Origin: an uncultured Actinomycetota bacterium
Lineage (GTDB): Bacteria > Actinomycetota > Actinomycetes > JAHEKZ01
Direction of reading: 5' to 3'
DNA: 64,000 bases
Assembly: GCA_963718235.1 (NCBI GenBank)
Contig: CAVQYR010000002.1
Span: 352,001-416,000, forward strand
Part shown: positions 1 through 64,000 of the stretch, in pieces
Position numbering within the stretch: the stretch's first letter is position 1
How the letters are laid out: each line of letters begins with the position of its first letter
Translations under genes and position numbers: made by a program
The notes under the pieces: model-generated
The model's database searches: none
The model's input: only the letters and a program-made list of their open reading frames with translations
What the model was told of the DNA's origin: nothing

Positions 1-995
1 ACGGCGTGAGCTTCACCCTCGAACGTGACGAGACCCTGGCCATCGTCGGTGAGTCCGGCTCCGGCAAGAGCGTGACCAGCCAGGCGATCATGGGGCTGAT
101 CAACCGCAAGGCGGCCAGCGTCACGGGGACCGCCTTCTTCGACGGGCTGGACCTCGTGTCCGCAAGCGACGATGCCATCCGCTCGCTGCGCGGCAGCAAG
201 ATGGCCATGATCTTCCAGGACCCCCTGTCGTCCCTGCACCCCTTCTACTCGGTGGGCAAGCAGCTGGTCGAGGCCGTCCGGGTGCACCAGGACGTAAGCA
301 AGCAGCAGGCGCGCACCTTGTCGATCGAGATGCTCGACCGGGTGGGCATTCCTGCCCCGGACCGCCGGATCGACGACTACCCCCACCAGCTGTCCGGGGG
401 CATGAGGCAGCGAGTCATGATCGCGATGGCGCTGATCAACTCCCCGCAGCTGTTGATCGCCGACGAGCCGACCACCGCTCTCGACGTCACGGTGCAGGCG
501 CAGATCCTGGAGCTCATCAAGGACCTGCAGCGGGAGTTCCACGCAGCGGTCATCGTGATCACCCACGACCTGGGCGTGGTCGCAGAGGTCGCCGACAAGG
601 TCGCGGTCATGTACGGCGGTCAGATCGTCGAGCGCGGGGGAATCGACGAGGTGTACCACCACCCCGAGATGCCCTACACGATCGGTCTGATGGCGTCGGT
701 GCCGCGCATGGACAAACCGCGGACGGCGCGCCTGGAGCCCATTCCCGGGCAGCCCCCTTCGCTGCTCGGGATGCCCGACGGATGTGTCTTCCGGCCACGG
801 TGCGCGTACGTCGACCAGGTGGCCGAGGGCCGGTGCCACGACCAACGTCCCGACCTGCTGCCGACCATCCCGACCGAGCACCTGGTGCGCTGCCACATCG
901 AACCCGAACAGCGCAGAGCCAACGCGCTTGCGGTGCTCGGTGAGCGGCGCACTGCGGTGGCCGCGGCCGAGGGCTCGTCAGGAGAGGCATCGTGA
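1..995 (+). CDS. oligopeptide/dipeptide ABC transporter ATP-binding protein (OppD/DppD-like), 5' end outside window
   Basis: Walker [17 protein letters not shown] signature, [10 protein letters not shown]-terminal oligopeptide Cys motif; frame is open from the window edge (DGVSFTL). Confidence 0.95.
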
Positions 996-2086
996 CCGAG
1001 ACCCCGCAGACCACGGCCGGCGCCCCGACCGGTGAGCCGCTGCTCAGCGTCAGCGGTCTCAAGAAGTACTTTCCGGTCACCAAGGGCAGCCTGATCCGGC
1101 GGCACACGGGTGACGTCAAGGCGGTCGACGACATCACCCTCGACGTCCACCCGGGTGAGACGGTCGGTCTGGTGGGCGAGAGCGGGTCGGGCAAGTCGAC
1201 CGCCGGTCGCACGATGCTGAAGCTGCTGGAGCCCACGGCGGGCAACCTGGTCTTCAACGGCCGCGACATCACCGGGCTCAGCCGCCGCGAGATGGTGCCG
1301 CTGCGCCGGGAGATGCAGATGATCTTCCAGGACCCCTACTCCTCGCTCAACCCGAGGCACACGGTGGGCACGATCATCTCCCAGCCGTTCAAGGTGCAGA
1401 AGATCGACCCGCCCGACGGTCTGAAGTCTGCGGTGCAGCAGCTCATGGAGCGGGTGGGGCTCAACCCCGAGCACTACAACCGCTACCCGAACGAGTTCTC
1501 CGGCGGGCAGCGGCAGCGCATCGGGGTCGCGCGTGCGCTGGCCCTGAACCCCAAGCTGATCGTGGCCGACGAGCCCGTGTCCGCGTTGGACGTTTCCATC
1601 CAGGCCCAGGTCGTCAACTTGTTGGAGGACCTGCAGAACGAGTTCGGCGTCGCCTACCTCTTCATTGCACACGACCTGTCGGTCGTTCGCCACATCTCCG
1701 ACCGGGTCGCCGTCATGTACCTCGGTCACATCGTCGAGTTCACCCCGGCCGACGCGTTGTACTCCAGGCCGCGGCACCCGTACACCGTCGCCCTGCTGTC
1801 CGCGGTTCCCCTGCCCGACCCGGAGCTGGAGCGTCAACGGACCCGGATCCTGCTCAAGGGAGACCTGCCCTCACCGATCGACCCGCCGTCGGGGTGCGTC
1901 TTCCGGACGCGCTGCTGGAAGGCCCAGGAGATCTGCTCCGTCGAGTCGCCGCCGCTGCAGAACGAGGCGCCGAACCACCTGGTGGCCTGTCACTTCCCGG
2001 TGACGGAGGAAGAGCTCGCCAAGGCCGGTGGCGTCACGCCCGCTGCGGCTGCGGCTGCGGCCGGGATCGTCACCCCCAGCGCCTGA
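992..2086 (+). CDS. oligopeptide/dipeptide ABC transporter ATP-binding protein (OppF/DppF-like)
   Basis: [35 protein letters not shown]...ACHF; 4-bp overlap with the upstream gene. Confidence 0.95.
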
Positions 2087-4182
2087 CCCAGGAACTCCAC
2101 CTGCAGCAGCAGCAGGTTCTCCGCGACCTCCTCCTGCGGGGTCATGTGGGTGACTCCCCCGGACAAGGGGAGAACCGTGTGCGCGCAGCCGGACGCCATC
2201 AGCCGTCCGGACAGCTGGAGGGTGTGCCCGACGGTGACGTTGTCGTCGGCGAAACCGTGGATCAGCATGAGCGGCCGCTCGAGGCGGTCGGCCAACGGCA
2301 GCAGTGAGGTGTCCCGGTAGGCCCGGGGCTGCTCCGCCGGGAGCCCGAGGTACCGCTCGGTGTAGGCGGTGTCGTACAGGGCCCAGTCGGTGACCGGTGC
2401 GCCGGCTACCGCGGCATGGAAGACGTCGGGCCGACGGAGCACTGCGAGCGCAGCGAGGTAGCCACCGAACGACCAACCGCGGATCGCCACCCGGTCCAGG
2501 TCGAGCGCAGGGAACCGGTCCGCGGCGGCATGCAGTGCCTCGACCTGGTCGGCGAGCACGTCGGTGGCCAGGTCGAACCGGACGGCACGCTCCCACTGCG
2601 GGTCGCGTGGAGTGCCCCGCCCGTCGGCGACGACCACGGCGAAGCCCTGGTCGGCGAACCACTGCGCCTCGCGGAAGGCTCCCTGCGCCTTGAGCACCTG
2701 CTGGGCGTGCGGGCCGCCGTAAGGATCGAGCAGGACGGGCAGCGACCCGTCCTCGACGTCCTCGAGGGCCATCCCGGAGGGGAGCAGTACGGCGATCCGC
2801 AGGTCGTGGTCGGTCGACGTGATCAGCGTCGGCTGCGGACGCAGCCGGGGTGCCGTCGCCGTACTCGCGACCGGCCAGTGCCCTCCGTCGGAGGTGCGGA
2901 TCACGGTGCGGGGAAGGGCAGCCTCGAGCGTGGCGCTCGAGATGACGTGGCAACCCCCACCGGACACGCCGGAGTGGACCCCAGGGTCTGTGGTCAGCGC
3001 CCGCAGGGCGTCAGGCGTCCACGACCACAGGTGCAGCTCGGTCGGCTCTGAGGTGGCAGACAGCACCACCTCCCGGTCGGTCACCGCCGCGACGCCCCTC
3101 ACCTGCAGGCCCGACGGGGTGGCGGGGACGCCGTCGACGCAAAGCGCGTAGCGGCCGTCATGCACCTCGACGGTGAGCAGCTGCCCGCTGGGGCCCCAGG
3201 CCGGAACCCCGGGCACCACGTCGACCCAGCAGGGGTCGGACTGCTCACGCACGAGCGTGGTAGACCCCGACGTCGGGTCCACGGACAGCACCTGCGCACG
3301 CCCCTGCCGACGGTCGAGCACCTGGACCAGCGGCAGTCCACGGTCGGACCAGTGGACGGCTGAGAGGTACTCGAACGTGTCCCGGTCCCACGTCACCTCC
3401 CGACGTTCGCCGTCGAGCCCGACCAGCCAGAGCGTGACGTCGGCATTGCTTGTGCCAGCGGCGGGGTACCGATGCTCGACCGGGCGCACGGACGGGTTGG
3501 CCGGGTCGCTGACCCACCACGTCTCGACGGGGGACTCGTCGTACCGCTCGACCAGGAGCTGGTCGCTGTCGGGGGACCACCAGCAGCCGCGCGAGCGCTC
3601 GAGCTCCTCGGCGGAGGCGAAGTCGGCCAGGCCCCACACCACGTGCTCGCCGTCCGGTTCCACCAGGCTGCGATCGGATCCGGTCGCCACCTCCGCGAGT
3701 CGCAGCGCGCCGCTCGACGCGTAAGCCACGAACCCGCCGTCGGGCGAGAGCCGCGGGTCGACGATCGGAGTCTGCGCGGGCAGCTCGCGTGACGTGTGCG
3801 ACTCGACGTCGGTGACGAAGAGCCGCCCGGACAGGGCGAAGGTGAGCAGTGCGGCCGCGCTGTCGCTGGCGTAGCCGACGATTCCGCCGGCACTCTCGCG
3901 CATCCGCTCCCGCCGTGCCCGCTCTTCGGGGGACAGGTCCTCACCGCCGGTGCCCAGAAGGAGGGCTGGGTCGGCCAGCAGGTGCTCATGACCCGTGGCG
4001 GTGTCCAGGCGAAACAACCGGCCGACCCGGTCGGTACCGCTCGCGGACCGAACGAACAGGACCCGACGACCGTCGGGGCTGACCGCGAAGCTTCGGGGCC
4101 GCCCCAGGGTGTAGCGCTGGGTCCGCGCGTTCTCCCGCGGGTAGTCCCTGGAGGTCTCGGACGTCGAGGAGGGGTGGGTCAT
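1990..4182 (-). CDS. S9 family serine peptidase (dipeptidyl peptidase IV-like)
   Basis: GWSFGG nucleophile motif, DDNV and H of the triad, N-terminal propeller; ATG at 4182 (MTHPSS) preferred over the ORF-track start, which overlaps mshB. Confidence 0.92.
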   Translation of the reverse strand: MTHPSSTSETSRDYPRENARTQRYTLGRPRSFAVSPDGRRVLFVRSASGTDRVGRLFRLDTATGHEHLLADPALLLGTGGEDLSPEERARRERMRESAGGIVGYASDSAAALLTFALSGRLFVTDVESHTSRELPAQTPIVDPRLSPDGGFVAYASSGALRLAEVATGSDRSLVEPDGEHVVWGLADFASAEELERSRGCWWSPDSDQLLVERYDESPVETWWVSDPANPSVRPVEHRYPAAGTSNADVTLWLVGLDGERREVTWDRDTFEYLSAVHWSDRGLPLVQVLDRRQGRAQVLSVDPTSGSTTLVREQSDPCWVDVVPGVPAWGPSGQLLTVEVHDGRYALCVDGVPATPSGLQVRGVAAVTDREVVLSATSEPTELHLWSWTPDALRALTTDPGVHSGVSGGGCHVISSATLEAALPRTVIRTSDGGHWPVASTATAPRLRPQPTLITSTDHDLRIAVLLPSGMALEDVEDGSLPVLLDPYGGPHAQQVLKAQGAFREAQWFADQGFAVVVADGRGTPRDPQWERAVRFDLATDVLADQVEALHAAADRFPALDLDRVAIRGWSFGGYLAALAVLRRPDVFHAAVAGAPVTDWALYDTAYTERYLGLPAEQPRAYRDTSLLPLADRLERPLMLIHGFADDNVTVGHTLQLSGRLMASGCAHTVLPLSGGVTHMTPQEEVAENLLLLQVEFLGQALGVTIPAAAAAAAGVTPPALASSSSVTGK

Positions 4183-4218
4183 GGCCCGATCCAACCAGTC
4201 GCGTCTACCCTGCACGAC

Positions 4219-5145
4219 ATGTCCCACCAAGCTCAGGTCCCCACCCCCTCCGCCGAGCGCCGGATGGTCCTGGTGCACGCCCACCCCGACGACGAGTGCA
4301 TCGGCACCGGGGTGACGATGGCGCGCTACGTCGCCGAAGGGGCCAAGGTCACCCTCGTCACCTGCACCCGCGGAGAGGAGGGCGAGGTCCTCGTTCCCGC
4401 GCTGACCCACCTCGCTGCCGAGCACACCGACGAGCTCGGTGCGCACCGTGAGGACGAGCTGGCGGCGGCGATGGCCGAGCTGGGGGTCAGCGACTTCCGC
4501 TTCCTCGGGGGTGCCGGTCGGTACCGCGACTCCGGAATGATGGGGACGCCGAGCAACGACCGGGAGCAGTCATTCTGGCGGGCCGACCTGCTCGAGGCGG
4601 CTACCTCGTTGGTTGAGGTGCTGCGCGACGTGCGCCCGCACGTGCTCGTGACCTACGACGACTTCGGCGGCTACGGGCACCCCGACCACATCCAGGCCCA
4701 CCGGGTGGCCATGTACGCCGCGCTGCTGGCCGCGGCGCCGTCGTTTCGCCCCGACCTCGGTGAGGCGTGGGACGTCCCGAAGATCTACTGGACCGCGCTG
4801 CCGAGGTCGTTCATCCAACAGGGGATCGATGCGCTCGTGGCTGCGGGTGGCACGGGCCTGTTTGGTCTGGAGAGCGCGGACGACCTGCCCTTCGCGATCG
4901 AGGACGACGTGGTGACGACGCGGATCGACGGGCGTGCGTTCGAACCACGCAAGATGGCGGCGTTGCGCGCGCACGAGACGCAGATCGAGGCCGAGAGCGA
5001 GTTCTTCACGATGGCCGACATGATCGGTCCGGATGCGATGGGCGTCGAGTTCTTCCGGCTGGTGCGCGGCCCCCTGGGCGAGCGGGACCCCGACGGCTAC
5101 GAGTCAGACCTGTTCTCCGCCCTTTCCACTCCGCCGTCCGGGTGA
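4219..5145 (+). CDS. mshB: 1D-myo-inositol 2-acetamido-2-deoxy-glucopyranoside deacetylase (mycothiol biosynthesis)
   Basis: AHPDDE, TCTRGEEGE, RDSGM, GGYGHPDH motifs; usual position upstream of fdxA/dapC. Confidence 0.92.
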   Translation: MSHQAQVPTPSAERRMVLVHAHPDDECIGTGVTMARYVAEGAKVTLVTCTRGEEGEVLVPALTHLAAEHTDELGAHREDELAAAMAELGVSDFRFLGGAGRYRDSGMMGTPSNDREQSFWRADLLEAATSLVEVLRDVRPHVLVTYDDFGGYGHPDHIQAHRVAMYAALLAAAPSFRPDLGEAWDVPKIYWTALPRSFIQQGIDALVAAGGTGLFGLESADDLPFAIEDDVVTTRIDGRAFEPRKMAALRAHETQIEAESEFFTMADMIGPDAMGVEFFRLVRGPLGERDPDGYESDLFSALSTPPSG

Positions 5146-5237
5146 CGGGCGGGGGCTACGCCGTTCGGGTGGTCGCCCCGCTTCCGCTCGCACACGCGGA
5201 CGAAGCCGGTCAGAGTGACACCACGGGCTGACGGACA

Positions 5238-7256
5238 GTGACGACCGAGCCCTCGAACCGTAGGGGAGATGACGTGACGGACACGCAGCGCGAGGAGGCA
5301 CGAGCCGGAGCCTCGGCGGCCCTCGGGGGTCAGACCCGGGACGTGATGTCCGTGCACGGCGCCGACGTCGGACAAGGTCGTGAGCGTCAGCGGATCCGCC
5401 GGCTTCGCCGGCTGACCGTCTTCCTCGTCATCCCGGGGCTCTACCTTTGGTTCCGGATCCTGTCCGGGGACCCCGTGCGGTTCGGCCTTCCGGAGTTCGA
5501 CCTCTACCTGCTGGTCCCCGTGCTGTTCTTCGTCACCCTGATCGCCATCCTGGTCGGGAGCTCGGTCGGAGCCGGCCGCTCTCCCCACGTCACCTACCGT
5601 CCCGAGCAGATCACCACGCGGTTGGACGACGTCAAGGGCATCGACCCGGTCAAGGAAGACGTGATCCGGTCGCTCAACCTCTTCCTGGCCCACAAGACCT
5701 TCGCCAGCGAGATGGGGGGAACACCTCGCCGTGGCCTGCTCTTCGAGGGCGACCCCGGGACGGGCAAGACCTTTCTCGCCAAGGCGATGGCTCGCGAGGC
5801 AGGCGTCCCGTTCCTGTTCGTCTCGGCCACGAGCTTCCAGTCGATGTACTACGGCGCGACCGCGCGCAAGATCCGGTCGTACTTCAAGAAGCTGCGGAAG
5901 ATGGCTCGCCAGGAAGGAGGAGTGATCGGCTTCATCGAGGAGATCGACGCGATCGCGACGGCCCGTGGCGGGCTGTCCGCCACGACCATGCCGGAGTCGA
6001 TCGCCGCGTCAGGGCTGCATGCCTGCGGTGCGGTTGCCGCGATGCCCTCGACCTACCTTCGGCTCGGGGGTTCGGTCACCGGTGGCTCGGGCACGGTGAA
6101 GCACCCCTCCATGGTGAGCGAGGGTGTGGGCGGGGTGGTCAACGAGCTCCTGGTGCAGATGCAGTCGTTCGACGAGCCCACGGGCTGGCAGAAGCTGCAC
6201 ACCCGGGTCGTCGAGTGGGTCAACCTCCTCCTGCCGCTGCACCGGCAGCTCAAGCGTCCGGAGCCCCCCGCCACCAACATCCTGCTCATCGCGGCGACCA
6301 ACCGGGCAGACAACCTCGACCCCGCGCTGCTGCGGCCCGGACGCTTCGACCGTCGACTGACCTTCGAGCGCCCGAGCAAGCCCGGACGACGCGAGATCAT
6401 CGACCACTACCTGACCGTCAAGGCGCACGACAGCGAGCTGGACGACGACGTGACGCGGGACCAGCTGGCAGCCGCGACCCAGGGCTACACCCCCGTCATG
6501 ATCGAGCACCTCTTCGACGAGGCGCTGGTCAACGCAGTCCGTCGCGGAGACGGTGCCATGACGTGGCCGGACGTGGAGCGCGCCCGACTCGTCGAGGAGG
6601 TCGGGCTCGGGCAGCCCGTCACGTACACCGAGCACGAGCGCCGGCTGATCGCGACGCACGAGGCCGGCCACGCCACGGTCGCGTACCTGGTGGCCCCCCA
6701 CCGGCGGCTGGAGATCCTCACGATCATCAAGCGCCGCAGTGCTCTCGGGATGCTCGCCCACGGCGACGTCGAGGAGGTCTACACCCGCTCCCGCAAGGAG
6801 ATGCTCGGGCTGATCCAGATCGCCTTCGGTGGGCAGTGCGCCGAGGAGATCTTCTTCGGTGACGTGACCACCGGGCCCGGGGGTGACCTCCTCTACGCAA
6901 CCAATGTGGCGGCCGACATGGTCGGTTCGTGCGGGATGGTGGACTCGCTGGTCTCCTACGCCGCGATCCAGAACAGCGCCTTCAACGACAGCAACATCGC
7001 CGGCCGCGTGCTCAGCGACCCCGACGGACGAGCTCAGGTCGAAGACCTCCTGCAGGAGCAGAAGGTGCTCGTTCGAGGGCTGCTCGACTCCAACGCGCAC
7101 CTCGTCGAGGCGCTTCGGGACGCACTCATCGAGCGTGAGGAGCTGATCGGGGGGCAGATCAGCGAGGTCCTCGACGCGGCCAGGGCGGCGCACGAGGGCG
7201 CGTCGCAGGTCATCGACCTTCGCGCCGACGCGGCAAAGGCGCCGGTCAGCGGCTGA
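5238..7256 (+). CDS. FtsH-like membrane AAA+ ATPase / M41 zinc metalloprotease paralogue
   Basis: Two N-terminal TM helices, Walker A GDPGTGKT, ATNRADNLDPALLRPGRFDR SRH, HEAGH zinc motif; start uncertain (5238 or 5274). Confidence 0.85.
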   Translation: MTTEPSNRRGDDVTDTQREEARAGASAALGGQTRDVMSVHGADVGQGRERQRIRRLRRLTVFLVIPGLYLWFRILSGDPVRFGLPEFDLYLLVPVLFFVTLIAILVGSSVGAGRSPHVTYRPEQITTRLDDVKGIDPVKEDVIRSLNLFLAHKTFASEMGGTPRRGLLFEGDPGTGKTFLAKAMAREAGVPFLFVSATSFQSMYYGATARKIRSYFKKLRKMARQEGGVIGFIEEIDAIATARGGLSATTMPESIAASGLHACGAVAAMPSTYLRLGGSVTGGSGTVKHPSMVSEGVGGVVNELLVQMQSFDEPTGWQKLHTRVVEWVNLLLPLHRQLKRPEPPATNILLIAATNRADNLDPALLRPGRFDRRLTFERPSKPGRREIIDHYLTVKAHDSELDDDVTRDQLAAATQGYTPVMIEHLFDEALVNAVRRGDGAMTWPDVERARLVEEVGLGQPVTYTEHERRLIATHEAGHATVAYLVAPHRRLEILTIIKRRSALGMLAHGDVEEVYTRSRKEMLGLIQIAFGGQCAEEIFFGDVTTGPGGDLLYATNVAADMVGSCGMVDSLVSYAAIQNSAFNDSNIAGRVLSDPDGRAQVEDLLQEQKVLVRGLLDSNAHLVEALRDALIEREELIGGQISEVLDAARAAHEGASQVIDLRADAAKAPVSG

Positions 7257-7258
7257 GG

Positions 7259-7301
7259 CTGGGCCGATCGGGCTACAGATGGGACAACCAGTGGTCGATG
7301 T
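7259..7301 (+). promoter_or_regulatory. 20-bp conserved motif plus sigma28-like promoter upstream of cheW
   Basis: CTGGGCCGATCGGGCTACAG (7259-7278); TACA-N16-GTCGATGT. Confidence 0.65.
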
Positions 7302-7819
7302 TGGCCGATGTGGAGACCGTCGACGCGCTGACCCGAACGACTGACGATGCCGACAGCGGTGTCGCGGTGCCGATCCGTGGGGTGATCCTGCGCTTCGCGG
7401 GGGCCCGCTACGCCGTCGACATGGCTACGGTGGCCGAGGTCGTTCCGGTGCCCTTCGTCACCCGAATCCCCGGGGCGCCCGCGTGGCTGTCCGGAGTCGT
7501 GAACTGGCGTGGGCGGGTCCTGCCGGTGATGGACCTGCGCCCTCTCGTGGGAGCTCCGTTGGCCCCGTCGCCGACCAGCGCCCGTCTGGTCGTGCTCAGC
7601 GTCGACGACGTGGAGTGCGGCCTGGTCGCCGACATGGTCCCGGGCCTGCTCGACTGCGACGCGTCGACCCTCGAGCCCATGCCGGCCACGGCGGCACACA
7701 GCATCGGGCCGCTCGTCCGCGGGATCCTGGACGACGGGGGACCGGTGGCCCTCCTCGACAGTGCGGCGGTGCTGAGCCTGCGTGAGCAGCTTCCGACGGC
7801 ACGCCGAGCCACCCGATGA
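7298..7819 (+). CDS. cheW: chemotaxis coupling protein CheW
   Basis: VAEV...[26 protein letters not shown] motif; true start may be GTG 7310. Confidence 0.92.
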
Positions 7820-9474
7820 ACGCCATCTTCAGTCGCCGGGACATGGCGGCCACCATGTCGGTGCATCTGCTGTTCGCCGCGATGGTCGTGGTCGCGCTCG
7901 TGCTCGAGCAGCGGTACACGCCGGCCGTGGTCCTGTCCCTGCCGCTTGCCATGCTCGCCGTGGTCGTGGCGGTCGCCACTAGCGTCTTCACCTCGGGGGT
8001 GGCGGTCTGGACCTGGCGCACCCGGCGAGGGATCGACACCACGTCGGTCTGGGACCCGGTCACCTCGCTGGTCCAGCTCGGCGTGGCGCTGGTCGCGACG
8101 TACTCCCTTGGCGGGTTCGCGGGCGTCGGATGGATGCTCGTGCTCGTCCTGGTGCCCTACTTCGGGGTGGTCTTCGGCACCGGTCAGCTGCGAGTCCTCG
8201 CAGTGGTGGCAGGAGTGGCCACGACCGCGATCGGGGTGGTGAGCGAGAGCTGGGGCGCCGCCCGACTCCCGACCGCCGTGATGGCGGTAGGGACGGTCGT
8301 CCTCACTCTGTGGTTCACCGAGCAGTCGGCGTCCTACCTCTTCAGCATGAGGCGGCACGCGCAGCTCCAGCAGCAGGCGGTCGAGGGCCGCGCCCAGGAG
8401 ATCTCCGAGGCACTCAGTGCGGCGGCCGTCGGTGACCTGACGGTCCACGCCCCCGCGCACGGCGAGCGCTCCGAGCTCGACGTCGAGTCGACCCGATCGT
8501 TGGACGACCTGGCTGGGTCGTTTGATCACACGGTGGCGGCGTTGAGGGTGTTGGTGGGTCAGGTTCGGTCGGGTGGGGAGCAGATGGGGGCTGCGGCGGG
8601 TCAGGTGTTGGTGGCGGCTCAGGAGCAGGCGGTGTCGGCGGCGGAGCAGTCGTCTGCGGTGGCGCAGACGACGGCGACGATTGAGGAGTTGGCGGCGACG
8701 GCGGCTCAGATTGCTGAGACGTCGGAGTCGGTGGCGCGGTTCGCGTCGGAGACGTTGGGGTTTGCTGAGCAGGGTCGTTCGGCGGTGGCTGCGTCGGTGG
8801 CGGCGATGGACAGTATTGCGTCGCGGGTGGATTCGATTGCTTCTCGGGCTTTGGGGTTGGGGGAGAAGGGTCAGGAGATCGGTCGGATTCTGCAGGTGAT
8901 TGATGAGTTGGCTGATCAGACGAACTTGTTGGCGTTGAATGCTGCGATTGAGGCGGCTCGTGCGGGTGAGCATGGGCGTGGGTTCGCGGTGGTGGCTTCT
9001 GAGGTTCGTAAGTTGGCGGAGCGTTCTCAGGAGTCCGCGGGTCAGATCCAGGCGATTGTGACTCAGATTCAGGCTGAGACGAATGCGACGATCTTGGCGT
9101 CTGAGGCTGGGGCCCGTGAGGTGCATCAGGGGGCGGGGTTGGCCCAAGACGTGGTGGTGGCGTTGGAGCGGATCTCCGGGATGGTGGATGAGACGACCAC
9201 TGCGGCCAAGGAGATCAGTATTGCCACTCAGCAGCAGCGCAGTGCTTCTGACCAGGTGGTCTCGGCGATGACCCAGGTCTCTGATGTGTCTCGGCAGTAC
9301 GCGGTGGGTTCCAAGCAGGCCGCGGCCGCGGCCGGTCAGCTGACCACGTTGGCTGCGGAGCTGCGGGCCTCGATCGCCCAGTTCAAGACCAACGAGGCAC
9401 CGGGGCGGCCATCGAGTGCGACCCACGCCGCACCTCATCACGATCGGGAGCGAGTCGGTGTACACCAGGCGTAA
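7816..9474 (+). CDS. methyl-accepting chemotaxis protein 1 (multi-TM sensor)
   Basis: [39 protein letters not shown] hairpin tip; hydrophobic N-terminal ~190 aa. Confidence 0.95.
8509..9395 (+). repeat. near-identical G/T-skewed MCP signalling-domain repeat, copy 1
   Basis: 887 bp matching 10145-11031 (offset 1636); only one synonymous difference seen by eye. Confidence 0.95.
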
Positions 9475-11038
9475 CGCGTACGAGTCGTCGGGACAGCACT
9501 GGTTGGTGCTGACTCTCGCTCTGCTCATGTCGTGGCTGGCCTGGCAGGACGGGGGCACCTCGCTCCAACCGGGTCCGACCGGCGTCGCTCTGGTCGTCCT
9601 GGCCGGGATCGCGCTGGTCACGACGATGCTGGCCGTGCGCGCCGTTCGGGTCGGGCAGTCCCTGGTCGAGACGATGGTCTGGGAGAGCGCCGTCTGCATC
9701 CTGGGAATCCTCACCCTGACCGGGCTGGTCGGCGTCTCCGGAGGGCTCACGTCCCCCACGGTGTTCGTCCTGCTGGTCTGGGCTCCCTACCTCGGGATGT
9801 CGGTGAGCCGCTGGTACACGGTGACCACCCTGGTCCTGCTCGTCGGCGGCCTGTTCGTCTCGGGCTGGCTGTCCGGCACCCTGACCGGGCACTGGCCGAC
9901 CGCCGTGGCCTACGGCGCCGCGCTCACGGCCGCGGTGCTGGTGACCTATCTCTACGCCTCGGACCTGTACCGCGAGCGTTTCGTCGCCGAGGAGCAGGAG
10001 CACGGGCTCCGGGAGCAGGTCGAGGCGCTCGCGAGCGCGCTGCAGCAGACCGCGCAGGGCAACCTCACGGTCTCGGCGCCCGACGTGGCGACGACCCACT
10101 CCGACGACGAGCTGCTGAACGAGCGGGCGCAGCAGATGGCTCTGCTGGCTGGGTCGTTTGATCACACGGTGGCGGCGTTGAGGGTGTTGGTGGGTCAGGT
10201 TCGGTCGGGTGGGGAGCAGATGGGGGCTGCGGCGGGTCAGGTGTTGGTGGCGGCTCAGGAGCAGGCGGTGTCTGCGGCGGAGCAGTCGTCTGCGGTGGCG
10301 CAGACGACGGCGACGATTGAGGAGTTGGCGGCGACGGCGGCTCAGATTGCTGAGACGTCGGAGTCGGTGGCGCGGTTCGCGTCGGAGACGTTGGGGTTTG
10401 CTGAGCAGGGTCGTTCGGCGGTGGCTGCGTCGGTGGCGGCGATGGACAGTATTGCGTCGCGGGTGGATTCGATTGCTTCTCGGGCTTTGGGGTTGGGGGA
10501 GAAGGGTCAGGAGATCGGTCGGATTCTGCAGGTGATTGATGAGTTGGCTGATCAGACGAACTTGTTGGCGTTGAATGCTGCGATTGAGGCGGCTCGTGCG
10601 GGTGAGCATGGGCGTGGGTTCGCGGTGGTGGCTTCTGAGGTTCGTAAGTTGGCGGAGCGTTCTCAGGAGTCCGCGGGTCAGATCCAGGCGATTGTGACTC
10701 AGATTCAGGCTGAGACGAATGCGACGATCTTGGCGTCTGAGGCTGGGGCCCGTGAGGTGCATCAGGGGGCGGGGTTGGCCCAAGACGTGGTGGTGGCGTT
10801 GGAGCGGATCTCCGGGATGGTGGATGAGACGACCACTGCGGCCAAGGAGATCAGTATTGCCACTCAGCAGCAGCGCAGTGCTTCTGACCAGGTGGTCTCG
10901 GCGATGACCCAGGTCTCTGATGTGTCTCGGCAGTACGCGGTGGGTTCCAAGCAGGCCGCGGCCGCGGCCGGTCAGCTGACCACGTTGGCTGCGGAGCTGC
11001 GGGCCTCGATCGCCCAGTTCAAGACCAACGACGGCTGA
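9416..11038 (+). CDS. methyl-accepting chemotaxis protein 2
   Basis: Same signalling domain as MCP1, distinct multi-TM N-terminus; start uncertain. Confidence 0.93.
10145..11031 (+). repeat. MCP signalling-domain repeat, copy 2
   Basis: Direct sequence match to 8509-9395. Confidence 0.95.
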
Positions 11039-11189
11039 GTGCGGCGGGGCGGCGTCCACGTCCTCGGAGCCCCGACTCCGGAAGTCGGATGCCTGCCCGC
11101 AGGCGCCTGTCGAAGCGTGAACCCCGGGTCTGGCTCGTCTAGGCTGCCTCGAAGCTCGCTGAAGGCTCGAGCAGACCCTGGAGCAGTCC

Positions 11190-14100
11190 ATGTTCTCCCT
11201 GAGGTGGCGCGACGGCGCCCTGCGGGTCACCGCATGGGTCGCGTCGTCGTCGACGGCCGCACTGGCCGTCACGGGGCTGCTCGTCCTGGGGGCTCCCTCG
11301 GCGGGTGCAGCCGGGCTCTGTGCCACCCCCGGCGGCTCGGGGGCAGGCGGCACCCTCACCGGTGTGGTCAACACGTACTACCCCGGCACAGGGGTGGTCG
11401 CCGCTGGAGCGACGAGCATCAACGTGGGATCGGCGTCCGGGGCGGCGAACCCCATTGCGGCCGGTGACCTGTTGCTCGTCATCCAGATGCAGGCCGCCGA
11501 CTTCGACTCGACCAACACCAACGCGTACGGACACGGTCCTCCCGCGGTGGCGCCGGCGTCCGGCTACACCGGCCTCAACCAGGCCGGACGTTACGAGTAC
11601 GTGCGCGCGACATCCGGTGTCGTCGCGGGGTCGGTCGGTGTGAGTGGGCTCGGCCCCGGCGCCGGACTGGTCAACGACTACGTCTCCGCAGCCGCGACCG
11701 GCGTCAGCGGCCAGCGCACGTTCCAGGTCGTCCGGGTCCCGCAGTACACGACCGCGACGACCAGCTCGACGCTCACCGCCTCGCCGTGGAACGGGTCCGT
11801 CGGGGGAGTCCTGGCCGTCGACACGACCTCAACCCTCACCCTCAACGGGACCGTGAGTGTTGACGGTCTTGGCTTCCGCGGAGGGGCCGGGATCCAGCGC
11901 GGTGGTGCGGCCGGGTTGGCCAACACCGACGTGGTGACCAGTGCCACGCTCGCCGCCAACGGCAACAAGGCCGAAGGCATCGCCGGAACTCCGGTCGGGA
12001 CGAGCGCCGGCAACGGCTACCCGGGCGGAGATGCCGCGCGCGGGGCGCCGGGGAACGCAGGTGGTGGGGGCACCGACGGTCAGCCGTCGGCCAACGACCA
12101 GAACTCAGGTGGTGGCGGCGGGGGCAACGGCGGAGCCGGCGGCCAAGGGGGCAACACCTGGTCGTCCAACCTGCCCCGTGGCGGATACGGCGGGGTGGCC
12201 CTGCCGGCCGGTGCGAGCCGAGCCTTCCTCGGTGGTGGCGGTGGTGCCGGTACCTCGAACAACTTCCCGCCACCAGCGGCCAACGGGGCCGCAGGGGGCG
12301 GCATCGTGATGATCCGCGCCGGGTCGGTGGGCGGTGCGGGCACGATCTCGGCCAACGGCGCGGACGCGTACAACCTCACCGCCAACGACGGCGCAGGTGG
12401 GGGCGGCGCCGGGGGGACGGTCATGCTGACCTCGCCGAGCAGCTCGCTCGCCGGGGCGACGTTGAGGGCGAACGGTGGCCGCGGTGGCAACGCGTGGGCC
12501 ACCCAGGCCGGGGCCGGGAGTGCGCACGGTCCTGGTGGCGGCGGCGGTGGTGGCTGGGTCCTCACCTCGAGCCCGCCCACCTCCGCCAGCGTCACGGGCG
12601 GGGCGAACGGCATCACCACCACCGGCAACCTCCCCTACAACGCCACGCCCGGTGGCGCCGGGCAGACGGCCACGGTGGCCCCGTCGTCGATCCCCGGAGT
12701 CAGTGGTGGCGCTGAGTGCGCCGACCTGTCGGTGACGAAGTCGGGTCCGGGGTCGGTGTCGGCGGGTGGGGCGGTCAGCTATGACCTGACGGTGGCCAAT
12801 GCTGGTCCGTCGGATGCGGTGGCGGTGTCGGTGGTGGACACGTTGCCGGCTGGGGTGTCGTTCGTGTCGGTGTCGGCGGGTGGGGCGTGGTCGTGCTCGA
12901 ACGCGGGGGACGTGTCGGTGACGTGTACTCGGCCGTTGTGGGCGGCGGGGTCACCGCCGGAGACGATCACGGTCGTGGTGACCGCTCCGGCCCAGGCGAG
13001 CACGCTGGTCAACAGCGTGTCCGTGTCGGCGACGACGCCCGACCCCGACCCGACGAACAACACCGCAACAGCTACCACCGACGTGACTCCGCTCGCCGAC
13101 CTCTCGGTCCTGAAGTCGGGTCCGGTCACCGTTCTGGCGGGTGGGACGGTCAGCTATGACCTGACGGTGGCCAATGCTGGTCCGTCGGATGCGGTGGCGG
13201 TGTCGGTGGTGGACACGTTGCCGGCTGGGGTGTCGTTCGTGTCGGTGTCGGCGGGTGGGGCGTGGTCGTGCTCGAACGCGGGGGACGTGTCGGTGACGTG
13301 TACTCGGCCGTTGTGGGCGGCGGGGTCACCGCCGGAGACGATCACGGTGGTGGTCACTGCTCCGGCCCAGGCTGGGTCGTTGACGAACACGGTGTCGGTG
13401 TCCTCGACCACCTCAGACCCCGATCTGACCAACAACACCGACTCGACCACCACCGGGGTGGCTGGTTCGGCTGACTTGTCGGTGACTAAGTCGGGTCCGG
13501 GGTCGGTGTCGGCGGGTGGGACGGTCAGCTATGACCTGACGGTGGCCAATGCTGGTCCGTCGGATGCGGTGGCGGTGTCGGTGGTGGACACGTTGCCGGC
13601 TGGGGTGTCGTTCGTGTCGGTGTCGGCGGGTGGGGCGTGGTCGTGCTCGAACGCGGGGGACGTGTCGGTGACGTGTACTCGGCCGTTGTTCGCCGCGGGT
13701 GCCCCGGCGTCGGTGATCACGGTGGTGGTCACGGCTCCGGCTTCGGCTACGACGTTGACCAACTCGGTGTCGGTGGCGTCCACGACGGCTGACCCGGACT
13801 CGACGAACAACTCTGACTCGGTGGACACCACGGTGACGGCGTCGGCTGACTTGTCGGTGACTAAGTCGGGTCCGGGGTCGGTGTCGGCGGGTGGGACGGT
13901 CAGCTATGACCTGACGGTGGCCAATGCTGGTCCGTCGGATGCGGTGGCGGTGTCGGTGGTGGACACGTTGCCGGCTGGGGTGTCGTTCGTGTCGGTGTCG
14001 GCGGGTGGGGCGTGGTCGTGCTCGAACGCGGGGGACGTGTCGGTGACGTGTACTCGGCCGTTGTTCGCCGCGGGTGCCCCGGCGTCGGTGATCACGGTGG

Positions 14101-16601
14101 TGGTCACGGCTCCGGCTTCGGCTACGACGTTGACCAACTCGGTGTCGGTGGCGTCCACGACGGCTGACCCGGACTCGACGAACAACTCTGACTCGGTGGA
14201 CACCACGGTGACGGCGTCGGCTGACTTGTCGGTGACTAAGTCGGGTCCGGGGTCGGTGTCGGCGGGTGGGACGGTCAGCTATGACCTGACGGTGGCCAAT
14301 GCTGGTCCGTCGGATGCGGTGGCGGTGTCGGTGGTGGACACGTTGCCGGCTGGGGTGTCGTTCGTGTCGGTGTCGGCGGGTGGGGCGTGGTCGTGCTCGA
14401 ACGCGGGGGACGTGTCGGTGACGTGTACTCGGCCGTTGTGGGCGGCGGGGTCACCGCCGGAGACGATCACGGTGGTGGTGACTGCTCCGGCCCAGGCTGG
14501 GTCGTTGACGAACACGGTGTCGGTGTCCTCGACCACCTCAGACCCCGATCTGACCAACAACACCGACTCGACCACCACCGGGGTGGCTGGTTCGGCTGAC
14601 TTGTCGGTGACTAAGTCGGGTCCGGGGTCGGTGTCGGCGGGTGGGGCGGTCAGCTATGACCTGACGGTGGCCAATGCTGGTCCGTCGGATGCGGTGGCGG
14701 TGTCGGTGGTGGACACGTTGCCGGCTGGGGTGTCGTTCGTGTCGGTGTCGGCGGGTGGGGCGTGGTCGTGCTCGAACGCGGGGGACGTGTCGGTGACGTG
14801 TACTCGGCCGTTGTTCGCCGCGGGTGCCCCGGCGTCGGTGATCACGGTGGTGGTCACGGCTCCGGCTTCGGCTACGACGTTGACCAACTCGGTGTCGGTG
14901 GCGTCCACGACGGCTGACCCGGACTCGACGAACAACTCTGACTCGGTGGACACCACGGTGACGGCGTCGGCTGACTTGTCGGTGACTAAGTCGGGTCCGG
15001 GGTCGGTGTCGGCGGGTGGGGCGGTCAGCTATGACCTGACGGTGGCCAATGCTGGTCCGTCGGATGCGGTGGCGGTGTCGGTGGTGGACACGTTGCCGGC
15101 TGGGGTGTCGTTCGTGTCGGTGTCGGCGGGTGGGGCGTGGTCGTGCTCGAACGCGGGGGACGTGTCGGTGACGTGTACTCGGCCGTTGTTCGCCGCGGGT
15201 GCCCCGGCGTCGGTGATCACGGTGGTGGTCACGGCTCCGGCTTCGGCTACGACGTTGACCAACTCGGTGTCGGTGGCGTCCACGACGGCTGACCCGGACT
15301 CGACGAACAACTCTGACTCGGTGGACACCACGGTGACGGCGTCGGCTGACTTGTCGGTGACTAAGTCGGGGCCGGGGTCGGTGTCGGCGGGTGGGACGGT
15401 CAGCTATGACCTGACGGTGGCCAATGCTGGTCCGTCGGATGCGGTGGCGGTGTCGGTGGTGGACACGTTGCCGGCTGGGGTGTCGTTCGTGTCGGTGTCG
15501 GCGGGTGGGGCGTGGTCGTGCTCGAACGCGGGGGACGTGTCGGTGACGTGTACTCGGCCGTTGTGGGCGGCGGGGTCACCGCCGGAGACGATCACGGTGG
15601 TGGTGACTGCTCCGGCCCAGGCTGGGTCGTTGACGAACACGGTGTCGGTGTCCTCGACCACCTCAGACCCCGATCTGACCAACAACACCGACTCGACCAC
15701 CACCGGGGTCGGGGACTCCGCCGACCTGACCATCACCAAGACCGGCCCGGCCACGGTCAGGGCCGGTGGCAGCATCGAGTACGGGCTGCAGGTGCGGAAC
15801 CTCGGTCCGTCGGCCGCTGACTCGGTCGTGGTGACCGACACCCTTCCCGGCGGCGTGGTCTTCGGGTCCGCCTCGGGCATGGGCTGGTCGTGTGGCCACA
15901 GCGGGAATGTGTCAGTCACCTGCACCCGCCTGGCCCTGGGGCCTGGGGTGCAGGCCCCGGAGATCTCCGTGGTGGTGTCCGCACCCGGTCGGGCGAGCAC
16001 CCTTCGGAACGTGGCGTCGGTGGGGTCGGCCACCCCGGACCCTGACCCGACGAACGACACGGACTCGGCTCGGACCCGGGTCTCCGCGGCCGCAGACCTC
16101 TCCCTGGTCAAGGTCGGCCCCGCCCGCACCTCGGTCGGTGCGACCATCGCCTACCGACTGGTCGTCACCAACGCCGGCCCCGACCCGGCGGTCGGGGTCA
16201 GGGTCACCGACCGGCTGCCGTCCGGTGCGACGTTCAGATCCGCGGCCGGGCCAGGGTGGTCGTGCAGCGCCACCGCGGCGCACCGGGTCGTATGCGACCG
16301 GGCGCGGTTGGCCGACGGCGCGAGCGCCCCCGCGATCACCGTCTCGGTCACGGCGCCCGCGTCACCGGTCGACCTGGTCAACACCGCTGGGGTGACGGCG
16401 GACACCTACGACCCCGTCGATGACAACAACGCTGCCTCTGCAGCCACCTCGGTGCTGGCGCACTTCGGAGGTTCGGGGGGCGAGCTCCCGCGCACGGGGG
16501 GCGGGGATCTGCGCCTGCTGACCCTGCTGGGGGTCGTTCTCCTCGCGTGTGGCACCGCCTTGTCCAGTGCCTTGCCCTCCCGGTCGCGGCGGGCCGGTTG
16601 A
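11190..16601 (+). CDS. large sortase-anchored surface protein: Gly-rich N-terminal head, ten DUF11 (Ig-like) repeats, LPxTG anchor
   Basis: Signal-peptide-like N-terminus; ADLSVTK...VVDTLP...DPDxTNN repeats; LPRTGG followed by hydrophobic helix and RSRR tail. Confidence 0.92.
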   Translation: MFSLRWRDGALRVTAWVASSSTAALAVTGLLVLGAPSAGAAGLCATPGGSGAGGTLTGVVNTYYPGTGVVAAGATSINVGSASGAANPIAAGDLLLVIQMQAADFDSTNTNAYGHGPPAVAPASGYTGLNQAGRYEYVRATSGVVAGSVGVSGLGPGAGLVNDYVSAAATGVSGQRTFQVVRVPQYTTATTSSTLTASPWNGSVGGVLAVDTTSTLTLNGTVSVDGLGFRGGAGIQRGGAAGLANTDVVTSATLAANGNKAEGIAGTPVGTSAGNGYPGGDAARGAPGNAGGGGTDGQPSANDQNSGGGGGGNGGAGGQGGNTWSSNLPRGGYGGVALPAGASRAFLGGGGGAGTSNNFPPPAANGAAGGGIVMIRAGSVGGAGTISANGADAYNLTANDGAGGGGAGGTVMLTSPSSSLAGATLRANGGRGGNAWATQAGAGSAHGPGGGGGGGWVLTSSPPTSASVTGGANGITTTGNLPYNATPGGAGQTATVAPSSIPGVSGGAECADLSVTKSGPGSVSAGGAVSYDLTVANAGPSDAVAVSVVDTLPAGVSFVSVSAGGAWSCSNAGDVSVTCTRPLWAAGSPPETITVVVTAPAQASTLVNSVSVSATTPDPDPTNNTATATTDVTPLADLSVLKSGPVTVLAGGTVSYDLTVANAGPSDAVAVSVVDTLPAGVSFVSVSAGGAWSCSNAGDVSVTCTRPLWAAGSPPETITVVVTAPAQAGSLTNTVSVSSTTSDPDLTNNTDSTTTGVAGSADLSVTKSGPGSVSAGGTVSYDLTVANAGPSDAVAVSVVDTLPAGVSFVSVSAGGAWSCSNAGDVSVTCTRPLFAAGAPASVITVVVTAPASATTLTNSVSVASTTADPDSTNNSDSVDTTVTASADLSVTKSGPGSVSAGGTVSYDLTVANAGPSDAVAVSVVDTLPAGVSFVSVSAGGAWSCSNAGDVSVTCTRPLFAAGAPASVITVVVTAPASATTLTNSVSVASTTADPDSTNNSDSVDTTVTASADLSVTKSGPGSVSAGGTVSYDLTVANAGPSDAVAVSVVDTLPAGVSFVSVSAGGAWSCSNAGDVSVTCTRPLWAAGSPPETITVVVTAPAQAGSLTNTVSVSSTTSDPDLTNNTDSTTTGVAGSADLSVTKSGPGSVSAGGAVSYDLTVANAGPSDAVAVSVVDTLPAGVSFVSVSAGGAWSCSNAGDVSVTCTRPLFAAGAPASVITVVVTAPASATTLTNSVSVASTTADPDSTNNSDSVDTTVTASADLSVTKSGPGSVSAGGAVSYDLTVANAGPSDAVAVSVVDTLPAGVSFVSVSAGGAWSCSNAGDVSVTCTRPLFAAGAPASVITVVVTAPASATTLTNSVSVASTTADPDSTNNSDSVDTTVTASADLSVTKSGPGSVSAGGTVSYDLTVANAGPSDAVAVSVVDTLPAGVSFVSVSAGGAWSCSNAGDVSVTCTRPLWAAGSPPETITVVVTAPAQAGSLTNTVSVSSTTSDPDLTNNTDSTTTGVGDSADLTITKTGPATVRAGGSIEYGLQVRNLGPSAADSVVVTDTLPGGVVFGSASGMGWSCGHSGNVSVTCTRLALGPGVQAPEISVVVSAPGRASTLRNVASVGSATPDPDPTNDTDSARTRVSAAADLSLVKVGPARTSVGATIAYRLVVTNAGPDPAVGVRVTDRLPSGATFRSAAGPGWSCSATAAHRVVCDRARLADGASAPAITVSVTAPASPVDLVNTAGVTADTYDPVDDNNAASAATSVLAHFGGSGGELPRTGGGDLRLLTLLGVVLLACGTALSSALPSRSRRAG
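12720..15720 (+). repeat. tandem array of eight 375-bp near-identical DUF11 units (variant order A',A,B,B,A,B,B,A)
   Basis: Unit starts about 12720, 13095, 13470, 13845, 14220, 14595, 14970, 15345; A = LWAAGSPPET, B = LFAAGAPASV; two diverged units follow (15720-16455). Confidence 0.95.
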
Positions 16602-16611
16602 CCGACCGGCA

Positions 16612-16654
16612 CTAGGCCGAACGGGCTACAGGTCGCCCGCGCTCCCGCCGATCC
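16612..16654 (+). promoter_or_regulatory. 20-bp conserved motif plus sigma28-like promoter upstream of MCP3
   Basis: CTAGGCCGAACGGGCTACAG (16612-16631); TACA-N16-GCCGATCC. Confidence 0.7.
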
Positions 16655-16709
16655 TCCGGGGAGGCCTCGGCGTGCGTCGAGGTTCCACGGCAAGGAGTGG
16701 AGCGGGATC

Positions 16710-18359
16710 GTGAGCGTGACTGACATCGAGGCGAGCTCGCCGGTCGACGTTGCGCTGTGCTTCACCCGTCGCAACGCGGTCGAGACCGTCTCCCTGCACT
16801 GGGGCCTGGTCGCGCTCGCCGGATCGCTGGGTGTGCTCTGGTCCTGGGCGGCCGAGAGCGCGCTGCCCCTGATGGTCGTCGGCGGCCTTGCGGTCCAGCT
16901 GCTCACAGCCATCGCGGTCACGTGGCTCGCGGTCGACGCGGTCCGGTCGACCGCCACCTTCGACAGTACCGACCGGTGGGACGGTCCGACCGCGGTCGTG
17001 CCGGCCGTGGCGATCGTCATCGAGACCGTGGGCACCGGCGGAGCGACCAGCCCGCTCTGGCTGGCCCTCGTGGTCTCCGTCGTCTACCTGGGGACTGCGC
17101 TGGTCTACGAGCTGCGGTACTTCGTCGCAGCCGGACTGGTCGCCGCTCCCTGGCTGTCGACGATCGCCGTCGGTGAACCCACCCGGATGAGCTGGGTCTT
17201 CGCCGCAGGTCTCAGCGTGAGCCTGCCGGCGGTCTACCTCGTGGTCCGGGGTGCGTCTCGGGCCCTGTACGACGAGGCGGAGCGGATCGGGCTGAGTCAG
17301 GCCGAGCTCGACCGGCAGGTCCGCGAGCTGTCCGGAGCACTCGGACGGGCCGCCAAGGGCGACCTGGTCACCGATGTCGCTCGGGTGGCGGGAATGCATG
17401 CTGAGGGACTCGGGACCAGTGCGCTCGCCCAGCTGTCCGACGCCTTCAACGAGACGCTCGGTGCCCTGCGTGACCTGGTGGGTCAGATCCGTTCGGGTGG
17501 CGACCAGCTCGGCGCGTCGGCTACCCAGCTCGTCTCGACGGCTCAGGAGCAGGCGGTGTCTGCGGCGGAGCAGTCGTCTGCGGTGGCGCAGACGACGGCG
17601 ACGATTGAGGAGTTGGCGGCGACGGCGGCTCAGATTGCTGAGACGTCGGAGTCGGTGGCGCGGTTCGCGTCGGAGACGTTGGGGTTTGCTGAGCAGGGTC
17701 GTTCGGCGGTGGCTGCGTCGGTGGCGGCGATGGACAGTATTGCGTCGCGGGTGGATTCGATTGCTTCTCGGGCTTTGGGGTTGGGGGAGAAGGGTCAGGA
17801 GATCGGTCGGATTCTGCAGGTGATTGATGAGTTGGCTGATCAGACGAACTTGTTGGCGTTGAATGCTGCGATCGAGGCGGCTCGTGCGGGTGAGCATGGG
17901 CGTGGGTTCGCGGTGGTGGCTTCTGAGGTTCGTAAGTTGGCGGAGCGTTCTCAGGAGTCCGCGGGTCAGATCCAGGCGATTGTGACTCAGATTCAGGCTG
18001 AGACGAATGCGACGATCTTGGCGTCTGAGGCTGGGGCCCGTGAGGTGCATCAGGGGGCGGGGTTGGCCCAAGACGTGGTGGTGGCGTTGGAGCGGATCTC
18101 CGGGATGGTGGATGAGACGACCACTGCGGCCAAGGAGATCAGTATTGCCACTCAGCAGCAGCGCAGTGCTTCTGACCAGGTGGTCTCGGCGATGACCCAG
18201 GTCTCTGATGTGTCTCGGCAGTACGCGGTGGGTTCCAAGCAGGCCGCGGCCGCGGCCGGTCAGCTGAACTCCCTGGCGATCCACCTGAGCGCTGCGATCG
18301 CCCAGTTCAAGACCGACCGCAACGGGGGTTCGCACACCCCCGCGGACCTCGATCGCTAG
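16710..18359 (+). CDS. methyl-accepting chemotaxis protein 3
   Basis: MCP hairpin tip motif; GGAG RBS before GTG. Confidence 0.95.
17539..18267 (+). repeat. MCP signalling-domain repeat, copy 3 (shorter tract)
   Basis: Matches 8615-9343 (offset 8924); flanking homologous sequence is diverged and C-rich. Confidence 0.93.
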
Positions 18360-18398
18360 GCCGATCGGGCTACAGCAGTGCGCCCGGGCTTCCGATGA
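18356..18398 (+). promoter_or_regulatory. 20-bp conserved motif plus sigma28-like promoter upstream of MCP4
   Basis: CTAGGCCGATCGGGCTACAG (18356-18375); TACA-N16-TCCGATGA. Confidence 0.7.
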
Positions 18399-18452
18399 CG
18401 TCGAGAAGGCGTCGTTCGACGTCTGCGGTCTCCGGCCGAGGAGGGATGAGCG

Positions 18453-20201
18453 GTGCCCAGCCACGAGCAGACCACCGCTGCCCCCGACGCGGCCCCACAG
18501 CTGACTGCTGCCGAGCTGCTCGAGGCCATCGACCGGAGCAAGACGGGCGGCGCCTCACTTCCCTTCACCCAGCGCAACCTGGTCGAGACGACGGTGCTGC
18601 ACTGGGGACTCACCGCCTTCGCGGGCGCGATCGTCGTGCTCTGGTCGCAAGCGATGCGAACGACCGTGGACCCCCTGCTGTGGGTGACCCTGGGACTGCA
18701 GGTCCTGATCGCCGTCGTGGCGACTGGCCTCGCCGTGCACGCTCGTCGGGCCCGGCTGACGTATGAGTCGACCGACGCGTGGGACGGGCTCACCGGGGCA
18801 CTCCAGGTCGCAGCCGCTGCCGCCGGAACGATCTGGACCGGCGGCGTGACCAGCCCGCTGTGGATCGCCGTCATCGTGGGCTCGGGCTACCTCGCCACCG
18901 TGCTCGTCTACGCCAGCGGCTGGGTCATGGTCGGACTGCTGGCGGTCGCCGCTCCCCTGAGCGGCTACCTGTCCGGCACCCTCGACCCCGACGTCGTGCC
19001 CGCCGCCGTACCGGTGACCTTCGCGCTGACCCTCGGCATGCCCGCCCTGTACGTGGTCGTGCGTGGGACGTCGCGGGCGCTCTACGACGCGGCGGAGGGG
19101 GTCGGCTGGGACCAGGCGCTCCTGACCGCCCAGGTGCGGGAGATGGCGCTCGCCCTCGACCGGGCCTCGGCAGGCGACCTCTCGGTGCGGACCACCCTCG
19201 TCGCCTCCGACCTGCAGTCGAGAGGCGATGAGACCACCGGCCATGTCGTGGCCCTGGCATCGACGTTCGACCACACGCTCGAGTCCCTTCGACGCCTGGT
19301 GGGTCAGGTTCGGTCGGGTGGGGAGCAGATGGGGGCTGCGGCGGGTCAGGTGTTGGTGGCGGCTCAGGAGCAGGCGGTGTCGGCGGCGGAGCAGTCGTCT
19401 GCGGTGGCGCAGACGACGGCGACGATTGAGGAGTTGGCGGCGACGGCGGCTCAGATTGCTGAGACGTCGGAGTCGGTGGCGCGGTTCGCGTCGGAGACGT
19501 TGGGGTTTGCTGAGCAGGGTCGTTCGGCGGTGGCTGCGTCGGTGGCGGCGATGGACAGTATTGCGTCGCGGGTGGATTCGATTGCTTCTCGGGCTTTGGG
19601 GTTGGGGGAGAAGGGTCAGGAGATCGGTCGGATTCTGCAGGTGATTGATGAGTTGGCTGATCAGACGAACTTGTTGGCGTTGAATGCTGCGATCGAGGCG
19701 GCTCGTGCGGGTGAGCATGGGCGTGGGTTCGCGGTGGTGGCTTCTGAGGTTCGTAAGTTGGCGGAGCGTTCTCAGGAGTCCGCGGGTCAGATCCAGGCGA
19801 TTGTGACTCAGATTCAGGCTGAGACGAATGCGACGATCTTGGCGTCTGAGGCTGGGGCCCGTGAGGTGCATCAGGGGGCGGGGTTGGCCCAAGACGTGGT
19901 GGTGGCGTTGGAGCGGATCTCCGGGATGGTGGATGAGACGACCACTGCGGCCAAGGAGATCAGTATTGCCACTCAGCAGCAGCGCAGTGCTTCTGACCAG
20001 GTGGTCTCGGCGATGACCCAGGTCTCTGATGTGTCTCGGCAGTACGCGGTGGGTTCCAAGCAGGCCGCGGCCGCGGCCGGTCAGCTGACCACGTTGGCCG
20101 CGGAGCTGCGGGCCTCGATCGCCCAGTTCAAGACCAACGACACAGCGGACCGATCACCTGACCGCAAGGTCGCGTCGAGCGGACTGGAGGCGCGCGCATG
20201 A
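18453..20201 (+). CDS. methyl-accepting chemotaxis protein 4
   Basis: MCP hairpin tip motif; ATGA overlap with cheA. Confidence 0.95.
19297..20140 (+). repeat. MCP signalling-domain repeat, copy 4
   Basis: Matches 8552-9395 (offset 10745). Confidence 0.95.
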
Positions 20202-22421
20202 GCAGCTGGGCCAACGATCCCGAACTGGTCGCGACCTTCCGCCAAGAGGTGGAGGACCGGCTCGTCTCGCTGTGTGACGGCCTTCTGAAGCTCGAGGGTC
20301 ACCCGCAGCCCCGACAGCTGGTCGCCGCGCTGTTCCGCGACGCCCACACCGTCAAGGGCTCGGCGAGAATGCTGAGCCTGGACGAGGTCGTCGAGGTGGC
20401 TCACCGCTCGGAGGACCTGCTCGGCGCGGTGCGCGACGGCCGGTTCGAGCCGCGCAAGGACCTCGTCGACCTGCTCCTGATGGCAGCTGAGGGGATCCGG
20501 CGTGGTCTCCCCGGCTCCGAGCGCTCGGTGGCCGCGGACGAGCTGGCAGCGCTGGTCTCCGCCCTCGACCAGGCGCTTTCGGGCATGGACCCGGTCGTGG
20601 TCCCGAGACTGCGGCCACTGTCCGACGAGACCGAAGAGGTCGCGATGGTCGAGAGCGGGCGGGTGCGGACGGGTGAGTCCGTGCGCGTACCGGTCCGTCG
20701 GGTCCACGGGCTGCTCGATGTCGTCGGCGAGGCCGAGCTGGAGTCGCGCAAGGTCGAACGCTACGTCCATGAGCTGGCCGGTCTCTCCGGCGAGCACCTG
20801 CGCCTGGCCCGACAGCTGCGTGCGGCCGCGACCGCGAGCAGCTCTCTTCCCCCGGAGCTCGCGCAGGGGGTCCACGCACTGGTCTCGCTGGGCGACCAGC
20901 TCCAGGCCTCGGTGCGTGAGCTGCGGGGCACCGTCGAGGACGAGCAGAACCGTCTCGCCCAGGTCCGTGAGGGAGCCATGGGCCTGGCCATGGTTCCGGT
21001 CCGTCGGGTCGTCACCGTCTTTCCCCAGCTCGTGCGCGAGCTGGCCACCGAGACGGGCAAGGAGGTCCGCCTCGCGCTGGTCGGGGAGGACGTCGAGCTC
21101 GACACCCGGGTGCTCGACGGCGTCGCCGACGCCCTGCGCCACCTCGTCACCAACGCGGTCGACCACGGATGTGAGCCGCCGGCCGAGCGGACCGCGGCTG
21201 GCAAGCCGGCCTCGGCCACGGTGACCGTCTCGGCCAGGGCGTCCGGCTCGACCGTCGTGATCGAGGTCGCCGACGACGGCTACGGCATCGACGAGACGCA
21301 GCTTCGCGCGGCGGCGATCGAACGAGAGCTCCTGGCAAGCGACTCCCTGCTGTCGGGCCAGCAGCTGCTCCAGGTGCTCTTCCACCCGGGGTTCTCCACC
21401 CGGGAGGAGGTCACGCAGACCTCCGGACGCGGGGTCGGCCTCGACGTCGTCCTCACCGCGGTGGAGGAGCTCGGTGGCACGATCGAGGTCGAGACCCAGC
21501 CAGGGACGGGCACGTCGTTCATCATGACCCTCCCAGTGACGTTGGGTGTCATGCGCTGCCTGGTCGCACGCCTGGGTGAGGAGCGCTACGCCGTACCCGT
21601 CACCAACGTCGTCGAGACGCTGAGCCTGACCGACGTGGCGATGTCGACGGTCGCCGGAGCGCCCGTCCTCGTCCGGCACGGGACCACGGTGCCGCTCGCC
21701 GACCTGGGCCGGGCCCTGGGGGTGCCCGGCGAGCGTGAGACCCGGGTCGGCGTCGTGGTGCGCTACGGCGGTGCCGGCGAGCAGCTCGCCTGGGCCGTCG
21801 ACGCCCTGGAGGGCGAGCTCGAGCTCGTCGTGAAGGACCTGGGTCGCTTTCTCGGCCGCCCACCGTTCATCGGTGGCGGGACGATCGACAGCGACGGCAG
21901 CGTGATGCTGCTGCTCGACATCCGCGAGCTCGCAGTGGAGCAGCTCACCCATGGCACGCCCACTCGACCTGGCCCGACCGGTCCCTCGGGCGACGGCATC
22001 GACCGAGGACGCGCCACCGGCACGGTCGACGGCGACCGGCGGGACCGCCAGGAAGGCCCGGGTGCTCGTCGTCGAGGACTCCGTGGGGGTCCGGGAGCTC
22101 CAGCGCGTGATCCTCGAGGGAGCCGGCTACGACGTCGTGACCGCCGTCGACGGAACCGACGGGGCGGCCCGGCTGACCGGAGACCCGGTCGACCTCGTGC
22201 TCTCCGACGTGGAGATGCCGGGCATGGACGGCTTCACCCTCACCCGGGCCATCCGGCGCAGCCGAAGCTGGCAGAACGTACCGGTCGTCATCATGACCTC
22301 CCGGGGCGACGAGGCGGACCAGCGCGCGGGCATGGACGCCGGCGCCAACGCCTACCTGCTGAAGAGCGAGTTCGACCAGTCAGAGCTCGTGGACACCGTC
22401 CGTCGGCTGGTCGGCAGGTAG
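20198..22421 (+). CDS. cheA: hybrid CheA (Hpt-dimerisation-HATPase-CheW-REC) with an apparent single-base frameshift near 21960
   Basis: RDAHTVKGS Hpt, [24 protein letters not shown]; REC domain (VLVVEDS...[10 protein letters not shown]...YLLK) lies in the 21951-22421 frame; removing one C at 21959-21961 joins them. Confidence 0.85.
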
Positions 22422-22438
22422 TCCGAAACGACCATCTC

Positions 22439-22478
22439 GGGCCGGTCGGCTCAGGTCCCGGCCCGGTCGGGCCGAAGC
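22439..22478 (+). promoter_or_regulatory. degenerate copy of the motif plus sigma28-like promoter upstream of the response regulator
   Basis: GGGCCGGTCGGCTCAG; CTCA(22450)-N17-GCCGAA(22471). Confidence 0.55.
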
Positions 22479-22507
22479 ATCCTGGAGACAACGAGAAAGG
22501 GCACCTG

Positions 22508-23467
22508 ATGCCGACCGTGGTGATTGCCGACGACAGCCCGGTAGTACGTTCGATCGTGCGGAAAGTGCTCGCGACCGAGGGGTTCGACGTCGTCGAGGCC
22601 GAGGACGGTGTTCTTGCCGTGCAAGCCGTCTTCCGCACCATGCCCGATGCGATCGTGCTCGACGTGCAGATGCCACGGGTGTCCGGCTATGTCACGGCCC
22701 GCCTGCTCAAGGACGACTGGCGGACCGCTGACATCCCGGTCCTGCTCCTGACCTCGCTGGACGCCGCCTCCGACCGCTACTGGGGAGACCGGGTCGGGGC
22801 CGAGCGGTTCCTCACCAAGGACTTCGAGGCCCCCGAGCTCGTCGCGGCGGTGCATGAGGTGCTCGAGAGTGCCGACGCGGCCCGTGGTGGTCGCCCGCCC
22901 CTGCGCCCTGAGCCGGTCGAGATGACCGATGACGACGTGTTCGGCAGCGTCAGCGACATCCTGGACCGCAAGCTGTTCGAGTCATCAATCGCCTCAGAGG
23001 TGATGGGCATCGCTGCGGATGCGAACGGCTTCGAGGCAACGATCGCGCAGGTGCTCGAGGTGCTGAGTCGGGTGGTCGACTACGACCTGGCCGCGGTCTT
23101 GATGCTGGACGACCGGTCGACCTACATCCGGGTGGCGCGCGAGACCTCCCACCAGCAGTACGCGGAGTTCTTCGACGCCGTCGCCGATGCCGTCTCCGAC
23201 TCCACCGGGCAGCGCGTCGCGCCGTCCGACCTGCAGGCGAGAGTGGCCGACCCGGACCGCAACCTGGGCGCCGACGACGAGGGAGAGATGGCAACGTTCT
23301 TGTCGATGCCGCTGAAGTCCGCGGGTGGGATGGTCGGTCTTCTGGCCCTGTCGAGTGCGAGCACGAACGCCTTCGGTGAGACGTCGCTGAACACGCTTCG
23401 GCTGGTCAGCTCGCCGGCGGGCATCGTGGTGGCGAACGCTCGGTATGCAGGGGCACAGGTTCTCTGA
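22508..23467 (+). CDS. response regulator: N-terminal REC, C-terminal GAF-like domain
   Basis: IADDS...LDVQMP...LLTS...FLTK; FLSMPL...VGLLALSS...AF GAF-type tail; own RBS (GAAAGG) before ATG 22508. Confidence 0.85.
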   Translation: MPTVVIADDSPVVRSIVRKVLATEGFDVVEAEDGVLAVQAVFRTMPDAIVLDVQMPRVSGYVTARLLKDDWRTADIPVLLLTSLDAASDRYWGDRVGAERFLTKDFEAPELVAAVHEVLESADAARGGRPPLRPEPVEMTDDDVFGSVSDILDRKLFESSIASEVMGIAADANGFEATIAQVLEVLSRVVDYDLAAVLMLDDRSTYIRVARETSHQQYAEFFDAVADAVSDSTGQRVAPSDLQARVADPDRNLGADDEGEMATFLSMPLKSAGGMVGLLALSSASTNAFGETSLNTLRLVSSPAGIVVANARYAGAQVL

Positions 23468-23519
23468 GGGCGCCCGGCGCCCCTGAGCGTCCTGCATGGT
23501 ACGCAGGTAGGGTCGCGCC

Positions 23520-24051
23520 GTGAGCAACAGCGGAGACACCACGAGACGACGACTTCCGCGAGGTCGTGAGCCGGTTCGCCACGGGGATCACCGTGGTGAC
23601 GTGCGTCGACGCGGCCGGGGTGGACCACGCCATGACAGCCAGCTCGTTCGTCCCGCTCTCGCTCGACCCCTTGCTCGTCTCGGTGTGCGTGGAGGGCGAC
23701 TCGAGGTTCCATGCGGCGCTGGCGAGCACCGACCACTGGGCCGTGTCCATTCTCGCGTCGACCAGCGAGGACGCCGCGCGATGGTTCGCCACTCGCGGAC
23801 GACCGCTGGCCGGGCAGCTGGAACGGACGACGTACCACCGCGGGCAGCACAGCGGCGCGGCCGTCCTCGACGACGCGCTGGCCGGCCTCGAGTGCGCGAC
23901 CTGGGCCACCTACAACGGCGGGGACCACGACATCGTCGTCGGCCAGGTGATGGGCCTGGAGCTGCTGCGCGAGGAGTCCGAGCCGCTGGTCTACTTCCGT
24001 CGAGGGTTCCGACGGTTGGTCGATCCCGGAATCCAGCCACCTGTCGCCTAG
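23520..24051 (+). CDS. flavin reductase (DIM6/NTAB family); probable single-base frameshift in the first codons
   Basis: FREVVSRFATGITVVT, SLDPLL, GGDHDIVVG, PLVY; in-frame start only at 23566, GTG 23520 follows a TAGGGT -10 box. Confidence 0.85.
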
Positions 24052-24090
24052 GCTGGGGGAGCCCCGTCTCGCCCAGTCGTTCGGATCCCT

Positions 24091-25920
24091 GTGAACTCAG
24101 TGCACCACGCCCGCCCGCAACCCGACCCCGAGCACCACCACGCTCGCCCGAGGCGCTGGGTGCGCCCCGCCCTCCTCGTCGCCGGTGCCGCGGTGGCACT
24201 GTGCGCCGTCGGCTACGTGGTCGCCTGGACGATGGTCGGCTCCGACATCCCGCGTGGGGTCACCGTCGCAGACGTTCCGATCGGCGGGCTGTCCCCGGCG
24301 GCCGCCGAGGACCGGCTGGTGGAGGAGCTCGGACCACGATCGACCACGGTGCAGGTGAGTGTCCAGGGCGACGACGTCACGGTCGAGGCCCAGCAGGTGG
24401 GTCTGGCCTTCGACCCTTCCGGCACGGTCGCCGCTGCCGGCGAACGAAGCCTGAACCCGTTCCGGCTCGTCCCGCAGCTGTTCGGTCGGGAGGTGGCCCC
24501 TCGGCTCGTCGTCGACGACGCCTCGCTCGACCGGGCGGTCGACCGCCTGGCCCGATCCGTCGACGACGACCCGCGCCAGGGTGGGGTTCGCTACGACGGG
24601 CTCGACATCGTGGCCGTCGTTCCCCGATCCGGAGTCGCCCTGGACCAGGAGGCGGCTCGGGAGGACATCCTCGCCGGCTACATCGTGACCGACGGACCGA
24701 TCGACCTGCCCATGGTGACCGTCGAGCCGGCTGTGACCGCCGAGGAGGTCGCCCGGGTGGCCCAGGGCCCCGCCGTGGAGGCCATCAGCGCGCCCGTGAC
24801 TCTGACCGTGGCGCGCGAGGAGCTCGTGGTCAGTCCCGCGCTGATCGCCCGCACGCTGGCGTTCGTGCCCCAGGGGGGTGCTCTGGTGCCGAAGGTCGAC
24901 GGCGCCGCCGTCCACGAGGCGTTGGCCAAGGACCTCGCCCCGGCGGAGAAGCCGGCGGTCGACGCCACGTTCGAGATCAGCAAGGGCCGCCCCGAGGTCG
25001 TGCCGTCCCGCGACGGCGAGGGGGTCGACGACGCGGAGATCGCCCGCGTCCTGGCGGCGGCGGCACTGCCCGAGCCGGGCGGCGCGCGCGAGGGCGAGCT
25101 GACCTTGTCCCCCCAGCCCGCCTCGCTGACCACCAAGGAGGCCCGTGGGCTCGGTGTGAAGCGCGTGATCTCCTCGTACACGCAGTACTTCCCTTATGCG
25201 GCCTACCGGGTCACGAACATCGGCATCGCGGCGCAGAAGATCAACGGCACGGTGCTGAAGCCGGGCGACGTGTTCTCGCTGAACGGGATCGTCGGTGAGC
25301 GAACGCCGGAGAACGGCTTCGTCAAGGGGTACGTGATCGCCAGCGGCAACCGGCTCGTCGAGGACTACGGCGGCGCCGTCTCGACGATCACGACCGCCAC
25401 CTGGCACACCGCCTTCTACGCCGGGATGACCAGGCTCGAGCAGCGGGCGCACGGGTACTGGATCTCGAGGTACACCGCAGGACTGGAGGCGACGGTCTCG
25501 TGGGGCTACCTCGACCTGAGGTTCCGCAACGACACGCCCCACGGCGTGCTCATGACGGCGAGTGTCACCGACTCGAGTGTCACGGTGACGATGTGGAGCA
25601 CCAAGTACTGGGACATCGACGCCGAGTTCGGGCCGCGCACGAACGTGGTCGGCCACGGAACCGTCTACGACACTGGTTCGGAGTGTGTGGCGCAGGACGG
25701 CGTCGACGGGTTCGACATCGTGGTGACCCGGGTATGGAGCCGCGACGGCACCGTCGAGCGGCGCGAGCCGCTGAAGACCCACTACGCCCCGGCGCCTACG
25801 GTGAACTGCTCGGCGCCTCCCGGTCCCAAGCCGAGCGACAAGCCGACGCCCAAACCCAGTGACAAGCCGACGCCCAAACCCAGTGACAAGCCGACGCCGA
25901 AGCCTTCGCCCTCTCAGTAG
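24091..25920 (+). CDS. VanW-family membrane protein with peptidoglycan-binding domains
   Basis: N-terminal TM; RVTNI...GTVLKPGDVFSLNGIVGERT...ATVSWGYLDLRFRN VanW motifs. Confidence 0.9.
   Translation: MNSVHHARPQPDPEHHHARPRRWVRPALLVAGAAVALCAVGYVVAWTMVGSDIPRGVTVADVPIGGLSPAAAEDRLVEELGPRSTTVQVSVQGDDVTVEAQQVGLAFDPSGTVAAAGERSLNPFRLVPQLFGREVAPRLVVDDASLDRAVDRLARSVDDDPRQGGVRYDGLDIVAVVPRSGVALDQEAAREDILAGYIVTDGPIDLPMVTVEPAVTAEEVARVAQGPAVEAISAPVTLTVAREELVVSPALIARTLAFVPQGGALVPKVDGAAVHEALAKDLAPAEKPAVDATFEISKGRPEVVPSRDGEGVDDAEIARVLAAAALPEPGGAREGELTLSPQPASLTTKEARGLGVKRVISSYTQYFPYAAYRVTNIGIAAQKINGTVLKPGDVFSLNGIVGERTPENGFVKGYVIASGNRLVEDYGGAVSTITTATWHTAFYAGMTRLEQRAHGYWISRYTAGLEATVSWGYLDLRFRNDTPHGVLMTASVTDSSVTVTMWSTKYWDIDAEFGPRTNVVGHGTVYDTGSECVAQDGVDGFDIVVTRVWSRDGTVERREPLKTHYAPAPTVNCSAPPGPKPSDKPTPKPSDKPTPKPSDKPTPKPSPSQ
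25825..25908 (+). repeat. 24-bp coding tandem repeat (PKPSDKPT x3)
   Basis: cccaa(g/a)cc(g/c)ag(c/t)gacaagccgacg three times plus a partial unit. Confidence 0.9.
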
Positions 25921-26055
25921 TGTCGGTTCGACGGTCGTCTCCCATCGACCTTGCGATCCTGGTGCCGTACGTGACGTGCCGCGGCAACCTCGGCTTCGAG
26001 GTCACCGATCCGCCGTTTCGGCGCGGGCCCGGACAGGGCGAGCTACGGTGCACGG

Positions 26056-26592
26056 ATGACCGAACGAGAGGTCCGGACGCTGGACCCGATAGCTGAGACC
26101 CCGGAGGTGGGTCGGTGGCTGTCTGCCATGGAGGACGCGCGCCGCGACACCCTGCGTGAACTGGTAGGGGTGTCAGACGACTTGATCGATCTCCGCCCCC
26201 CGGGCAGCGAGAACAGCGTCGGAACGGTGCTCTACCACGTTGCACTCATCGAGGCGGACTGGTTGTTCGATGACCTCTTCGGCATCCCGCTGGACGACTC
26301 GGAGGTCGCGGCGTGGTTCCCCGAGGACGACCGTGACCCCGGGGGCCAACTCACCGACGTTCAAGGCGAATCACTGGACCTGCACCTGCGGCGGCTGGCG
26401 GCTGTTCGTGAGCTCTTGATCGAGCGGCTCTGGCCGATGTCGGTCGCCGACTTCCATGCGCCACGCACCCGTGACCAGTACGACGTCTCGCCGGCGTGGG
26501 TGATTCACCACTTGCTCCAACATGAGGCTGAGCATCGCGGCGAGATCGGATGGCTCAAGAGGCACCTGGCGCCGGCATCCGGAGAGCGATGA
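26056..26592 (+). CDS. DinB family protein
   Basis: NSVGTVLYHVA..E..W and HLLQHEAEHRG metal-binding pattern. Confidence 0.85.
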   Translation: MTEREVRTLDPIAETPEVGRWLSAMEDARRDTLRELVGVSDDLIDLRPPGSENSVGTVLYHVALIEADWLFDDLFGIPLDDSEVAAWFPEDDRDPGGQLTDVQGESLDLHLRRLAAVRELLIERLWPMSVADFHAPRTRDQYDVSPAWVIHHLLQHEAEHRGEIGWLKRHLAPASGER

Positions 26593-27081
26593 CAGTCGGC
26601 CGCGGCTAGGAGTCGGTCGATGGGAGAACCTGCCACACGCCGCTCCCTCTCTCACGCCATCGACGGGGACACCGAGTTGGCCTACCAGGGCCACCTGTGA
26701 CAGGTGCTCCCCGAACCGGCGCCACCCACGAGCACCACATCTGGGACGTGGCTCGACTGTGGGACTGGATCGCCGATCAGACGGACCCAGTGACGTTCTA
26801 ATGCGGTGGCTCACGCAGCTTCTGCAAGTTCGTTGCCCCGTTCGACGGCATCTACGTGCTCCAGATCGACATCACCTTGACCCAGCGCCTGGACTGACGG
26901 CCAGTGGACGATTGGGGTGGCAGACCGGCGGAACGGGAACTCATCGTGCGCCTGCACCGAACGCAGGAGGACGGCCCAGGGGAGGCCATCGTCATCGACG
27001 TAGAACGGCACCAAGGCGCTCGGCGAGCAGCGTCTGATCGGACGTGAACAGATTGGCACGTTTGGGCGGTCGGTGGCTGAC

Positions 27082-28071
27082 TCAGCCGGCGCCGCACGAG
27101 ACCAGGATCTTGCCTGAACGCCCGCCGCGTGCGGCGTGCGCTACTGCCTCCTTGAGTCTGCTCAGCGGGTAGACCTCCTCGACCTCGACGGCGAGGGCAC
27201 CGTCGGCGAGCTTTGACGCCAGCATCCGGTACAACGTCGCGATCTCATCCGGCGGCGTCTCCGCGAACCAGCGGCGCAGCCAGAAGCCGGTCAAGGTCAC
27301 GCCACGGAAGATCAACTCGCGCCCGTCGATCATCGAGGACTCGCCACTCAGGACGCCGTAGTTCACCACGGTGCCGCCATCGGTCAGGCAATGCGCCAGG
27401 CGCTGGGTGGCCGCCCCACCGACCGCGTCGAGGGCGAGCGGCACGACGCCGTCGCCGATCGCATCGCGGACGCGGGCAGCCAGTTCTGGGCCATCGAGGA
27501 CGACGACGTCAGTCCCCGCATCGCGCAGTGGCTCGATCAGTTGCGGCCGGCGGACCACGCTGATGGTCCTCATACCGATCTCGCGGGCGAGCTCGACGAC
27601 GAGGCGCCCGACTCCGGAGTTCGCGGCGTTCTGCACCACCCAGTGACCGGGCTCGGGAGCGACGTACTGGTGCAGCAGTAGATATGCGGTGGGCGGGTTG
27701 ACCCTCAGCATGGCGAGCTGGCGAGGGTCGACCCCGGCGGGCAGCGCAAACAGGGAGGCGGCGTTACCGACCACCCGATCCCGCCAGGTGCCGGGACCGG
27801 GCAGCAACACCCGATCGCCGGGCTCCAGGTGCGTCACGCCCGGGCCGACCATCGCTACCAGCCCGACCCCTTCTGTGCCGACGACCATCGGAAGGTCCGG
27901 CGGCGTCGCGCCGTAGTTCCCTGCCACGTTCTCCAGGTCAGCCGGATTGACCGGGAACAGCTCCGCCTCGATCAGCACCTCACCGGCACCAGGTTCGCCC
28001 GGATCGGGCTGCTCGACGAGCTCGATCACCTCGTCGGCTCGGCCAAACCTCGACAACTGAGCAACCAGCAC
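27082..28071 (-). CDS. MDR superfamily 2-enoyl thioester reductase-like NADPH oxidoreductase
   Basis: VNPAD, GTEGVG, VNPPTAY, QNAANSGVG, YGVLSG, GFWL, GKIL. Confidence 0.9.
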   Translation of the reverse strand: MLVAQLSRFGRADEVIELVEQPDPGEPGAGEVLIEAELFPVNPADLENVAGNYGATPPDLPMVVGTEGVGLVAMVGPGVTHLEPGDRVLLPGPGTWRDRVVGNAASLFALPAGVDPRQLAMLRVNPPTAYLLLHQYVAPEPGHWVVQNAANSGVGRLVVELAREIGMRTISVVRRPQLIEPLRDAGTDVVVLDGPELAARVRDAIGDGVVPLALDAVGGAATQRLAHCLTDGGTVVNYGVLSGESSMIDGRELIFRGVTLTGFWLRRWFAETPPDEIATLYRMLASKLADGALAVEVEEVYPLSRLKEAVAHAARGGRSGKILVSCGAG

Positions 28072-28126
28072 GGCTATCTCCCTCGAAACCGGCCCGCACG
28101 GACAGGCTCGATCATGCCCCGGCGGT

Positions 28127-28543
28127 CTAGCGAGCGGAGTCCTCAGGTTCCGAAGCGCGGCCCGTGACCGCAGTCAGGTCGGCGATCTCCCATGCTTCGG
28201 CGACCTTCCCGTCGCGGAGGTGGGTGATCACTGCCTGGTCAATGCGGAATCGGCGTCCGGTGGCCTCAACGCCGCCGAAGCCCGCCGCCAAGGTGCCGGT
28301 GACCACGACGCGAGCCATCTCAACGTCTCCGTCGACGAGGACCTCCTGAACATCGTGGAGTAAGTCTGGAACCGCTGCCCTGGCCTCCTTCCAGACCGCC
28401 TTCTCCGCTGCTGCGCTGGTCGTCGACAGGCCGCCGGGGGCGTGGACAGTCACGTCAGAGTGGAGCAGTTCGTCGAACACGTCGAGCTGTCCAGCGTCGC
28501 CAGCGGCGAGCCACTGGGCGACGACGCTGCTCTTCCGGTCCAT
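28127..28543 (-). CDS. SnoaL-like ester cyclase family protein
   Basis: AVPDL...DGD...TGT...GVEATGRR...DGKVAEAW pattern. Confidence 0.8.
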   Translation of the reverse strand: MDRKSSVVAQWLAAGDAGQLDVFDELLHSDVTVHAPGGLSTTSAAAEKAVWKEARAAVPDLLHDVQEVLVDGDVEMARVVVTGTLAAGFGGVEATGRRFRIDQAVITHLRDGKVAEAWEIADLTAVTGRASEPEDSAR

Positions 28544-28594
28544 GCAGACAGCATCGGGTCAGACGGCTCGTCATCGCAAGAGCGACCGCGAACG

Positions 28595-30033
28595 GTTCCC
28601 CTCTGTGTCAAGAAGCTGCTTTCGTGGGGCGTCTGGTCGGCGTAGCCTCGGCGGTGAACCCGGGTTGTGGCTTGTCCGAAGTGTTGGCTTTGGGGATCTG
28701 GTCAACCGCGCTGGCTGTGAGTGTCGCCCCCATCTGCCCTCCCGGGTTCGTCCTTGCCTGGTCCTCGAGCAAGACGCGGAAGACGACGTCGGACAGCTGC
28801 CGTTTCAGGCTGCGTAGCGCGCCCATGTGGCCCTTCTGCGGCGGCGAGCTTGCGCTCGTAGTAGGCGCGCCCGCGGGGGTCGTGGCGCTTGTTGGCCATC
28901 GCGGCGATGTGCAGCGCGGAGTTCAGCCTGCGGTTGCCGGCCCGGGAGAGTCGGTGTCGGACGATCTCACCGCTCGATGCCTCGATCGGTGCGGTTCCGG
29001 TGTAGGTGGCGAAGTTGTCTGCGGTGGCGAACCGGGCCACGTTGCCGACCTCGCCGATGATGGTCGCTGCGGTGACCGCGGCGACCCCGACGATGTCGGT
29101 CAGGTGCGTCCCGGTCGCAGCGACGGCATCGCTCGAGCCGAGCCTCCATGGATTTGATCTTGCGGTCCAGGACGACGACATCGTCGATGAGGTCGACCGC
29201 GAGCTGACGTCGGGCCTTGCCGACGGCATCACGCGGGCGCACGGTCGCGACCAACGCCTTGGCCTGGGCAACGCTGAGCGCCTTGGGAGCCCCGGAAGCA
29301 ATGAGCTGCATAAAGATCTGGTGCAGCCGGTTCACCGCTTGAGTCCGTGACCGGACCAGGTCGCGGCGGCGCTCGGACATCAACTTCAACGCGACCGTCT
29401 CGTCATCGAGGCTGACTTCCCGCAGCCCCGGGCTGCGCAGTCCGACCACAGCGACGGCATGCGCGTCAGCGGGGTCGTTCTTGCGACCATGGCCCGTGTC
29501 CATGGCACGGACCCGCGTCGACAGCTTCGCCGGGACGTCGAGGACCCGCTCACCATCGGAGACCAGGCGCTGCGCGAGATGCAGACCGACACCGGTCGCG
29601 CCCTCGATCACCCAGAACCGGTCCGGCCACTTCCTCGCCAGCGCACGCATCTCCCGATACCCGACCGTGGAGTTGTCGAACCGCCCCGTGGCCAACGTCT
29701 TCTCCGAAGCGTTGATCACCTCGATCGTGTTCGACCGCTTCGCCGGATCCACACCGATCAGCACTGCACCCATCCCGCGCTCCACTCATCGAAGGAGAGA
29801 CGGGAGGGCATGCCTACCTCGGGCGACGCAGACCCCTCTTGAGCCACTTCCCGTCCACGATGGCCGGCAGGACGCACTCCGCTCTAGAGCCACACGAATC
29901 ACCCCGCGAGCAGGCACTTCGAGAGCGACCCGCCGACCACCTGACCCCCAGCCTGGCCGGGCCGGGAGCTGACCGCAGTCAACAGGTAGGCACATCGCGT
30001 TCGCCCTCAGGGGAGGCCAGGTACCAAGCGTTC
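28595..30033 (-). mobile_element. IS110-family insertion sequence (ends inferred)
   Basis: DEDD transposase, ~255-bp non-coding 5' end, no terminal inverted repeats seen; GTTC at both proposed ends. Confidence 0.7.
28608..29773 (-). pseudogene. IS110 transposase/recombinase split over three frames (shifts near 29135 and 28840)
   Basis: IGVD, IEG, KNDPADA (DEDD); GTAPIEASSG...RAGNRRLN C-terminal domain; ALRSLKRQLS tail; the shifts may be assembly errors. Confidence 0.85.
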
Positions 30034-30074
30034 AGGGAAGCGCGCCAGCAGCGTGGTGGCCGTAGATTCCCAGG

Positions 30075-30332
30075 ATGGGTCCGGAATGGGAGCAAGTGGT
30101 CGTGGACGCCGCTGACCCGGTGATGTTGGGCCGGTGGTGGGCTAGCGCTCTCGGATGGGTCGTGCTGAATGACGCGCCGGATGAGTTCGAGATACGGCCG
30201 ACGGCGGATCGGCTGCCCGGCCTGATCTTCGAACCAGTTGGAGAGGCGAAGGGCGGCAAGAACCGGCTCCACTTGGACTTTCGGCCTGACGATCAGCAGG
30301 CCGAAGTCGCGCGCCTCCTGGGCCTCGTCTGA
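30075..30332 (+). pseudogene. VOC/glyoxalase family protein, C-terminally truncated
   Basis: VVVDAADP...WWASALGW...KNRLHLD present; the usual terminal DPEGNEFC strand is absent; composition changes at the stop. Confidence 0.7.
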
Positions 30333-30353
30333 GCCATGACAATGACGAGCCCT

Positions 30354-31415
30354 TCAGTTCGTTGGCATCAGAATCGGACCCCCAACTGAAAGGGTCTCGC
30401 ACATCCGGGACGTTGGGTCACAGGCCAAGAAATCAGAGTCTGTGCTTACCAGCGCGATGTCGCCGTAGGACCACGCGACGTGGGGGTCCGTGCTCTTCGA
30501 TATCCGCCAAAGTTCGGCGTTCTTGGTGTTAACGATTACCGCAAGGTGCTCTTCCCCGGGCTCGACCCCCAGAACATAGGCACCGCTGAAGCTCGGCCGC
30601 CCGACTTCAAGGTCGGCATACGCTTCCCCAGCCCGACCTGGCACTCCCAGCACGAAGGGCAACCCGGGATTGGGACCTGGCACATCCTCTTGCAAGTTTG
30701 TCGAGGTCTTCCCGGTCGCCACGTCGTGGCTATGGGTCCTGTCTCCCGACGGCCCGCCTGCCCAGACGACGCGCACGTCGGAGACACGCAGGAAGCGGTT
30801 ACCCTGGAAGTGCTCAGCGCAGAGGAAGTTGCAGTCGGCGACAGCCTGCGATTGCGTGGTTCGTGAGACTTCACGGCCCTCGGCGGTGTCGTAGATGACT
30901 AACTCGGATCCTTCGAACCAAGCAGCGATGTCGCCGTTCGGGTCTGCTCCGGGGCCTTCCCATGAGTTGTGTCCCACGATGCGGGGGTCGCCGCCCCAGG
31001 GGTGGAACCAGACATCGCCTGTAGCGGGGTCGGAGTACACCGCGCCGGTACGCACCAGCGCCAGTGCACCATCCACGCCAAGCTCGTCCGATTGGCGCAG
31101 CTCTACTGGGGTTTGTTCCACCAGGTCGCCGCGGTGGAGGCCAGCGTCGTCGTACCAGACCGGCACAGCACCGATCTCGAGCCCGGGTGCCGGCTTCATC
31201 GGCTGCGGTGTCGAATCTGCAGTTAGCGTGTTCTGCGCGACCAAGACTGCGAACGCAGCGACCACCACAGCAGCAGCCAGTGTCAGGGTGCGGTTGCGCC
31301 GCTGTGACCGGCGACGGTCCATCAAGGTGCCGTAGTCGAGCACCACATCCGTGGACGTCTCAAAGATCGCCACCGTCTGTTGACCCGCGGCACGGGCACG
31401 CTCCTCAACGCTCAC
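30354..31415 (-). CDS. single-TM protein with large extracellular domain, putative anti-sigma/sensor of the adjacent ECF
   Basis: Short N-terminus, Arg-rich segment, TM helix; overlaps the end of the sigma gene. Confidence 0.7.
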   Translation of the reverse strand: MSVEERARAAGQQTVAIFETSTDVVLDYGTLMDRRRSQRRNRTLTLAAAVVVAAFAVLVAQNTLTADSTPQPMKPAPGLEIGAVPVWYDDAGLHRGDLVEQTPVELRQSDELGVDGALALVRTGAVYSDPATGDVWFHPWGGDPRIVGHNSWEGPGADPNGDIAAWFEGSELVIYDTAEGREVSRTTQSQAVADCNFLCAEHFQGNRFLRVSDVRVVWAGGPSGDRTHSHDVATGKTSTNLQEDVPGPNPGLPFVLGVPGRAGEAYADLEVGRPSFSGAYVLGVEPGEEHLAVIVNTKNAELWRISKSTDPHVAWSYGDIALVSTDSDFLACDPTSRMCETLSVGGPILMPTN

Positions 31416-32028
31416 TGCTCTGGCCCCTCTCGCTGAGAGTCTCAGCCAGGCTCGCCCGAGCCCGTGACAGATGGGTCTTGGTCGTTCCCTGACTCATCTC
31501 CAATGTCAATGCCACATCAGTGACCGAGAGGTCGTACAGGTAGTGCAGCGCAACCACCTGTGCCTGCCTCCGCGGCAGCGTCCGCACCGCCGACCAGAAC
31601 TCCTCATCAGTCGGCTCCGGCATCGCATGTTCGTGGCGGCGGCCGCGCAGCCGGAGCAGCGCACGTGCCTCAGCCGTCCGGCGCCGCAACTGTGACGTCG
31701 CGATGTTGGCGCACACCCGGCGCACCCACATCGCCGGATCAGTCATCTGGCCGACTTCACGCCACCGCCGATACGCCACCAACATGGCGTCTTGCGCGTG
31801 ATCCTCAGACCCTTCGGGACCGGCCAAAACCCGCGCCAACGCAGCAACCCGCGGGTATTCACGCGCATAGAAGACTTCGAACGACTCGGCCTCACGGATC
31901 CTGGCTGAGCGCCAAGACGAGATCTCAGCAGACGACACAACGTCGGCATCGATACCCTCTCCGGCAGTGCTCACATCCCACTCTCGCTTCAGCCACACCC
32001 CTGGGTTGACATGATCGACAACAATCAT
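31405..32028 (-). CDS. ECF RNA polymerase sigma factor
   Basis: FEVFY...EDHAQDA...WVRRV..N region 2; LPRRQAQVVALHY...GTTKTHLSRAR region 4; start may be GTG 31974. Confidence 0.9.
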   Translation of the reverse strand: MIVVDHVNPGVWLKREWDVSTAGEGIDADVVSSAEISSWRSARIREAESFEVFYAREYPRVAALARVLAGPEGSEDHAQDAMLVAYRRWREVGQMTDPAMWVRRVCANIATSQLRRRTAEARALLRLRGRRHEHAMPEPTDEEFWSAVRTLPRRQAQVVALHYLYDLSVTDVALTLEMSQGTTKTHLSRARASLAETLSERGQSSER

Positions 32029-32336
32029 GGTGGAGGACGCAGCGAGTTTGGGTGGCGATCACGCCCAAAACGACATCTGACCCCAAGGAAACGGATAGCG
32101 CGTCAGCACAAGGACGGTCGCGGGTCGCCCGCGCCATGCAGTGAGCTTCTCTCCTGCATGCGGGTGGTGCTGCCCCAACCGCTGCGATGGTCATTCTCCG
32201 CTTCGCGAAAGGTCCGTTTGGTACACAGCAAAGCTCGGCCCGCGACGCCGTGTCATCCTGCTGACCCTCCGAAAGCGTGTTAGGTGCAAGGCTGACTCCC
32301 GAGCCTCACTACGGAGCAGGGGAACCGGAGGCGACT

Positions 32337-32951
32337 GTGGACGACTGGTCGCGCAGGAGCAGGACGGACCGTCTCGCCGTGGCCACCGCGGCGGTTGACG
32401 AGGTCGCGTCCGGTCCGGAGCACGAGTCGGTACGCGACCGTGGCGGGCATCGTGACGACGACTCCCTCAGCTTCGGCACGTTCTACGAACGCGAGATGCC
32501 GCGGCTCGTCGCGCTCGCCCAGGCGCTGGCCGGGCCTTCGGTCGCCGACGACCTTGCGCAAGACGCGATGATCATCGCCTATCGGCGGTGGCGCGAGATC
32601 AGCACGTACGACGATCCCCGGACGTGGGTACGACGCGTCTGCGCGAACGCCGCTGTCTCCCTGCTTCGGCGGCGCGCTGCGGAGGCACGAGCGCTGGTCC
32701 GACTGAGCGCCCGGACGAGCGCGGTTTCCCAGATCGACTTGGACGAACCGGCTGCGAGGTTCTGGGCCCACGTGCGGCAACTTCCCCGACGCCAGGCTCA
32801 GGCAATCGCCCTTCGCTACATCTACGACCTCGAAGTCGCCGACATCGCGGAGACGATGGGCTGCTCGGTCGGCACTGTGAAGGTCCACCTGAGTCGCGCT
32901 CGCAGCACGCTAGCGAGTCGTCTCTCCATGAGTGAGGAGGACCAGGCATGA
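32337..32951 (+). CDS. ECF RNA polymerase sigma factor (paralogue of 31405-32028)
   Basis: DDLAQDAM...WVRRVCAN...LPRRQAQAIALRY...GTVKVHLSRAR; GGAGG before GTG 32337. Confidence 0.9.
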   Translation: MDDWSRRSRTDRLAVATAAVDEVASGPEHESVRDRGGHRDDDSLSFGTFYEREMPRLVALAQALAGPSVADDLAQDAMIIAYRRWREISTYDDPRTWVRRVCANAAVSLLRRRAAEARALVRLSARTSAVSQIDLDEPAARFWAHVRQLPRRQAQAIALRYIYDLEVADIAETMGCSVGTVKVHLSRARSTLASRLSMSEEDQA

Positions 32952-34103
32952 GCCTCGACGAGCTGGCCAGGACGTCCACCGCGGCGTTGCTGGACGCAAC
33001 GGCGGCACGCACCGACACCGCGGCTGGCCAGGTTGCACTACGCCGCACCATGCGTCGTCGCCGCGTCGTGTCGATGGCCCTCGCGGCCGCTGGCACGGCG
33101 GCCGTCGTGGTCTTCGGATCACTGGTCCTCGTTCAGCCGACCCGTCAGTCACTGCCGCAACCGGCAGGGCCACCGGCGGACGGTCCTGGGCTGACCGCCC
33201 CGCTGGTCGCACCGACGTCGCTGCTGGACGTGCACGCTCTCGGTTTCCACGTCACACCTCTTCCCGGGTTCGACCCCAGCGGCCTGGGTGCCGGTTGGGG
33301 GCATCGACGGCGAGGGCCAGAGCGTGACGCTGCGGTGGGCCGATGTCGCCGACGTGGTGGAGGTCCACGTCGGGTACCAAGGGGCACCGGCTCCCGAACC
33401 GGGCCAGGAGTTCACCGATTGGTACCCAACAGCGGAAAAGCAAGTGACGATCCACGGGGCAGTGGGCCACTATTACGACGAGTTCGGCATCTACGGCCTC
33501 GGCGACAGTTACCGGGCACTGCTGACCTGGGAGTACGCGCCGGACTCGTGGGCCTCCGTGTCCGCTCACTCCGACCGGATGAGCCCGGGACCGGAGCGGC
33601 TGCGGTCGGCCCTGGTACAGGTCGCCGACGCGGTCCGGGCCGGTGGTGAGCCCGTGCAGGTGCCGATCCGCGCCGGCGCCTTCCCTCCATCCCTGCCCGC
33701 CGCATCGACCGTGAGCATGAGCTTTGGCATCGACGGGTGGGAGCCTGCCCTGGACTTCGGCCCACACCTCAGGTTCAGCGTCGGCCGCGTCGAAGTCCCG
33801 CAGGCGTGCCGGGGCTACGGCGGCTTTGTCGAGACCTTCACGTACCAGGGCCAAGCAGGGTGCCTGAACGGGTACGGCACGCCCGACGCACCGGGGACCG
33901 GCAGCGTCTACAGCAACTTCAACGCCGTCAGCCTGCAAGCCGGACACCTGGTCCGAACACTCGAGATCGTATCCAGCGACGACAGTTCTGCCCCCGAGAA
34001 TCAACTCGCAGACCTGAAGCAGGCCGTCGCAGGCCTCACCGTGGCACCTCTGGACGACCAGTCGACCTGGTTCGACCTGACGACCGCACTCGGCGGGAGT
34101 TAG
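32948..34103 (+). CDS. single-TM putative anti-sigma/sensor, frameshift in G5 run at 33297-33301
   Basis: ATGA-coupled to the sigma gene; Arg-rich + TM in 32948 frame, continuation (GIDGEGQSV...) in 33288-34103 frame. Confidence 0.65.
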
Positions 34104-34217
34104 GCGGGCGGGAGCAGCGGAGGCAGCGACCTTGCTCGGAACGTGATACCTAATGCCGGATATGGATCGGGGAGGTTCGACGGACCACGTCGGTGACGGG
34201 CCATCGGCCCGGATGAG

Positions 34218-35888
34218 TCACTCGTTCCGAAGCGCGTCGATGCGCGACAACAGCGCCTGGGTGGCCGGGTCGCCCCGGTAGGAAGCCGGGTCGGCGAGGG
34301 CGGGAACCAAGCCGCTGGCCATCTGCTTGCCTAGCTCGACCCCCCACTGGTCGAACGAGTCGATCCTCCAGACGACGCCTTCGGTGAACACCGTGTGCTC
34401 GTACAGAGCGACCAGCTGCCCGAGCACCCGCGGGGTCAGCTGCGGCGCCAGGATCACCGTGCTGGGGCGGTTGCCGGGCATCGTTCGATGCGGCACGAGG
34501 GCCGGTGGTACGTCGTGGGCGGCAAGGTCCTCGGCTCGCCGTCCGAAGGCCAAGGCCGCCGGCTGGGCCATGAAGTTGGCCAGCAGCAGTGAGTGCATGT
34601 CCCCGAGGTCGCGGCCCGGCTGGGGGTTGGCGAACCCGATGAAGTCACACGGCACCAGAACAGTTCCCTGGTGCAGCAGCTGGAAGAAGGCGTGCTGCCC
34701 GTCGGTGCCCGGTTCGCCCCAGACGACGCCTCCGGTCTGCCAGCGGACGGGTTCGCCGGCTGTGGTCACCGACTTGCCGTTGCTCTCCATGACCAGCTGC
34801 TGCAGGTAGGCGGGGAACCTCCCCAGTGCCTGGCTGTAGGGCAGAACTGCCTTGGTCTGGGCGCCGAAGTAGTTGCGGTACCACACCGAGAACAGCCCGA
34901 GCATGGCGACGGCGTTGCGTTCGTACGGGGTCTCGGCGAAGTGGGTGTCGACGGCGTGGAAGCCGTGGAGCATCTCGGCGAAGCGCCGGGGGCCGATCGC
35001 CAGCATCAGGGACAGACCCACCGCGCTGTCCACGGAGTACCGGCCGCCGACCCAGTCCCAGAAGCCGAACATGCTGGCCCGGTCGATCCCGAAGGACGAG
35101 ACGAGGTCGGCGGCGGTCGACACGGCGACGAAGTGCGAGGCAACGGCGGTCTCGCCGAGGGCAGCCACGAGCCAGGCCCGGGCTTGTGTCGCGTTGGCCA
35201 GGGTCTCTGACGTGGTGAACGTCTTGGACACGATGACGAAGAGCGTGCTGGCGGGGTCGGACTCGGCCAGGACCTGGCTGAGTGCCCCTGGGTCGACGTT
35301 GGCCACGAAGCGCAGCTGCAGGTCAGGGTGCGCGTAGGCGTCGAGCGCCTGCACGGCCATCCGTGGCCCGAGGTCGGACCCGCCGATCCCGATGTTGACC
35401 ACGGTCCTGATCGGGCTGCCGGTGGCGCCGCGCCAGCGACCCTCCCGGACGTCTTCGGCGAACGACGCCATGGCGTCCAGCACCGCGTGGACCTCGGAGG
35501 TGACGTCACTCCCGTCGACCTGTAGAGACTCAGCGCGGGGCAGCCGCAGGGCCGTGTGCAAGGCGGCCCGCCCTTCGCTGACGTTGACCGGTGCACCGGC
35601 GAACAGGTCCTGCGTCCGTTCGCGCAGTCCCACGCGTTCGGCAAGCGACGCGAGTAGCTGCATCGTGTGGGGAGTGGCCCGGTTCCGCGAGAAGTCGATG
35701 GTGAGATCGGCCACCTGCAACGTCATGGACGCTGTGCGGTCGGGGTCCTCGGCGAACAACGCGCGCAGGTGGGTGGCCGCGATCTCGGAGTGGTGCGCCC
35801 GCAGCGCCTCACCCTCGGCCGTGGTGAACGCGTTGGCGGGACGGTCGGACGAAGAGGACCCGGTGGCTCGGCCGACGCTGCTGCTCAC
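34218..35888 (-). CDS. pgi: glucose-6-phosphate isomerase
   Basis: [42 protein letters not shown]. Confidence 0.97.
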
Positions 35889-35926
35889 AGGGCGACCCTA
35901 GTGAATGCGAGGGCCGTGGCGCCGCC

Positions 35927-36739
35927 TCAGTTGAGCCGGGCGCGCGCGCTGCGCGCCAGTCGACGCACCTCGTCGGCCTCGGCTGGGTCGGCCGGCGCCA
36001 CGAGGTCGGCGTACTCCTCCAGCGCCGTAGCTCCCTCGACGAACCCACCGAGCTGGACCATGACCGTCCCGTGCTCCTTGCGAAGGGAGAGGGGGTGGCG
36101 GGGCAGGTCGAGGTTCCGCTCGATCGCCCACCGGCGAACGGGCAGGCGTTCGGGCCGGTCGGCCCAGCGCCTCACGTTGGCCAGGATCCGCTGCAGGATC
36201 TCTACCGCCTCCCAGGGCCGCAGAGCGGTCGGCTCGGGCGCGGCACCGGTGGCCCGCTCGACGAGCTCCACGACGTCGACCGGTCGCAGGAGTCGCCCGC
36301 CGGCGAACGGGTCGACGACCTGGTGGTACCCGTCCGGGTCGCCGAGGCCGACCACGAAGTGGCCCGGCAGCCCGATCCCGTACGCGGGGATCGAGACCCG
36401 GCGGGCGACCTCCAGCCAGACCACGCTGAGCAGGATGGGCAGCCCTCGCTGACGGTCGAGCACGTCAGGGAGCAGGCTGGCCCGAAGGTCGCGGTAGTCG
36501 CTGGCGTCGCCGCTGAAGTGCCCGAGCGCCCGTCGCAGCCGCGAGGACGCCTCCCCGGACTCCGGCACCCGCGCCGCGAGGTCGTCCAGCGCGGCGAGGC
36601 CTCGTACGACCGTCTGCTGCGCGACCCCGGTCCGGCCGTTCGTGCTGGACAGGTCCGCGGCGAGCAAGAGGCAGGCCAGCCCGAGGTCCGGTCGCTCGCC
36701 GCGGACGGCGTCGCGGAAGGCTGCGCTCTCGCTGCTCAT
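35927..36739 (-). CDS. SirB1-like / transglutaminase-like (Transglut_core2) protein
   Basis: SLLPDVLDRQRGLPILLS...GIGLPGHF...DPF motif. Confidence 0.85.
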   Translation of the reverse strand: MSSESAAFRDAVRGERPDLGLACLLLAADLSSTNGRTGVAQQTVVRGLAALDDLAARVPESGEASSRLRRALGHFSGDASDYRDLRASLLPDVLDRQRGLPILLSVVWLEVARRVSIPAYGIGLPGHFVVGLGDPDGYHQVVDPFAGGRLLRPVDVVELVERATGAAPEPTALRPWEAVEILQRILANVRRWADRPERLPVRRWAIERNLDLPRHPLSLRKEHGTVMVQLGGFVEGATALEEYADLVAPADPAEADEVRRLARSARARLN

Positions 36740-37737
36740 CGCGGAGGGTCGTACAGCCGGCGGTAGTGGTAGCGGTGGTGGTCCACGAACCCGAGCTGTG
36801 CGTAGAGGGCCCGCGCCGCGACGTTGTCCTCGGCGACCTGGAGGTAGGCGAAGCGCGCGCCGTGGCGCTGGGCGTGGCCCAGGAGCCCGAGCACGACGTG
36901 GCGGCCCAGCCCGCGTCTGCGGAAGGCCTCGGCCACGTCGACCGCCGTGATCCCGAGCCAGCTCGGCGTCAGTGCACCGCGCGCGATCGCCACGGGGGTG
37001 GGCGGGTCATCGGGGACCGTCACCAAGGCGAACACTGGGTGCTCGGCCCGGGTGAGGACCTCCTGCGCTCCGGTCGGCAGCGGGGCACCCGCATAGCGGT
37101 ACACCGACGTCCAGTCGCGGCTGGGGTGATCGGAGAACGTGACCGTGGGCAGGGTGCCGCTGGGCTCGTGCCCGATGAGCGCGGCCGCGATGTCGACCAC
37201 CTGGACGAGCACCGGGGACTCGGCCACCCAGCCGGCAGCGGCGAGCCGATCGTCCAGCGTCTGCGCCCACGGAAGGGCAACCTGCACCGTCGGGACCAGC
37301 CGCCGCGCGCGGTACCACTGGGCGACCTGCTCGAGCGCCGTCGGCCAGTCGCAGCCCGGGTCGGCCAGCGCCAGGGTCGAGTTGGCCCGCCCGGTGAAAC
37401 CGTTCGCAGCACGAAGGACCCAGCCCCCCAGCTGCTCGGACTCCAGCGGTTGCCACCCTTCGGCCGCGATCCGCTCGAGTGTGGCCGGGTCGACGTCGAC
37501 CGCTCGGCGCAGTCGGGTCGGCGTGTCGGGGACGGTCCGCGCCGCCACCACGGAACCGGGGGTGATCGTCACCTCCGAACCGTCGCGCCTGCGGACCCGC
37601 CAGACCAGGTCGTCCAGGGCGACCAGCGTGCCCACGACGTCGCGGAACCGGGGCCGGCCGTCGGGTTCGACGACGTCCGGTGCGTGGACCCGGACCGACA
37701 CCCGGGACCCCACGTCGGCCGGTCCGAAGTGAGGCAC
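36736..37737 (-). CDS. GNAT family acetyltransferase
   Basis: GFTGRANS, RRRGLG, AYLQV..DN..ARALY..LGF; conserved position divergent from fdxA. Confidence 0.88.
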   Translation of the reverse strand: MPHFGPADVGSRVSVRVHAPDVVEPDGRPRFRDVVGTLVALDDLVWRVRRRDGSEVTITPGSVVAARTVPDTPTRLRRAVDVDPATLERIAAEGWQPLESEQLGGWVLRAANGFTGRANSTLALADPGCDWPTALEQVAQWYRARRLVPTVQVALPWAQTLDDRLAAAGWVAESPVLVQVVDIAAALIGHEPSGTLPTVTFSDHPSRDWTSVYRYAGAPLPTGAQEVLTRAEHPVFALVTVPDDPPTPVAIARGALTPSWLGITAVDVAEAFRRRGLGRHVVLGLLGHAQRHGARFAYLQVAEDNVAARALYAQLGFVDHHRYHYRRLYDPPR

Positions 37738-37807
37738 GCCTACCCCCGTTCGGTGATCCGACGCCAACATCCGTGATACTAGGTGGGCCAAAGTCCAGGA
37801 GGAGATC

Positions 37808-38134
37808 GTGACCTACGTCATCGCTCAGCCGTGCGTCGACATCCTCGACAAGGGGTGCGTCGAGGAGTGCCCGGTCGACTGCATCTACGAGGGCGGACGG
37901 ATGCTCTACATCCAGCCCGACGAGTGCGTCGACTGCGGAGCCTGCGAGCCGGTGTGCCCGGTCGAGGCGATCTTCTACGAGGACGACCTTCCCGAGCAGT
38001 GGAAGGACTTCTACAAGGCCAACGTCGAGTTCTTCGACGACCTCGGCTCCCCCGGCGGCGCCGCCAAGACCGGCAAGATCGAGAAGGACCACCCCGTCGT
38101 CATGGCCGTGCCGCCGCAGGGTGGCGACCACTGA
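37808..38134 (+). CDS. fdxA: 7Fe ferredoxin
   Basis: MTYVIAQPCVD...CPVDCIY...CVDCGACEPVCP; AGGAG RBS. Confidence 0.97.
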   Translation: MTYVIAQPCVDILDKGCVEECPVDCIYEGGRMLYIQPDECVDCGACEPVCPVEAIFYEDDLPEQWKDFYKANVEFFDDLGSPGGAAKTGKIEKDHPVVMAVPPQGGDH

Positions 38135-38136
38135 CG

Positions 38137-39228
38137 GTGCGTCCGCACCAGCTGCCCGTCTTCCCCTGGGACACCCTGGCGCCCTACGGCGACCGGGCGC
38201 GGGCCCATCCCGGTGGGCTCGTCGACCTGTCGATCGGCACGCCGGTCGACCCGGTGCCCGAGGTGGTGCAAGCAGCGCTGTGCGCCGCCTCCGACCGGCC
38301 CGGCTACCCGTCGACGCACGGAACCGGCGCCCTGCGCGAGGCGGCCGTGGGATGGCTTCGCCGCCGGCTGGGCGTCGTCGGCATCGACCGTGATGCCGTG
38401 CTGCCGGTGATCGGCAGCAAGGAGTTCGTGGCGTCGGCGCCGTCGCTGCTGGGCCTGGGGCCGTCGGACACGGTGGTGGTGCCCGAGCTGGCCTACCCGA
38501 CGTACGACGTGGGCGCTCGGCTGGCCGGAGCCAGTGTGGCGGTGAGTGACTCGCTCGTCGCCCTCGGACCCGCGGCCGTCTCGGTGGTCTGGGTCAACTC
38601 GCCGTCCAACCCGACCGGGCGGGTGCTGCCGGCCGAGCACCTGCGCAAGGTGGTCGCGTGGGCGCGTGAGCGTGGCGCCGTCGTCGTCAGCGACGAGTGC
38701 TACGTCGAGCTGGGGTGGGACGCCGCCCCCGTCTCGCTGCTGCACCCGGACGTGTGCGGGGGGTCGATGGACGGGCTGCTCGCCGTCCACTCGCTGTCCA
38801 AGCGGTCCAACCTCGCCGGCTACCGGGCGGGGTTCGTGACGGGCGACCCGACCCTGGTCGCCTCGATGCTGGAGGTGCGCAAGCACGCGGGGCTGATGAT
38901 GCCGGCCCCGGTGCAGGCCGCAATGACGGCAGCCCTCGACGACGATGACCACGTGCGGGTGCAGCGCTCGCTGTACCGGGCGCGACGCGAGCTCCTAGGG
39001 GCCGCGCTGGTCGAGGCCGGGTTCCGGATCGACCACAGTGAGGCGGGTCTGTACCTGTGGGCCACCCGGGGGGAGCCGTGCTGGGACACGGTGGCCTGGT
39101 TGGCCGACCGCGGCGTCCTGGTCGCGCCAGGGACGTTCTACGGCGTGGCCGGGGCCGAGCACGTGCGAGTGGCCCTGACCGCGACCGACCACTCGGTCGA
39201 GGCGGGCGCGCAGCGTCTGCTCAGCTGA
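38137..39228 (+). CDS. dapC: succinyldiaminopimelate transaminase
   Basis: LPVFPWD, DLSIGTPVDP, SDECY, SLSKRSNLAGYR; directly after fdxA. Confidence 0.93.
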   Translation: MRPHQLPVFPWDTLAPYGDRARAHPGGLVDLSIGTPVDPVPEVVQAALCAASDRPGYPSTHGTGALREAAVGWLRRRLGVVGIDRDAVLPVIGSKEFVASAPSLLGLGPSDTVVVPELAYPTYDVGARLAGASVAVSDSLVALGPAAVSVVWVNSPSNPTGRVLPAEHLRKVVAWARERGAVVVSDECYVELGWDAAPVSLLHPDVCGGSMDGLLAVHSLSKRSNLAGYRAGFVTGDPTLVASMLEVRKHAGLMMPAPVQAAMTAALDDDDHVRVQRSLYRARRELLGAALVEAGFRIDHSEAGLYLWATRGEPCWDTVAWLADRGVLVAPGTFYGVAGAEHVRVALTATDHSVEAGAQRLLS

Positions 39229-40216
39229 CCCCCTCGACGACGTCGACGTGCACGTGGTCGAGGTGGCGGTTGACCGGGTCCTTGGGGTTCCCGAAGGGTG
39301 ACGTGTAGGCACGCCAGCCCTCAGGAGAGCGGGCGGTGGACCAGATGTGGTCGTCGAAGATGACCACGGCCAGGTCGAGCTCGTCGGCGTGGGCGACCAG
39401 CCAGTGCGCGAGCACCCAGCCACTGCGGCGTTGGTCGGGGTCGTCGTACGGCCGGAAGAACACGTCGAGGGCGCGCCCGTCGTTGTGCGCGGAGGGGTTC
39501 GCGCGCTTGACGCCTCCTGGGGCGAACCCACCCATGGGCAGATCGCCGAACGATGCCGTGATGGCCCCGCGGAGCCGCTCGGCCCGCGGGGTCAGACCGC
39601 TGTCCTGCTCGCGCTGCACCGACACGGTCTCGGCGCGGACCGTGCAGGTGACCGAGGCAGCCTCGTCGCCGGTGAACGCCGCGGCGAGCACCTTCGCCTC
39701 GTCGGCGTGCTGCTGGTAGGCATCGGGGAAGGCGCTGCGCTGGACCGCCTGCGCCGCCTGGGTGACGGCCAGCTCCTGCCAGTTCGGCACCTGCACCAGG
39801 GCCTCGTAGAACCGGCTCGCGCTGTACTGGGGGTCGGTGATCTGCTCGAACGAGCCCCACCCCTGCGAGGGACGCTGCTGGAACAGCCCGGCGCTGTCGC
39901 GGTCGCCGTGAGGCAGGTTGAACAGGTCGGACTCCTGGTACGCCGTCGCGAGCGCCACGGTGACCGCCCGCTGGGGCAGGCCCCGGCGCACGGCCTCCAG
40001 GGTGATGGTCGAGGCATTGCCCGCCTGCTCGGGGGCCAAGGTGACCTGGTCGCCGTCGGCGCTCACGGTGCACTGCTCGCGACCGACCAGGGGACCGATG
40101 CCGCCGTTCCACCACACCAGCGCCGCGCCCACGACGCCGAGCACGGTCACCAGCGCGAGGGCGCTGACACCGAGTCCGAGCAGCCCGCGACGGCGGGGTG
40201 GGGCGCTTGTGGTCAC
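39221..40216 (-). CDS. secreted/membrane protein with lysozyme-like N-terminal part and HxxxxxxD...HxH (M15-like) C-terminal domain
   Basis: QES...DRDSAGLFQQRPSQGWG, AQAVQRSAFP; SAHNDGRALD...HLDHVHV. Confidence 0.7.
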   Translation of the reverse strand: MTTSAPPRRRGLLGLGVSALALVTVLGVVGAALVWWNGGIGPLVGREQCTVSADGDQVTLAPEQAGNASTITLEAVRRGLPQRAVTVALATAYQESDLFNLPHGDRDSAGLFQQRPSQGWGSFEQITDPQYSASRFYEALVQVPNWQELAVTQAAQAVQRSAFPDAYQQHADEAKVLAAAFTGDEAASVTCTVRAETVSVQREQDSGLTPRAERLRGAITASFGDLPMGGFAPGGVKRANPSAHNDGRALDVFFRPYDDPDQRRSGWVLAHWLVAHADELDLAVVIFDDHIWSTARSPEGWRAYTSPFGNPKDPVNRHLDHVHVDVVEGVS

Positions 40217-40385
40217 CCAAGAAGTGTGCGGGAGGGCGGGCGCCGTCCCCAAATCGACGGCGCGCCGGAGCCTTTGCTGGTCTTCGCGTGGCTTTGCTGG
40301 CCGTGGGCCACCCGCAAAGCGTGCCGGCGACCAGCAAACCTGATCGTGGGCCCTGCTCGTGGGCCTGACCGTGGGTGCGGCGGGG

Positions 40386-41405
40386 TCAGGTGTTGGCGTG
40401 CAGGGCGGCGTCGAACGCGCCCCACGTGGTCGACCGGGCCACCACCTCGACCGCGCCGGTGGTCGAGTTGCGGCGGAACAGCAGTCCGGCGCGCCCGGAC
40501 AGGTCGCGGGCCTTCACGACCCCGCCGTCCGGGGTGGCCACCTTGGTGCCCGCCGTGACGTACAGCCCGGCCTCGACGACGCAGTCGTCGCCGAGCGAGA
40601 TGCCCACACCTGCGTTGGCCCCGACGAGGCAGCGCCGGCCGATCGAGATGACCTGGGTCCCGCCACCGGACAGGGTGCCCATGATCGAGGCTCCGCCCCC
40701 GATGTCGGAGCCGTCGGCGACCACCACTCCGGCACTGATCCGACCCTCGACCATCGAGGCACCGAGGGTGCCGGCATTGAAGTTGACGAATCCCTCGTGC
40801 ATCACCGTGGTGCCCTCGGCCAGGTGCGCACCGAGGCGCACGCGGTCGGCGTCGGCGATCCGCACGCCCGTGGGGACGACGTAGTCGACCATCCGCGGGA
40901 ACTTGTCGACCCCGTGGACCGTGACCGGGCCGCGCGCCCGGAGGCGCATCCGTACCGTCTCGAAGGAGTCGACCGCGCAGGGCCCGTGGTTCGTCCAGAC
41001 GACGTTGCTCAACAGCCCGAAGAGACCGTCCAGGTTGACCTGGCGCGGCTGCACCAGTCGGTGGGACAGCAGGTGCAGCCGCAGGTACACGTCGTACGCG
41101 TCGACTGGGGGAGCGTCGAGGTCCGGCAGCCGCACCGCCACCAGGTGCTGGGTCACCGCGCGGGCGGGGTCGGGACCCAGGGGCAGTGGCCCCGATGTCT
41201 CGAAGAGCTCGTCGGCGTGACTCGCCCGCAGGACGTGGGTGCCCGTGGAGTCCAGGCCGAGCCGATCTCCGAGCGCTTGGTCCCAGCCGAGGCCGACCCT
41301 GGGGAACCAGACGTCGAGCACCCGGCCGGCGTCGCCGGCTCCGTCGGTCAGGGTCGCGATGCCGAAACCGTGCGCGGCTCGGGGCGTCGAGGTCGGAGAA
41401 GTCAC
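40386..41405 (-). CDS. dapD: tetrahydrodipicolinate N-succinyltransferase
   Basis: [44 protein letters not shown]. Confidence 0.95.
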
Positions 41406-41422
41406 CCGGCTACGGTACCGAC

Positions 41423-42511
41423 GTGACCCCTCTCGACCTGTCCCAGGACGTCGTCTCGCTCACCGCGGCCCTGGTCGACGTCTACTCCGAGTCCGGTCAC
41501 GAGACCGCGCTGACCGACCTGGTGGAGCAGGCGCTGCGCGCGCGCACCGACCTCACGGTCGACCGTGACGGCGACGCCGTCGTGGCGCGCACGGCCCTGG
41601 GCCGTGCGGAGCGGGTGGTGCTGGCCGGCCACCTCGACACCGTGCCGCCCGCGGACAACCTGCCCTCGCGTCGGGTCGCCGACCAGCTGTACGGCCTGGG
41701 CAGTGCCGACATGAAGAGTGGGGTGGCGGTCATGCTCCGGCTGGCGGCCACGCTCGGCGACGGCCCGCGCGACCTCACCTACGTGTTCTACGACGGCGAG
41801 GAGGTCGAGGCCGAGCGCAACGGCCTGCTCCGGCTGAGCCGCACGAAGCCGGAGTGGCTGAGGGCCGACTTCGCGGTGCTGCTGGAGCCGACCGACGGGG
41901 TGCTCGAGGGGGGGTGCCAGGGCTCCATGCGGATGGACGTCACGGTGACCGGACGCCGGGCGCACAGTGCCCGCTCGTGGTTGGGCAGCAACGCGATCCA
42001 CGCGGCGGCGCCGGTGCTCGACCTGCTGCGGTCGGTGACCCCTCGCGAACCCGTCGTCGACGGACTGCAGTTTCGCGAAGGGATCAACGCCGTCGGGATC
42101 CGTGGTGGGGTGGCCGGCAACGTGGTCCCCGACGAGTGCGTCGTCACCGTCAACTACCGGTTCGCCCCCGATCGCTCCGAGCGCGAGGCAGAGGACTTCC
42201 TGCGCGACCTGTTCCAGGGCTACGCCGTGGCCGTCACCGACTCCTCACCGGCAGCCCGCCCGGGTCTGGACCACGCGGTGGCCCAGCAGCTGCTGACCGC
42301 CATCGGGGGGACACCCCGGGCGAAGTTCGGCTGGACCGACGTGGCGCGCTTCAGCGCCCTGGGCGTGCCGGCGGTCAACTACGGGCCGGGGGACCCGTCG
42401 GTGTCGCACACCCCGGGCGAGCACGTGGCCGTCGACCAGGTCGCAGACGTCGAGTCACGCCTGCGCGCCTGGCTGACGGCCCAGCCCCCGCTGCGGGTCA
42501 GCCCTGCCTGA
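41423..42511 (+). CDS. dapE: succinyl-diaminopimelate desuccinylase
   Basis: GHLDTVP, DMKSG, EEV, HSARSW, GWTDV. Confidence 0.95.
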
Positions 42512-43064
42512 CCGCCGACACGTCCAGGGTGATCGTCACCTTGTCGCTGACCAGGACCCCGCCGGCCTCCAGGGCGACGTTCCAGGTCAGGCCGAAGTCC
42601 TTGCGACTGATCCGCGTGGTCCCGGTGAAGCCGATCCGCTCGTTGCCGAACGGGTCGGTGCTGACCCCCTCGAGCTCGGCGGTGATCTCGACCGCACGGG
42701 TGGTCCCGCGGATGGTGAGGTCACCCACCATGACGAAGGTGTCGACGCCGGAGGCGCGCACGGAGGTGGCGGTGAAGGTCAGGGTCGGGTGGGCCTCGAC
42801 GTCGAGGAAGTCCGCCGAGCGGACGTGGGTGTCGCGGTCCTCGTTGCCGGAGGCGAAGCTCGACGCGTCGATCGACACGGTGGCGCTGGAACGGGAGGGG
42901 TCGTCGCCGTCCAGGACCAGCGAGCCGGAGAAGACGTCGAACTGGCCGCGGACCGTGGTCACCATTGCGTGCTTGGTGGCGAACCCGAGCCTGGTGTGGC
43001 TGGGGTCGATCTGCCAGGTGCCGGTCGTCGCGGCCAGAGTGGTCTCGGTGGTCGTGGTGGTCAT
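42498..43064 (-). CDS. YceI family protein
   Basis: GTWQIDPSH, RDTHVRSADF, GDLTIRG, RKDFGLTWN. Confidence 0.92.
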   Translation of the reverse strand: MTTTTTETTLAATTGTWQIDPSHTRLGFATKHAMVTTVRGQFDVFSGSLVLDGDDPSRSSATVSIDASSFASGNEDRDTHVRSADFLDVEAHPTLTFTATSVRASGVDTFVMVGDLTIRGTTRAVEITAELEGVSTDPFGNERIGFTGTTRISRKDFGLTWNVALEAGGVLVSDKVTITLDVSAVRQG

Positions 43065-43093
43065 CGGAGCTCCTTGGCTGGTGAGAAGAAATC

Positions 43094-43120
43094 GTTGAAC
43101 GTTCAGTTGAACAGTCAACT
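43094..43120. promoter_or_regulatory. tandem palindromic operator upstream of the yceI-like gene
   Basis: TGAACGTTCA (43096-43105) and AGTTGA-acag-TCAACT (43105-43120) in an AT-rich intergenic stretch. Confidence 0.6.
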
Positions 43121-43192
43121 TTCTCCTCCTATTCCCCCGGGCGACCGCCAGGCGACCCGACCCGTTCCACCGGCGCCGTTACCCTCGGCCAG

Positions 43193-44032
43193 ATGACCAC
43201 TGACGAAACCGGGCGAGTCCCCGGCGAGCGGCACCGGGGACCGGTGGTGCTGCGGCGCGGCCAGGTGCAGCGCAGCACGACCGACCAGCGGCTGCTGGAC
43301 TCCCGTGGCCCCTCCGACTGGGTCCACACCGACCCGTGGCGGGTCCTGCGCATCCAGGCGGAGTTCGTCGAGGGGTTCGGGCTGCTGGCCGAGCTCGGCC
43401 CGGCGGTCAGCGTCTTCGGGAGTGCCCGGGCCGCCCGTGACTCACCGGAGTACGCCCTCGCCGAGCAGGTGGGTGCCGCCCTGGTGGCTGCCGGCTACGC
43501 CGTCATCACCGGCGGGGGTCCCGGGGTCATGGAGGCCGCCAACAAGGGGGCCTCCGAGGCCGGCGGGGTGTCGGTCGGGCTGGGGATCGAGCTCCCCTTC
43601 GAGCAGGGGCTCAACCCGTTCGTCGACATCGGGATCAACTTCCGGTACTTCTTCGCCCGCAAGACCATGTTCGTCAAGTACGCCAGGGGGTTCGTCGTCC
43701 TGCCCGGCGGTTTCGGCACCCTCGACGAGCTCTTCGAAGCACTCACGCTCGTCCAGACCCAGAAGGTCACGGCGTTCCCGCTGGTGCTCGTGGGCCGGTC
43801 CTACTGGCAGGGGCTGCTCGACTGGCTCGACGGGACCGTGGTCGCCGACGGCAAGGCGTCACCCCACGACACTCACCTCATGCACCTCACCGACGACGTC
43901 GACGAGGCAGTCGCCCTGATCCGCAAGGCCGAGCTGGACCGTGACTCGGTCCGTCAGGACGAGCTGGAGGCCGTCTTGGACAAGGAGGTTGCCGAGCGGG
44001 CGGCGGCGGGTGGTCCGTTGATGGGGATCTGA
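43193..44032 (+). CDS. LOG family (TIGR00730) nucleotide phosphoribohydrolase
   Basis: TGGGPGVMEA, RKTMF, PGGFGTLDE. Confidence 0.93.
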   Translation: MTTDETGRVPGERHRGPVVLRRGQVQRSTTDQRLLDSRGPSDWVHTDPWRVLRIQAEFVEGFGLLAELGPAVSVFGSARAARDSPEYALAEQVGAALVAAGYAVITGGGPGVMEAANKGASEAGGVSVGLGIELPFEQGLNPFVDIGINFRYFFARKTMFVKYARGFVVLPGGFGTLDELFEALTLVQTQKVTAFPLVLVGRSYWQGLLDWLDGTVVADGKASPHDTHLMHLTDDVDEAVALIRKAELDRDSVRQDELEAVLDKEVAERAAAGGPLMGI

Positions 44033-44034
44033 GG

Positions 44035-44063
44035 CTCAGGGCGGTGACCCGGTGAGCCGATAG
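44035..44063 (+). promoter_or_regulatory. sigma28-like promoter upstream of the MFS gene
   Basis: CTCA-N17-GCCGATAG. Confidence 0.45.
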
Positions 44064-44070
44064 ACCCTCG

Positions 44071-45357
44071 GTGGGTCCGGACCCGAGCGGACAGGAGTCG
44101 CCCGACCCGCCGCGGGCCAAGGCAGCGGCGGTGGTCGGTGCACGGCTGCGCGCCGCGCTCGAGGTCGGCCGGGACCCCTCACTTCGGCGGTTCTGGTTCT
44201 CCCAGATGGTCTCGGAGGTCGGCGACTGGGTGGGCCTCCTCGGTGTCGCTGCACTGCTCTACCAGGTCACCGACAAGGCCGTCTACGCGGCAGCGAGCGT
44301 CACGGCGCTGTACCTGCCGTACCTGTTGTCCCCCTGGCTCACCGCCCTGTGCGCCAAGCTGCCCCCGCGCCAGCTGCTGATCGGTGCCGACCTGCTGCGC
44401 AGCGCGATCATCCCCGTCCTGCTGATCGACGGGCTTCCCCCGTGGCTGTTGCTGCTCGTGGTCTTCGTGTCAGCGCTGCCCACTCCCGTGTACGAGGCGA
44501 CGCGCAGTGCGGTGGTCCCCGAGTACGCCCCCGACGAGACGACGCTGGACGACGCGCTGGTCCTCTTCCAGTCGACCCAGCAGGCGGCGAACACGGTGGG
44601 GTTCCTGCTGGGCGGGCTCGTCCTGGCCACCATCCAGGTCGAAGCGGCGCTGTGGCTCAACGCGGTCAGCTACATGCTGTCGGCCATGCTGCTGATGGGC
44701 ATCCCGAGCATGCCGCCGATCGCCGGCGTCACGTCGTCGGCCGGCTCGCTCGTCGTCGACGGGCTGCGGGCGCTGCGGCGCCAGCCCCTGCTGCGACGCA
44801 CCGTGGCCCTGGCCGTGGTGAGCGCCAGCACGATCATGGCCGGTGAGGCACTGGTCGTCGTCTACGCCGGCGACATCGGGCACGCCGGGATGTCGGGGGT
44901 GTTCGCAGCGGCGACGACGTCGGTCGCTGCCGTCGCCGCGCTGGTCATGCCCAGGCACTACGACAGCGCCACCCTGCTGCGGATCGTGGCGACCACACTC
45001 GGGCTCGGCGCCGCCGTGGCTCTCCTGCTGTTCAGCGTCGCACCCGGTGTCTTCGTCGGACTGGCCGGGTACATCGCCCTGGGCGTGGTCAGCGCACCGG
45101 GCGCTCTGACCTACGTCGTCGCCGTCCGCGAGATGAGCCTTCAGGTCCGCGCCTCGGTCTTCTCGATGGTCCAGGTGCTGCTCATGGGCGGCCAGGCGCT
45201 GGTCGCGCTGCTGGCCGGTCGCCTGGCCGACCAGATCGGGGTCGGGCTCGCGATCGGGGTCCTCCAGCTGCCGACGCTGTTCCTCGCCCTCGCCGCCATC
45301 GTGCTGACGCCCAAGGTGCGCCCGGCCCTGTCCGACCTGAAGGCCTCCCCGGCGTGA
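44071..45357 (+). CDS. MFS transporter
   Basis: About 12 hydrophobic segments; SQMVSEVGDW, DLLRS, GRLADQIG. Confidence 0.85.
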   Translation: MGPDPSGQESPDPPRAKAAAVVGARLRAALEVGRDPSLRRFWFSQMVSEVGDWVGLLGVAALLYQVTDKAVYAAASVTALYLPYLLSPWLTALCAKLPPRQLLIGADLLRSAIIPVLLIDGLPPWLLLLVVFVSALPTPVYEATRSAVVPEYAPDETTLDDALVLFQSTQQAANTVGFLLGGLVLATIQVEAALWLNAVSYMLSAMLLMGIPSMPPIAGVTSSAGSLVVDGLRALRRQPLLRRTVALAVVSASTIMAGEALVVVYAGDIGHAGMSGVFAAATTSVAAVAALVMPRHYDSATLLRIVATTLGLGAAVALLLFSVAPGVFVGLAGYIALGVVSAPGALTYVVAVREMSLQVRASVFSMVQVLLMGGQALVALLAGRLADQIGVGLAIGVLQLPTLFLALAAIVLTPKVRPALSDLKASPA

Positions 45358-45359
45358 CC

Positions 45360-46220
45360 TCAGGCCAGGCCACGGCGCGACACCGCAGGCGGGCGGTCCC
45401 CGCGGATCGAGGCGACCATGTCCAGCACCTCACGGGTCCGACCCACGTCATGGGCGCGGAACACCCGCGCACCGAGCCACGCGCTCACCGCCGTCGTCGC
45501 CAGCGTGCCGACGAGGCGCTGGTCGACCGGGCGGTCCAGCGCCTCGCCCACGAAGTCCTTGTTCGACAAGGACACCAGCACCGGCCAGCCGAGCGCGACC
45601 AGCTGTGACAGGTCGCGGGTGACGGCCAGCGAGTGCCGGGTGTTCTTGCCGAAGTCGTGCCCGGGGTCGACCACGAGGCCGTCGGGCCGGACACCGAGGC
45701 CCAGGACCCGCGTCGTCTCCCGCTCGACCCACGCCACGACGTCGACCATCGGGTTCTCATAGGTCACGCGGTGCGGTCTGGTCCGTGGGGTGGCCCCCCC
45801 GGTGTGCGTGCAGACCAACCCGACGCCGAACGCAGCAGCGACCGCAGCCAGCTCGGGGTCGTGGCCGCCCCAGGCGTCGTTGACAAGGTCGGCCCCCGCC
45901 TCACAGGCGGCCGAAGCGACTTCCGCCCGCCACGTGTCGACGCTGATCACGGTCGAGGGGTGCTCCGCGCGGACCGCGCGGACGAACGGCACGACCCGAC
46001 GGATCTCCTCCGGGGTGTCCACCGGGTCGCCGGGCCCGGCCTTGACCCCTCCGACGTCGATGATGTCCGCACCCGCGGCCACCGCGCGGCCGACGGCTGC
46101 CATGGCGGCGTCGTCGGAGAAGGTCGCCCCGCGGTCGAAGAACGAGTCGGGTGTCCGGTTCACAATCGCCATCACGACCAGGTCGTCGTCGAAGGTGCGG
46201 GTGCCCAGGCGCCATGGCAT
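45360..46220 (-). CDS. folP: dihydropteroate synthase-like (FolP2)
   Basis: IVNRTPDSFFD, SVDTWR, DPGHDFGK, SNKDF, FRAH. Confidence 0.9.
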   Translation of the reverse strand: MPWRLGTRTFDDDLVVMAIVNRTPDSFFDRGATFSDDAAMAAVGRAVAAGADIIDVGGVKAGPGDPVDTPEEIRRVVPFVRAVRAEHPSTVISVDTWRAEVASAACEAGADLVNDAWGGHDPELAAVAAAFGVGLVCTHTGGATPRTRPHRVTYENPMVDVVAWVERETTRVLGLGVRPDGLVVDPGHDFGKNTRHSLAVTRDLSQLVALGWPVLVSLSNKDFVGEALDRPVDQRLVGTLATTAVSAWLGARVFRAHDVGRTREVLDMVASIRGDRPPAVSRRGLA

Positions 46221-46285
46221 GGCTCAGCGTGACACGATCGCATCAGGGCCGGTTCGGCCACCCGGTGTGTGGGAGGGGTTCGCGC

Positions 46286-46579
46286 GTGTTGTACCTGTGG
46301 CTGTTCGTCGCCCTGGCCCTCGTCGTCGCGGTCGTCCTGGTGGCGTTGGGCCACGGCACGTCGGGGAGCGAGGCCCCGCCCGACCGTCGCGCCGCCGACC
46401 TCCCGTCCGACCGGTCCGTCGTGGCCGCGGACGTCGACGCGCTGCGGCTGCCCCAGGCGTTCCGCGGGTACCGGATGGACGACGTGGACGAGGTGCTCGA
46501 CCGACTCGCCGAACAGCTCACCGAACGCGACGCACTGATCGAGCGGCTGCAGAGCCCTCCCCCCGAGACGTCGCCGTGA
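46286..46579 (+). CDS. DivIVA-domain membrane protein
   Basis: N-terminal TM; FRGYRMDDVDEVLDRL. Confidence 0.85.
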   Translation: MLYLWLFVALALVVAVVLVALGHGTSGSEAPPDRRAADLPSDRSVVAADVDALRLPQAFRGYRMDDVDEVLDRLAEQLTERDALIERLQSPPPETSP

Positions 46580-47040
46580 GCGCGGAGGTCACCGTCGCCG
46601 TCGACGTGGACGCACCGCCCGAGGCGGTCTGGGCCGCCGTCACCGACTGGCCACGCCAGTCCCAGTGGATGCTCGGCACCACGGTGCGCTCCACGGCTGC
46701 CGGTGGGGTGGGCGAAGGGGGCGGGATCGAGGCGTTCACCGGCCTGGGCAGGGTCGGGTTCCTGGACACCATGGTCATCACCGAGTGGGACCCGCCTCGG
46801 CGCTGCGTGGTCCGTCACACCGGCCGTGTGGTCCGCGGCGACGGGGTCTTCGAGGTGCTGCGTCTGCCGAGGGGCAGGAGCAGGTTCGTGTGGTCGGAGA
46901 TCCTCGACTTGCCCCTGGGCCGGCTCGGTCGGCTGGGGTGGCCGCTGGTGGCGCCGGTGTTCGGTGCGGGGGTCCGGCACAGCCTGCTGAAGCTGGCCGA
47001 GGACGTCGGCCGTGAGCACGCCAGGGGCCATGGGCGATAA
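46576..47040 (+). CDS. SRPBCC family protein
   Basis: VDAPPEAVWAAVTDW...WDPPRRC..RHTGRVVRG. Confidence 0.85.
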   Translation: MSAEVTVAVDVDAPPEAVWAAVTDWPRQSQWMLGTTVRSTAAGGVGEGGGIEAFTGLGRVGFLDTMVITEWDPPRRCVVRHTGRVVRGDGVFEVLRLPRGRSRFVWSEILDLPLGRLGRLGWPLVAPVFGAGVRHSLLKLAEDVGREHARGHGR

Positions 47041-47116
47041 TGGTGCGAAGTCACGCGACCGGGCGTGCTCCCAGGTCGCGCACGCGACGCAGGTTCGCAG
47101 CAGGAAGGGGAACGAC

Positions 47117-47284
47117 ATGGCGGCCATGAAGCCGCGTACGGGCGACGGCCCACTCGAGGTGACCAAGGAGGGCCGGGGCATCGTCATGCGCGTTCCGCTC
47201 GAGGGCGGCGGCCGTCTCGTCGTCGAGCTCAACGCCGAGGAGGCCAAGAGCCTCGGTGACCAGCTGATCGCCGTTGCCGGCTGA
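47117..47284 (+). CDS. DUF3117 family protein
   Basis: MAAMKPRTGDGPLEVTKEGRGIVMRVPLEGGGRLVVEL. Confidence 0.93.
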   Translation: MAAMKPRTGDGPLEVTKEGRGIVMRVPLEGGGRLVVELNAEEAKSLGDQLIAVAG

Positions 47285-47335
47285 CGTCGGCCCCATGTCG
47301 GCCCCGGGTGCGGATTCTGGACCCGGGGCCGCGGC

Positions 47336-48856
47336 ATGACCGGGCCGGTGCTGCGGGCGGTCTCCCGCCCGCTGGAGTCCGCCCTGTCGACGTCTGAGGT
47401 GGTCGCCCTCGGCGTGCGGCCCGGCACGGACTCCGGGCCGCAGGTCGTCGTCCCCGGCGGGCAGTGGCCAGTCGACCTCCCGGCCCACCTGGACCGGGCC
47501 GAAGCGACCGGTCGGGCCGGCGAGGTGACCGAGATCCCCCTCGTGGGCAGCGGACGGACCCGCTCCCTGCTCCTGGTCGGGGTGGGTGGGTCGTCGACCA
47601 CCGACCTGCGAGCCGCTGCGGCTGCGGTCGCGCGCCGCGCGCAGGGGCAGCGGTCGTTGGCGGTCGACCTGGGCCAGCGGACGTCGGGTGACATCGCCGC
47701 CGTGGCCGAGGGCGCCGGGCTCGCTGCCTACACGTTCACCGAGAAGACGTCGGCGCCGCCCAAGCCGGTCCGGCGGGTCGACGTCCACGCCGACGCAGCG
47801 CAGTGGGACCCTCCGTCCGCAGAGGAGGCTGTGACGCGCGCAGGAGTCGTCGTGCGTGCCGTCCACCGAGCGCGGGACCTCACCAACACCCCGGCGAACC
47901 GCAAGTCCCCCCAGTGGCTCGCGCGCCAGGCCCGGCGGGCCGGTGAGGAGGCTGGGCTCCGGGTCACCGTCCTGGACGCGGATGCGCTGCGACGTCAGGG
48001 CTTCGGAGCCCTGCTGGCGGTGGGCAGCGGCTCGACCCGCCCGCCCGTGCTCGTCCGCCTGGACTACCGACCGCGGCGTGGCCGCACGAGGCGGGCGACC
48101 GGCGAGCGCCGGGTCGTCCTCGTCGGCAAGGGCATCACCTTCGACTCGGGCGGGTTGTCGCTGAAGCCGGCCGACGCGATGACGACCATGAAGACCGACA
48201 TGGCCGGTGCGGCGGCGGTCCTGTCGGTCATGGCCGCGCTGCCGGCTCTCGACTCACCGGTCGCGGTCACCGGGGTGCTGGCCCTGGCCGAGAACATGCC
48301 GTCCGGCTCGGCGGTCCGTCCTGGCGACGTCGTGACCTCCTACGACGGAACCACGATCGAGGTCTTGAACACCGACGCCGAGGGCCGCCTCGTCCTCGCC
48401 GACGCCCTCGGCTGGGCGACCACGGGTGCGGACCGACCAGCCGCCGTGGTCGACCTCGCCACCCTCACCGGGGCGGCATCGGTCGGTCTGGGCCGCGGGC
48501 ACGCTGCGCTGTACGCCGACGACTCCCGCCTGGGCGACGCGCTGGCATCGGCGGCCGCCTGCACCGGCGAGCGACTGTGGCGGATGCCGCTGGTCGACGA
48601 CTACCGGGCCACTCTCGAGTCGCCGGTGGCCGACCTCTCGCACATCGCCCGCGACCCGAAGGTCTCCGGCGGCTCGATCACCGCGGCGTTGTTCCTCCAG
48701 GCCTTCACCCACGGTGTGCCGTGGGCGCACCTCGACATCGCCGGACCGGCGAGGGCCGAGGCCGACAGCGACGAGACCAGCAAGGGGGGCACCGGCTATG
48801 GGGTGCGCCTGCTGCTCGACTGGCTGAGTCGACCCGGGACAGGAGCCGGTGCCTGA
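47336..48856 (+). CDS. M17 leucyl aminopeptidase
   Basis: GKGITFDSGG, MKTDM, NTDAEGRL, ATLTG, HLDIAG. Confidence 0.93.
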   Translation: MTGPVLRAVSRPLESALSTSEVVALGVRPGTDSGPQVVVPGGQWPVDLPAHLDRAEATGRAGEVTEIPLVGSGRTRSLLLVGVGGSSTTDLRAAAAAVARRAQGQRSLAVDLGQRTSGDIAAVAEGAGLAAYTFTEKTSAPPKPVRRVDVHADAAQWDPPSAEEAVTRAGVVVRAVHRARDLTNTPANRKSPQWLARQARRAGEEAGLRVTVLDADALRRQGFGALLAVGSGSTRPPVLVRLDYRPRRGRTRRATGERRVVLVGKGITFDSGGLSLKPADAMTTMKTDMAGAAAVLSVMAALPALDSPVAVTGVLALAENMPSGSAVRPGDVVTSYDGTTIEVLNTDAEGRLVLADALGWATTGADRPAAVVDLATLTGAASVGLGRGHAALYADDSRLGDALASAAACTGERLWRMPLVDDYRATLESPVADLSHIARDPKVSGGSITAALFLQAFTHGVPWAHLDIAGPARAEADSDETSKGGTGYGVRLLLDWLSRPGTGAGA

Positions 48857-49197
48857 TGTACGGACTCTCGGTGCGGTGGTCCCTGCGCGACGTCGACCCT
48901 GCCGTCGTCCAGGAGCTGCGCGACTACGTGCGCGACCAGTCGCTGGCCCGGTTCACCGGCATGCCGGGGCTGTCGTTCAAGACCTGGCGGATGGTGCCGG
49001 GGGAGTGGTTCGAAGGGACCTACGTCTGGGACACCGCGCACGCCCGTGACGAGTTCCTGCTCACCTTCCGGGCCGGCGCCGACAGCGCCCCGGGAACGGT
49101 GATGATCGGCTCCTCGCCCGTTGTGTACGAGACGTTCGAGGTGGTGGCCGTCGCCGAGGGCGGCGCCGGCTTCACCGCCGGAGCGGGTCCGGGCTGA
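48856..49197 (+). CDS. small dimeric alpha-beta barrel (YdhR-like) protein
   Basis: TGATG-coupled; PGLSFKTW...GTYVW pattern. Confidence 0.65.
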   Translation: MYGLSVRWSLRDVDPAVVQELRDYVRDQSLARFTGMPGLSFKTWRMVPGEWFEGTYVWDTAHARDEFLLTFRAGADSAPGTVMIGSSPVVYETFEVVAVAEGGAGFTAGAGPG

Positions 49198-49207
49198 GCA
49201 CGGTGGA

Positions 49208-49837
49208 TCAGCCCCGCTTGCGGGCCACCAGGAGGCCCTGACCGACCGGAAGCAGCAACGGCAGCCACCGCTCGTCGTCGCGCAGGTCGGTGACGAGCGA
49301 GCGCATGGCGACCGTGGCCGGGTCTCGTTGGGCCGGGTCAGCCACCCGGTCGTTCCACAGCGCGTCGTCGAACGCCACGACCCCGCCCGCGCGCAGCAGC
49401 CGGTGAGCCTCGGTCAGGTCGCTGGGGTACTCGTCCTTGGGCCCGTCGAAGAACGCGAGGTCGTAGCTGTCGTCGGCCAGGCGGGGCAGGACCTCCAGGG
49501 CGCGTCCGGTGATCAGCCGGGTGCGCTGTGGGGCGACCCCGGCTGCGACGAAGGTCTCGCGGGCCAGGCGGCTGTGCTCGGTCTCGCCCTCGACCGTGGT
49601 CAGGATTCCGTCGTCGCGCATGCCGCGCAGCAACCACAGCCCCGACACCCCGGTACCGGTTCCGACCTCGACCACCGCGCGGGCACCGACCAGGGCGGCC
49701 AGGAGCCGCAGGGCGGCACCGGTTCCCGGGTCGACGGGTCGGCAGCCGACCTCGTCGGCACGCTGCCGAGCGGTGCGTAGCACGTCGTCCTCGGGCACGT
49801 ACGCCTGCGCGTACGCCCAGCTGGCGTCGGTGGGAAT
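49208..49837 (-). CDS. class I SAM-dependent O-methyltransferase
   Basis: VEVGTGTGVSG, ALEVLPRL; divergent from sigE; proposed ATT start at 49837. Confidence 0.88.
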   Translation of the reverse strand: MPTDASWAYAQAYVPEDDVLRTARQRADEVGCRPVDPGTGAALRLLAALVGARAVVEVGTGTGVSGLWLLRGMRDDGILTTVEGETEHSRLARETFVAAGVAPQRTRLITGRALEVLPRLADDSYDLAFFDGPKDEYPSDLTEAHRLLRAGGVVAFDDALWNDRVADPAQRDPATVAMRSLVTDLRDDERWLPLLLPVGQGLLVARKRG

Positions 49838-49909
49838 GGTCGCCTCCTGCTCGGGTGTTGAACGAAGCCTAGACCGTGGGCGACCGCCCACCGTGGCCCC
49901 ATCGGACCG

Positions 49910-49935
49910 GGAACTGTTCGACCGGATCGAACGTC
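49910..49935 (+). promoter_or_regulatory. SigE/SigH-type ECF promoter upstream of sigE
   Basis: GGAAC-N17-CGTC. Confidence 0.6.
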
Positions 49936-49973
49936 TGACCTTCAGGTCAGCGCCGACGACGTGAGGAGGGGCC

Positions 49974-50567
49974 ATGCCCACCACGGCTGGCTTCACCGAC
50001 GGTGAGGCTGCGTGGCAGCCGCCGTCGTGGCACGACGTCGTCGCCGAGCACTCGCCCCGGGTCTACCGGCTGGCCTACCGGCTCACCGGGAACAAGCACG
50101 ACGCCGAGGACCTCACCCAGGAGGTGTTCGTCCGGGTCTTCCGCTCCCTGGCCCAGTACACCCCCGGCAACTTCGAGGGCTGGCTGCACCGGATCACCAC
50201 CAACCTGTTCCTCGACCAGGCGCGACGCCGTCAGCGCATCCGGTTCACGCCGCTGCCCGAGGACGGTGACGACCGGATCGCCGGACGCGAGCCTTCGGCC
50301 GCCGACGCCTACGACCTGACCCGGCTCGACGACGAGGTCCAGGGGGCGCTGGCCGCCCTGCCGCCCGACTTCCGAGCCGCCGTCGTCCTGTGCGACATCG
50401 AGGGCCTCTCCTACGAGGAGATCGCGGCGACGCTCGACGTGAAGCTGGGCACGGTCCGCAGCCGGATCCACCGCGGGCGCACGCAGCTGCGTGAGACGCT
50501 GGCCCACCGGCGCCCGCTCGCCCCCGCGGCGACACCCAGGTCGACCCGGGTCGGTGACTCGGTATGA
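49974..50567 (+). CDS. sigE: RNA polymerase sigma factor SigE
   Basis: [23 protein letters not shown]...[14 protein letters not shown]...[11 protein letters not shown]. Confidence 0.95.
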
Positions 50568-51376
50568 GCCGCACGCTGCGCCCGGGCGGTCCCGAGGAGC
50601 ACCTGGGGGACAAGGCCAGCGCGTTGGTCGACGGGGCGCTCACTCCGCGCGAGCACGAGCGGTGGTTGGGGCACGTGGCGTTGTGCCCGGCCTGCCGGTC
50701 GGTGGTCGACGGTGAGCGGGAGGCCAAAGCGTTCGTGGCCCGGCTGGCCCAGCCGGAGATGGGTGTCGCGCTCACCGCGGCCCTGCTGACCGTGCCGGGC
50801 GCAGCCACCGACGACCGGGTGCCGGCGGCCGCCTCCGTGCTGGCGCCGCTTGCGCCGCTCGCGCCGCTTGCGCCCTCGAGCCCCCTGCCGGTAGCCGTTC
50901 CCGCCACCCGAGCCGGACGCTCGTCGGCCCGGGCTCTCGCGGCGCTGTCGGGCGTGAGTGCCACTGCGGCCGCGGTCCTGATCGTCGGTGCCACCAGTGC
51001 CCCGGCGACGGGACTCGTGGCAGCCCAGGGTCTCGCGGGGGCGGCGGAGCAGCGGCCTGCGGTGACCGTCGCGGCGGCGACCCGGTCGGACGGGGTGACG
51101 CAGGCGGTGGGGAGCAGTGGGTCCCTGCCTGGGCCGCTCGATGACCTGACCCCGCAGCCGACGGACCGACCGGTGTTCAGCCTGGTCTCCGCAGTCGCAC
51201 CGCTGCGCGGCGTGACCGCGCCGACGGAGCCCGTCGCGCGGCGCACAACCCAGGTGCCGATAGCCGTCTCGGGACTCCCCGCCGCGTTCACGGCGGCGCC
51301 CAAGCCGGCACCGAGCCCGCCGTGGGTCCTGCCGGTGGCGGCCGAGCTGACCACCGCGACCGGCTCCCTGCCCTGA
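50564..51376 (+). CDS. zf-HC2 anti-sigma factor (RseA-like)
   Basis: HLGD.ASALVDG...HVALCPAC; coupled to sigE. Confidence 0.85.
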
Positions 51377-51476
51377 CCCGGTCCGCCGGGTCTCGCTACC
51401 GTGGCGCGTCGGCCCACGTTCCAGCGACCTCGACCCGCGGTCCTTCCGCCGCCCCGAGGCTCGACCCCCAGGAGCA

Positions 51477-52787
51477 TTGATGTCCAGCCCCGAGCCGCCC
51501 GACCCCCGCGGCATCGACGAACCGGCCCCCGACCGTGACGCGTGGTCGGCGCCGCCCGAGGCGTCGACGACGCCCTTTCCGGTCCGGACCGACGATCCGT
51601 TCGCCGCACCGTGGGCCACGTCCCCCGCGTCGCCGGCCGAGACGGTCGACAGCGTCGGACGCGCCCCGGGCTCGGGTCGTCCTGGCCGGAAAGGGCTCGG
51701 GACGTCGGCCACGCTCGTCCTGGTGGCGGTGGTCGGGGTGCTGGCGGGGCTGCTCGGCGGGGTGGTGGGCTACGTGGCAGCGGACCGTGCGGACAGCCGA
51801 CTGACCGACCCGGGCACCTCGCTGGGCCGGACGCCGGTCGAGAACCTCGCCCGTGACCGGGGGTCCGTGGCGGGCATCGCCGCAGCGGTCCTGCCCACGG
51901 TCGTCTCCATCTCGGCCACCGACGCGACCGGCTCCGGGGGCACGGGGTCCGGCTTCGTCGTCCGTGGCGACGGCTACCTGCTGACCAACAACCACGTGAT
52001 CGCCGCTGCGGCGCGGGGCGGCACGATCGAGGTCACGTTCAGCGACGGGACGTCGACCAGGGCCAAGATCGTGGGGCGTACCCCGACCTACGACCTGGCC
52101 GTGCTCCGGGTCAGGGTCAAGGACCTGCCCACCGCGACGCTGGGCAACTCCGACTCCCTGGTGGTCGGTGACCCGGTGGTCGCCGTCGGCTCCCCGCTGG
52201 GTCTGTCCGGGACCGTCACCACCGGCATCGTGAGCGCGCTGGACCGACCCGTCACGGCGGGAGACACCGCAGGCGACGTGTCCTACATCAGCGCCATCCA
52301 GACCGACGCGGCGATCAACCCCGGCAACTCCGGAGGCCCGCTGGTCGACGCCCGCGGGCGGGTGGTCGGCGTCAACAGTGCCATCGCCTCCCTGGGTACC
52401 GGAGGGCAGGCCGGGAGCATCGGGCTGGGGTTCGCGATCCCGATCAACCAGGCCCGTCGGATCGCCGAGGAGCTGATCGCCGACGGAACGGCTGAGTACC
52501 CGATCGTGGGAGTGAACCTCGACCTCACCTACCCGGGCCCCGGCGCACGGATCCTGCCGGCCCCGGTCGACGGTCGCGAGCCACTGGTCGCCGGGGGCCC
52601 GGCCGCACTGGCCGGACTGCGGCCGGGCGACGTGATCGTGGAGGTGGACGGGCAGCCGGTGGCCACCTACGAGGAGTTCGTGGTGGCGATCCGGACCTTC
52701 CTCCCCGGCGACGAGGTCACCTTGTCGGTGCGTCGCGACGGCGACACTCGTGACTTCACCGTGACCCTGCAGGCCTCGGAGGGCTGA
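51477..52787 (+). CDS. htrA: HtrA/DegP-family serine protease with PDZ domain
   Basis: TNNHV, DLAV, QTDAAINPGNSGG, PDZ; sigE-rseA-htrA-tatB order. Confidence 0.92.
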   Translation: MMSSPEPPDPRGIDEPAPDRDAWSAPPEASTTPFPVRTDDPFAAPWATSPASPAETVDSVGRAPGSGRPGRKGLGTSATLVLVAVVGVLAGLLGGVVGYVAADRADSRLTDPGTSLGRTPVENLARDRGSVAGIAAAVLPTVVSISATDATGSGGTGSGFVVRGDGYLLTNNHVIAAAARGGTIEVTFSDGTSTRAKIVGRTPTYDLAVLRVRVKDLPTATLGNSDSLVVGDPVVAVGSPLGLSGTVTTGIVSALDRPVTAGDTAGDVSYISAIQTDAAINPGNSGGPLVDARGRVVGVNSAIASLGTGGQAGSIGLGFAIPINQARRIAEELIADGTAEYPIVGVNLDLTYPGPGARILPAPVDGREPLVAGGPAALAGLRPGDVIVEVDGQPVATYEEFVVAIRTFLPGDEVTLSVRRDGDTRDFTVTLQASEG

Positions 52788-52849
52788 GCGGCGGCGCCGA
52801 TGCGTACCCTGAGGGGTTCGACCGGGTTCGACGACAGATTGGGGCCGAC

Positions 52850-53269
52850 GTGTTCGACATCGGCTTCTTCGAGCTCGTCGCACTCGGCGTACTGGCCCTG
52901 CTCATCTTCGGCCCCGACAAGCTGCCGAAGGTGGCGGCCGACGCAGCGCGCATGCTTCGCGAGCTTCGGTCCATGGCCAGCGGCGCCAAGCGCGAGCTGA
53001 CCGACGCGCTCGGCCCCGAGGTCACCGAGCTGAAGGACCTCGGTGACCTGAACCCGCGTACCTTCGTCAAGAAGAACTTCCTCGACGTGCTCGACGACGA
53101 CGAGGACGTGACCTCGACCGGCAGCGATACGGGCGAGGGTGGCCCGACGAGCAGGCGCGGCCGAGGGCGGGCGCGCGGCCCGGCCGCCGAGGCCCAGCCG
53201 GGGGACACCCCGTCGTCGGAGGGTCCGGCACCGCGACCCACCACCGGCTACGACGCCGACACCACCTGA
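52850..53269 (+). CDS. tatB: Sec-independent translocase TatB
   Basis: MFDIGFFEL...FGPDKLP; YDADTT tail. Confidence 0.9.
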   Translation: MFDIGFFELVALGVLALLIFGPDKLPKVAADAARMLRELRSMASGAKRELTDALGPEVTELKDLGDLNPRTFVKKNFLDVLDDDEDVTSTGSDTGEGGPTSRRGRGRARGPAAEAQPGDTPSSEGPAPRPTTGYDADTT

Positions 53270-53277
53270 CCCGACGG

Positions 53278-54411
53278 TCAGCGTCCGGCCGGTGACAGCC
53301 CCAGGGACATGCCGAGCAGTCCGCGCTCGCGGCGGCCGAGGCGAAGGGCGATCCCGGTGAGCTCCGTCGACGCCGCGGCGGTCGGGTCGCTACGGACCAG
53401 AGGCATGCCGACGTCGCCGCCCTCGCGCAGCCGCACGTCGAGCGGCACCTGACCCAGGAGCGGCACCTGGGCGCCGGTAGCGCGGGTCAACGCCTCGGCC
53501 ACCTGCGCACCGCCACCGGAGCCGAAGACCTCGATGTGCTCCCCGCAGTGGGGGCACGGCAGGTACGCCATGTTCTCGATGACCCCCGCGATCGTCTGGT
53601 GGGTCTGCAACGAGATGGTGCCGGCGCGCTCGGCGACCTCCGCAGCGGCCTGCTGAGGGGTCGTGACGATCAGCAGCTCGGCGTTGGGCACCAGCTGGGC
53701 CACCGAGATCGCGATGTCGCCGGTGCCGGGGGGGAGGTCGAGCAGCAGCACGTCGAGATCGCCCCACCAGACGTCGGCCAAGAACTGCTGCAGGGCTCGA
53801 TGGAGCATCGGGCCGCGCCACACGACCGGGGTGTTGCCCGGTGTGAACATGCCGATCGAGATGACGCTGACCCCGTGCGCCTGCGGCGGCATCAGCATGC
53901 TGTCGACCTGGGTCGGGCGTCCCTCGACGCCGAGCATCCGCGGGATCGAGTGGCCGTAGATGTCGGCATCGACGACACCGACGTTCAGTCCGTCAGCCGC
54001 CATCGCCGCGGCGAGGTTCACCGTCACCGACGACTTGCCGACCCCGCCCTTGCCCGAGGCGACCGCGTAGACCCGGGTCAGCGACCCGGGGCGAGCGAAG
54101 GGGATCTCCCGTTCGCTCTGCCCACCACGCAGCGAGGCGGACAGCTGCTGGCGCTGCTCCTCGCTCATCACGTCGAGCTCGACGTCGACGCCGGTGACCC
54201 CTTCGACCGCGGTGACCGCAGTCGTGACGTCTCGGGTGATCCGGTCCCGCATCGGGCATCCGGCGACGGTGAGGAAGACCGCGACGGACACGCGTCCGTC
54301 GTCGCCGACCTGGACCGACTTCACCATGCCGAGCTCGGTGATCGGTTTGTGGATCTCGGGGTCCTCGACGGTGGCGAGGGCAGCCTGGACGGAGTCGGTG
54401 GTAGGGACCAT
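53278..54411 (-). CDS. mrp: Mrp/NBP35 Fe-S cluster carrier ATPase
   Basis: SGKGGVGKS, WRGPMLH, DLPPGTGD, CPHC. Confidence 0.95.
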   Translation of the reverse strand: MVPTTDSVQAALATVEDPEIHKPITELGMVKSVQVGDDGRVSVAVFLTVAGCPMRDRITRDVTTAVTAVEGVTGVDVELDVMSEEQRQQLSASLRGGQSEREIPFARPGSLTRVYAVASGKGGVGKSSVTVNLAAAMAADGLNVGVVDADIYGHSIPRMLGVEGRPTQVDSMLMPPQAHGVSVISIGMFTPGNTPVVWRGPMLHRALQQFLADVWWGDLDVLLLDLPPGTGDIAISVAQLVPNAELLIVTTPQQAAAEVAERAGTISLQTHQTIAGVIENMAYLPCPHCGEHIEVFGSGGGAQVAEALTRATGAQVPLLGQVPLDVRLREGGDVGMPLVRSDPTAAASTELTGIALRLGRRERGLLGMSLGLSPAGR

Positions 54412-54437
54412 CCCCCGATGCTACGAGGCCGATCGGC

Positions 54438-55235
54438 TCAGCGACGAAGCCGTAGGGCCAGCTGCGCGTGACGGGCGTCGAGTCGACCGGTCACGACGTG
54501 GAGGTCCTCTTGGCAGGCGTGCACGATGTCGTGGGCCTCGGCCAGGCGCTGCTGCAGGGCGAAGTCGCTGAAGAAGTCGGAGAACCAGAGGTCGAAGAGC
54601 CGCAGGTGGTCGTCGAGGTGATCCGACTGGTCCCCGGCGGCGGAGACGTCGTCCAGCTCGGCGGCGAGCACGTCCATGGCGGTCTGGGCCCTGGCGAGCT
54701 GCTGGGTGGCAGCATCGACCAGCCCGTTGGCGACCATCGACTGCATCACGTGACCGCACGGGCGACCGGCGGTGGCACCGGTGGTCGTGCTCACCAACGT
54801 CGCGGAGACTCCCGACAGCTCGCGGGCGGCGTCCGCGGCTGCCCGTTGGGCGGCCTCGACCAAGGTGACCTGGGTGGCGAGCAGGACGGTGGGGTCATCC
54901 GAGGGGGCGCGCTGCTCGGACTGTGCCTCCAGCACCCCGAGGCGGGCGCTGAGCGCCTTGGCGGCCCTCGCGTGCGTTCCCAGGTCGGCCCCGGCCGCGG
55001 CCACTGCGACGTCGTTGTCGACTCCGGGGCCGAGGGCGGCGGCCCCTGGCGGCCCGCTGCCCTCGTGGCTGCCCGTCTCGGTGAGCGCATCGAGCCGGTC
55101 GATCGCCCGGGCGGTGCGTTGCTCCTCCTGGTCCAGCTGACGCTGCAGGGCCGTGGCCCTTCGGGCGGCCGCCTGGGTGCTGGCCAGGGCGCGGACCGCT
55201 GCGGACAGCGGGTCGACCCCGAGGGGGACGGTCAT
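54438..55235 (-). CDS. hypothetical coiled-coil protein
   Basis: Ala/Gln-rich helical ORF; C-terminal FDLWFSDFFSDF motif. Confidence 0.55.
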   Translation of the reverse strand: MTVPLGVDPLSAAVRALASTQAAARRATALQRQLDQEEQRTARAIDRLDALTETGSHEGSGPPGAAALGPGVDNDVAVAAAGADLGTHARAAKALSARLGVLEAQSEQRAPSDDPTVLLATQVTLVEAAQRAAADAARELSGVSATLVSTTTGATAGRPCGHVMQSMVANGLVDAATQQLARAQTAMDVLAAELDDVSAAGDQSDHLDDHLRLFDLWFSDFFSDFALQQRLAEAHDIVHACQEDLHVVTGRLDARHAQLALRLRR

Positions 55236-55364
55236 CGCCGACCGTCGACCGCCAACTGCCGGTGCGCGGCTGGTGTCGGTGGGCGGCTGGTGTCGGTGGG
55301 CGACGGTTTCCCTCACCTCTGAGAGATCGGCGCGGACGGGCCCGACCTTCACTGAAGACCCGGC

Positions 55365-56096
55365 TCAGGTGACCAGTCGCCCGGCGACGAAGGTCAACGA
55401 CCCGATGGCCGCAGCGGCCACGACCAGCGCTGTGTCGGAGCCGGCCCAGGGGCTGGCGCCCGCGGCCCCACGCTGTGCCGAGTCGAACCCGCGCGCGTCC
55501 AGGGCGGTGGCGACCCGGGTGGCCCGGCGCACCGCCGAGACCAGCAGGGCGACCGTGCGCCGCGACCACCGACGGACCAGACCGCCCGGGCCTCGACCGG
55601 TCAGACCGCGGGCTCGTTCGGCCCGGGCGAGGACGTGCCACTCCTGGGCCAGACCCGGCGTGAGCCGCACCGCAGCGAGCACTCCGTAGGCGAAGCGGAC
55701 CGGGACGCCCAGCTGGTGCACCAGCGAGTCGGCGAGGTCGACCGGGTCGATCGTCAGGAACGCCAGGACGCCGGGAAGGACCAGGGCGGCGACCCGCAGC
55801 CCGGCCAGCCCGGCTCGCCCCCACGACCCGTCTCCGGCCAGCGCGTTGGCGACCACGGCCGAGCCGGCGACGAACGCGACGACGCCGAGGGTGCGACCGA
55901 CCGTGCGCCAGGGCAGGCCGAGCACCGGGAGCAGGGCCAGGGAGACGACGAGGGTCAGGCCGGCGGTGACGGCGTCCAGCACGAACAGGTTGGGCAGTGA
56001 GACCAGGGCCGAGCCGCCGATTCGGGCCAACGGGTTGCTCCGGGTGAACCAGTGGGTCGCCTCACGTCGGGGGGAGGCGACGGCGTCCAGGGTCAT
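55365..56096 (-). CDS. ECF transporter T component (YkoC-like)
   Basis: Multi-TM; ARG motifs (RARG, ALDARGF). Confidence 0.88.
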   Translation of the reverse strand: MTLDAVASPRREATHWFTRSNPLARIGGSALVSLPNLFVLDAVTAGLTLVVSLALLPVLGLPWRTVGRTLGVVAFVAGSAVVANALAGDGSWGRAGLAGLRVAALVLPGVLAFLTIDPVDLADSLVHQLGVPVRFAYGVLAAVRLTPGLAQEWHVLARAERARGLTGRGPGGLVRRWSRRTVALLVSAVRRATRVATALDARGFDSAQRGAAGASPWAGSDTALVVAAAAIGSLTFVAGRLVT

Positions 56097-57553
56097 CGCG
56101 GCGCCTCGACCCGGCGTCCGGCGTGGAGTCGCACCCGGGCGTCAGCCAGGGCCGCGACGAACGGCTCGTCGTGGGTGGCGAACAGCAGGCTGTGGCCGTC
56201 GTCGCGCAGCCCGCCCAGCAGGTCGACCAGCTCGAGCCAGGTGCGTGGGTCCTGGCCGAAGGTGGGCTCGTCGAGCACGAGCAGCCGTGGTCGCACGGCC
56301 AGGGCCGCGGCCACGGACAGCCGTCGCTGCTGGCCTCCGGACAAGGTGAAGGGGTTGGCTGCGCAGACACCGGTCAGGTGAGTGCGCTGGAGGAGCTCCT
56401 CGACGATCCGGGAGACCTCGGCCGAGTGGACGCCGAGGGCCTGCGGACCGGCGGCGAGCTCGGCGGCTACGGTGCGCCTCACGAACGCGTGCTCGGGGTT
56501 CTGGAAGACCGAGCCGACCCGGGCGGCCAGGACCGTCGACGACCAGCGGTGCGGTCGGGACTGCGCGACCCCGCGACGCAGCGGCTCGGTGGCCGTGACC
56601 TCGCCTCCACCCGGACCGACGAGCCCGCCGACCAGCAGGGCCAGGCTGGACTTGCCCGAGCCGTTCGGCCCGGTCAGGGCGGTCGCGCGGCTGGCTTCCA
56701 GGGTCAGGCTGACGTCACTGACCGCGTCGACCTTCGACCCGGCGTGGCGCAGCGACACCGCCTTCGCGTGGAGCAGCGGGACTCCCGCCCTCCGTGGGCG
56801 GTGCCCCCCACCTGCGTGGGCAGGCAGCCAGACCCCCTGCTCCTCCAGCGACCGGTCGGCCAGGACCCGGTCTGGCGGACCGTCGGCGACCACGCCCTCC
56901 GGACCCACGACCACGACCCGGTCCACCAGTGGCAGCCAGTCGGTCACCCGGTGCTCGACCACGATCATCGTCGTCGAGGTCTCGCGCGCGATCCGACTGA
57001 CCGACGAGCGGACCAGCTCGGCGCCCGCGGGGTCGAGCATCGAGGTGGGCTCGTCCAGGAGCATGACGGCCGGCTGGTGGGCCAGCACACCGGCCAGGGC
57101 CACGCGCTGCCGTTCGCCGCCGGACAGGGTCTGCACCCGGCGGGCGCCGCCGTGGGTGGTGGGGGAGAGCCCGACGGTCCGCAGCGCGTCGTCGGCCCGG
57201 CTGGCCGCCGCGGCCGGTGGGACGCCGCGCATCCGCAGTCCGAAGGCCACGTCGTCGTCGACCCGGGACAGCACGAGGTGGGCCTCGGGGTCCTGCAGCA
57301 GCAGACCGACCGCGGGGTTGCCCCGCGCGGCGGCCCGGCCTCCGACCCGCACCTCGCCGAGGGTGTCGCCGCCGTCGTCCAGCAGGCCCGCGACAGCGCG
57401 CAGGAGAGTGGACTTCCCGGCCCCGGAGGCGCCCAGCAGCAGCACGTGCTCGCCCTCGCCCACGGTGAGGTCCAGGTCGCGCAGCGCCCACGCCTTGCGG
57501 CCAGGAGGCCGGTAGCCGAAGCCGCGCAGCTCGATGCAGGCCGCAGCCGTCAC
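56093..57553 (-). CDS. ECF transporter dual ABC ATPase (YkoD-like)
   Basis: Two Walker A (GASGAGKS, GPNGSGKS), two LSGG signatures, DEPTFGQD. Confidence 0.92.
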   Translation of the reverse strand: MTAAACIELRGFGYRPPGRKAWALRDLDLTVGEGEHVLLLGASGAGKSTLLRAVAGLLDDGGDTLGEVRVGGRAAARGNPAVGLLLQDPEAHLVLSRVDDDVAFGLRMRGVPPAAAASRADDALRTVGLSPTTHGGARRVQTLSGGERQRVALAGVLAHQPAVMLLDEPTSMLDPAGAELVRSSVSRIARETSTTMIVVEHRVTDWLPLVDRVVVVGPEGVVADGPPDRVLADRSLEEQGVWLPAHAGGGHRPRRAGVPLLHAKAVSLRHAGSKVDAVSDVSLTLEASRATALTGPNGSGKSSLALLVGGLVGPGGGEVTATEPLRRGVAQSRPHRWSSTVLAARVGSVFQNPEHAFVRRTVAAELAAGPQALGVHSAEVSRIVEELLQRTHLTGVCAANPFTLSGGQQRRLSVAAALAVRPRLLVLDEPTFGQDPRTWLELVDLLGGLRDDGHSLLFATHDEPFVAALADARVRLHAGRRVEAPR

Positions 57554-58188
57554 ACCCGGGCCTGGTCCCGTCCGGCCGGGAACGAGCTCAGGACGCCGGT
57601 GCCCGCCAGCGTGCGGGCCAGCCACCAGCTGCCGAGACCGGCCACCACGGCGCCGCTGAGACAGACCGTGGCGATGTACAGCGCCTTCCAGCCGCTGGTC
57701 CAGGTGGGGTAGTAGCCGATCAGGTCCATCGTCGCGGCGGCGAGCCCGGTGGCAGCGGCGGCGGCGACCGCAATGGCCGGCCCGAACCGCCGGTAGCGGC
57801 CCAGTGCAAACACGGCCTCGGGGGCGAGACCCTGGGCGACGCCGTACACAAGCGCAGTGGTCCCCCAGCTCGAGCCGAGGAGGGCGGACACCAGCGCGGC
57901 GGTGAAGGCGGCGAGGAAGGCCGCGCCCGGGCGCCGCACGACCAGGCCGGCCAGGACGCCGGGGACGAACCACACGCCGTACAGCAGGCCCTGGACGGGC
58001 GGAAGGACGGCGAACGCTGCGGCGGTCCCGTTCCACAGCAGGCCCCACGCCCAGAAGACGATCCCGAAGGCGACCCCGAGCGTCGCCGTGACGACGATGT
58101 CGACCGTGCGCCAACGACCGTCGGCACGCCGGTGGTCGCGGTCGGTGTTGGCGTCTGTGCTCTTGTCGGTGAGCGGTGAACGGCTCAT
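57550..58188 (-). CDS. thiamine/HMP ECF transporter S component (YkoE-like)
   Basis: WRTVDIVV...GIVFWAW...RRPGAA; downstream of a TPP riboswitch. Confidence 0.9.
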   Translation of the reverse strand: MSRSPLTDKSTDANTDRDHRRADGRWRTVDIVVTATLGVAFGIVFWAWGLLWNGTAAAFAVLPPVQGLLYGVWFVPGVLAGLVVRRPGAAFLAAFTAALVSALLGSSWGTTALVYGVAQGLAPEAVFALGRYRRFGPAIAVAAAAATGLAAATMDLIGYYPTWTSGWKALYIATVCLSGAVVAGLGSWWLARTLAGTGVLSSFPAGRDQARV

Positions 58189-58190
58189 GT

Positions 58191-58276
58191 CGACTCCCTT
58201 CGCCGGCATGACCCGGATCAGGTTCGAGGGTCTGCGGACGGATCCGCACTCTCAGCGCCGAGGCGCTCCCCTGTCG
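58191..58276 (-). ncRNA. TPP riboswitch
   Basis: Minus strand CGACAGGGGAGC...GCTGAGAG...GACCCTCGAACCTGATCCGGGTCATGCCGGCGAAGGGAGTCG; RBS lies within the 3' P1 side, ATG 3 nt later. Confidence 0.95.
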
Positions 58277-58316
58277 CGTATGGAGGTTTGCTCGACGACC
58301 CTACCCCGAGCGGGGT

Positions 58317-58805
58317 TCAGCCGGCGTTCTCGCGCCGCTCGTCGAGCTCGTCGAGCAGCTCGCGCAGCTGGTCGCGCACGAAGTCACGCGTGGCGGTCTC
58401 GCCGACGGCGTGGCGCAGGGCGGCGACCTCACGGGTGAGGAAGTCCTCGTCGGCCAGGATCCGGTCGATCCGGGCCCGGTCCTCCAGGTACTGCACCCGG
58501 TCGCGGTCCGCCTGCCGGTTCTGGGCCAGCAGGATCAGGGGCGCTGCGTAGGAGGCCTGCAAGGACAGCATCAAGGTGAGTCCGATGAACGGCCAGGGGT
58601 CGAACTGCAGGTCCTCCGGCGCCGTCACGTTCCACAGCACCCACGACAGGACGAAGACGGTCATGAGCCCGATGAACCGCCACGAGCCGATGAACCGGCT
58701 GATCCGCTCGCTCACCTTGCCGAGGTCCTCGCGGTCGTAGGGACTACGAAGCCGGCGTGGTCCGGTCGGCTGGTCGAGGCGCGGACGCCGGGTCTCACGA
58801 GTCAC
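58317..58805 (-). CDS. DUF1003 membrane protein
   Basis: FDPWPFIGLTLMLSLQASYAAPLILLAQNRQ. Confidence 0.92.
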   Translation of the reverse strand: MTRETRRPRLDQPTGPRRLRSPYDREDLGKVSERISRFIGSWRFIGLMTVFVLSWVLWNVTAPEDLQFDPWPFIGLTLMLSLQASYAAPLILLAQNRQADRDRVQYLEDRARIDRILADEDFLTREVAALRHAVGETATRDFVRDQLRELLDELDERRENAG

Positions 58806-60069
58806 CGGGCACCTCCCCGACGTGCGGCTCGTCGAACTCCTGCGAGCGCCAGTCGTCGGGCAGCATGTGGTCGATCACGTCGTCCACGGTGACCGCGCCG
58901 AGGAGGTGGTCGTCGTCGTCGACCACGGGGATCGCGACGAGGTTGTACGTCGCCAGGACGTTGGTGACCTGTTGCAGCGACGCGTCCGGGCCCAGCGGGT
59001 CGAGCTCGGAGTCGACCACCTCCGACACCAGCGACGCCGGCATCTCCCTGAGGAGCCGCTGGAAGTGGGCCGAGCCGAGGTACCGACCGGTGGGGGTCTC
59101 CAGCGGTGGCCGGCAGACGTACACCTGGGCGGCGAGGGCCGGTGAGAGGTCGCTGTTGCGCACGTGCGCCAGCGCCTCGGCCACGGTGGCGTCCGGGGCG
59201 AGGATGACCGGCTCGGTCGTCATCATTCCGCCGGCGGTGTACTCGTCGTAGCTGAGCAGCCGACGAACGTCGTCGGCCTCGTCGGGCTCCATCAGGTCGA
59301 GCAGTCGGGCCCGGGTCTCCTCGGGCAGGTCGCCGAGCACGTCGGCGGCATCGTCCGGTCCCATCGCCTCGAGCACGTCGGCCGCCCGCTCGAGGTCGAG
59401 CATGCTGAGGATCTCGATCGACTCCTCCTCGGTCATCTCCTCGAGCACATCGGCCAGCCGGTCGTCGTCGAGGGCCGCGGCGACGTCGGACCGGCGTTTG
59501 GGCGACAGGTCACCGAGCACCTGGGCCAGGTCGGCCGGACGCAGCTTCTCCAAGGTGGCCAGCAGGGTCTCCGTGCTCTGGCCGTCCTGGTCGACGCTGA
59601 ACCCGGTGACGTCGCCAGCATCGACCATGAACTGCTGACCGCGCCGGCGCAGGCGGCGGCCGCGTCGCTGGACGTAGACCTTGGCGACCTCCCAGTCGCG
59701 GGTGCGCTGCTGCTCCATCGCGACGTCCACTGCGGTCACCTCGTCGCCCGAGTCGCGCAGGCTGACCCGGGCGTCGAGCAGCTGCCCGAGGACGACGACC
59801 TCTCCGGGGCGCTGCTCGAAGCGCCGGAGGTTGACCACGCCACTGACCACGACCCGACCGGGCTCGATCGTGGTGACCCGGGTCATTGGCACGAAGATGC
59901 GTCGCCGGGGGGCCACCTCGACCACCAGCCCGATCACCCGGGGGTGCTTGGGTGCGGTTCGCAGGGTCACGACGACGTCGCGGATCCGGCCGACCTGGTC
60001 GCCGTGGGGGTCGAAGACGGCAATCCCGGACAGCCGCCTGATGAACACCCGAGTGGTCGCGCCGGTCAC
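58795..60069 (-). CDS. MgtE intracellular-domain protein (PRC-barrel, MgtE_N, CBS pair)
   Basis: PDDAAD, TAGGMMTTEP, GAVTVDDV. Confidence 0.9.
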   Translation of the reverse strand: MTGATTRVFIRRLSGIAVFDPHGDQVGRIRDVVVTLRTAPKHPRVIGLVVEVAPRRRIFVPMTRVTTIEPGRVVVSGVVNLRRFEQRPGEVVVLGQLLDARVSLRDSGDEVTAVDVAMEQQRTRDWEVAKVYVQRRGRRLRRRGQQFMVDAGDVTGFSVDQDGQSTETLLATLEKLRPADLAQVLGDLSPKRRSDVAAALDDDRLADVLEEMTEEESIEILSMLDLERAADVLEAMGPDDAADVLGDLPEETRARLLDLMEPDEADDVRRLLSYDEYTAGGMMTTEPVILAPDATVAEALAHVRNSDLSPALAAQVYVCRPPLETPTGRYLGSAHFQRLLREMPASLVSEVVDSELDPLGPDASLQQVTNVLATYNLVAIPVVDDDDHLLGAVTVDDVIDHMLPDDWRSQEFDEPHVGEVPGDS

Positions 60070-60106
60070 ACGTGGAGGCTACCGGCTGCTGGTTAGCATG
60101 CCCCGT

Positions 60107-60998
60107 ATGCCGAGCCAGGGGACGTTGGACTTCCACATCGTCGACGTGTTCGGTGCGACCCCGTTCACCGGAAACCCCCTCGCCGTGGTTCTGGGCGGGG
60201 AGCGCCTGTCGACCGCACAGATGCAGCGGATCGCCACGTGAGCTCAACCTGTCCGAGACGACGTTCCCCCTGTTCGGCGGGGACGAGTGCCGAGCAGCCG
60301 GCGCCGACTACCGCCTGCGGATCTTCACTCCGGAGGTGGAGGTGCCGTTCGCCGGCCACCCGTCGATCGGCACGGCCTGGCTGCTCCGAGAAGAGGGCCT
60401 CGTCGAGGCAGACGACGGGCGGTTCGTCCAGCTCTGCGGGGCCGGTGCGCTGCCCGTACGGTTCGACGGCTCGAGGCTCACCCTCACCGGTGGGTCGCCG
60501 ACCTGGAGCGATGCGGTCGACCCTGGCCTGGTGCTCGCCGCAGCTGGTCTCGAAGCCGACGCGTCGGTCGGGCCGGCTCTGGTGTGCGGCACGGGCCTGC
60601 CGTTCGCGATCCAACCGGTCCGTGACGAGGCGCTCGCCCGAAGCGCCGCCGACCTGTCGGTGCTGCGCAGCCGCGACTTCCTGGCCCTGGGCACCGACGG
60701 GGTCTACGTCGTGACGTGGAGCGACCTTCGACGACCCGTCCGGGCGCGCATGTTCGCCGGAGACGTCATCGAGGATGCGGCGACCGGGTCGGCCGCTCTC
60801 GGGCTCGGCGTCTACCTCGCCGTGACCGGCGCCCTGCCCGACGGCGGGGGGTTCTCGGTGCTGCAGGGCGTCGAGATGGGTCGGCCGTCACACCTCTCCG
60901 TGCACGTCCAGGCAGCCGGCGGAGTCCCCACGTCGTTGACGGTCACCGGCTCAGTGGTGGCAGTGGCGCGCGGGCGGATGGTCGTGCCCCCGGACTGA
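60107..60998 (+). CDS. PhzF family isomerase with apparent single-base frameshift at about 60236
   Basis: VDVF...GNPLAVV...MQRIA | RELNLSETTF, IFTP..E.PFAGHP, EDAATGSA, QGVEMGRPS; one extra A breaks the frame. Confidence 0.85.
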
Positions 60999-61009
60999 CC
61001 TCCGTGCGG

Positions 61010-62443
61010 TCAGCTCAACCCGTTGTCCGCGGTACGTGCTGGTCGGGCTGCCGTGCGCAGCCAGGCGTCGAAGAACGACGACAGGTCCTCACCACTGATC
61101 TGTTCGGCGAGTCGCTCGAACGCTGCACTACGTGCCGTCGAGCCCGACCGCTCGGCGACCCAGGTGCGCAGCAGGGACTCGAACTGTGGGTCACCGATCC
61201 GGTTGCGCAGGGCTTGCAGGGTCATGGCGCCCCGTTCGTAGACGGCCCAGTCGAACAGGTGGCTGGCTCCCGGGTCAGCGATCCGCAGCGTCCAGAACGG
61301 GTGCCTGGCGTCGAGGGCGGCGTAGCGTCGCTGCAGCCACGACGCCGCAGCTCGCCCGTGCGTGTCCTCGTCCCACTGCTTCTCGACGAAGGTCGCGAAG
61401 CCCTCGTTCAGCCAGATGTCTCGCCAGCGGTCGACCGAGACGGCGTCCCCGAACCACTGGTGCGCCAGCTCGTGCACGACCACCGACACCGCGGGCCTGC
61501 CGGCCCCCAGGTACGGGTACGTCGGCCGTGACTGGTTCTCCAGGGCGAAGCCGCTGTACAGCGACGTCACGACGCCCCCGGTGGTGGTGAACGGGTAGGG
61601 GCCGTAGTGGTCGGCGAGCCAGCTCACGATGCTCGGGGTCCGTCGCAGCAGGCGAAGCGAGCGGGACTGCTGCCCTGCGCCGAGCGCGCGGGACACGGCC
61701 AGGGTGTAGGGCAGCCCGTCGGAGACGCCGGTGTCGAGCCGGAACCGTCCGGCGGCGAAGAAGGCCAGGTAGCTGGCCATGGGGTCATCCATCGACCAGT
61801 GCCAGGAGGTGAAGGACCGGCCGACGTGGCGGGAGAGCAGGACCCCGTTGCTGACGGCCTGCTGGCCGCGGGGGACGCGCACGGTGATGTCGTAGGTCGC
61901 CTTGTCCCGAGGGTGGTCGTTGGAGGGGAACCACCAGGCGGCGATCTCCGGCTCACCCATCGCCACGGCCTCCTTCGGCCCGGAGATCCAAGGGGCGGTC
62001 CCGTCGACGACGAGCCGCTCCGGGTTGCCGTGGAACCAGACGGTGACCGCGAAGCGGGCGCCCGGTGCAGCCGGACGGTCGGGCCAGACGACGAGCTCGT
62101 GCCGGTCGCGCTGCACGTACCGGGCGTCGACGCCGTCCACGACGACGCGGTCGACCTGCAGCGCGAGGTCGAGGTTGAACCGCCGCAGGGGCTGGCTGGC
62201 CACGGCCCGAATCGTGGTGCGGCCGGTCAGCTTCCCGCTGGCCGTGCGGTAGGTGTCGACGATGGAGTAGTGGGTGACGTCGTAGCCCCCGTTGCCGTAG
62301 GTCGGGAAGTAAGGGTCTCCGACCCCGGCTGACCCCACGTCTGGGGCAGCGGCCCCGGCGCCGCTGCCGGCGCCGAGCAGCCAACCCACCGACGCGACGA
62401 GCGCGCACAAGGTGGCGGCGCGCCACCGGCTGGGGGCCGTCAC
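61010..62443 (-). CDS. secreted M1 family metallo-aminopeptidase
   Basis: GDPYFP..GNGGYDV, ALENQ, HELAHQWFG...WLNEGFA. Confidence 0.92.
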   Translation of the reverse strand: MTAPSRWRAATLCALVASVGWLLGAGSGAGAAAPDVGSAGVGDPYFPTYGNGGYDVTHYSIVDTYRTASGKLTGRTTIRAVASQPLRRFNLDLALQVDRVVVDGVDARYVQRDRHELVVWPDRPAAPGARFAVTVWFHGNPERLVVDGTAPWISGPKEAVAMGEPEIAAWWFPSNDHPRDKATYDITVRVPRGQQAVSNGVLLSRHVGRSFTSWHWSMDDPMASYLAFFAAGRFRLDTGVSDGLPYTLAVSRALGAGQQSRSLRLLRRTPSIVSWLADHYGPYPFTTTGGVVTSLYSGFALENQSRPTYPYLGAGRPAVSVVVHELAHQWFGDAVSVDRWRDIWLNEGFATFVEKQWDEDTHGRAAASWLQRRYAALDARHPFWTLRIADPGASHLFDWAVYERGAMTLQALRNRIGDPQFESLLRTWVAERSGSTARSAAFERLAEQISGEDLSSFFDAWLRTAARPARTADNGLS

Positions 62444-62955
62444 GGGGAACGACGCCTGGGTCGGCGGCCGATCATCAGCGGCGTGGGTCCCTCGGTCGTG
62501 GCGGAGGTGACGACCGGTACGGCGCGGTGCGACCCGGGGTCCATGCTTCCCGGCGCCTCGACGACGGACCCGGTGGGCGACAGCCGCCAGATCCGGCTGG
62601 ACTCCCGCCATCGGTCGATCGTGGTCTCACCGTCGACGCTGTTGAGGCGCTTGGCGTGCAGTGCCTCGGCGGCGGAGCTCCAGGCGGCGGAGTCGTTGGT
62701 CAGCTCCGTCACCCGAACCTCGACGGCAACGACCCGCGACTGCGTCTCCTTGCTGCGCAGCACGAGCGTGGCTTCGGTGTCAGGGGTGAGACCCGGGTCA
62801 GGCTGCTCCCCACCGCCGGTGACGACGACGATCGCGTCGTCGTGCCAGATGAGCCACAGCGCGCGGGCGGCTCGAGCGGGATCGCCGACGTCGACCCAGC
62901 CGATCGACCCCTTGCGCGCCGCCTCGGCCACCAGGGCCTGCTCCCACGCGGTCAC
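62440..62955 (-). CDS. conserved actinobacterial hypothetical protein
   Basis: ALVAEAARK...W...GGGEQP...KRLN; GTGA-coupled to the M1 peptidase. Confidence 0.65.
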   Translation of the reverse strand: MTAWEQALVAEAARKGSIGWVDVGDPARAARALWLIWHDDAIVVVTGGGEQPDPGLTPDTEATLVLRSKETQSRVVAVEVRVTELTNDSAAWSSAAEALHAKRLNSVDGETTIDRWRESSRIWRLSPTGSVVEAPGSMDPGSHRAVPVVTSATTEGPTPLMIGRRPRRRSP

Positions 62956-63148
62956 CTGCTGAGCCTCCCACACCGACCTGATGAGTCGGTGGGTGCGGCA
63001 GCGGCGACAAGTGCGGTGTCGCGGCCCGCTGCTCGCCGGGATCGAGCTCGTCGTCAGGAGCAGCCGTACGGGTACTGCCGCATCCGTCCCGTCCCTGGAG
63101 TGACCCGGTCTGGCTAGGCTCGACCATGACGCGACGAAAGGAACCCTG

Positions 63149-64000
63149 ATGACCGACCGCACCCTGCGGCCGCGCCGTAGCAACCTCGCAGTTCCTGGCA
63201 GCAGCCCGAAGATGCTCGAAAAGGCGAAGGGACTTGCGGCTGACCAGGTGTTCCTCGACCTGGAGGACTCCGTCGCGCCGATCGCCAAGGCCGACGCGCG
63301 CGCCAATGTCGTCGCGGCGCTGAACGAGGGTGGCTACGGCGACAAGATCCGCACGGTGCGGGTCAACGACTGGACCACCGAGTGGACCTACCGCGACGTC
63401 GTCACCGTGGTCGAAGGCGCCGGGGCGAACCTCGACTGCGTCATGTTGCCCAAGGTGCAGACGCGGGAGCAGGTGGTCACCCTCGACACCCTGTTGACCC
63501 AGATCGAGAAGGCCAACGGCCTGGAGGTCGGAAGGCTCGGGATCGAGGCGCAGATCGAGAACGCGCTGGGGCTGACCAACGTCGACGCGATCGCCGCCGC
63601 CAGCCCTCGCGTGGAGGCCGTCATCTTCGGACCGGCCGACTTCATGGCCAGCATCAACATGAAGACCCTTGTCGTCGGTGAGCAGCCGCCCGGGTACGTC
63701 GAGGGCGATGCCTACCACTACATCCTGATGCGCATCCTGATGGCCGCCCGCGCGTACGACAAGCAGGCCATCGACGGTCCCTACCTGCAGATCCGCGATG
63801 TCGACGGCTACCGACGGGTGGCCGAGCGGAGTGCGGCCCTGGGCTTCGACGGCAAGTGGGTCCTGCACCCCGGCCAGGTCGACGCAGCCAACGAGGTCTA
63901 CTCGCCGCGCCAGGACGACTTCGACCACGCCGAGCTGATCCTCGACGCCTACGCCTACTACACCTCCGCCGAGGGCGGCGGCCGGGGAGCGGTCATGATC
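63149..64000 (+). CDS. CitE/HpcH family CoA-ester lyase, 3' end outside window
   Basis: RRSNLAVPGS, LDLEDSV, VRVN, LPKV, AQIE, FGPADF, GFDGKWVLHP. Confidence 0.92.
   Translation, partial: MTDRTLRPRRSNLAVPGSSPKMLEKAKGLAADQVFLDLEDSVAPIAKADARANVVAALNEGGYGDKIRTVRVNDWTTEWTYRDVVTVVEGAGANLDCVMLPKVQTREQVVTLDTLLTQIEKANGLEVGRLGIEAQIENALGLTNVDAIAAASPRVEAVIFGPADFMASINMKTLVVGEQPPGYVEGDAYHYILMRILMAARAYDKQAIDGPYLQIRDVDGYRRVAERSAALGFDGKWVLHPGQVDAANEVYSPRQDDFDHAELILDAYAYYTSAEGGGRGAVMI

Follow-up and report, generated by a model that had tools for sequence, protein, structure and literature searches.

Recurrent gene conversion in a tandem chemoreceptor array is accompanied by G/T recoding of the converted signalling domain

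Paralogues such as the tuf and rRNA genes can evolve in concert through gene conversion, and the group A Tlp receptors of Campylobacter, which have common signalling domains, are cited as a further example. We know of no strand-specific synonymous recoding in any of these cases. GC-biased gene conversion (gBGC) has a symmetric preference for G and C and produces no strand skew. Skewed repeats termed GRINS were described in 2021 (PMC8256042), in a paper whose discussion leaves their mechanism open. They are defined there as duplicated stretches of >500 bp with >80% DNA identity within a gene cluster and with mean |GC| and mean |TA| skew both >0.15 (150-nt windows, step 30). The abstract and section 10 of that paper report GRINS across many phyla and gene families, and the paper gives Actinobacteria as the group in which they are most frequent. 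GRINS are hard to analyse in PKS genes, where modules are numerous, skew signs alternate and single-copy controls are lacking.

The window (the whole 64,000-nucleotide stretch analysed, from an uncultured actinobacterium) carries a chemoreceptor cluster with the gene order CheW-MCP1-MCP2-DUF11-MCP3-MCP4-CheA (Table 1). All four MCP open reading frames pass Pfam MCPsignal (150.5-150.7 bits against a gathering cut-off of 34.6), and their putative signalling partners are encoded directly 5' (CheW) and directly 3' (the CheA-type kinase). A tract of 729-887 nt that is 99-100% identical among the four tandem genes covers the whole signalling domain, whereas DNA identity of the sensor parts is just 33-66%. 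The first-pass annotation had described this pairing of nearly base-identical signalling domains with divergent sensors, and its four tract intervals, with ends that vary between copies, agree exactly with our base-by-base comparison. Relative to the MCP1 tract, 1 of 887 bases differs in MCP2, 2 of 844 in MCP4 and 2 of 729 in MCP3. Three SNPs (8637, 8949 and 9354) partition the copies in conflicting ways.

Table 1. Features of the chemoreceptor cluster, with positions in the window
Feature	Position	Strand	Remarks
CheW gene	7298..7819	+	Directly 5' of MCP1; Pfam CheW, 100 bits
MCP1	7816..9474	+	Divergent multi-TM sensor, then common signalling domain; Pfam MCPsignal, 150.6 bits; alignment
MCP2	9416..11038	+	Pfam MCPsignal, 150.7 bits
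DUF11 repeat protein gene	11190..16601	+	1803 aa; separates MCP2 from MCP3; Pfam DUF11, 689 bits, 10 stretches
MCP3	16710..18359	+	Pfam MCPsignal, 150.7 bits
MCP4	18453..20201	+	Pfam MCPsignal, 150.5 bits
CheA-type kinase	20198..23467	+	Hpt, HATPase_c, CheW, receiver, GAF (Pfam)
Tract copy 1 (in MCP1)	8509..9395	+	887 nt; 99.9% identical to copy 2; mean |GC skew| 0.34, |TA skew| 0.20
Tract copy 2 (in MCP2)	10145..11031	+	887 nt; run X1 contig extends from tract into 11032-11061
Tract copy 3 (in MCP3)	17539..18267	+	729 nt, shortest; adjoining homologous codons keep C endings
Tract copy 4 (in MCP4)	19297..20140	+	844 nt; run X2 contig extends from tract into 20141-20170
Eight homogenised 375-nt DUF11 units	12711..15710	+	83-99% identical; G/T-skewed; second GRINS-like element

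Near-identical 0.85-kb repeats are hard to assemble, and the short-read assemblies of relatives do break there (contig-end hits in G001, G011, G013, G014 and G015). It is nonetheless extremely unlikely that copies were collapsed in assembly or homogenised in polishing through mis-mapped reads: contigs assembled from independent metagenome runs are 99-100% identical to the tract and show the same variants (8949 T/C, 9354 T/C), metagenome word depth in the tract is 2-6x that in the sensors, many relatives show the same architecture, and a codon-position-specific skew cannot arise from polishing. The check for collapse or mis-assembly proposed at first pass was carried out in part, with short-read contigs that reach the 3' flanks of MCP2 and MCP4 and span the 3' junction of MCP1.

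In a tree of signalling-domain DNA, each of 7 multi-copy genomes has its copies together in a single group (SH-aLRT 89-100), and the median identity of the domain is 85-99% within genomes compared with 83% between genomes. In the sensor tree, copies cluster by orthologue class across genomes and genera (for example G000_1 with G008_3, 99, and G000_3 with G005_2, 96). This discordance demonstrates gene conversion: the signalling domains of the four tandem paralogues are held near-identical by recurrent, overlapping conversion, while the sensor halves diverge freely and stay orthologous across genera. As in the tuf, rRNA and Campylobacter Tlp cases, within-genome paralogues are closer than orthologues, and conversion is restricted to part of the gene. 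The initial proposal was of a strand-biased conversion process acting on a chemoreceptor family; the conversion is established by the discordant trees, and the strand bias of the process is supported, though unproven. Plausibly, all receptors present one identical module to CheW/CheA as their sensors diversify, and gene context makes the CheA-type kinase of the cluster the likely docking partner. A receptor family may in this way diversify its inputs with one identical output module, at the price of strongly non-preferred codons.

Only the converted stretch is recoded at synonymous sites, toward the keto bases G and T of the coding strand. Third-position composition is roughly G.42, C.50, T.05 and A.03 outside the tract, compared with G.5-.9, C 0-.10, T.10-.42 and A 0 within it, so that the reported flip from C/G-ending to T/G-ending codons at the tract start holds (C3 from ~.50 to 0-.10). 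Of the leucine codons, 16 of 20 in the tract but 1 of 26 in the sensor of MCP1 are TTG, and this genome seldom uses TTG or T-ending codons. Two earlier hand counts, for 8761-8820 (G27 C12 T15 A6) and 9901-9960 (G19 C25 T11 A5), were reproduced to the base, and the homologous but unshared part of MCP3 does keep C endings. Over 8552-8614, C-ending codons number 0/20 in MCP1, MCP2 and MCP4, which lie within the tract, and 8/20 in the equivalent segment of MCP3, which lies outside it and encodes nearly the same peptide; over 8509-8551 they number 1/14 in MCP1 and MCP2, 8/14 in MCP3 and 6/14 in MCP4. The edges of the skew are thereby resolved to ~50 nt inside one transcript. The skew is uneven along the tract, peaking at 8550-9100 and falling over the final ~300 nt (C3 19/80, then 6/16) despite 100% identity there, a pattern that counts against the favoured reading.

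The tracts have the strongest GC skews of the 3.17-Mb genome, at +0.40 to +0.435; across 31,710 windows of 300 nt, GC skew has an SD of 0.070 and a maximum of 0.419. Four of the 12 most extreme same-sign skew regions are the tracts, and three lie in the DUF11 array. The eight homogenised DUF11 units have third positions of C.20-.26, G.57-.66 and T.12-.17, with GC skew of +0.13 to +0.23 and TA skew of +0.21 to +0.34, whereas C3 is.50-.56 and skew is absent in the gene's two diverged units (at 15711 and 16086). The effect thus recurs in a second, unrelated gene family of the same genome, which supports the tie of skew to homogenisation.

Among relatives, 8 multi-copy genomes range from +0.42 to +0.83 in third-position GC skew and 7 single-copy orthologues from -0.19 to +0.24; second codon positions are unchanged. 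The single-copy orthologues (75-80% protein identity) have normal C-ending codons and lack the T/G bias, which leaves standing the link between skew and repetition suggested by the first-pass annotation. At alignment columns that agree in amino acid, C3 changed to G3 330 times and to T3 269 times, whereas the reverse changes number 42 and 7; CTG or CTC became TTG 98 times, and the G fraction at fourfold sites rose from.30-.54 to.55-.74. Across 74 related genome loci, four short contigs excluded, |p3 GC skew| reached a threshold of 0.35, picked post hoc, in 17/17 with a second copy versus 1/54 without. The protein tree shows at least 5 changes of the multi-copy state. Since most multi-copy genomes belong to one family, independent contrasts are few, and skew goes in the same direction in all four pairs (sign test p 0.125). 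The association has exceptions: among 80 metagenome loci, none with a second copy within its contig, 5 have |p3 skew| ≥0.46, and two of these (L225 and L261) have at least 2.2 kb on either side without a neighbouring copy, as judged from those flanks only. One copy, G008_2, shares only ~72-85% identity with its neighbours and still has a p3 skew of +0.68. The data are at most suggestive of skew decay after copy loss (AU p 0.417).

Fourfold sites are 55-92% identical between multi-copy genomes (61-70% in pairs with G000), against 43-56% expected at saturation, and C3 is kept near 0.1 in each multi-copy lineage. Because this composition is retained while fourfold sites have largely turned over, the force producing the skew is still acting.

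In every published respect that was tested, the elements behave as GRINS, as had been suggested. All tracts (Table 1) and the 3000-nt DUF11 array exceed 500 bp; identity is 94.4-99.9% between tracts (BLAST) and 83-99% between DUF11 units, in a non-PKS cluster; and mean |GC| and |TA| skews are.33-.34 and.18-.20 in the tracts and.23 and.32 in the array. Only the GC threshold discriminates here, because the unskewed MCP sensors (mean |GC|.05-.07) also reach |TA| of.18-.29. GC and TA skews are correlated in the tracts (r = 0.58-0.68) and in the array (r = 0.89), compared with r = 0.13 in the background at 24000-64000 and r = 0.70 given in the GRINS paper (PMC8256042). Also as described there, a conserved protein region is recoded, gene conversion is associated, copies are closer within than between homologous clusters, and both skew signs exist.

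The hosts differ, being genes for chemoreceptors and a DUF11 surface-repeat protein here and PKS modules in the GRINS paper. There are just 2-8 copies, with one skew sign per tract and 99-100% identity, whereas the PKS GRINS described there alternate signs within 1 kb and are 75-95% identical; single-copy orthologues also serve as controls. The earlier phrase that GRINS were described mainly in PKS genes is right, but the many phyla and gene families already reported (PMC8256042) make the MCP and DUF11 tracts additional members and no new kind, and the supplementary gene-family tables of that paper may already include MCPs. The tracts and DUF11 array are thus very probably GRINS-type elements, in which conversion recurs, only the converted stretch is recoded toward G/T, and a continuing fixation bias would operate. 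What this locus supplies is a well-understood domain in a short array (2-8 copies), unskewed single-copy orthologues, at least 4 separate gains, a mirror tract in a relative and a second, unrelated gene with the same effect. It makes testable whether mutation or conversion bias is at work, and whether skew sign is tied to replication or transcription.

The mirror tract lies in G041, where fourfold sites are C.87, G.10, A.03 and T 0, and NNR codons end in A 41 times and in G 14 times. It is common to at least two genes, as shown by two contigs that differ in their sensors yet terminate in one and the same 141-nt overlap. This C/A tract is apparently on the lagging strand, its array inverted relative to the fork; in the window, the coding strand of the tracts is leading-strand sequence (+ strand GC skew of the contig, C2, is positive in 18 of 19 50-kb bins).

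These comparisons bear on the source of the recoding, which appears to be neither the protein, nor expression level, nor foreign origin, nor plain cytosine deamination. Selection on the signalling domain's mRNA or on its translation (through rare codons, RNA structure or regulation), acting without recombination, would fit changes that are almost purely synonymous and keep the reading frame, and translation speed could in principle change because the favoured codons are rare. It is very unlikely, given that single-copy orthologues with 75-80% protein identity use normal codons, that G041 recodes the same domain in the opposite direction, and that the unrelated DUF11 domain is biased only where it is homogenised. 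A foreign module of odd composition, acquired once and then copied into resident receptors, would be in keeping with a tract G+C (0.60-0.64) below that of its surroundings (0.70). Such an origin is scarcely credible: the tract nests within orthologues of related actinobacterial families in the protein tree, no genome-wide codon usage yields C3 of ~0.05 with G3 of 0.6-0.9, and the skew persists in lineages with extensive turnover at synonymous sites and was gained in at least 4 separate clades, with both signs.

A mutational origin deserves more weight but is still improbable. Here the repeats would be single-stranded for longer, either when forks stall, as template for the lagging strand, or within R-loops, as non-template strand, and deamination of C and A would enrich G+T, conversion merely spreading the result. 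The cluster does lie on the leading strand, where a G+T excess is the ordinary direction of bias, C-to-T changes are frequent, and NNY codons end in T 15 times against 8-10 for C. Against this, C-to-G changes are as frequent as C-to-T, G rises at fourfold sites, arginine remains CGG/CGT, and skew is absent from the diverged DUF11 units and from the part of MCP3 that is not shared, although these lie on the same transcripts and the same replication strand. In the mirror tract, opposite-strand deamination predicts G-to-A changes, whereas fourfold sites have gone to C and not to A. Deamination and tautomer-driven misincorporation are both discussed by the GRINS authors (PMC8256042).

The data are easier to reconcile with a fixation bias along the keto/amino axis than with plain deamination. 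We infer that the recoding results from a continuing bias of this sort on recombination intermediates between copies, amounting to strand-asymmetric biased gene conversion. Singleton variants among copies, used to set a fixation bias against a mutation bias, comprise at just 12 sites 6 keto-to-amino, 4 amino-to-keto and 2 keto-to-keto changes and favour neither. Like gBGC, such a process would be a fixation bias from heteroduplex repair, acting on synonymous sites and able to override codon preference; unlike gBGC, the axis here is keto (G, T) versus amino (C, A), the effect is strand-specific, and G+C falls. It shares its axis with the replication-associated G+T excess of leading strands and, as far as can be told, its fork-relative sign, for both the G/T and the mirror C/A tracts. 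The tract skew is, however, ~20x stronger (0.40 versus 0.017 in 17-kb windows), confined to repeated DNA and sharp-edged.

The same keto/amino axis is found in the mismatch specificity of NucS/EndoMS, which, in the papers cited, is restricted to G/T, G/G and T/T mismatches and does not touch A/C, C/C or A/A (PMC6159521, PMC11551744). The genome encodes a full-length NucS (NucS_N 107 bits, NucS_C 137 bits), and a search for MutS_V found no match in it at an estimated 95% completeness. Our literature search found no published link of NucS to GRINS or to biased gene conversion. We tentatively raise the possibility, an outside one that draws on the published specificity, that GRINS skews are the footprint of NucS/EndoMS acting on inter-copy heteroduplexes. 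The incoming strand would have constant polarity, for example a nascent lagging strand annealed to a neighbouring copy, and NucS/EndoMS would excise keto-keto mismatches in short patches. This would remove keto alleles arriving on that strand and let through amino alleles, which form C/C, C/A or A/A mismatches, so that the family would be pushed allele by allele to G+T on the leading-strand sequence. If this is true, a new kind of strand-asymmetric biased gene conversion could be studied conveniently in these small MCP arrays. A NucS footprint would account for the coupling of GC and TA skews, for C-to-G changes as common as C-to-T, for arginine CGN codons not turning into AGR, and for the exact C/A mirror in the G041 array, apparently inverted to the fork.

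The four chemoreceptor genes (MCP1 to MCP4) belong to a chemosensory cluster in which a CheW gene, MCP1, MCP2, a DUF11 repeat gene, MCP3, MCP4 and a CheA-type kinase gene follow one another on the same strand (see table). The source genome (G000) comprises 3.17 Mb in two contigs (C1 and C2) with 70% G+C; the closest loci come from uncultured Actinomycetota, and its relatives carry the labels Motilibacteraceae, Frankiales, Mycobacteriales and Acidothermaceae. The N-terminal parts of the four receptors (~230-270 aa) are divergent, abound in hydrophobic stretches and matched no Pfam family. C-terminal to them, the signalling domain is identical in protein sequence across ~240-295 residues. Downstream of the cluster, at a distance of ~5.5 kb, is an IS110-family transposase gene.

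Coordinates of the chemosensory cluster, its skewed tracts and a neighbouring transposase gene
Feature	Position	Strand
CheW	7298-7819	+
MCP1	7816-9474	+
MCP1 tract	8509-9395	+
MCP2	9416-11038	+
MCP2 tract	10145-11031	+
DUF11 repeat protein, 1803 aa	11190-16601	+
Eight similar DUF11 units	12711-15710	+
MCP3	16710-18359	+
MCP3 tract	17539-18267	+
MCP4	18453-20201	+
MCP4 tract	19297-20140	+
CheA-type kinase with CheW, receiver and GAF domains	20198-23467	+
IS110-family transposase	28967-29785	-

The first-pass annotation had described near-identical, G/T-skewed tracts covering the signalling domains, and its tract coordinates and both of its base counts proved exactly right. The tract of MCP1 differs from that of MCP2 at 1 of 887 bases, from that of MCP4 at 2 of 844 and from that of MCP3 at 2 of 729, while sensor DNA identity across the four genes is 33-66%, as very divergent as had been claimed. 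The reported flip in codon usage is equally clear: third positions change from approximately G.42, C.50 and T.05 outside the tracts to G.5-.9, C 0-.10 and T.10-.42 inside, and leucine changes from CTG or CTC to TTG in 16 of 20 codons. GC skew in 300-nt windows of the tracts is +0.40 to +0.435; across the 31,710 such windows of the genome, the standard deviation is 0.070 and the maximum 0.419. The four tracts, together with three stretches within the DUF11 array, account for seven of the 12 most extreme same-sign skew regions in the genome. Tract edges are sharp. As had also been noted, the part of MCP3 that is homologous to the tract but unshared retains C-ending codons (8/20 and 8/14), as does MCP4 outside its tract (6/14), whereas in-tract copies encoding nearly the same peptide have 0/20 and 1/14 at these positions. 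Over the last ~300 nt of the tract the skew is weaker, with identity still complete.

In every property that could be tested, the tracts agree with the published definition of GRINS (genetic repeats with intense nucleotide skews; PMC8256042), in line with their initial designation as GRINS-like: they are 729-887 nt long and 94-99.9% identical, with mean absolute skews of.33-.34 (GC) and.18-.20 (TA), although the TA value carries no weight here because unskewed sensor DNA reaches it too. GC and TA skews correlate somewhat less closely in the tracts (r.58-.68) than reported for GRINS (.70; PMC8256042). The same paper describes GRINS in many phyla and gene families, naming transposases and repair genes; its main text does not mention chemoreceptors as hosts, and its supplements may list signal-transduction genes. 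Among the literature matches listed, it alone treats GRINS, with no occurrence of chemoreceptor terms in the text available, and a literature search found nothing joining concerted evolution, methyl-accepting chemotaxis and gene conversion. The chemoreceptor tracts are thus a further case of GRINS, and their value lies in the controls they offer and in a mechanistic lead.

An assembly artefact was considered and rejected. Contigs from three metagenome runs (freshwater sediment or sediment) are 95-100% identical to the stretch and carry the within-tract variants 8949 T/C and 9354 T/C, as in G000. They span the 3' junction of MCP1 without a difference and run past 9395 into the exact flanks of MCP2 (11032-11061) and MCP4 (20141-20170); in the metagenomes, the tract has 2-6 times the word depth of the sensor. 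These contigs back the G000 assembly, as support rather than proof because one of the runs possibly represents the source sample itself. Neither of two loose-end strings (runs X2 and X6) had a match in the window; both probably derive from other strains or other copies.

Orthologous clusters occur within the same family, several relatives having 3 to 8 tandem copies and others one. Third-position GC skew is +0.42 to +0.83 in multi-copy orthologues versus -0.19 to +0.24 in single-copy orthologues, and third-position TA skew +0.61 to +1.0 versus 0 to +0.52; the first positions of leucine codons also differ, and second positions are alike. A T/G codon bias shared by single-copy orthologues, the outcome that the first-pass annotation had named as fatal to its reading, is therefore not what these values show. 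At columns encoding the same amino acid in seven single-copy orthologues and G000, third-position C was replaced by G 330 times and by T 269 times in G000, against 42 changes from G to C and 7 from T to C.

The association was also seen in a sample of 74 loci (contigs from one genome per species, four short contigs excluded). All 17 loci with a second copy, defined as a stretch of 150 nt or more, at least 90% identical, within the same locus and in one case taken from the assembly graph, have an absolute third-position GC skew of at least 0.35, compared with 1 of 54 loci lacking one, a threshold picked after the values were seen. The 17 values range from +0.42 to +0.87, with one at -0.70. Some of the 74 loci probably derive from the same species genomes as those compared above; since both samples take one genome per species and hence overlap, they are not additive. 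The protein tree shows at least five changes of the multi-copy state; skew changed along with it in four of four phylogenetically independent pairs (p 0.125, too few pairs for significance). As judged from these sequence comparisons, skew follows the repeated state rather than the protein, in an association that is not absolute and draws on few independent pairs. One single-copy family member, with a sensor of the MCP4 class, has intermediate skew (+0.22 to +0.24), which suggests decay after loss of its partners; an AU test of its nesting inside the multi-copy clade (row L059) was not significant (p 0.417), and earlier branching is also compatible.

Phylogenies of the two halves of the receptors disagree in the manner expected of the gene conversion originally proposed. 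In the signalling-domain DNA tree, the copies of each genome group together (SH-aLRT 89-100 for G000 and six relatives, G005, G008, G009, G010, G012 and G017), and median identity is 85-99% within genomes versus 83% between them. The sensor protein tree, by contrast, sorts the genes into classes that cut across genomes and genera: copy 1 of G000 with G008_3 and G010_2; copy 2 with G005_3, G009_6 and G008_1; and copy 3 with G005_2, G017_1, G010_3 and G009_4. The duplications therefore predate the genera, and later homogenisation proceeded separately in each genome. Three SNPs in the G000 tracts split the four copies incompatibly (G,T,T,G; T,T,C,C; T,T,G,C), as expected from several overlapping conversion events. 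The signalling halves are thus under concerted evolution by gene conversion.

The DUF11 gene within the cluster is a second GRINS-like element, unrelated to the receptors. Eight 375-nt units, 83-99% identical, have third positions of C.20-.26, G.57-.66 and T.12-.17 and skews of +0.13 to +0.23 (GC) and +0.21 to +0.34 (TA). Two diverged units (starting at 15711 and 16086; 44-47% and 33% identical to the eight) have C.50-.56 at third positions and no skew, and the N-terminal part of the gene is also unskewed. Between skewed and unskewed units, gene, strand, transcript and domain family are equal; homogenisation alone differs. Together with the sharp tract edges, this control rules out effects of the whole transcript or the whole replichore.

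The remaining repeats of G000 are fewer and mixed in skew. A 392-nt inverted pair (94% identical) is unskewed, as is an 11-kb inverted pair (C1:2254245-2265288 and C2:875208-886281; 90% identical); the profile of GC skew points to C2 as the other replichore of the chromosome that includes C1. A family of ~480-nt direct repeats (C1:1076665-1077141, 1079613-1080057 and 1096169-1096648; 79-91% identical), in a region of lower G+C with no convincing reading frame, has skews of +0.17 to +0.28 (GC) and +0.13 to +0.21 (TA). At C1:1391182-1391622, a tandem array of 5.1 copies of an 87-nt unit (99% identical) has skews of +0.26 (GC) and +0.86 (TA), its best open frame encoding a repeat rich in Val, Phe, Leu and Arg. 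Genome-wide, TRF found five long-period tandem repeats, none of them on the lagging strand. The extreme-skew windows at C1:1622901, C1:2187401/2190401 and C2:279001/280101, and the repeats at C1:1076665/1096169 and 1179564/1191373, either had no clear gene calls or were not repeated. One 1144-aa gene (C1:2187288-2190719), for which a search for intragenomic repeats of 300 nt or more found none, has a G/T-skewed 5' window (+0.31/+0.24) and a C/A-skewed 3' window (-0.30/-0.33).

The single negative orientation is informative about polarity. In G041, a relative with 68% G+C, the orthologous tract (L134; G041:C80, 166-1050) is recoded oppositely and is C/A-rich: fourfold sites are C.87, G.10, T 0 and A.03, NNY codons end in C 37 times and in T 0 times, NNR codons in A 41 times and in G 14 times, leucine is CTC in 14 of 21 codons, and GAA and CAA are used despite the G+C content. 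Whole-tract skews are -0.24 (GC) and -0.36 (TA). Two other contigs (L155-L157 set), which encode two different sensors in ordinary codon usage, terminate in one and the same 141 nt, shared with the beginning of the tract contig; one of them starts with the 80 nt found directly 3' of the tract. Read from the assembly graph, this is the signature of a collapsed tandem repeat, with the tract repeated in at least two genes. Protein-level and codon-adaptation explanations are ruled out by the single-copy orthologues and this mirror tract; a foreign origin of the signalling module was likewise considered and rejected.

The other 16.8 kb of the tract contig carry kdpA, kdpD and ABC transporter genes, with 93% of gene length on the receptor strand. 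Their GC skew is -0.046, negative in 16 of 18 1-kb bins and opposed to gene orientation; it is the largest in magnitude among 12 G041 contigs (range -0.028 to +0.030), and none of 354 leading-strand 17-kb windows of G000 is as low. The G041 receptors are therefore probably on the lagging strand, which would again place the G+T excess on leading-strand sequence. The clusters of G000, G008 and G006 are co-oriented with replication and so cannot separate transcription from replication polarity, for which G041 is the only informative genome; in eight further genomes the 20-kb flanks mostly have positive coding-strand skew (G005 and G042 are mixed), and the immediate flanks in G000 are ~0. Skew peaks on the 5' side of the tract in G000 and on the 3' side in G041, in both the side that a fork would meet first, an observation on two genomes only.

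At fourfold sites sharing the first two bases, multi-copy genomes are 55-92% identical, where 43-56% is expected if sites were drawn independently from each composition; pairs with G000, at 61-70%, imply that the synonymous signal has mostly been replaced. Fourfold C is nonetheless ~0.07-0.16 per multi-copy lineage (.26 in G005). The skewing force is still acting, because a single historical accident would have relaxed to the genomic 0.5. Plain deamination on an exposed strand would account for the changes from C to T, but not for the equally large gain of G that fourfold sites show, for the lack of AGR among arginine codons or for the G041 mirror, in which fourfold sites went to C rather than A. 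Instead, the pattern reads as replacement of an amino base (C/A) by a keto base (G/T) at each synonymous opportunity on one strand, with the choice within either class set by the genome's G+C preference. This is what a fixation bias would give; singleton variants among copies, which bear on fixation versus mutation bias, amount to only 12 sites.

One candidate source of such a bias is NucS. G000 encodes the full-length protein, and no MutS ATPase domain was found in the genome, estimated as 95% complete. In vitro, NucS/EndoMS reportedly cleaves G/T, G/G and T/T mismatches and no others (PMC6159521). In Mycolicibacterium smegmatis, alleles from annealed oligonucleotides that form these mismatches are described as removed in patches of a few bases, and those forming C/C, A/A, A/C or G/A mismatches as surviving (PMC11551744). 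If a strand annealed to a neighbouring copy with constant polarity, conversion towards C/A would succeed on that strand and conversion towards G/T would fail, so that the complementary strand would be driven to G+T. GC and TA skews would then be coupled, G/T and A/C interchanges would be neutral, and inverting an array relative to the fork would flip the sign. This model fits the pattern at this locus. That NucS acting on inter-copy heteroduplexes drives the keto skew nevertheless seems to us unlikely, though worth stating, given one informative orientation; alone, the model leaves GRINS in MutS-bearing taxa unexplained, as well as the alternating signs within PKS genes that the GRINS authors report (PMC8256042). 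A literature search found no link between GRINS and NucS.

Several loci depart from the association of skew with repetition. The G041 tract retrieved 80 metagenome loci; none has a second copy within its contig sequence, and five are strongly skewed, one being the G041 sequence itself. Two others of the five, contigs L225 and L261, extend at least 2.2 kb on each side and have no second copy nearby (within 2.2-8 kb); their skew sets in abruptly at the signalling-domain boundary, is ~650 nt long and is nearly pure GC skew with almost no TA. By analogy with G027, in which two moderately skewed copies lie 68 kb apart, their partners may be located elsewhere. The clusters of two relatives contain a fifth receptor class that has escaped homogenisation with adjacent copies: G008_2 (L032 7412-8308) has a strong third-position skew of +0.68 without a close partner, and G009_5 (L031 12161-13036) is not strongly skewed (+0.12), which may reflect old or partial conversion. 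Single-copy skewed regions are also among those reported by the GRINS authors (PMC8256042). In the G006 locus (L037; G006:C3:167000-186900), most receptor copies appear split in two or three frames, with many partial matches, and could be pseudogenes or carry long-read frameshift errors.
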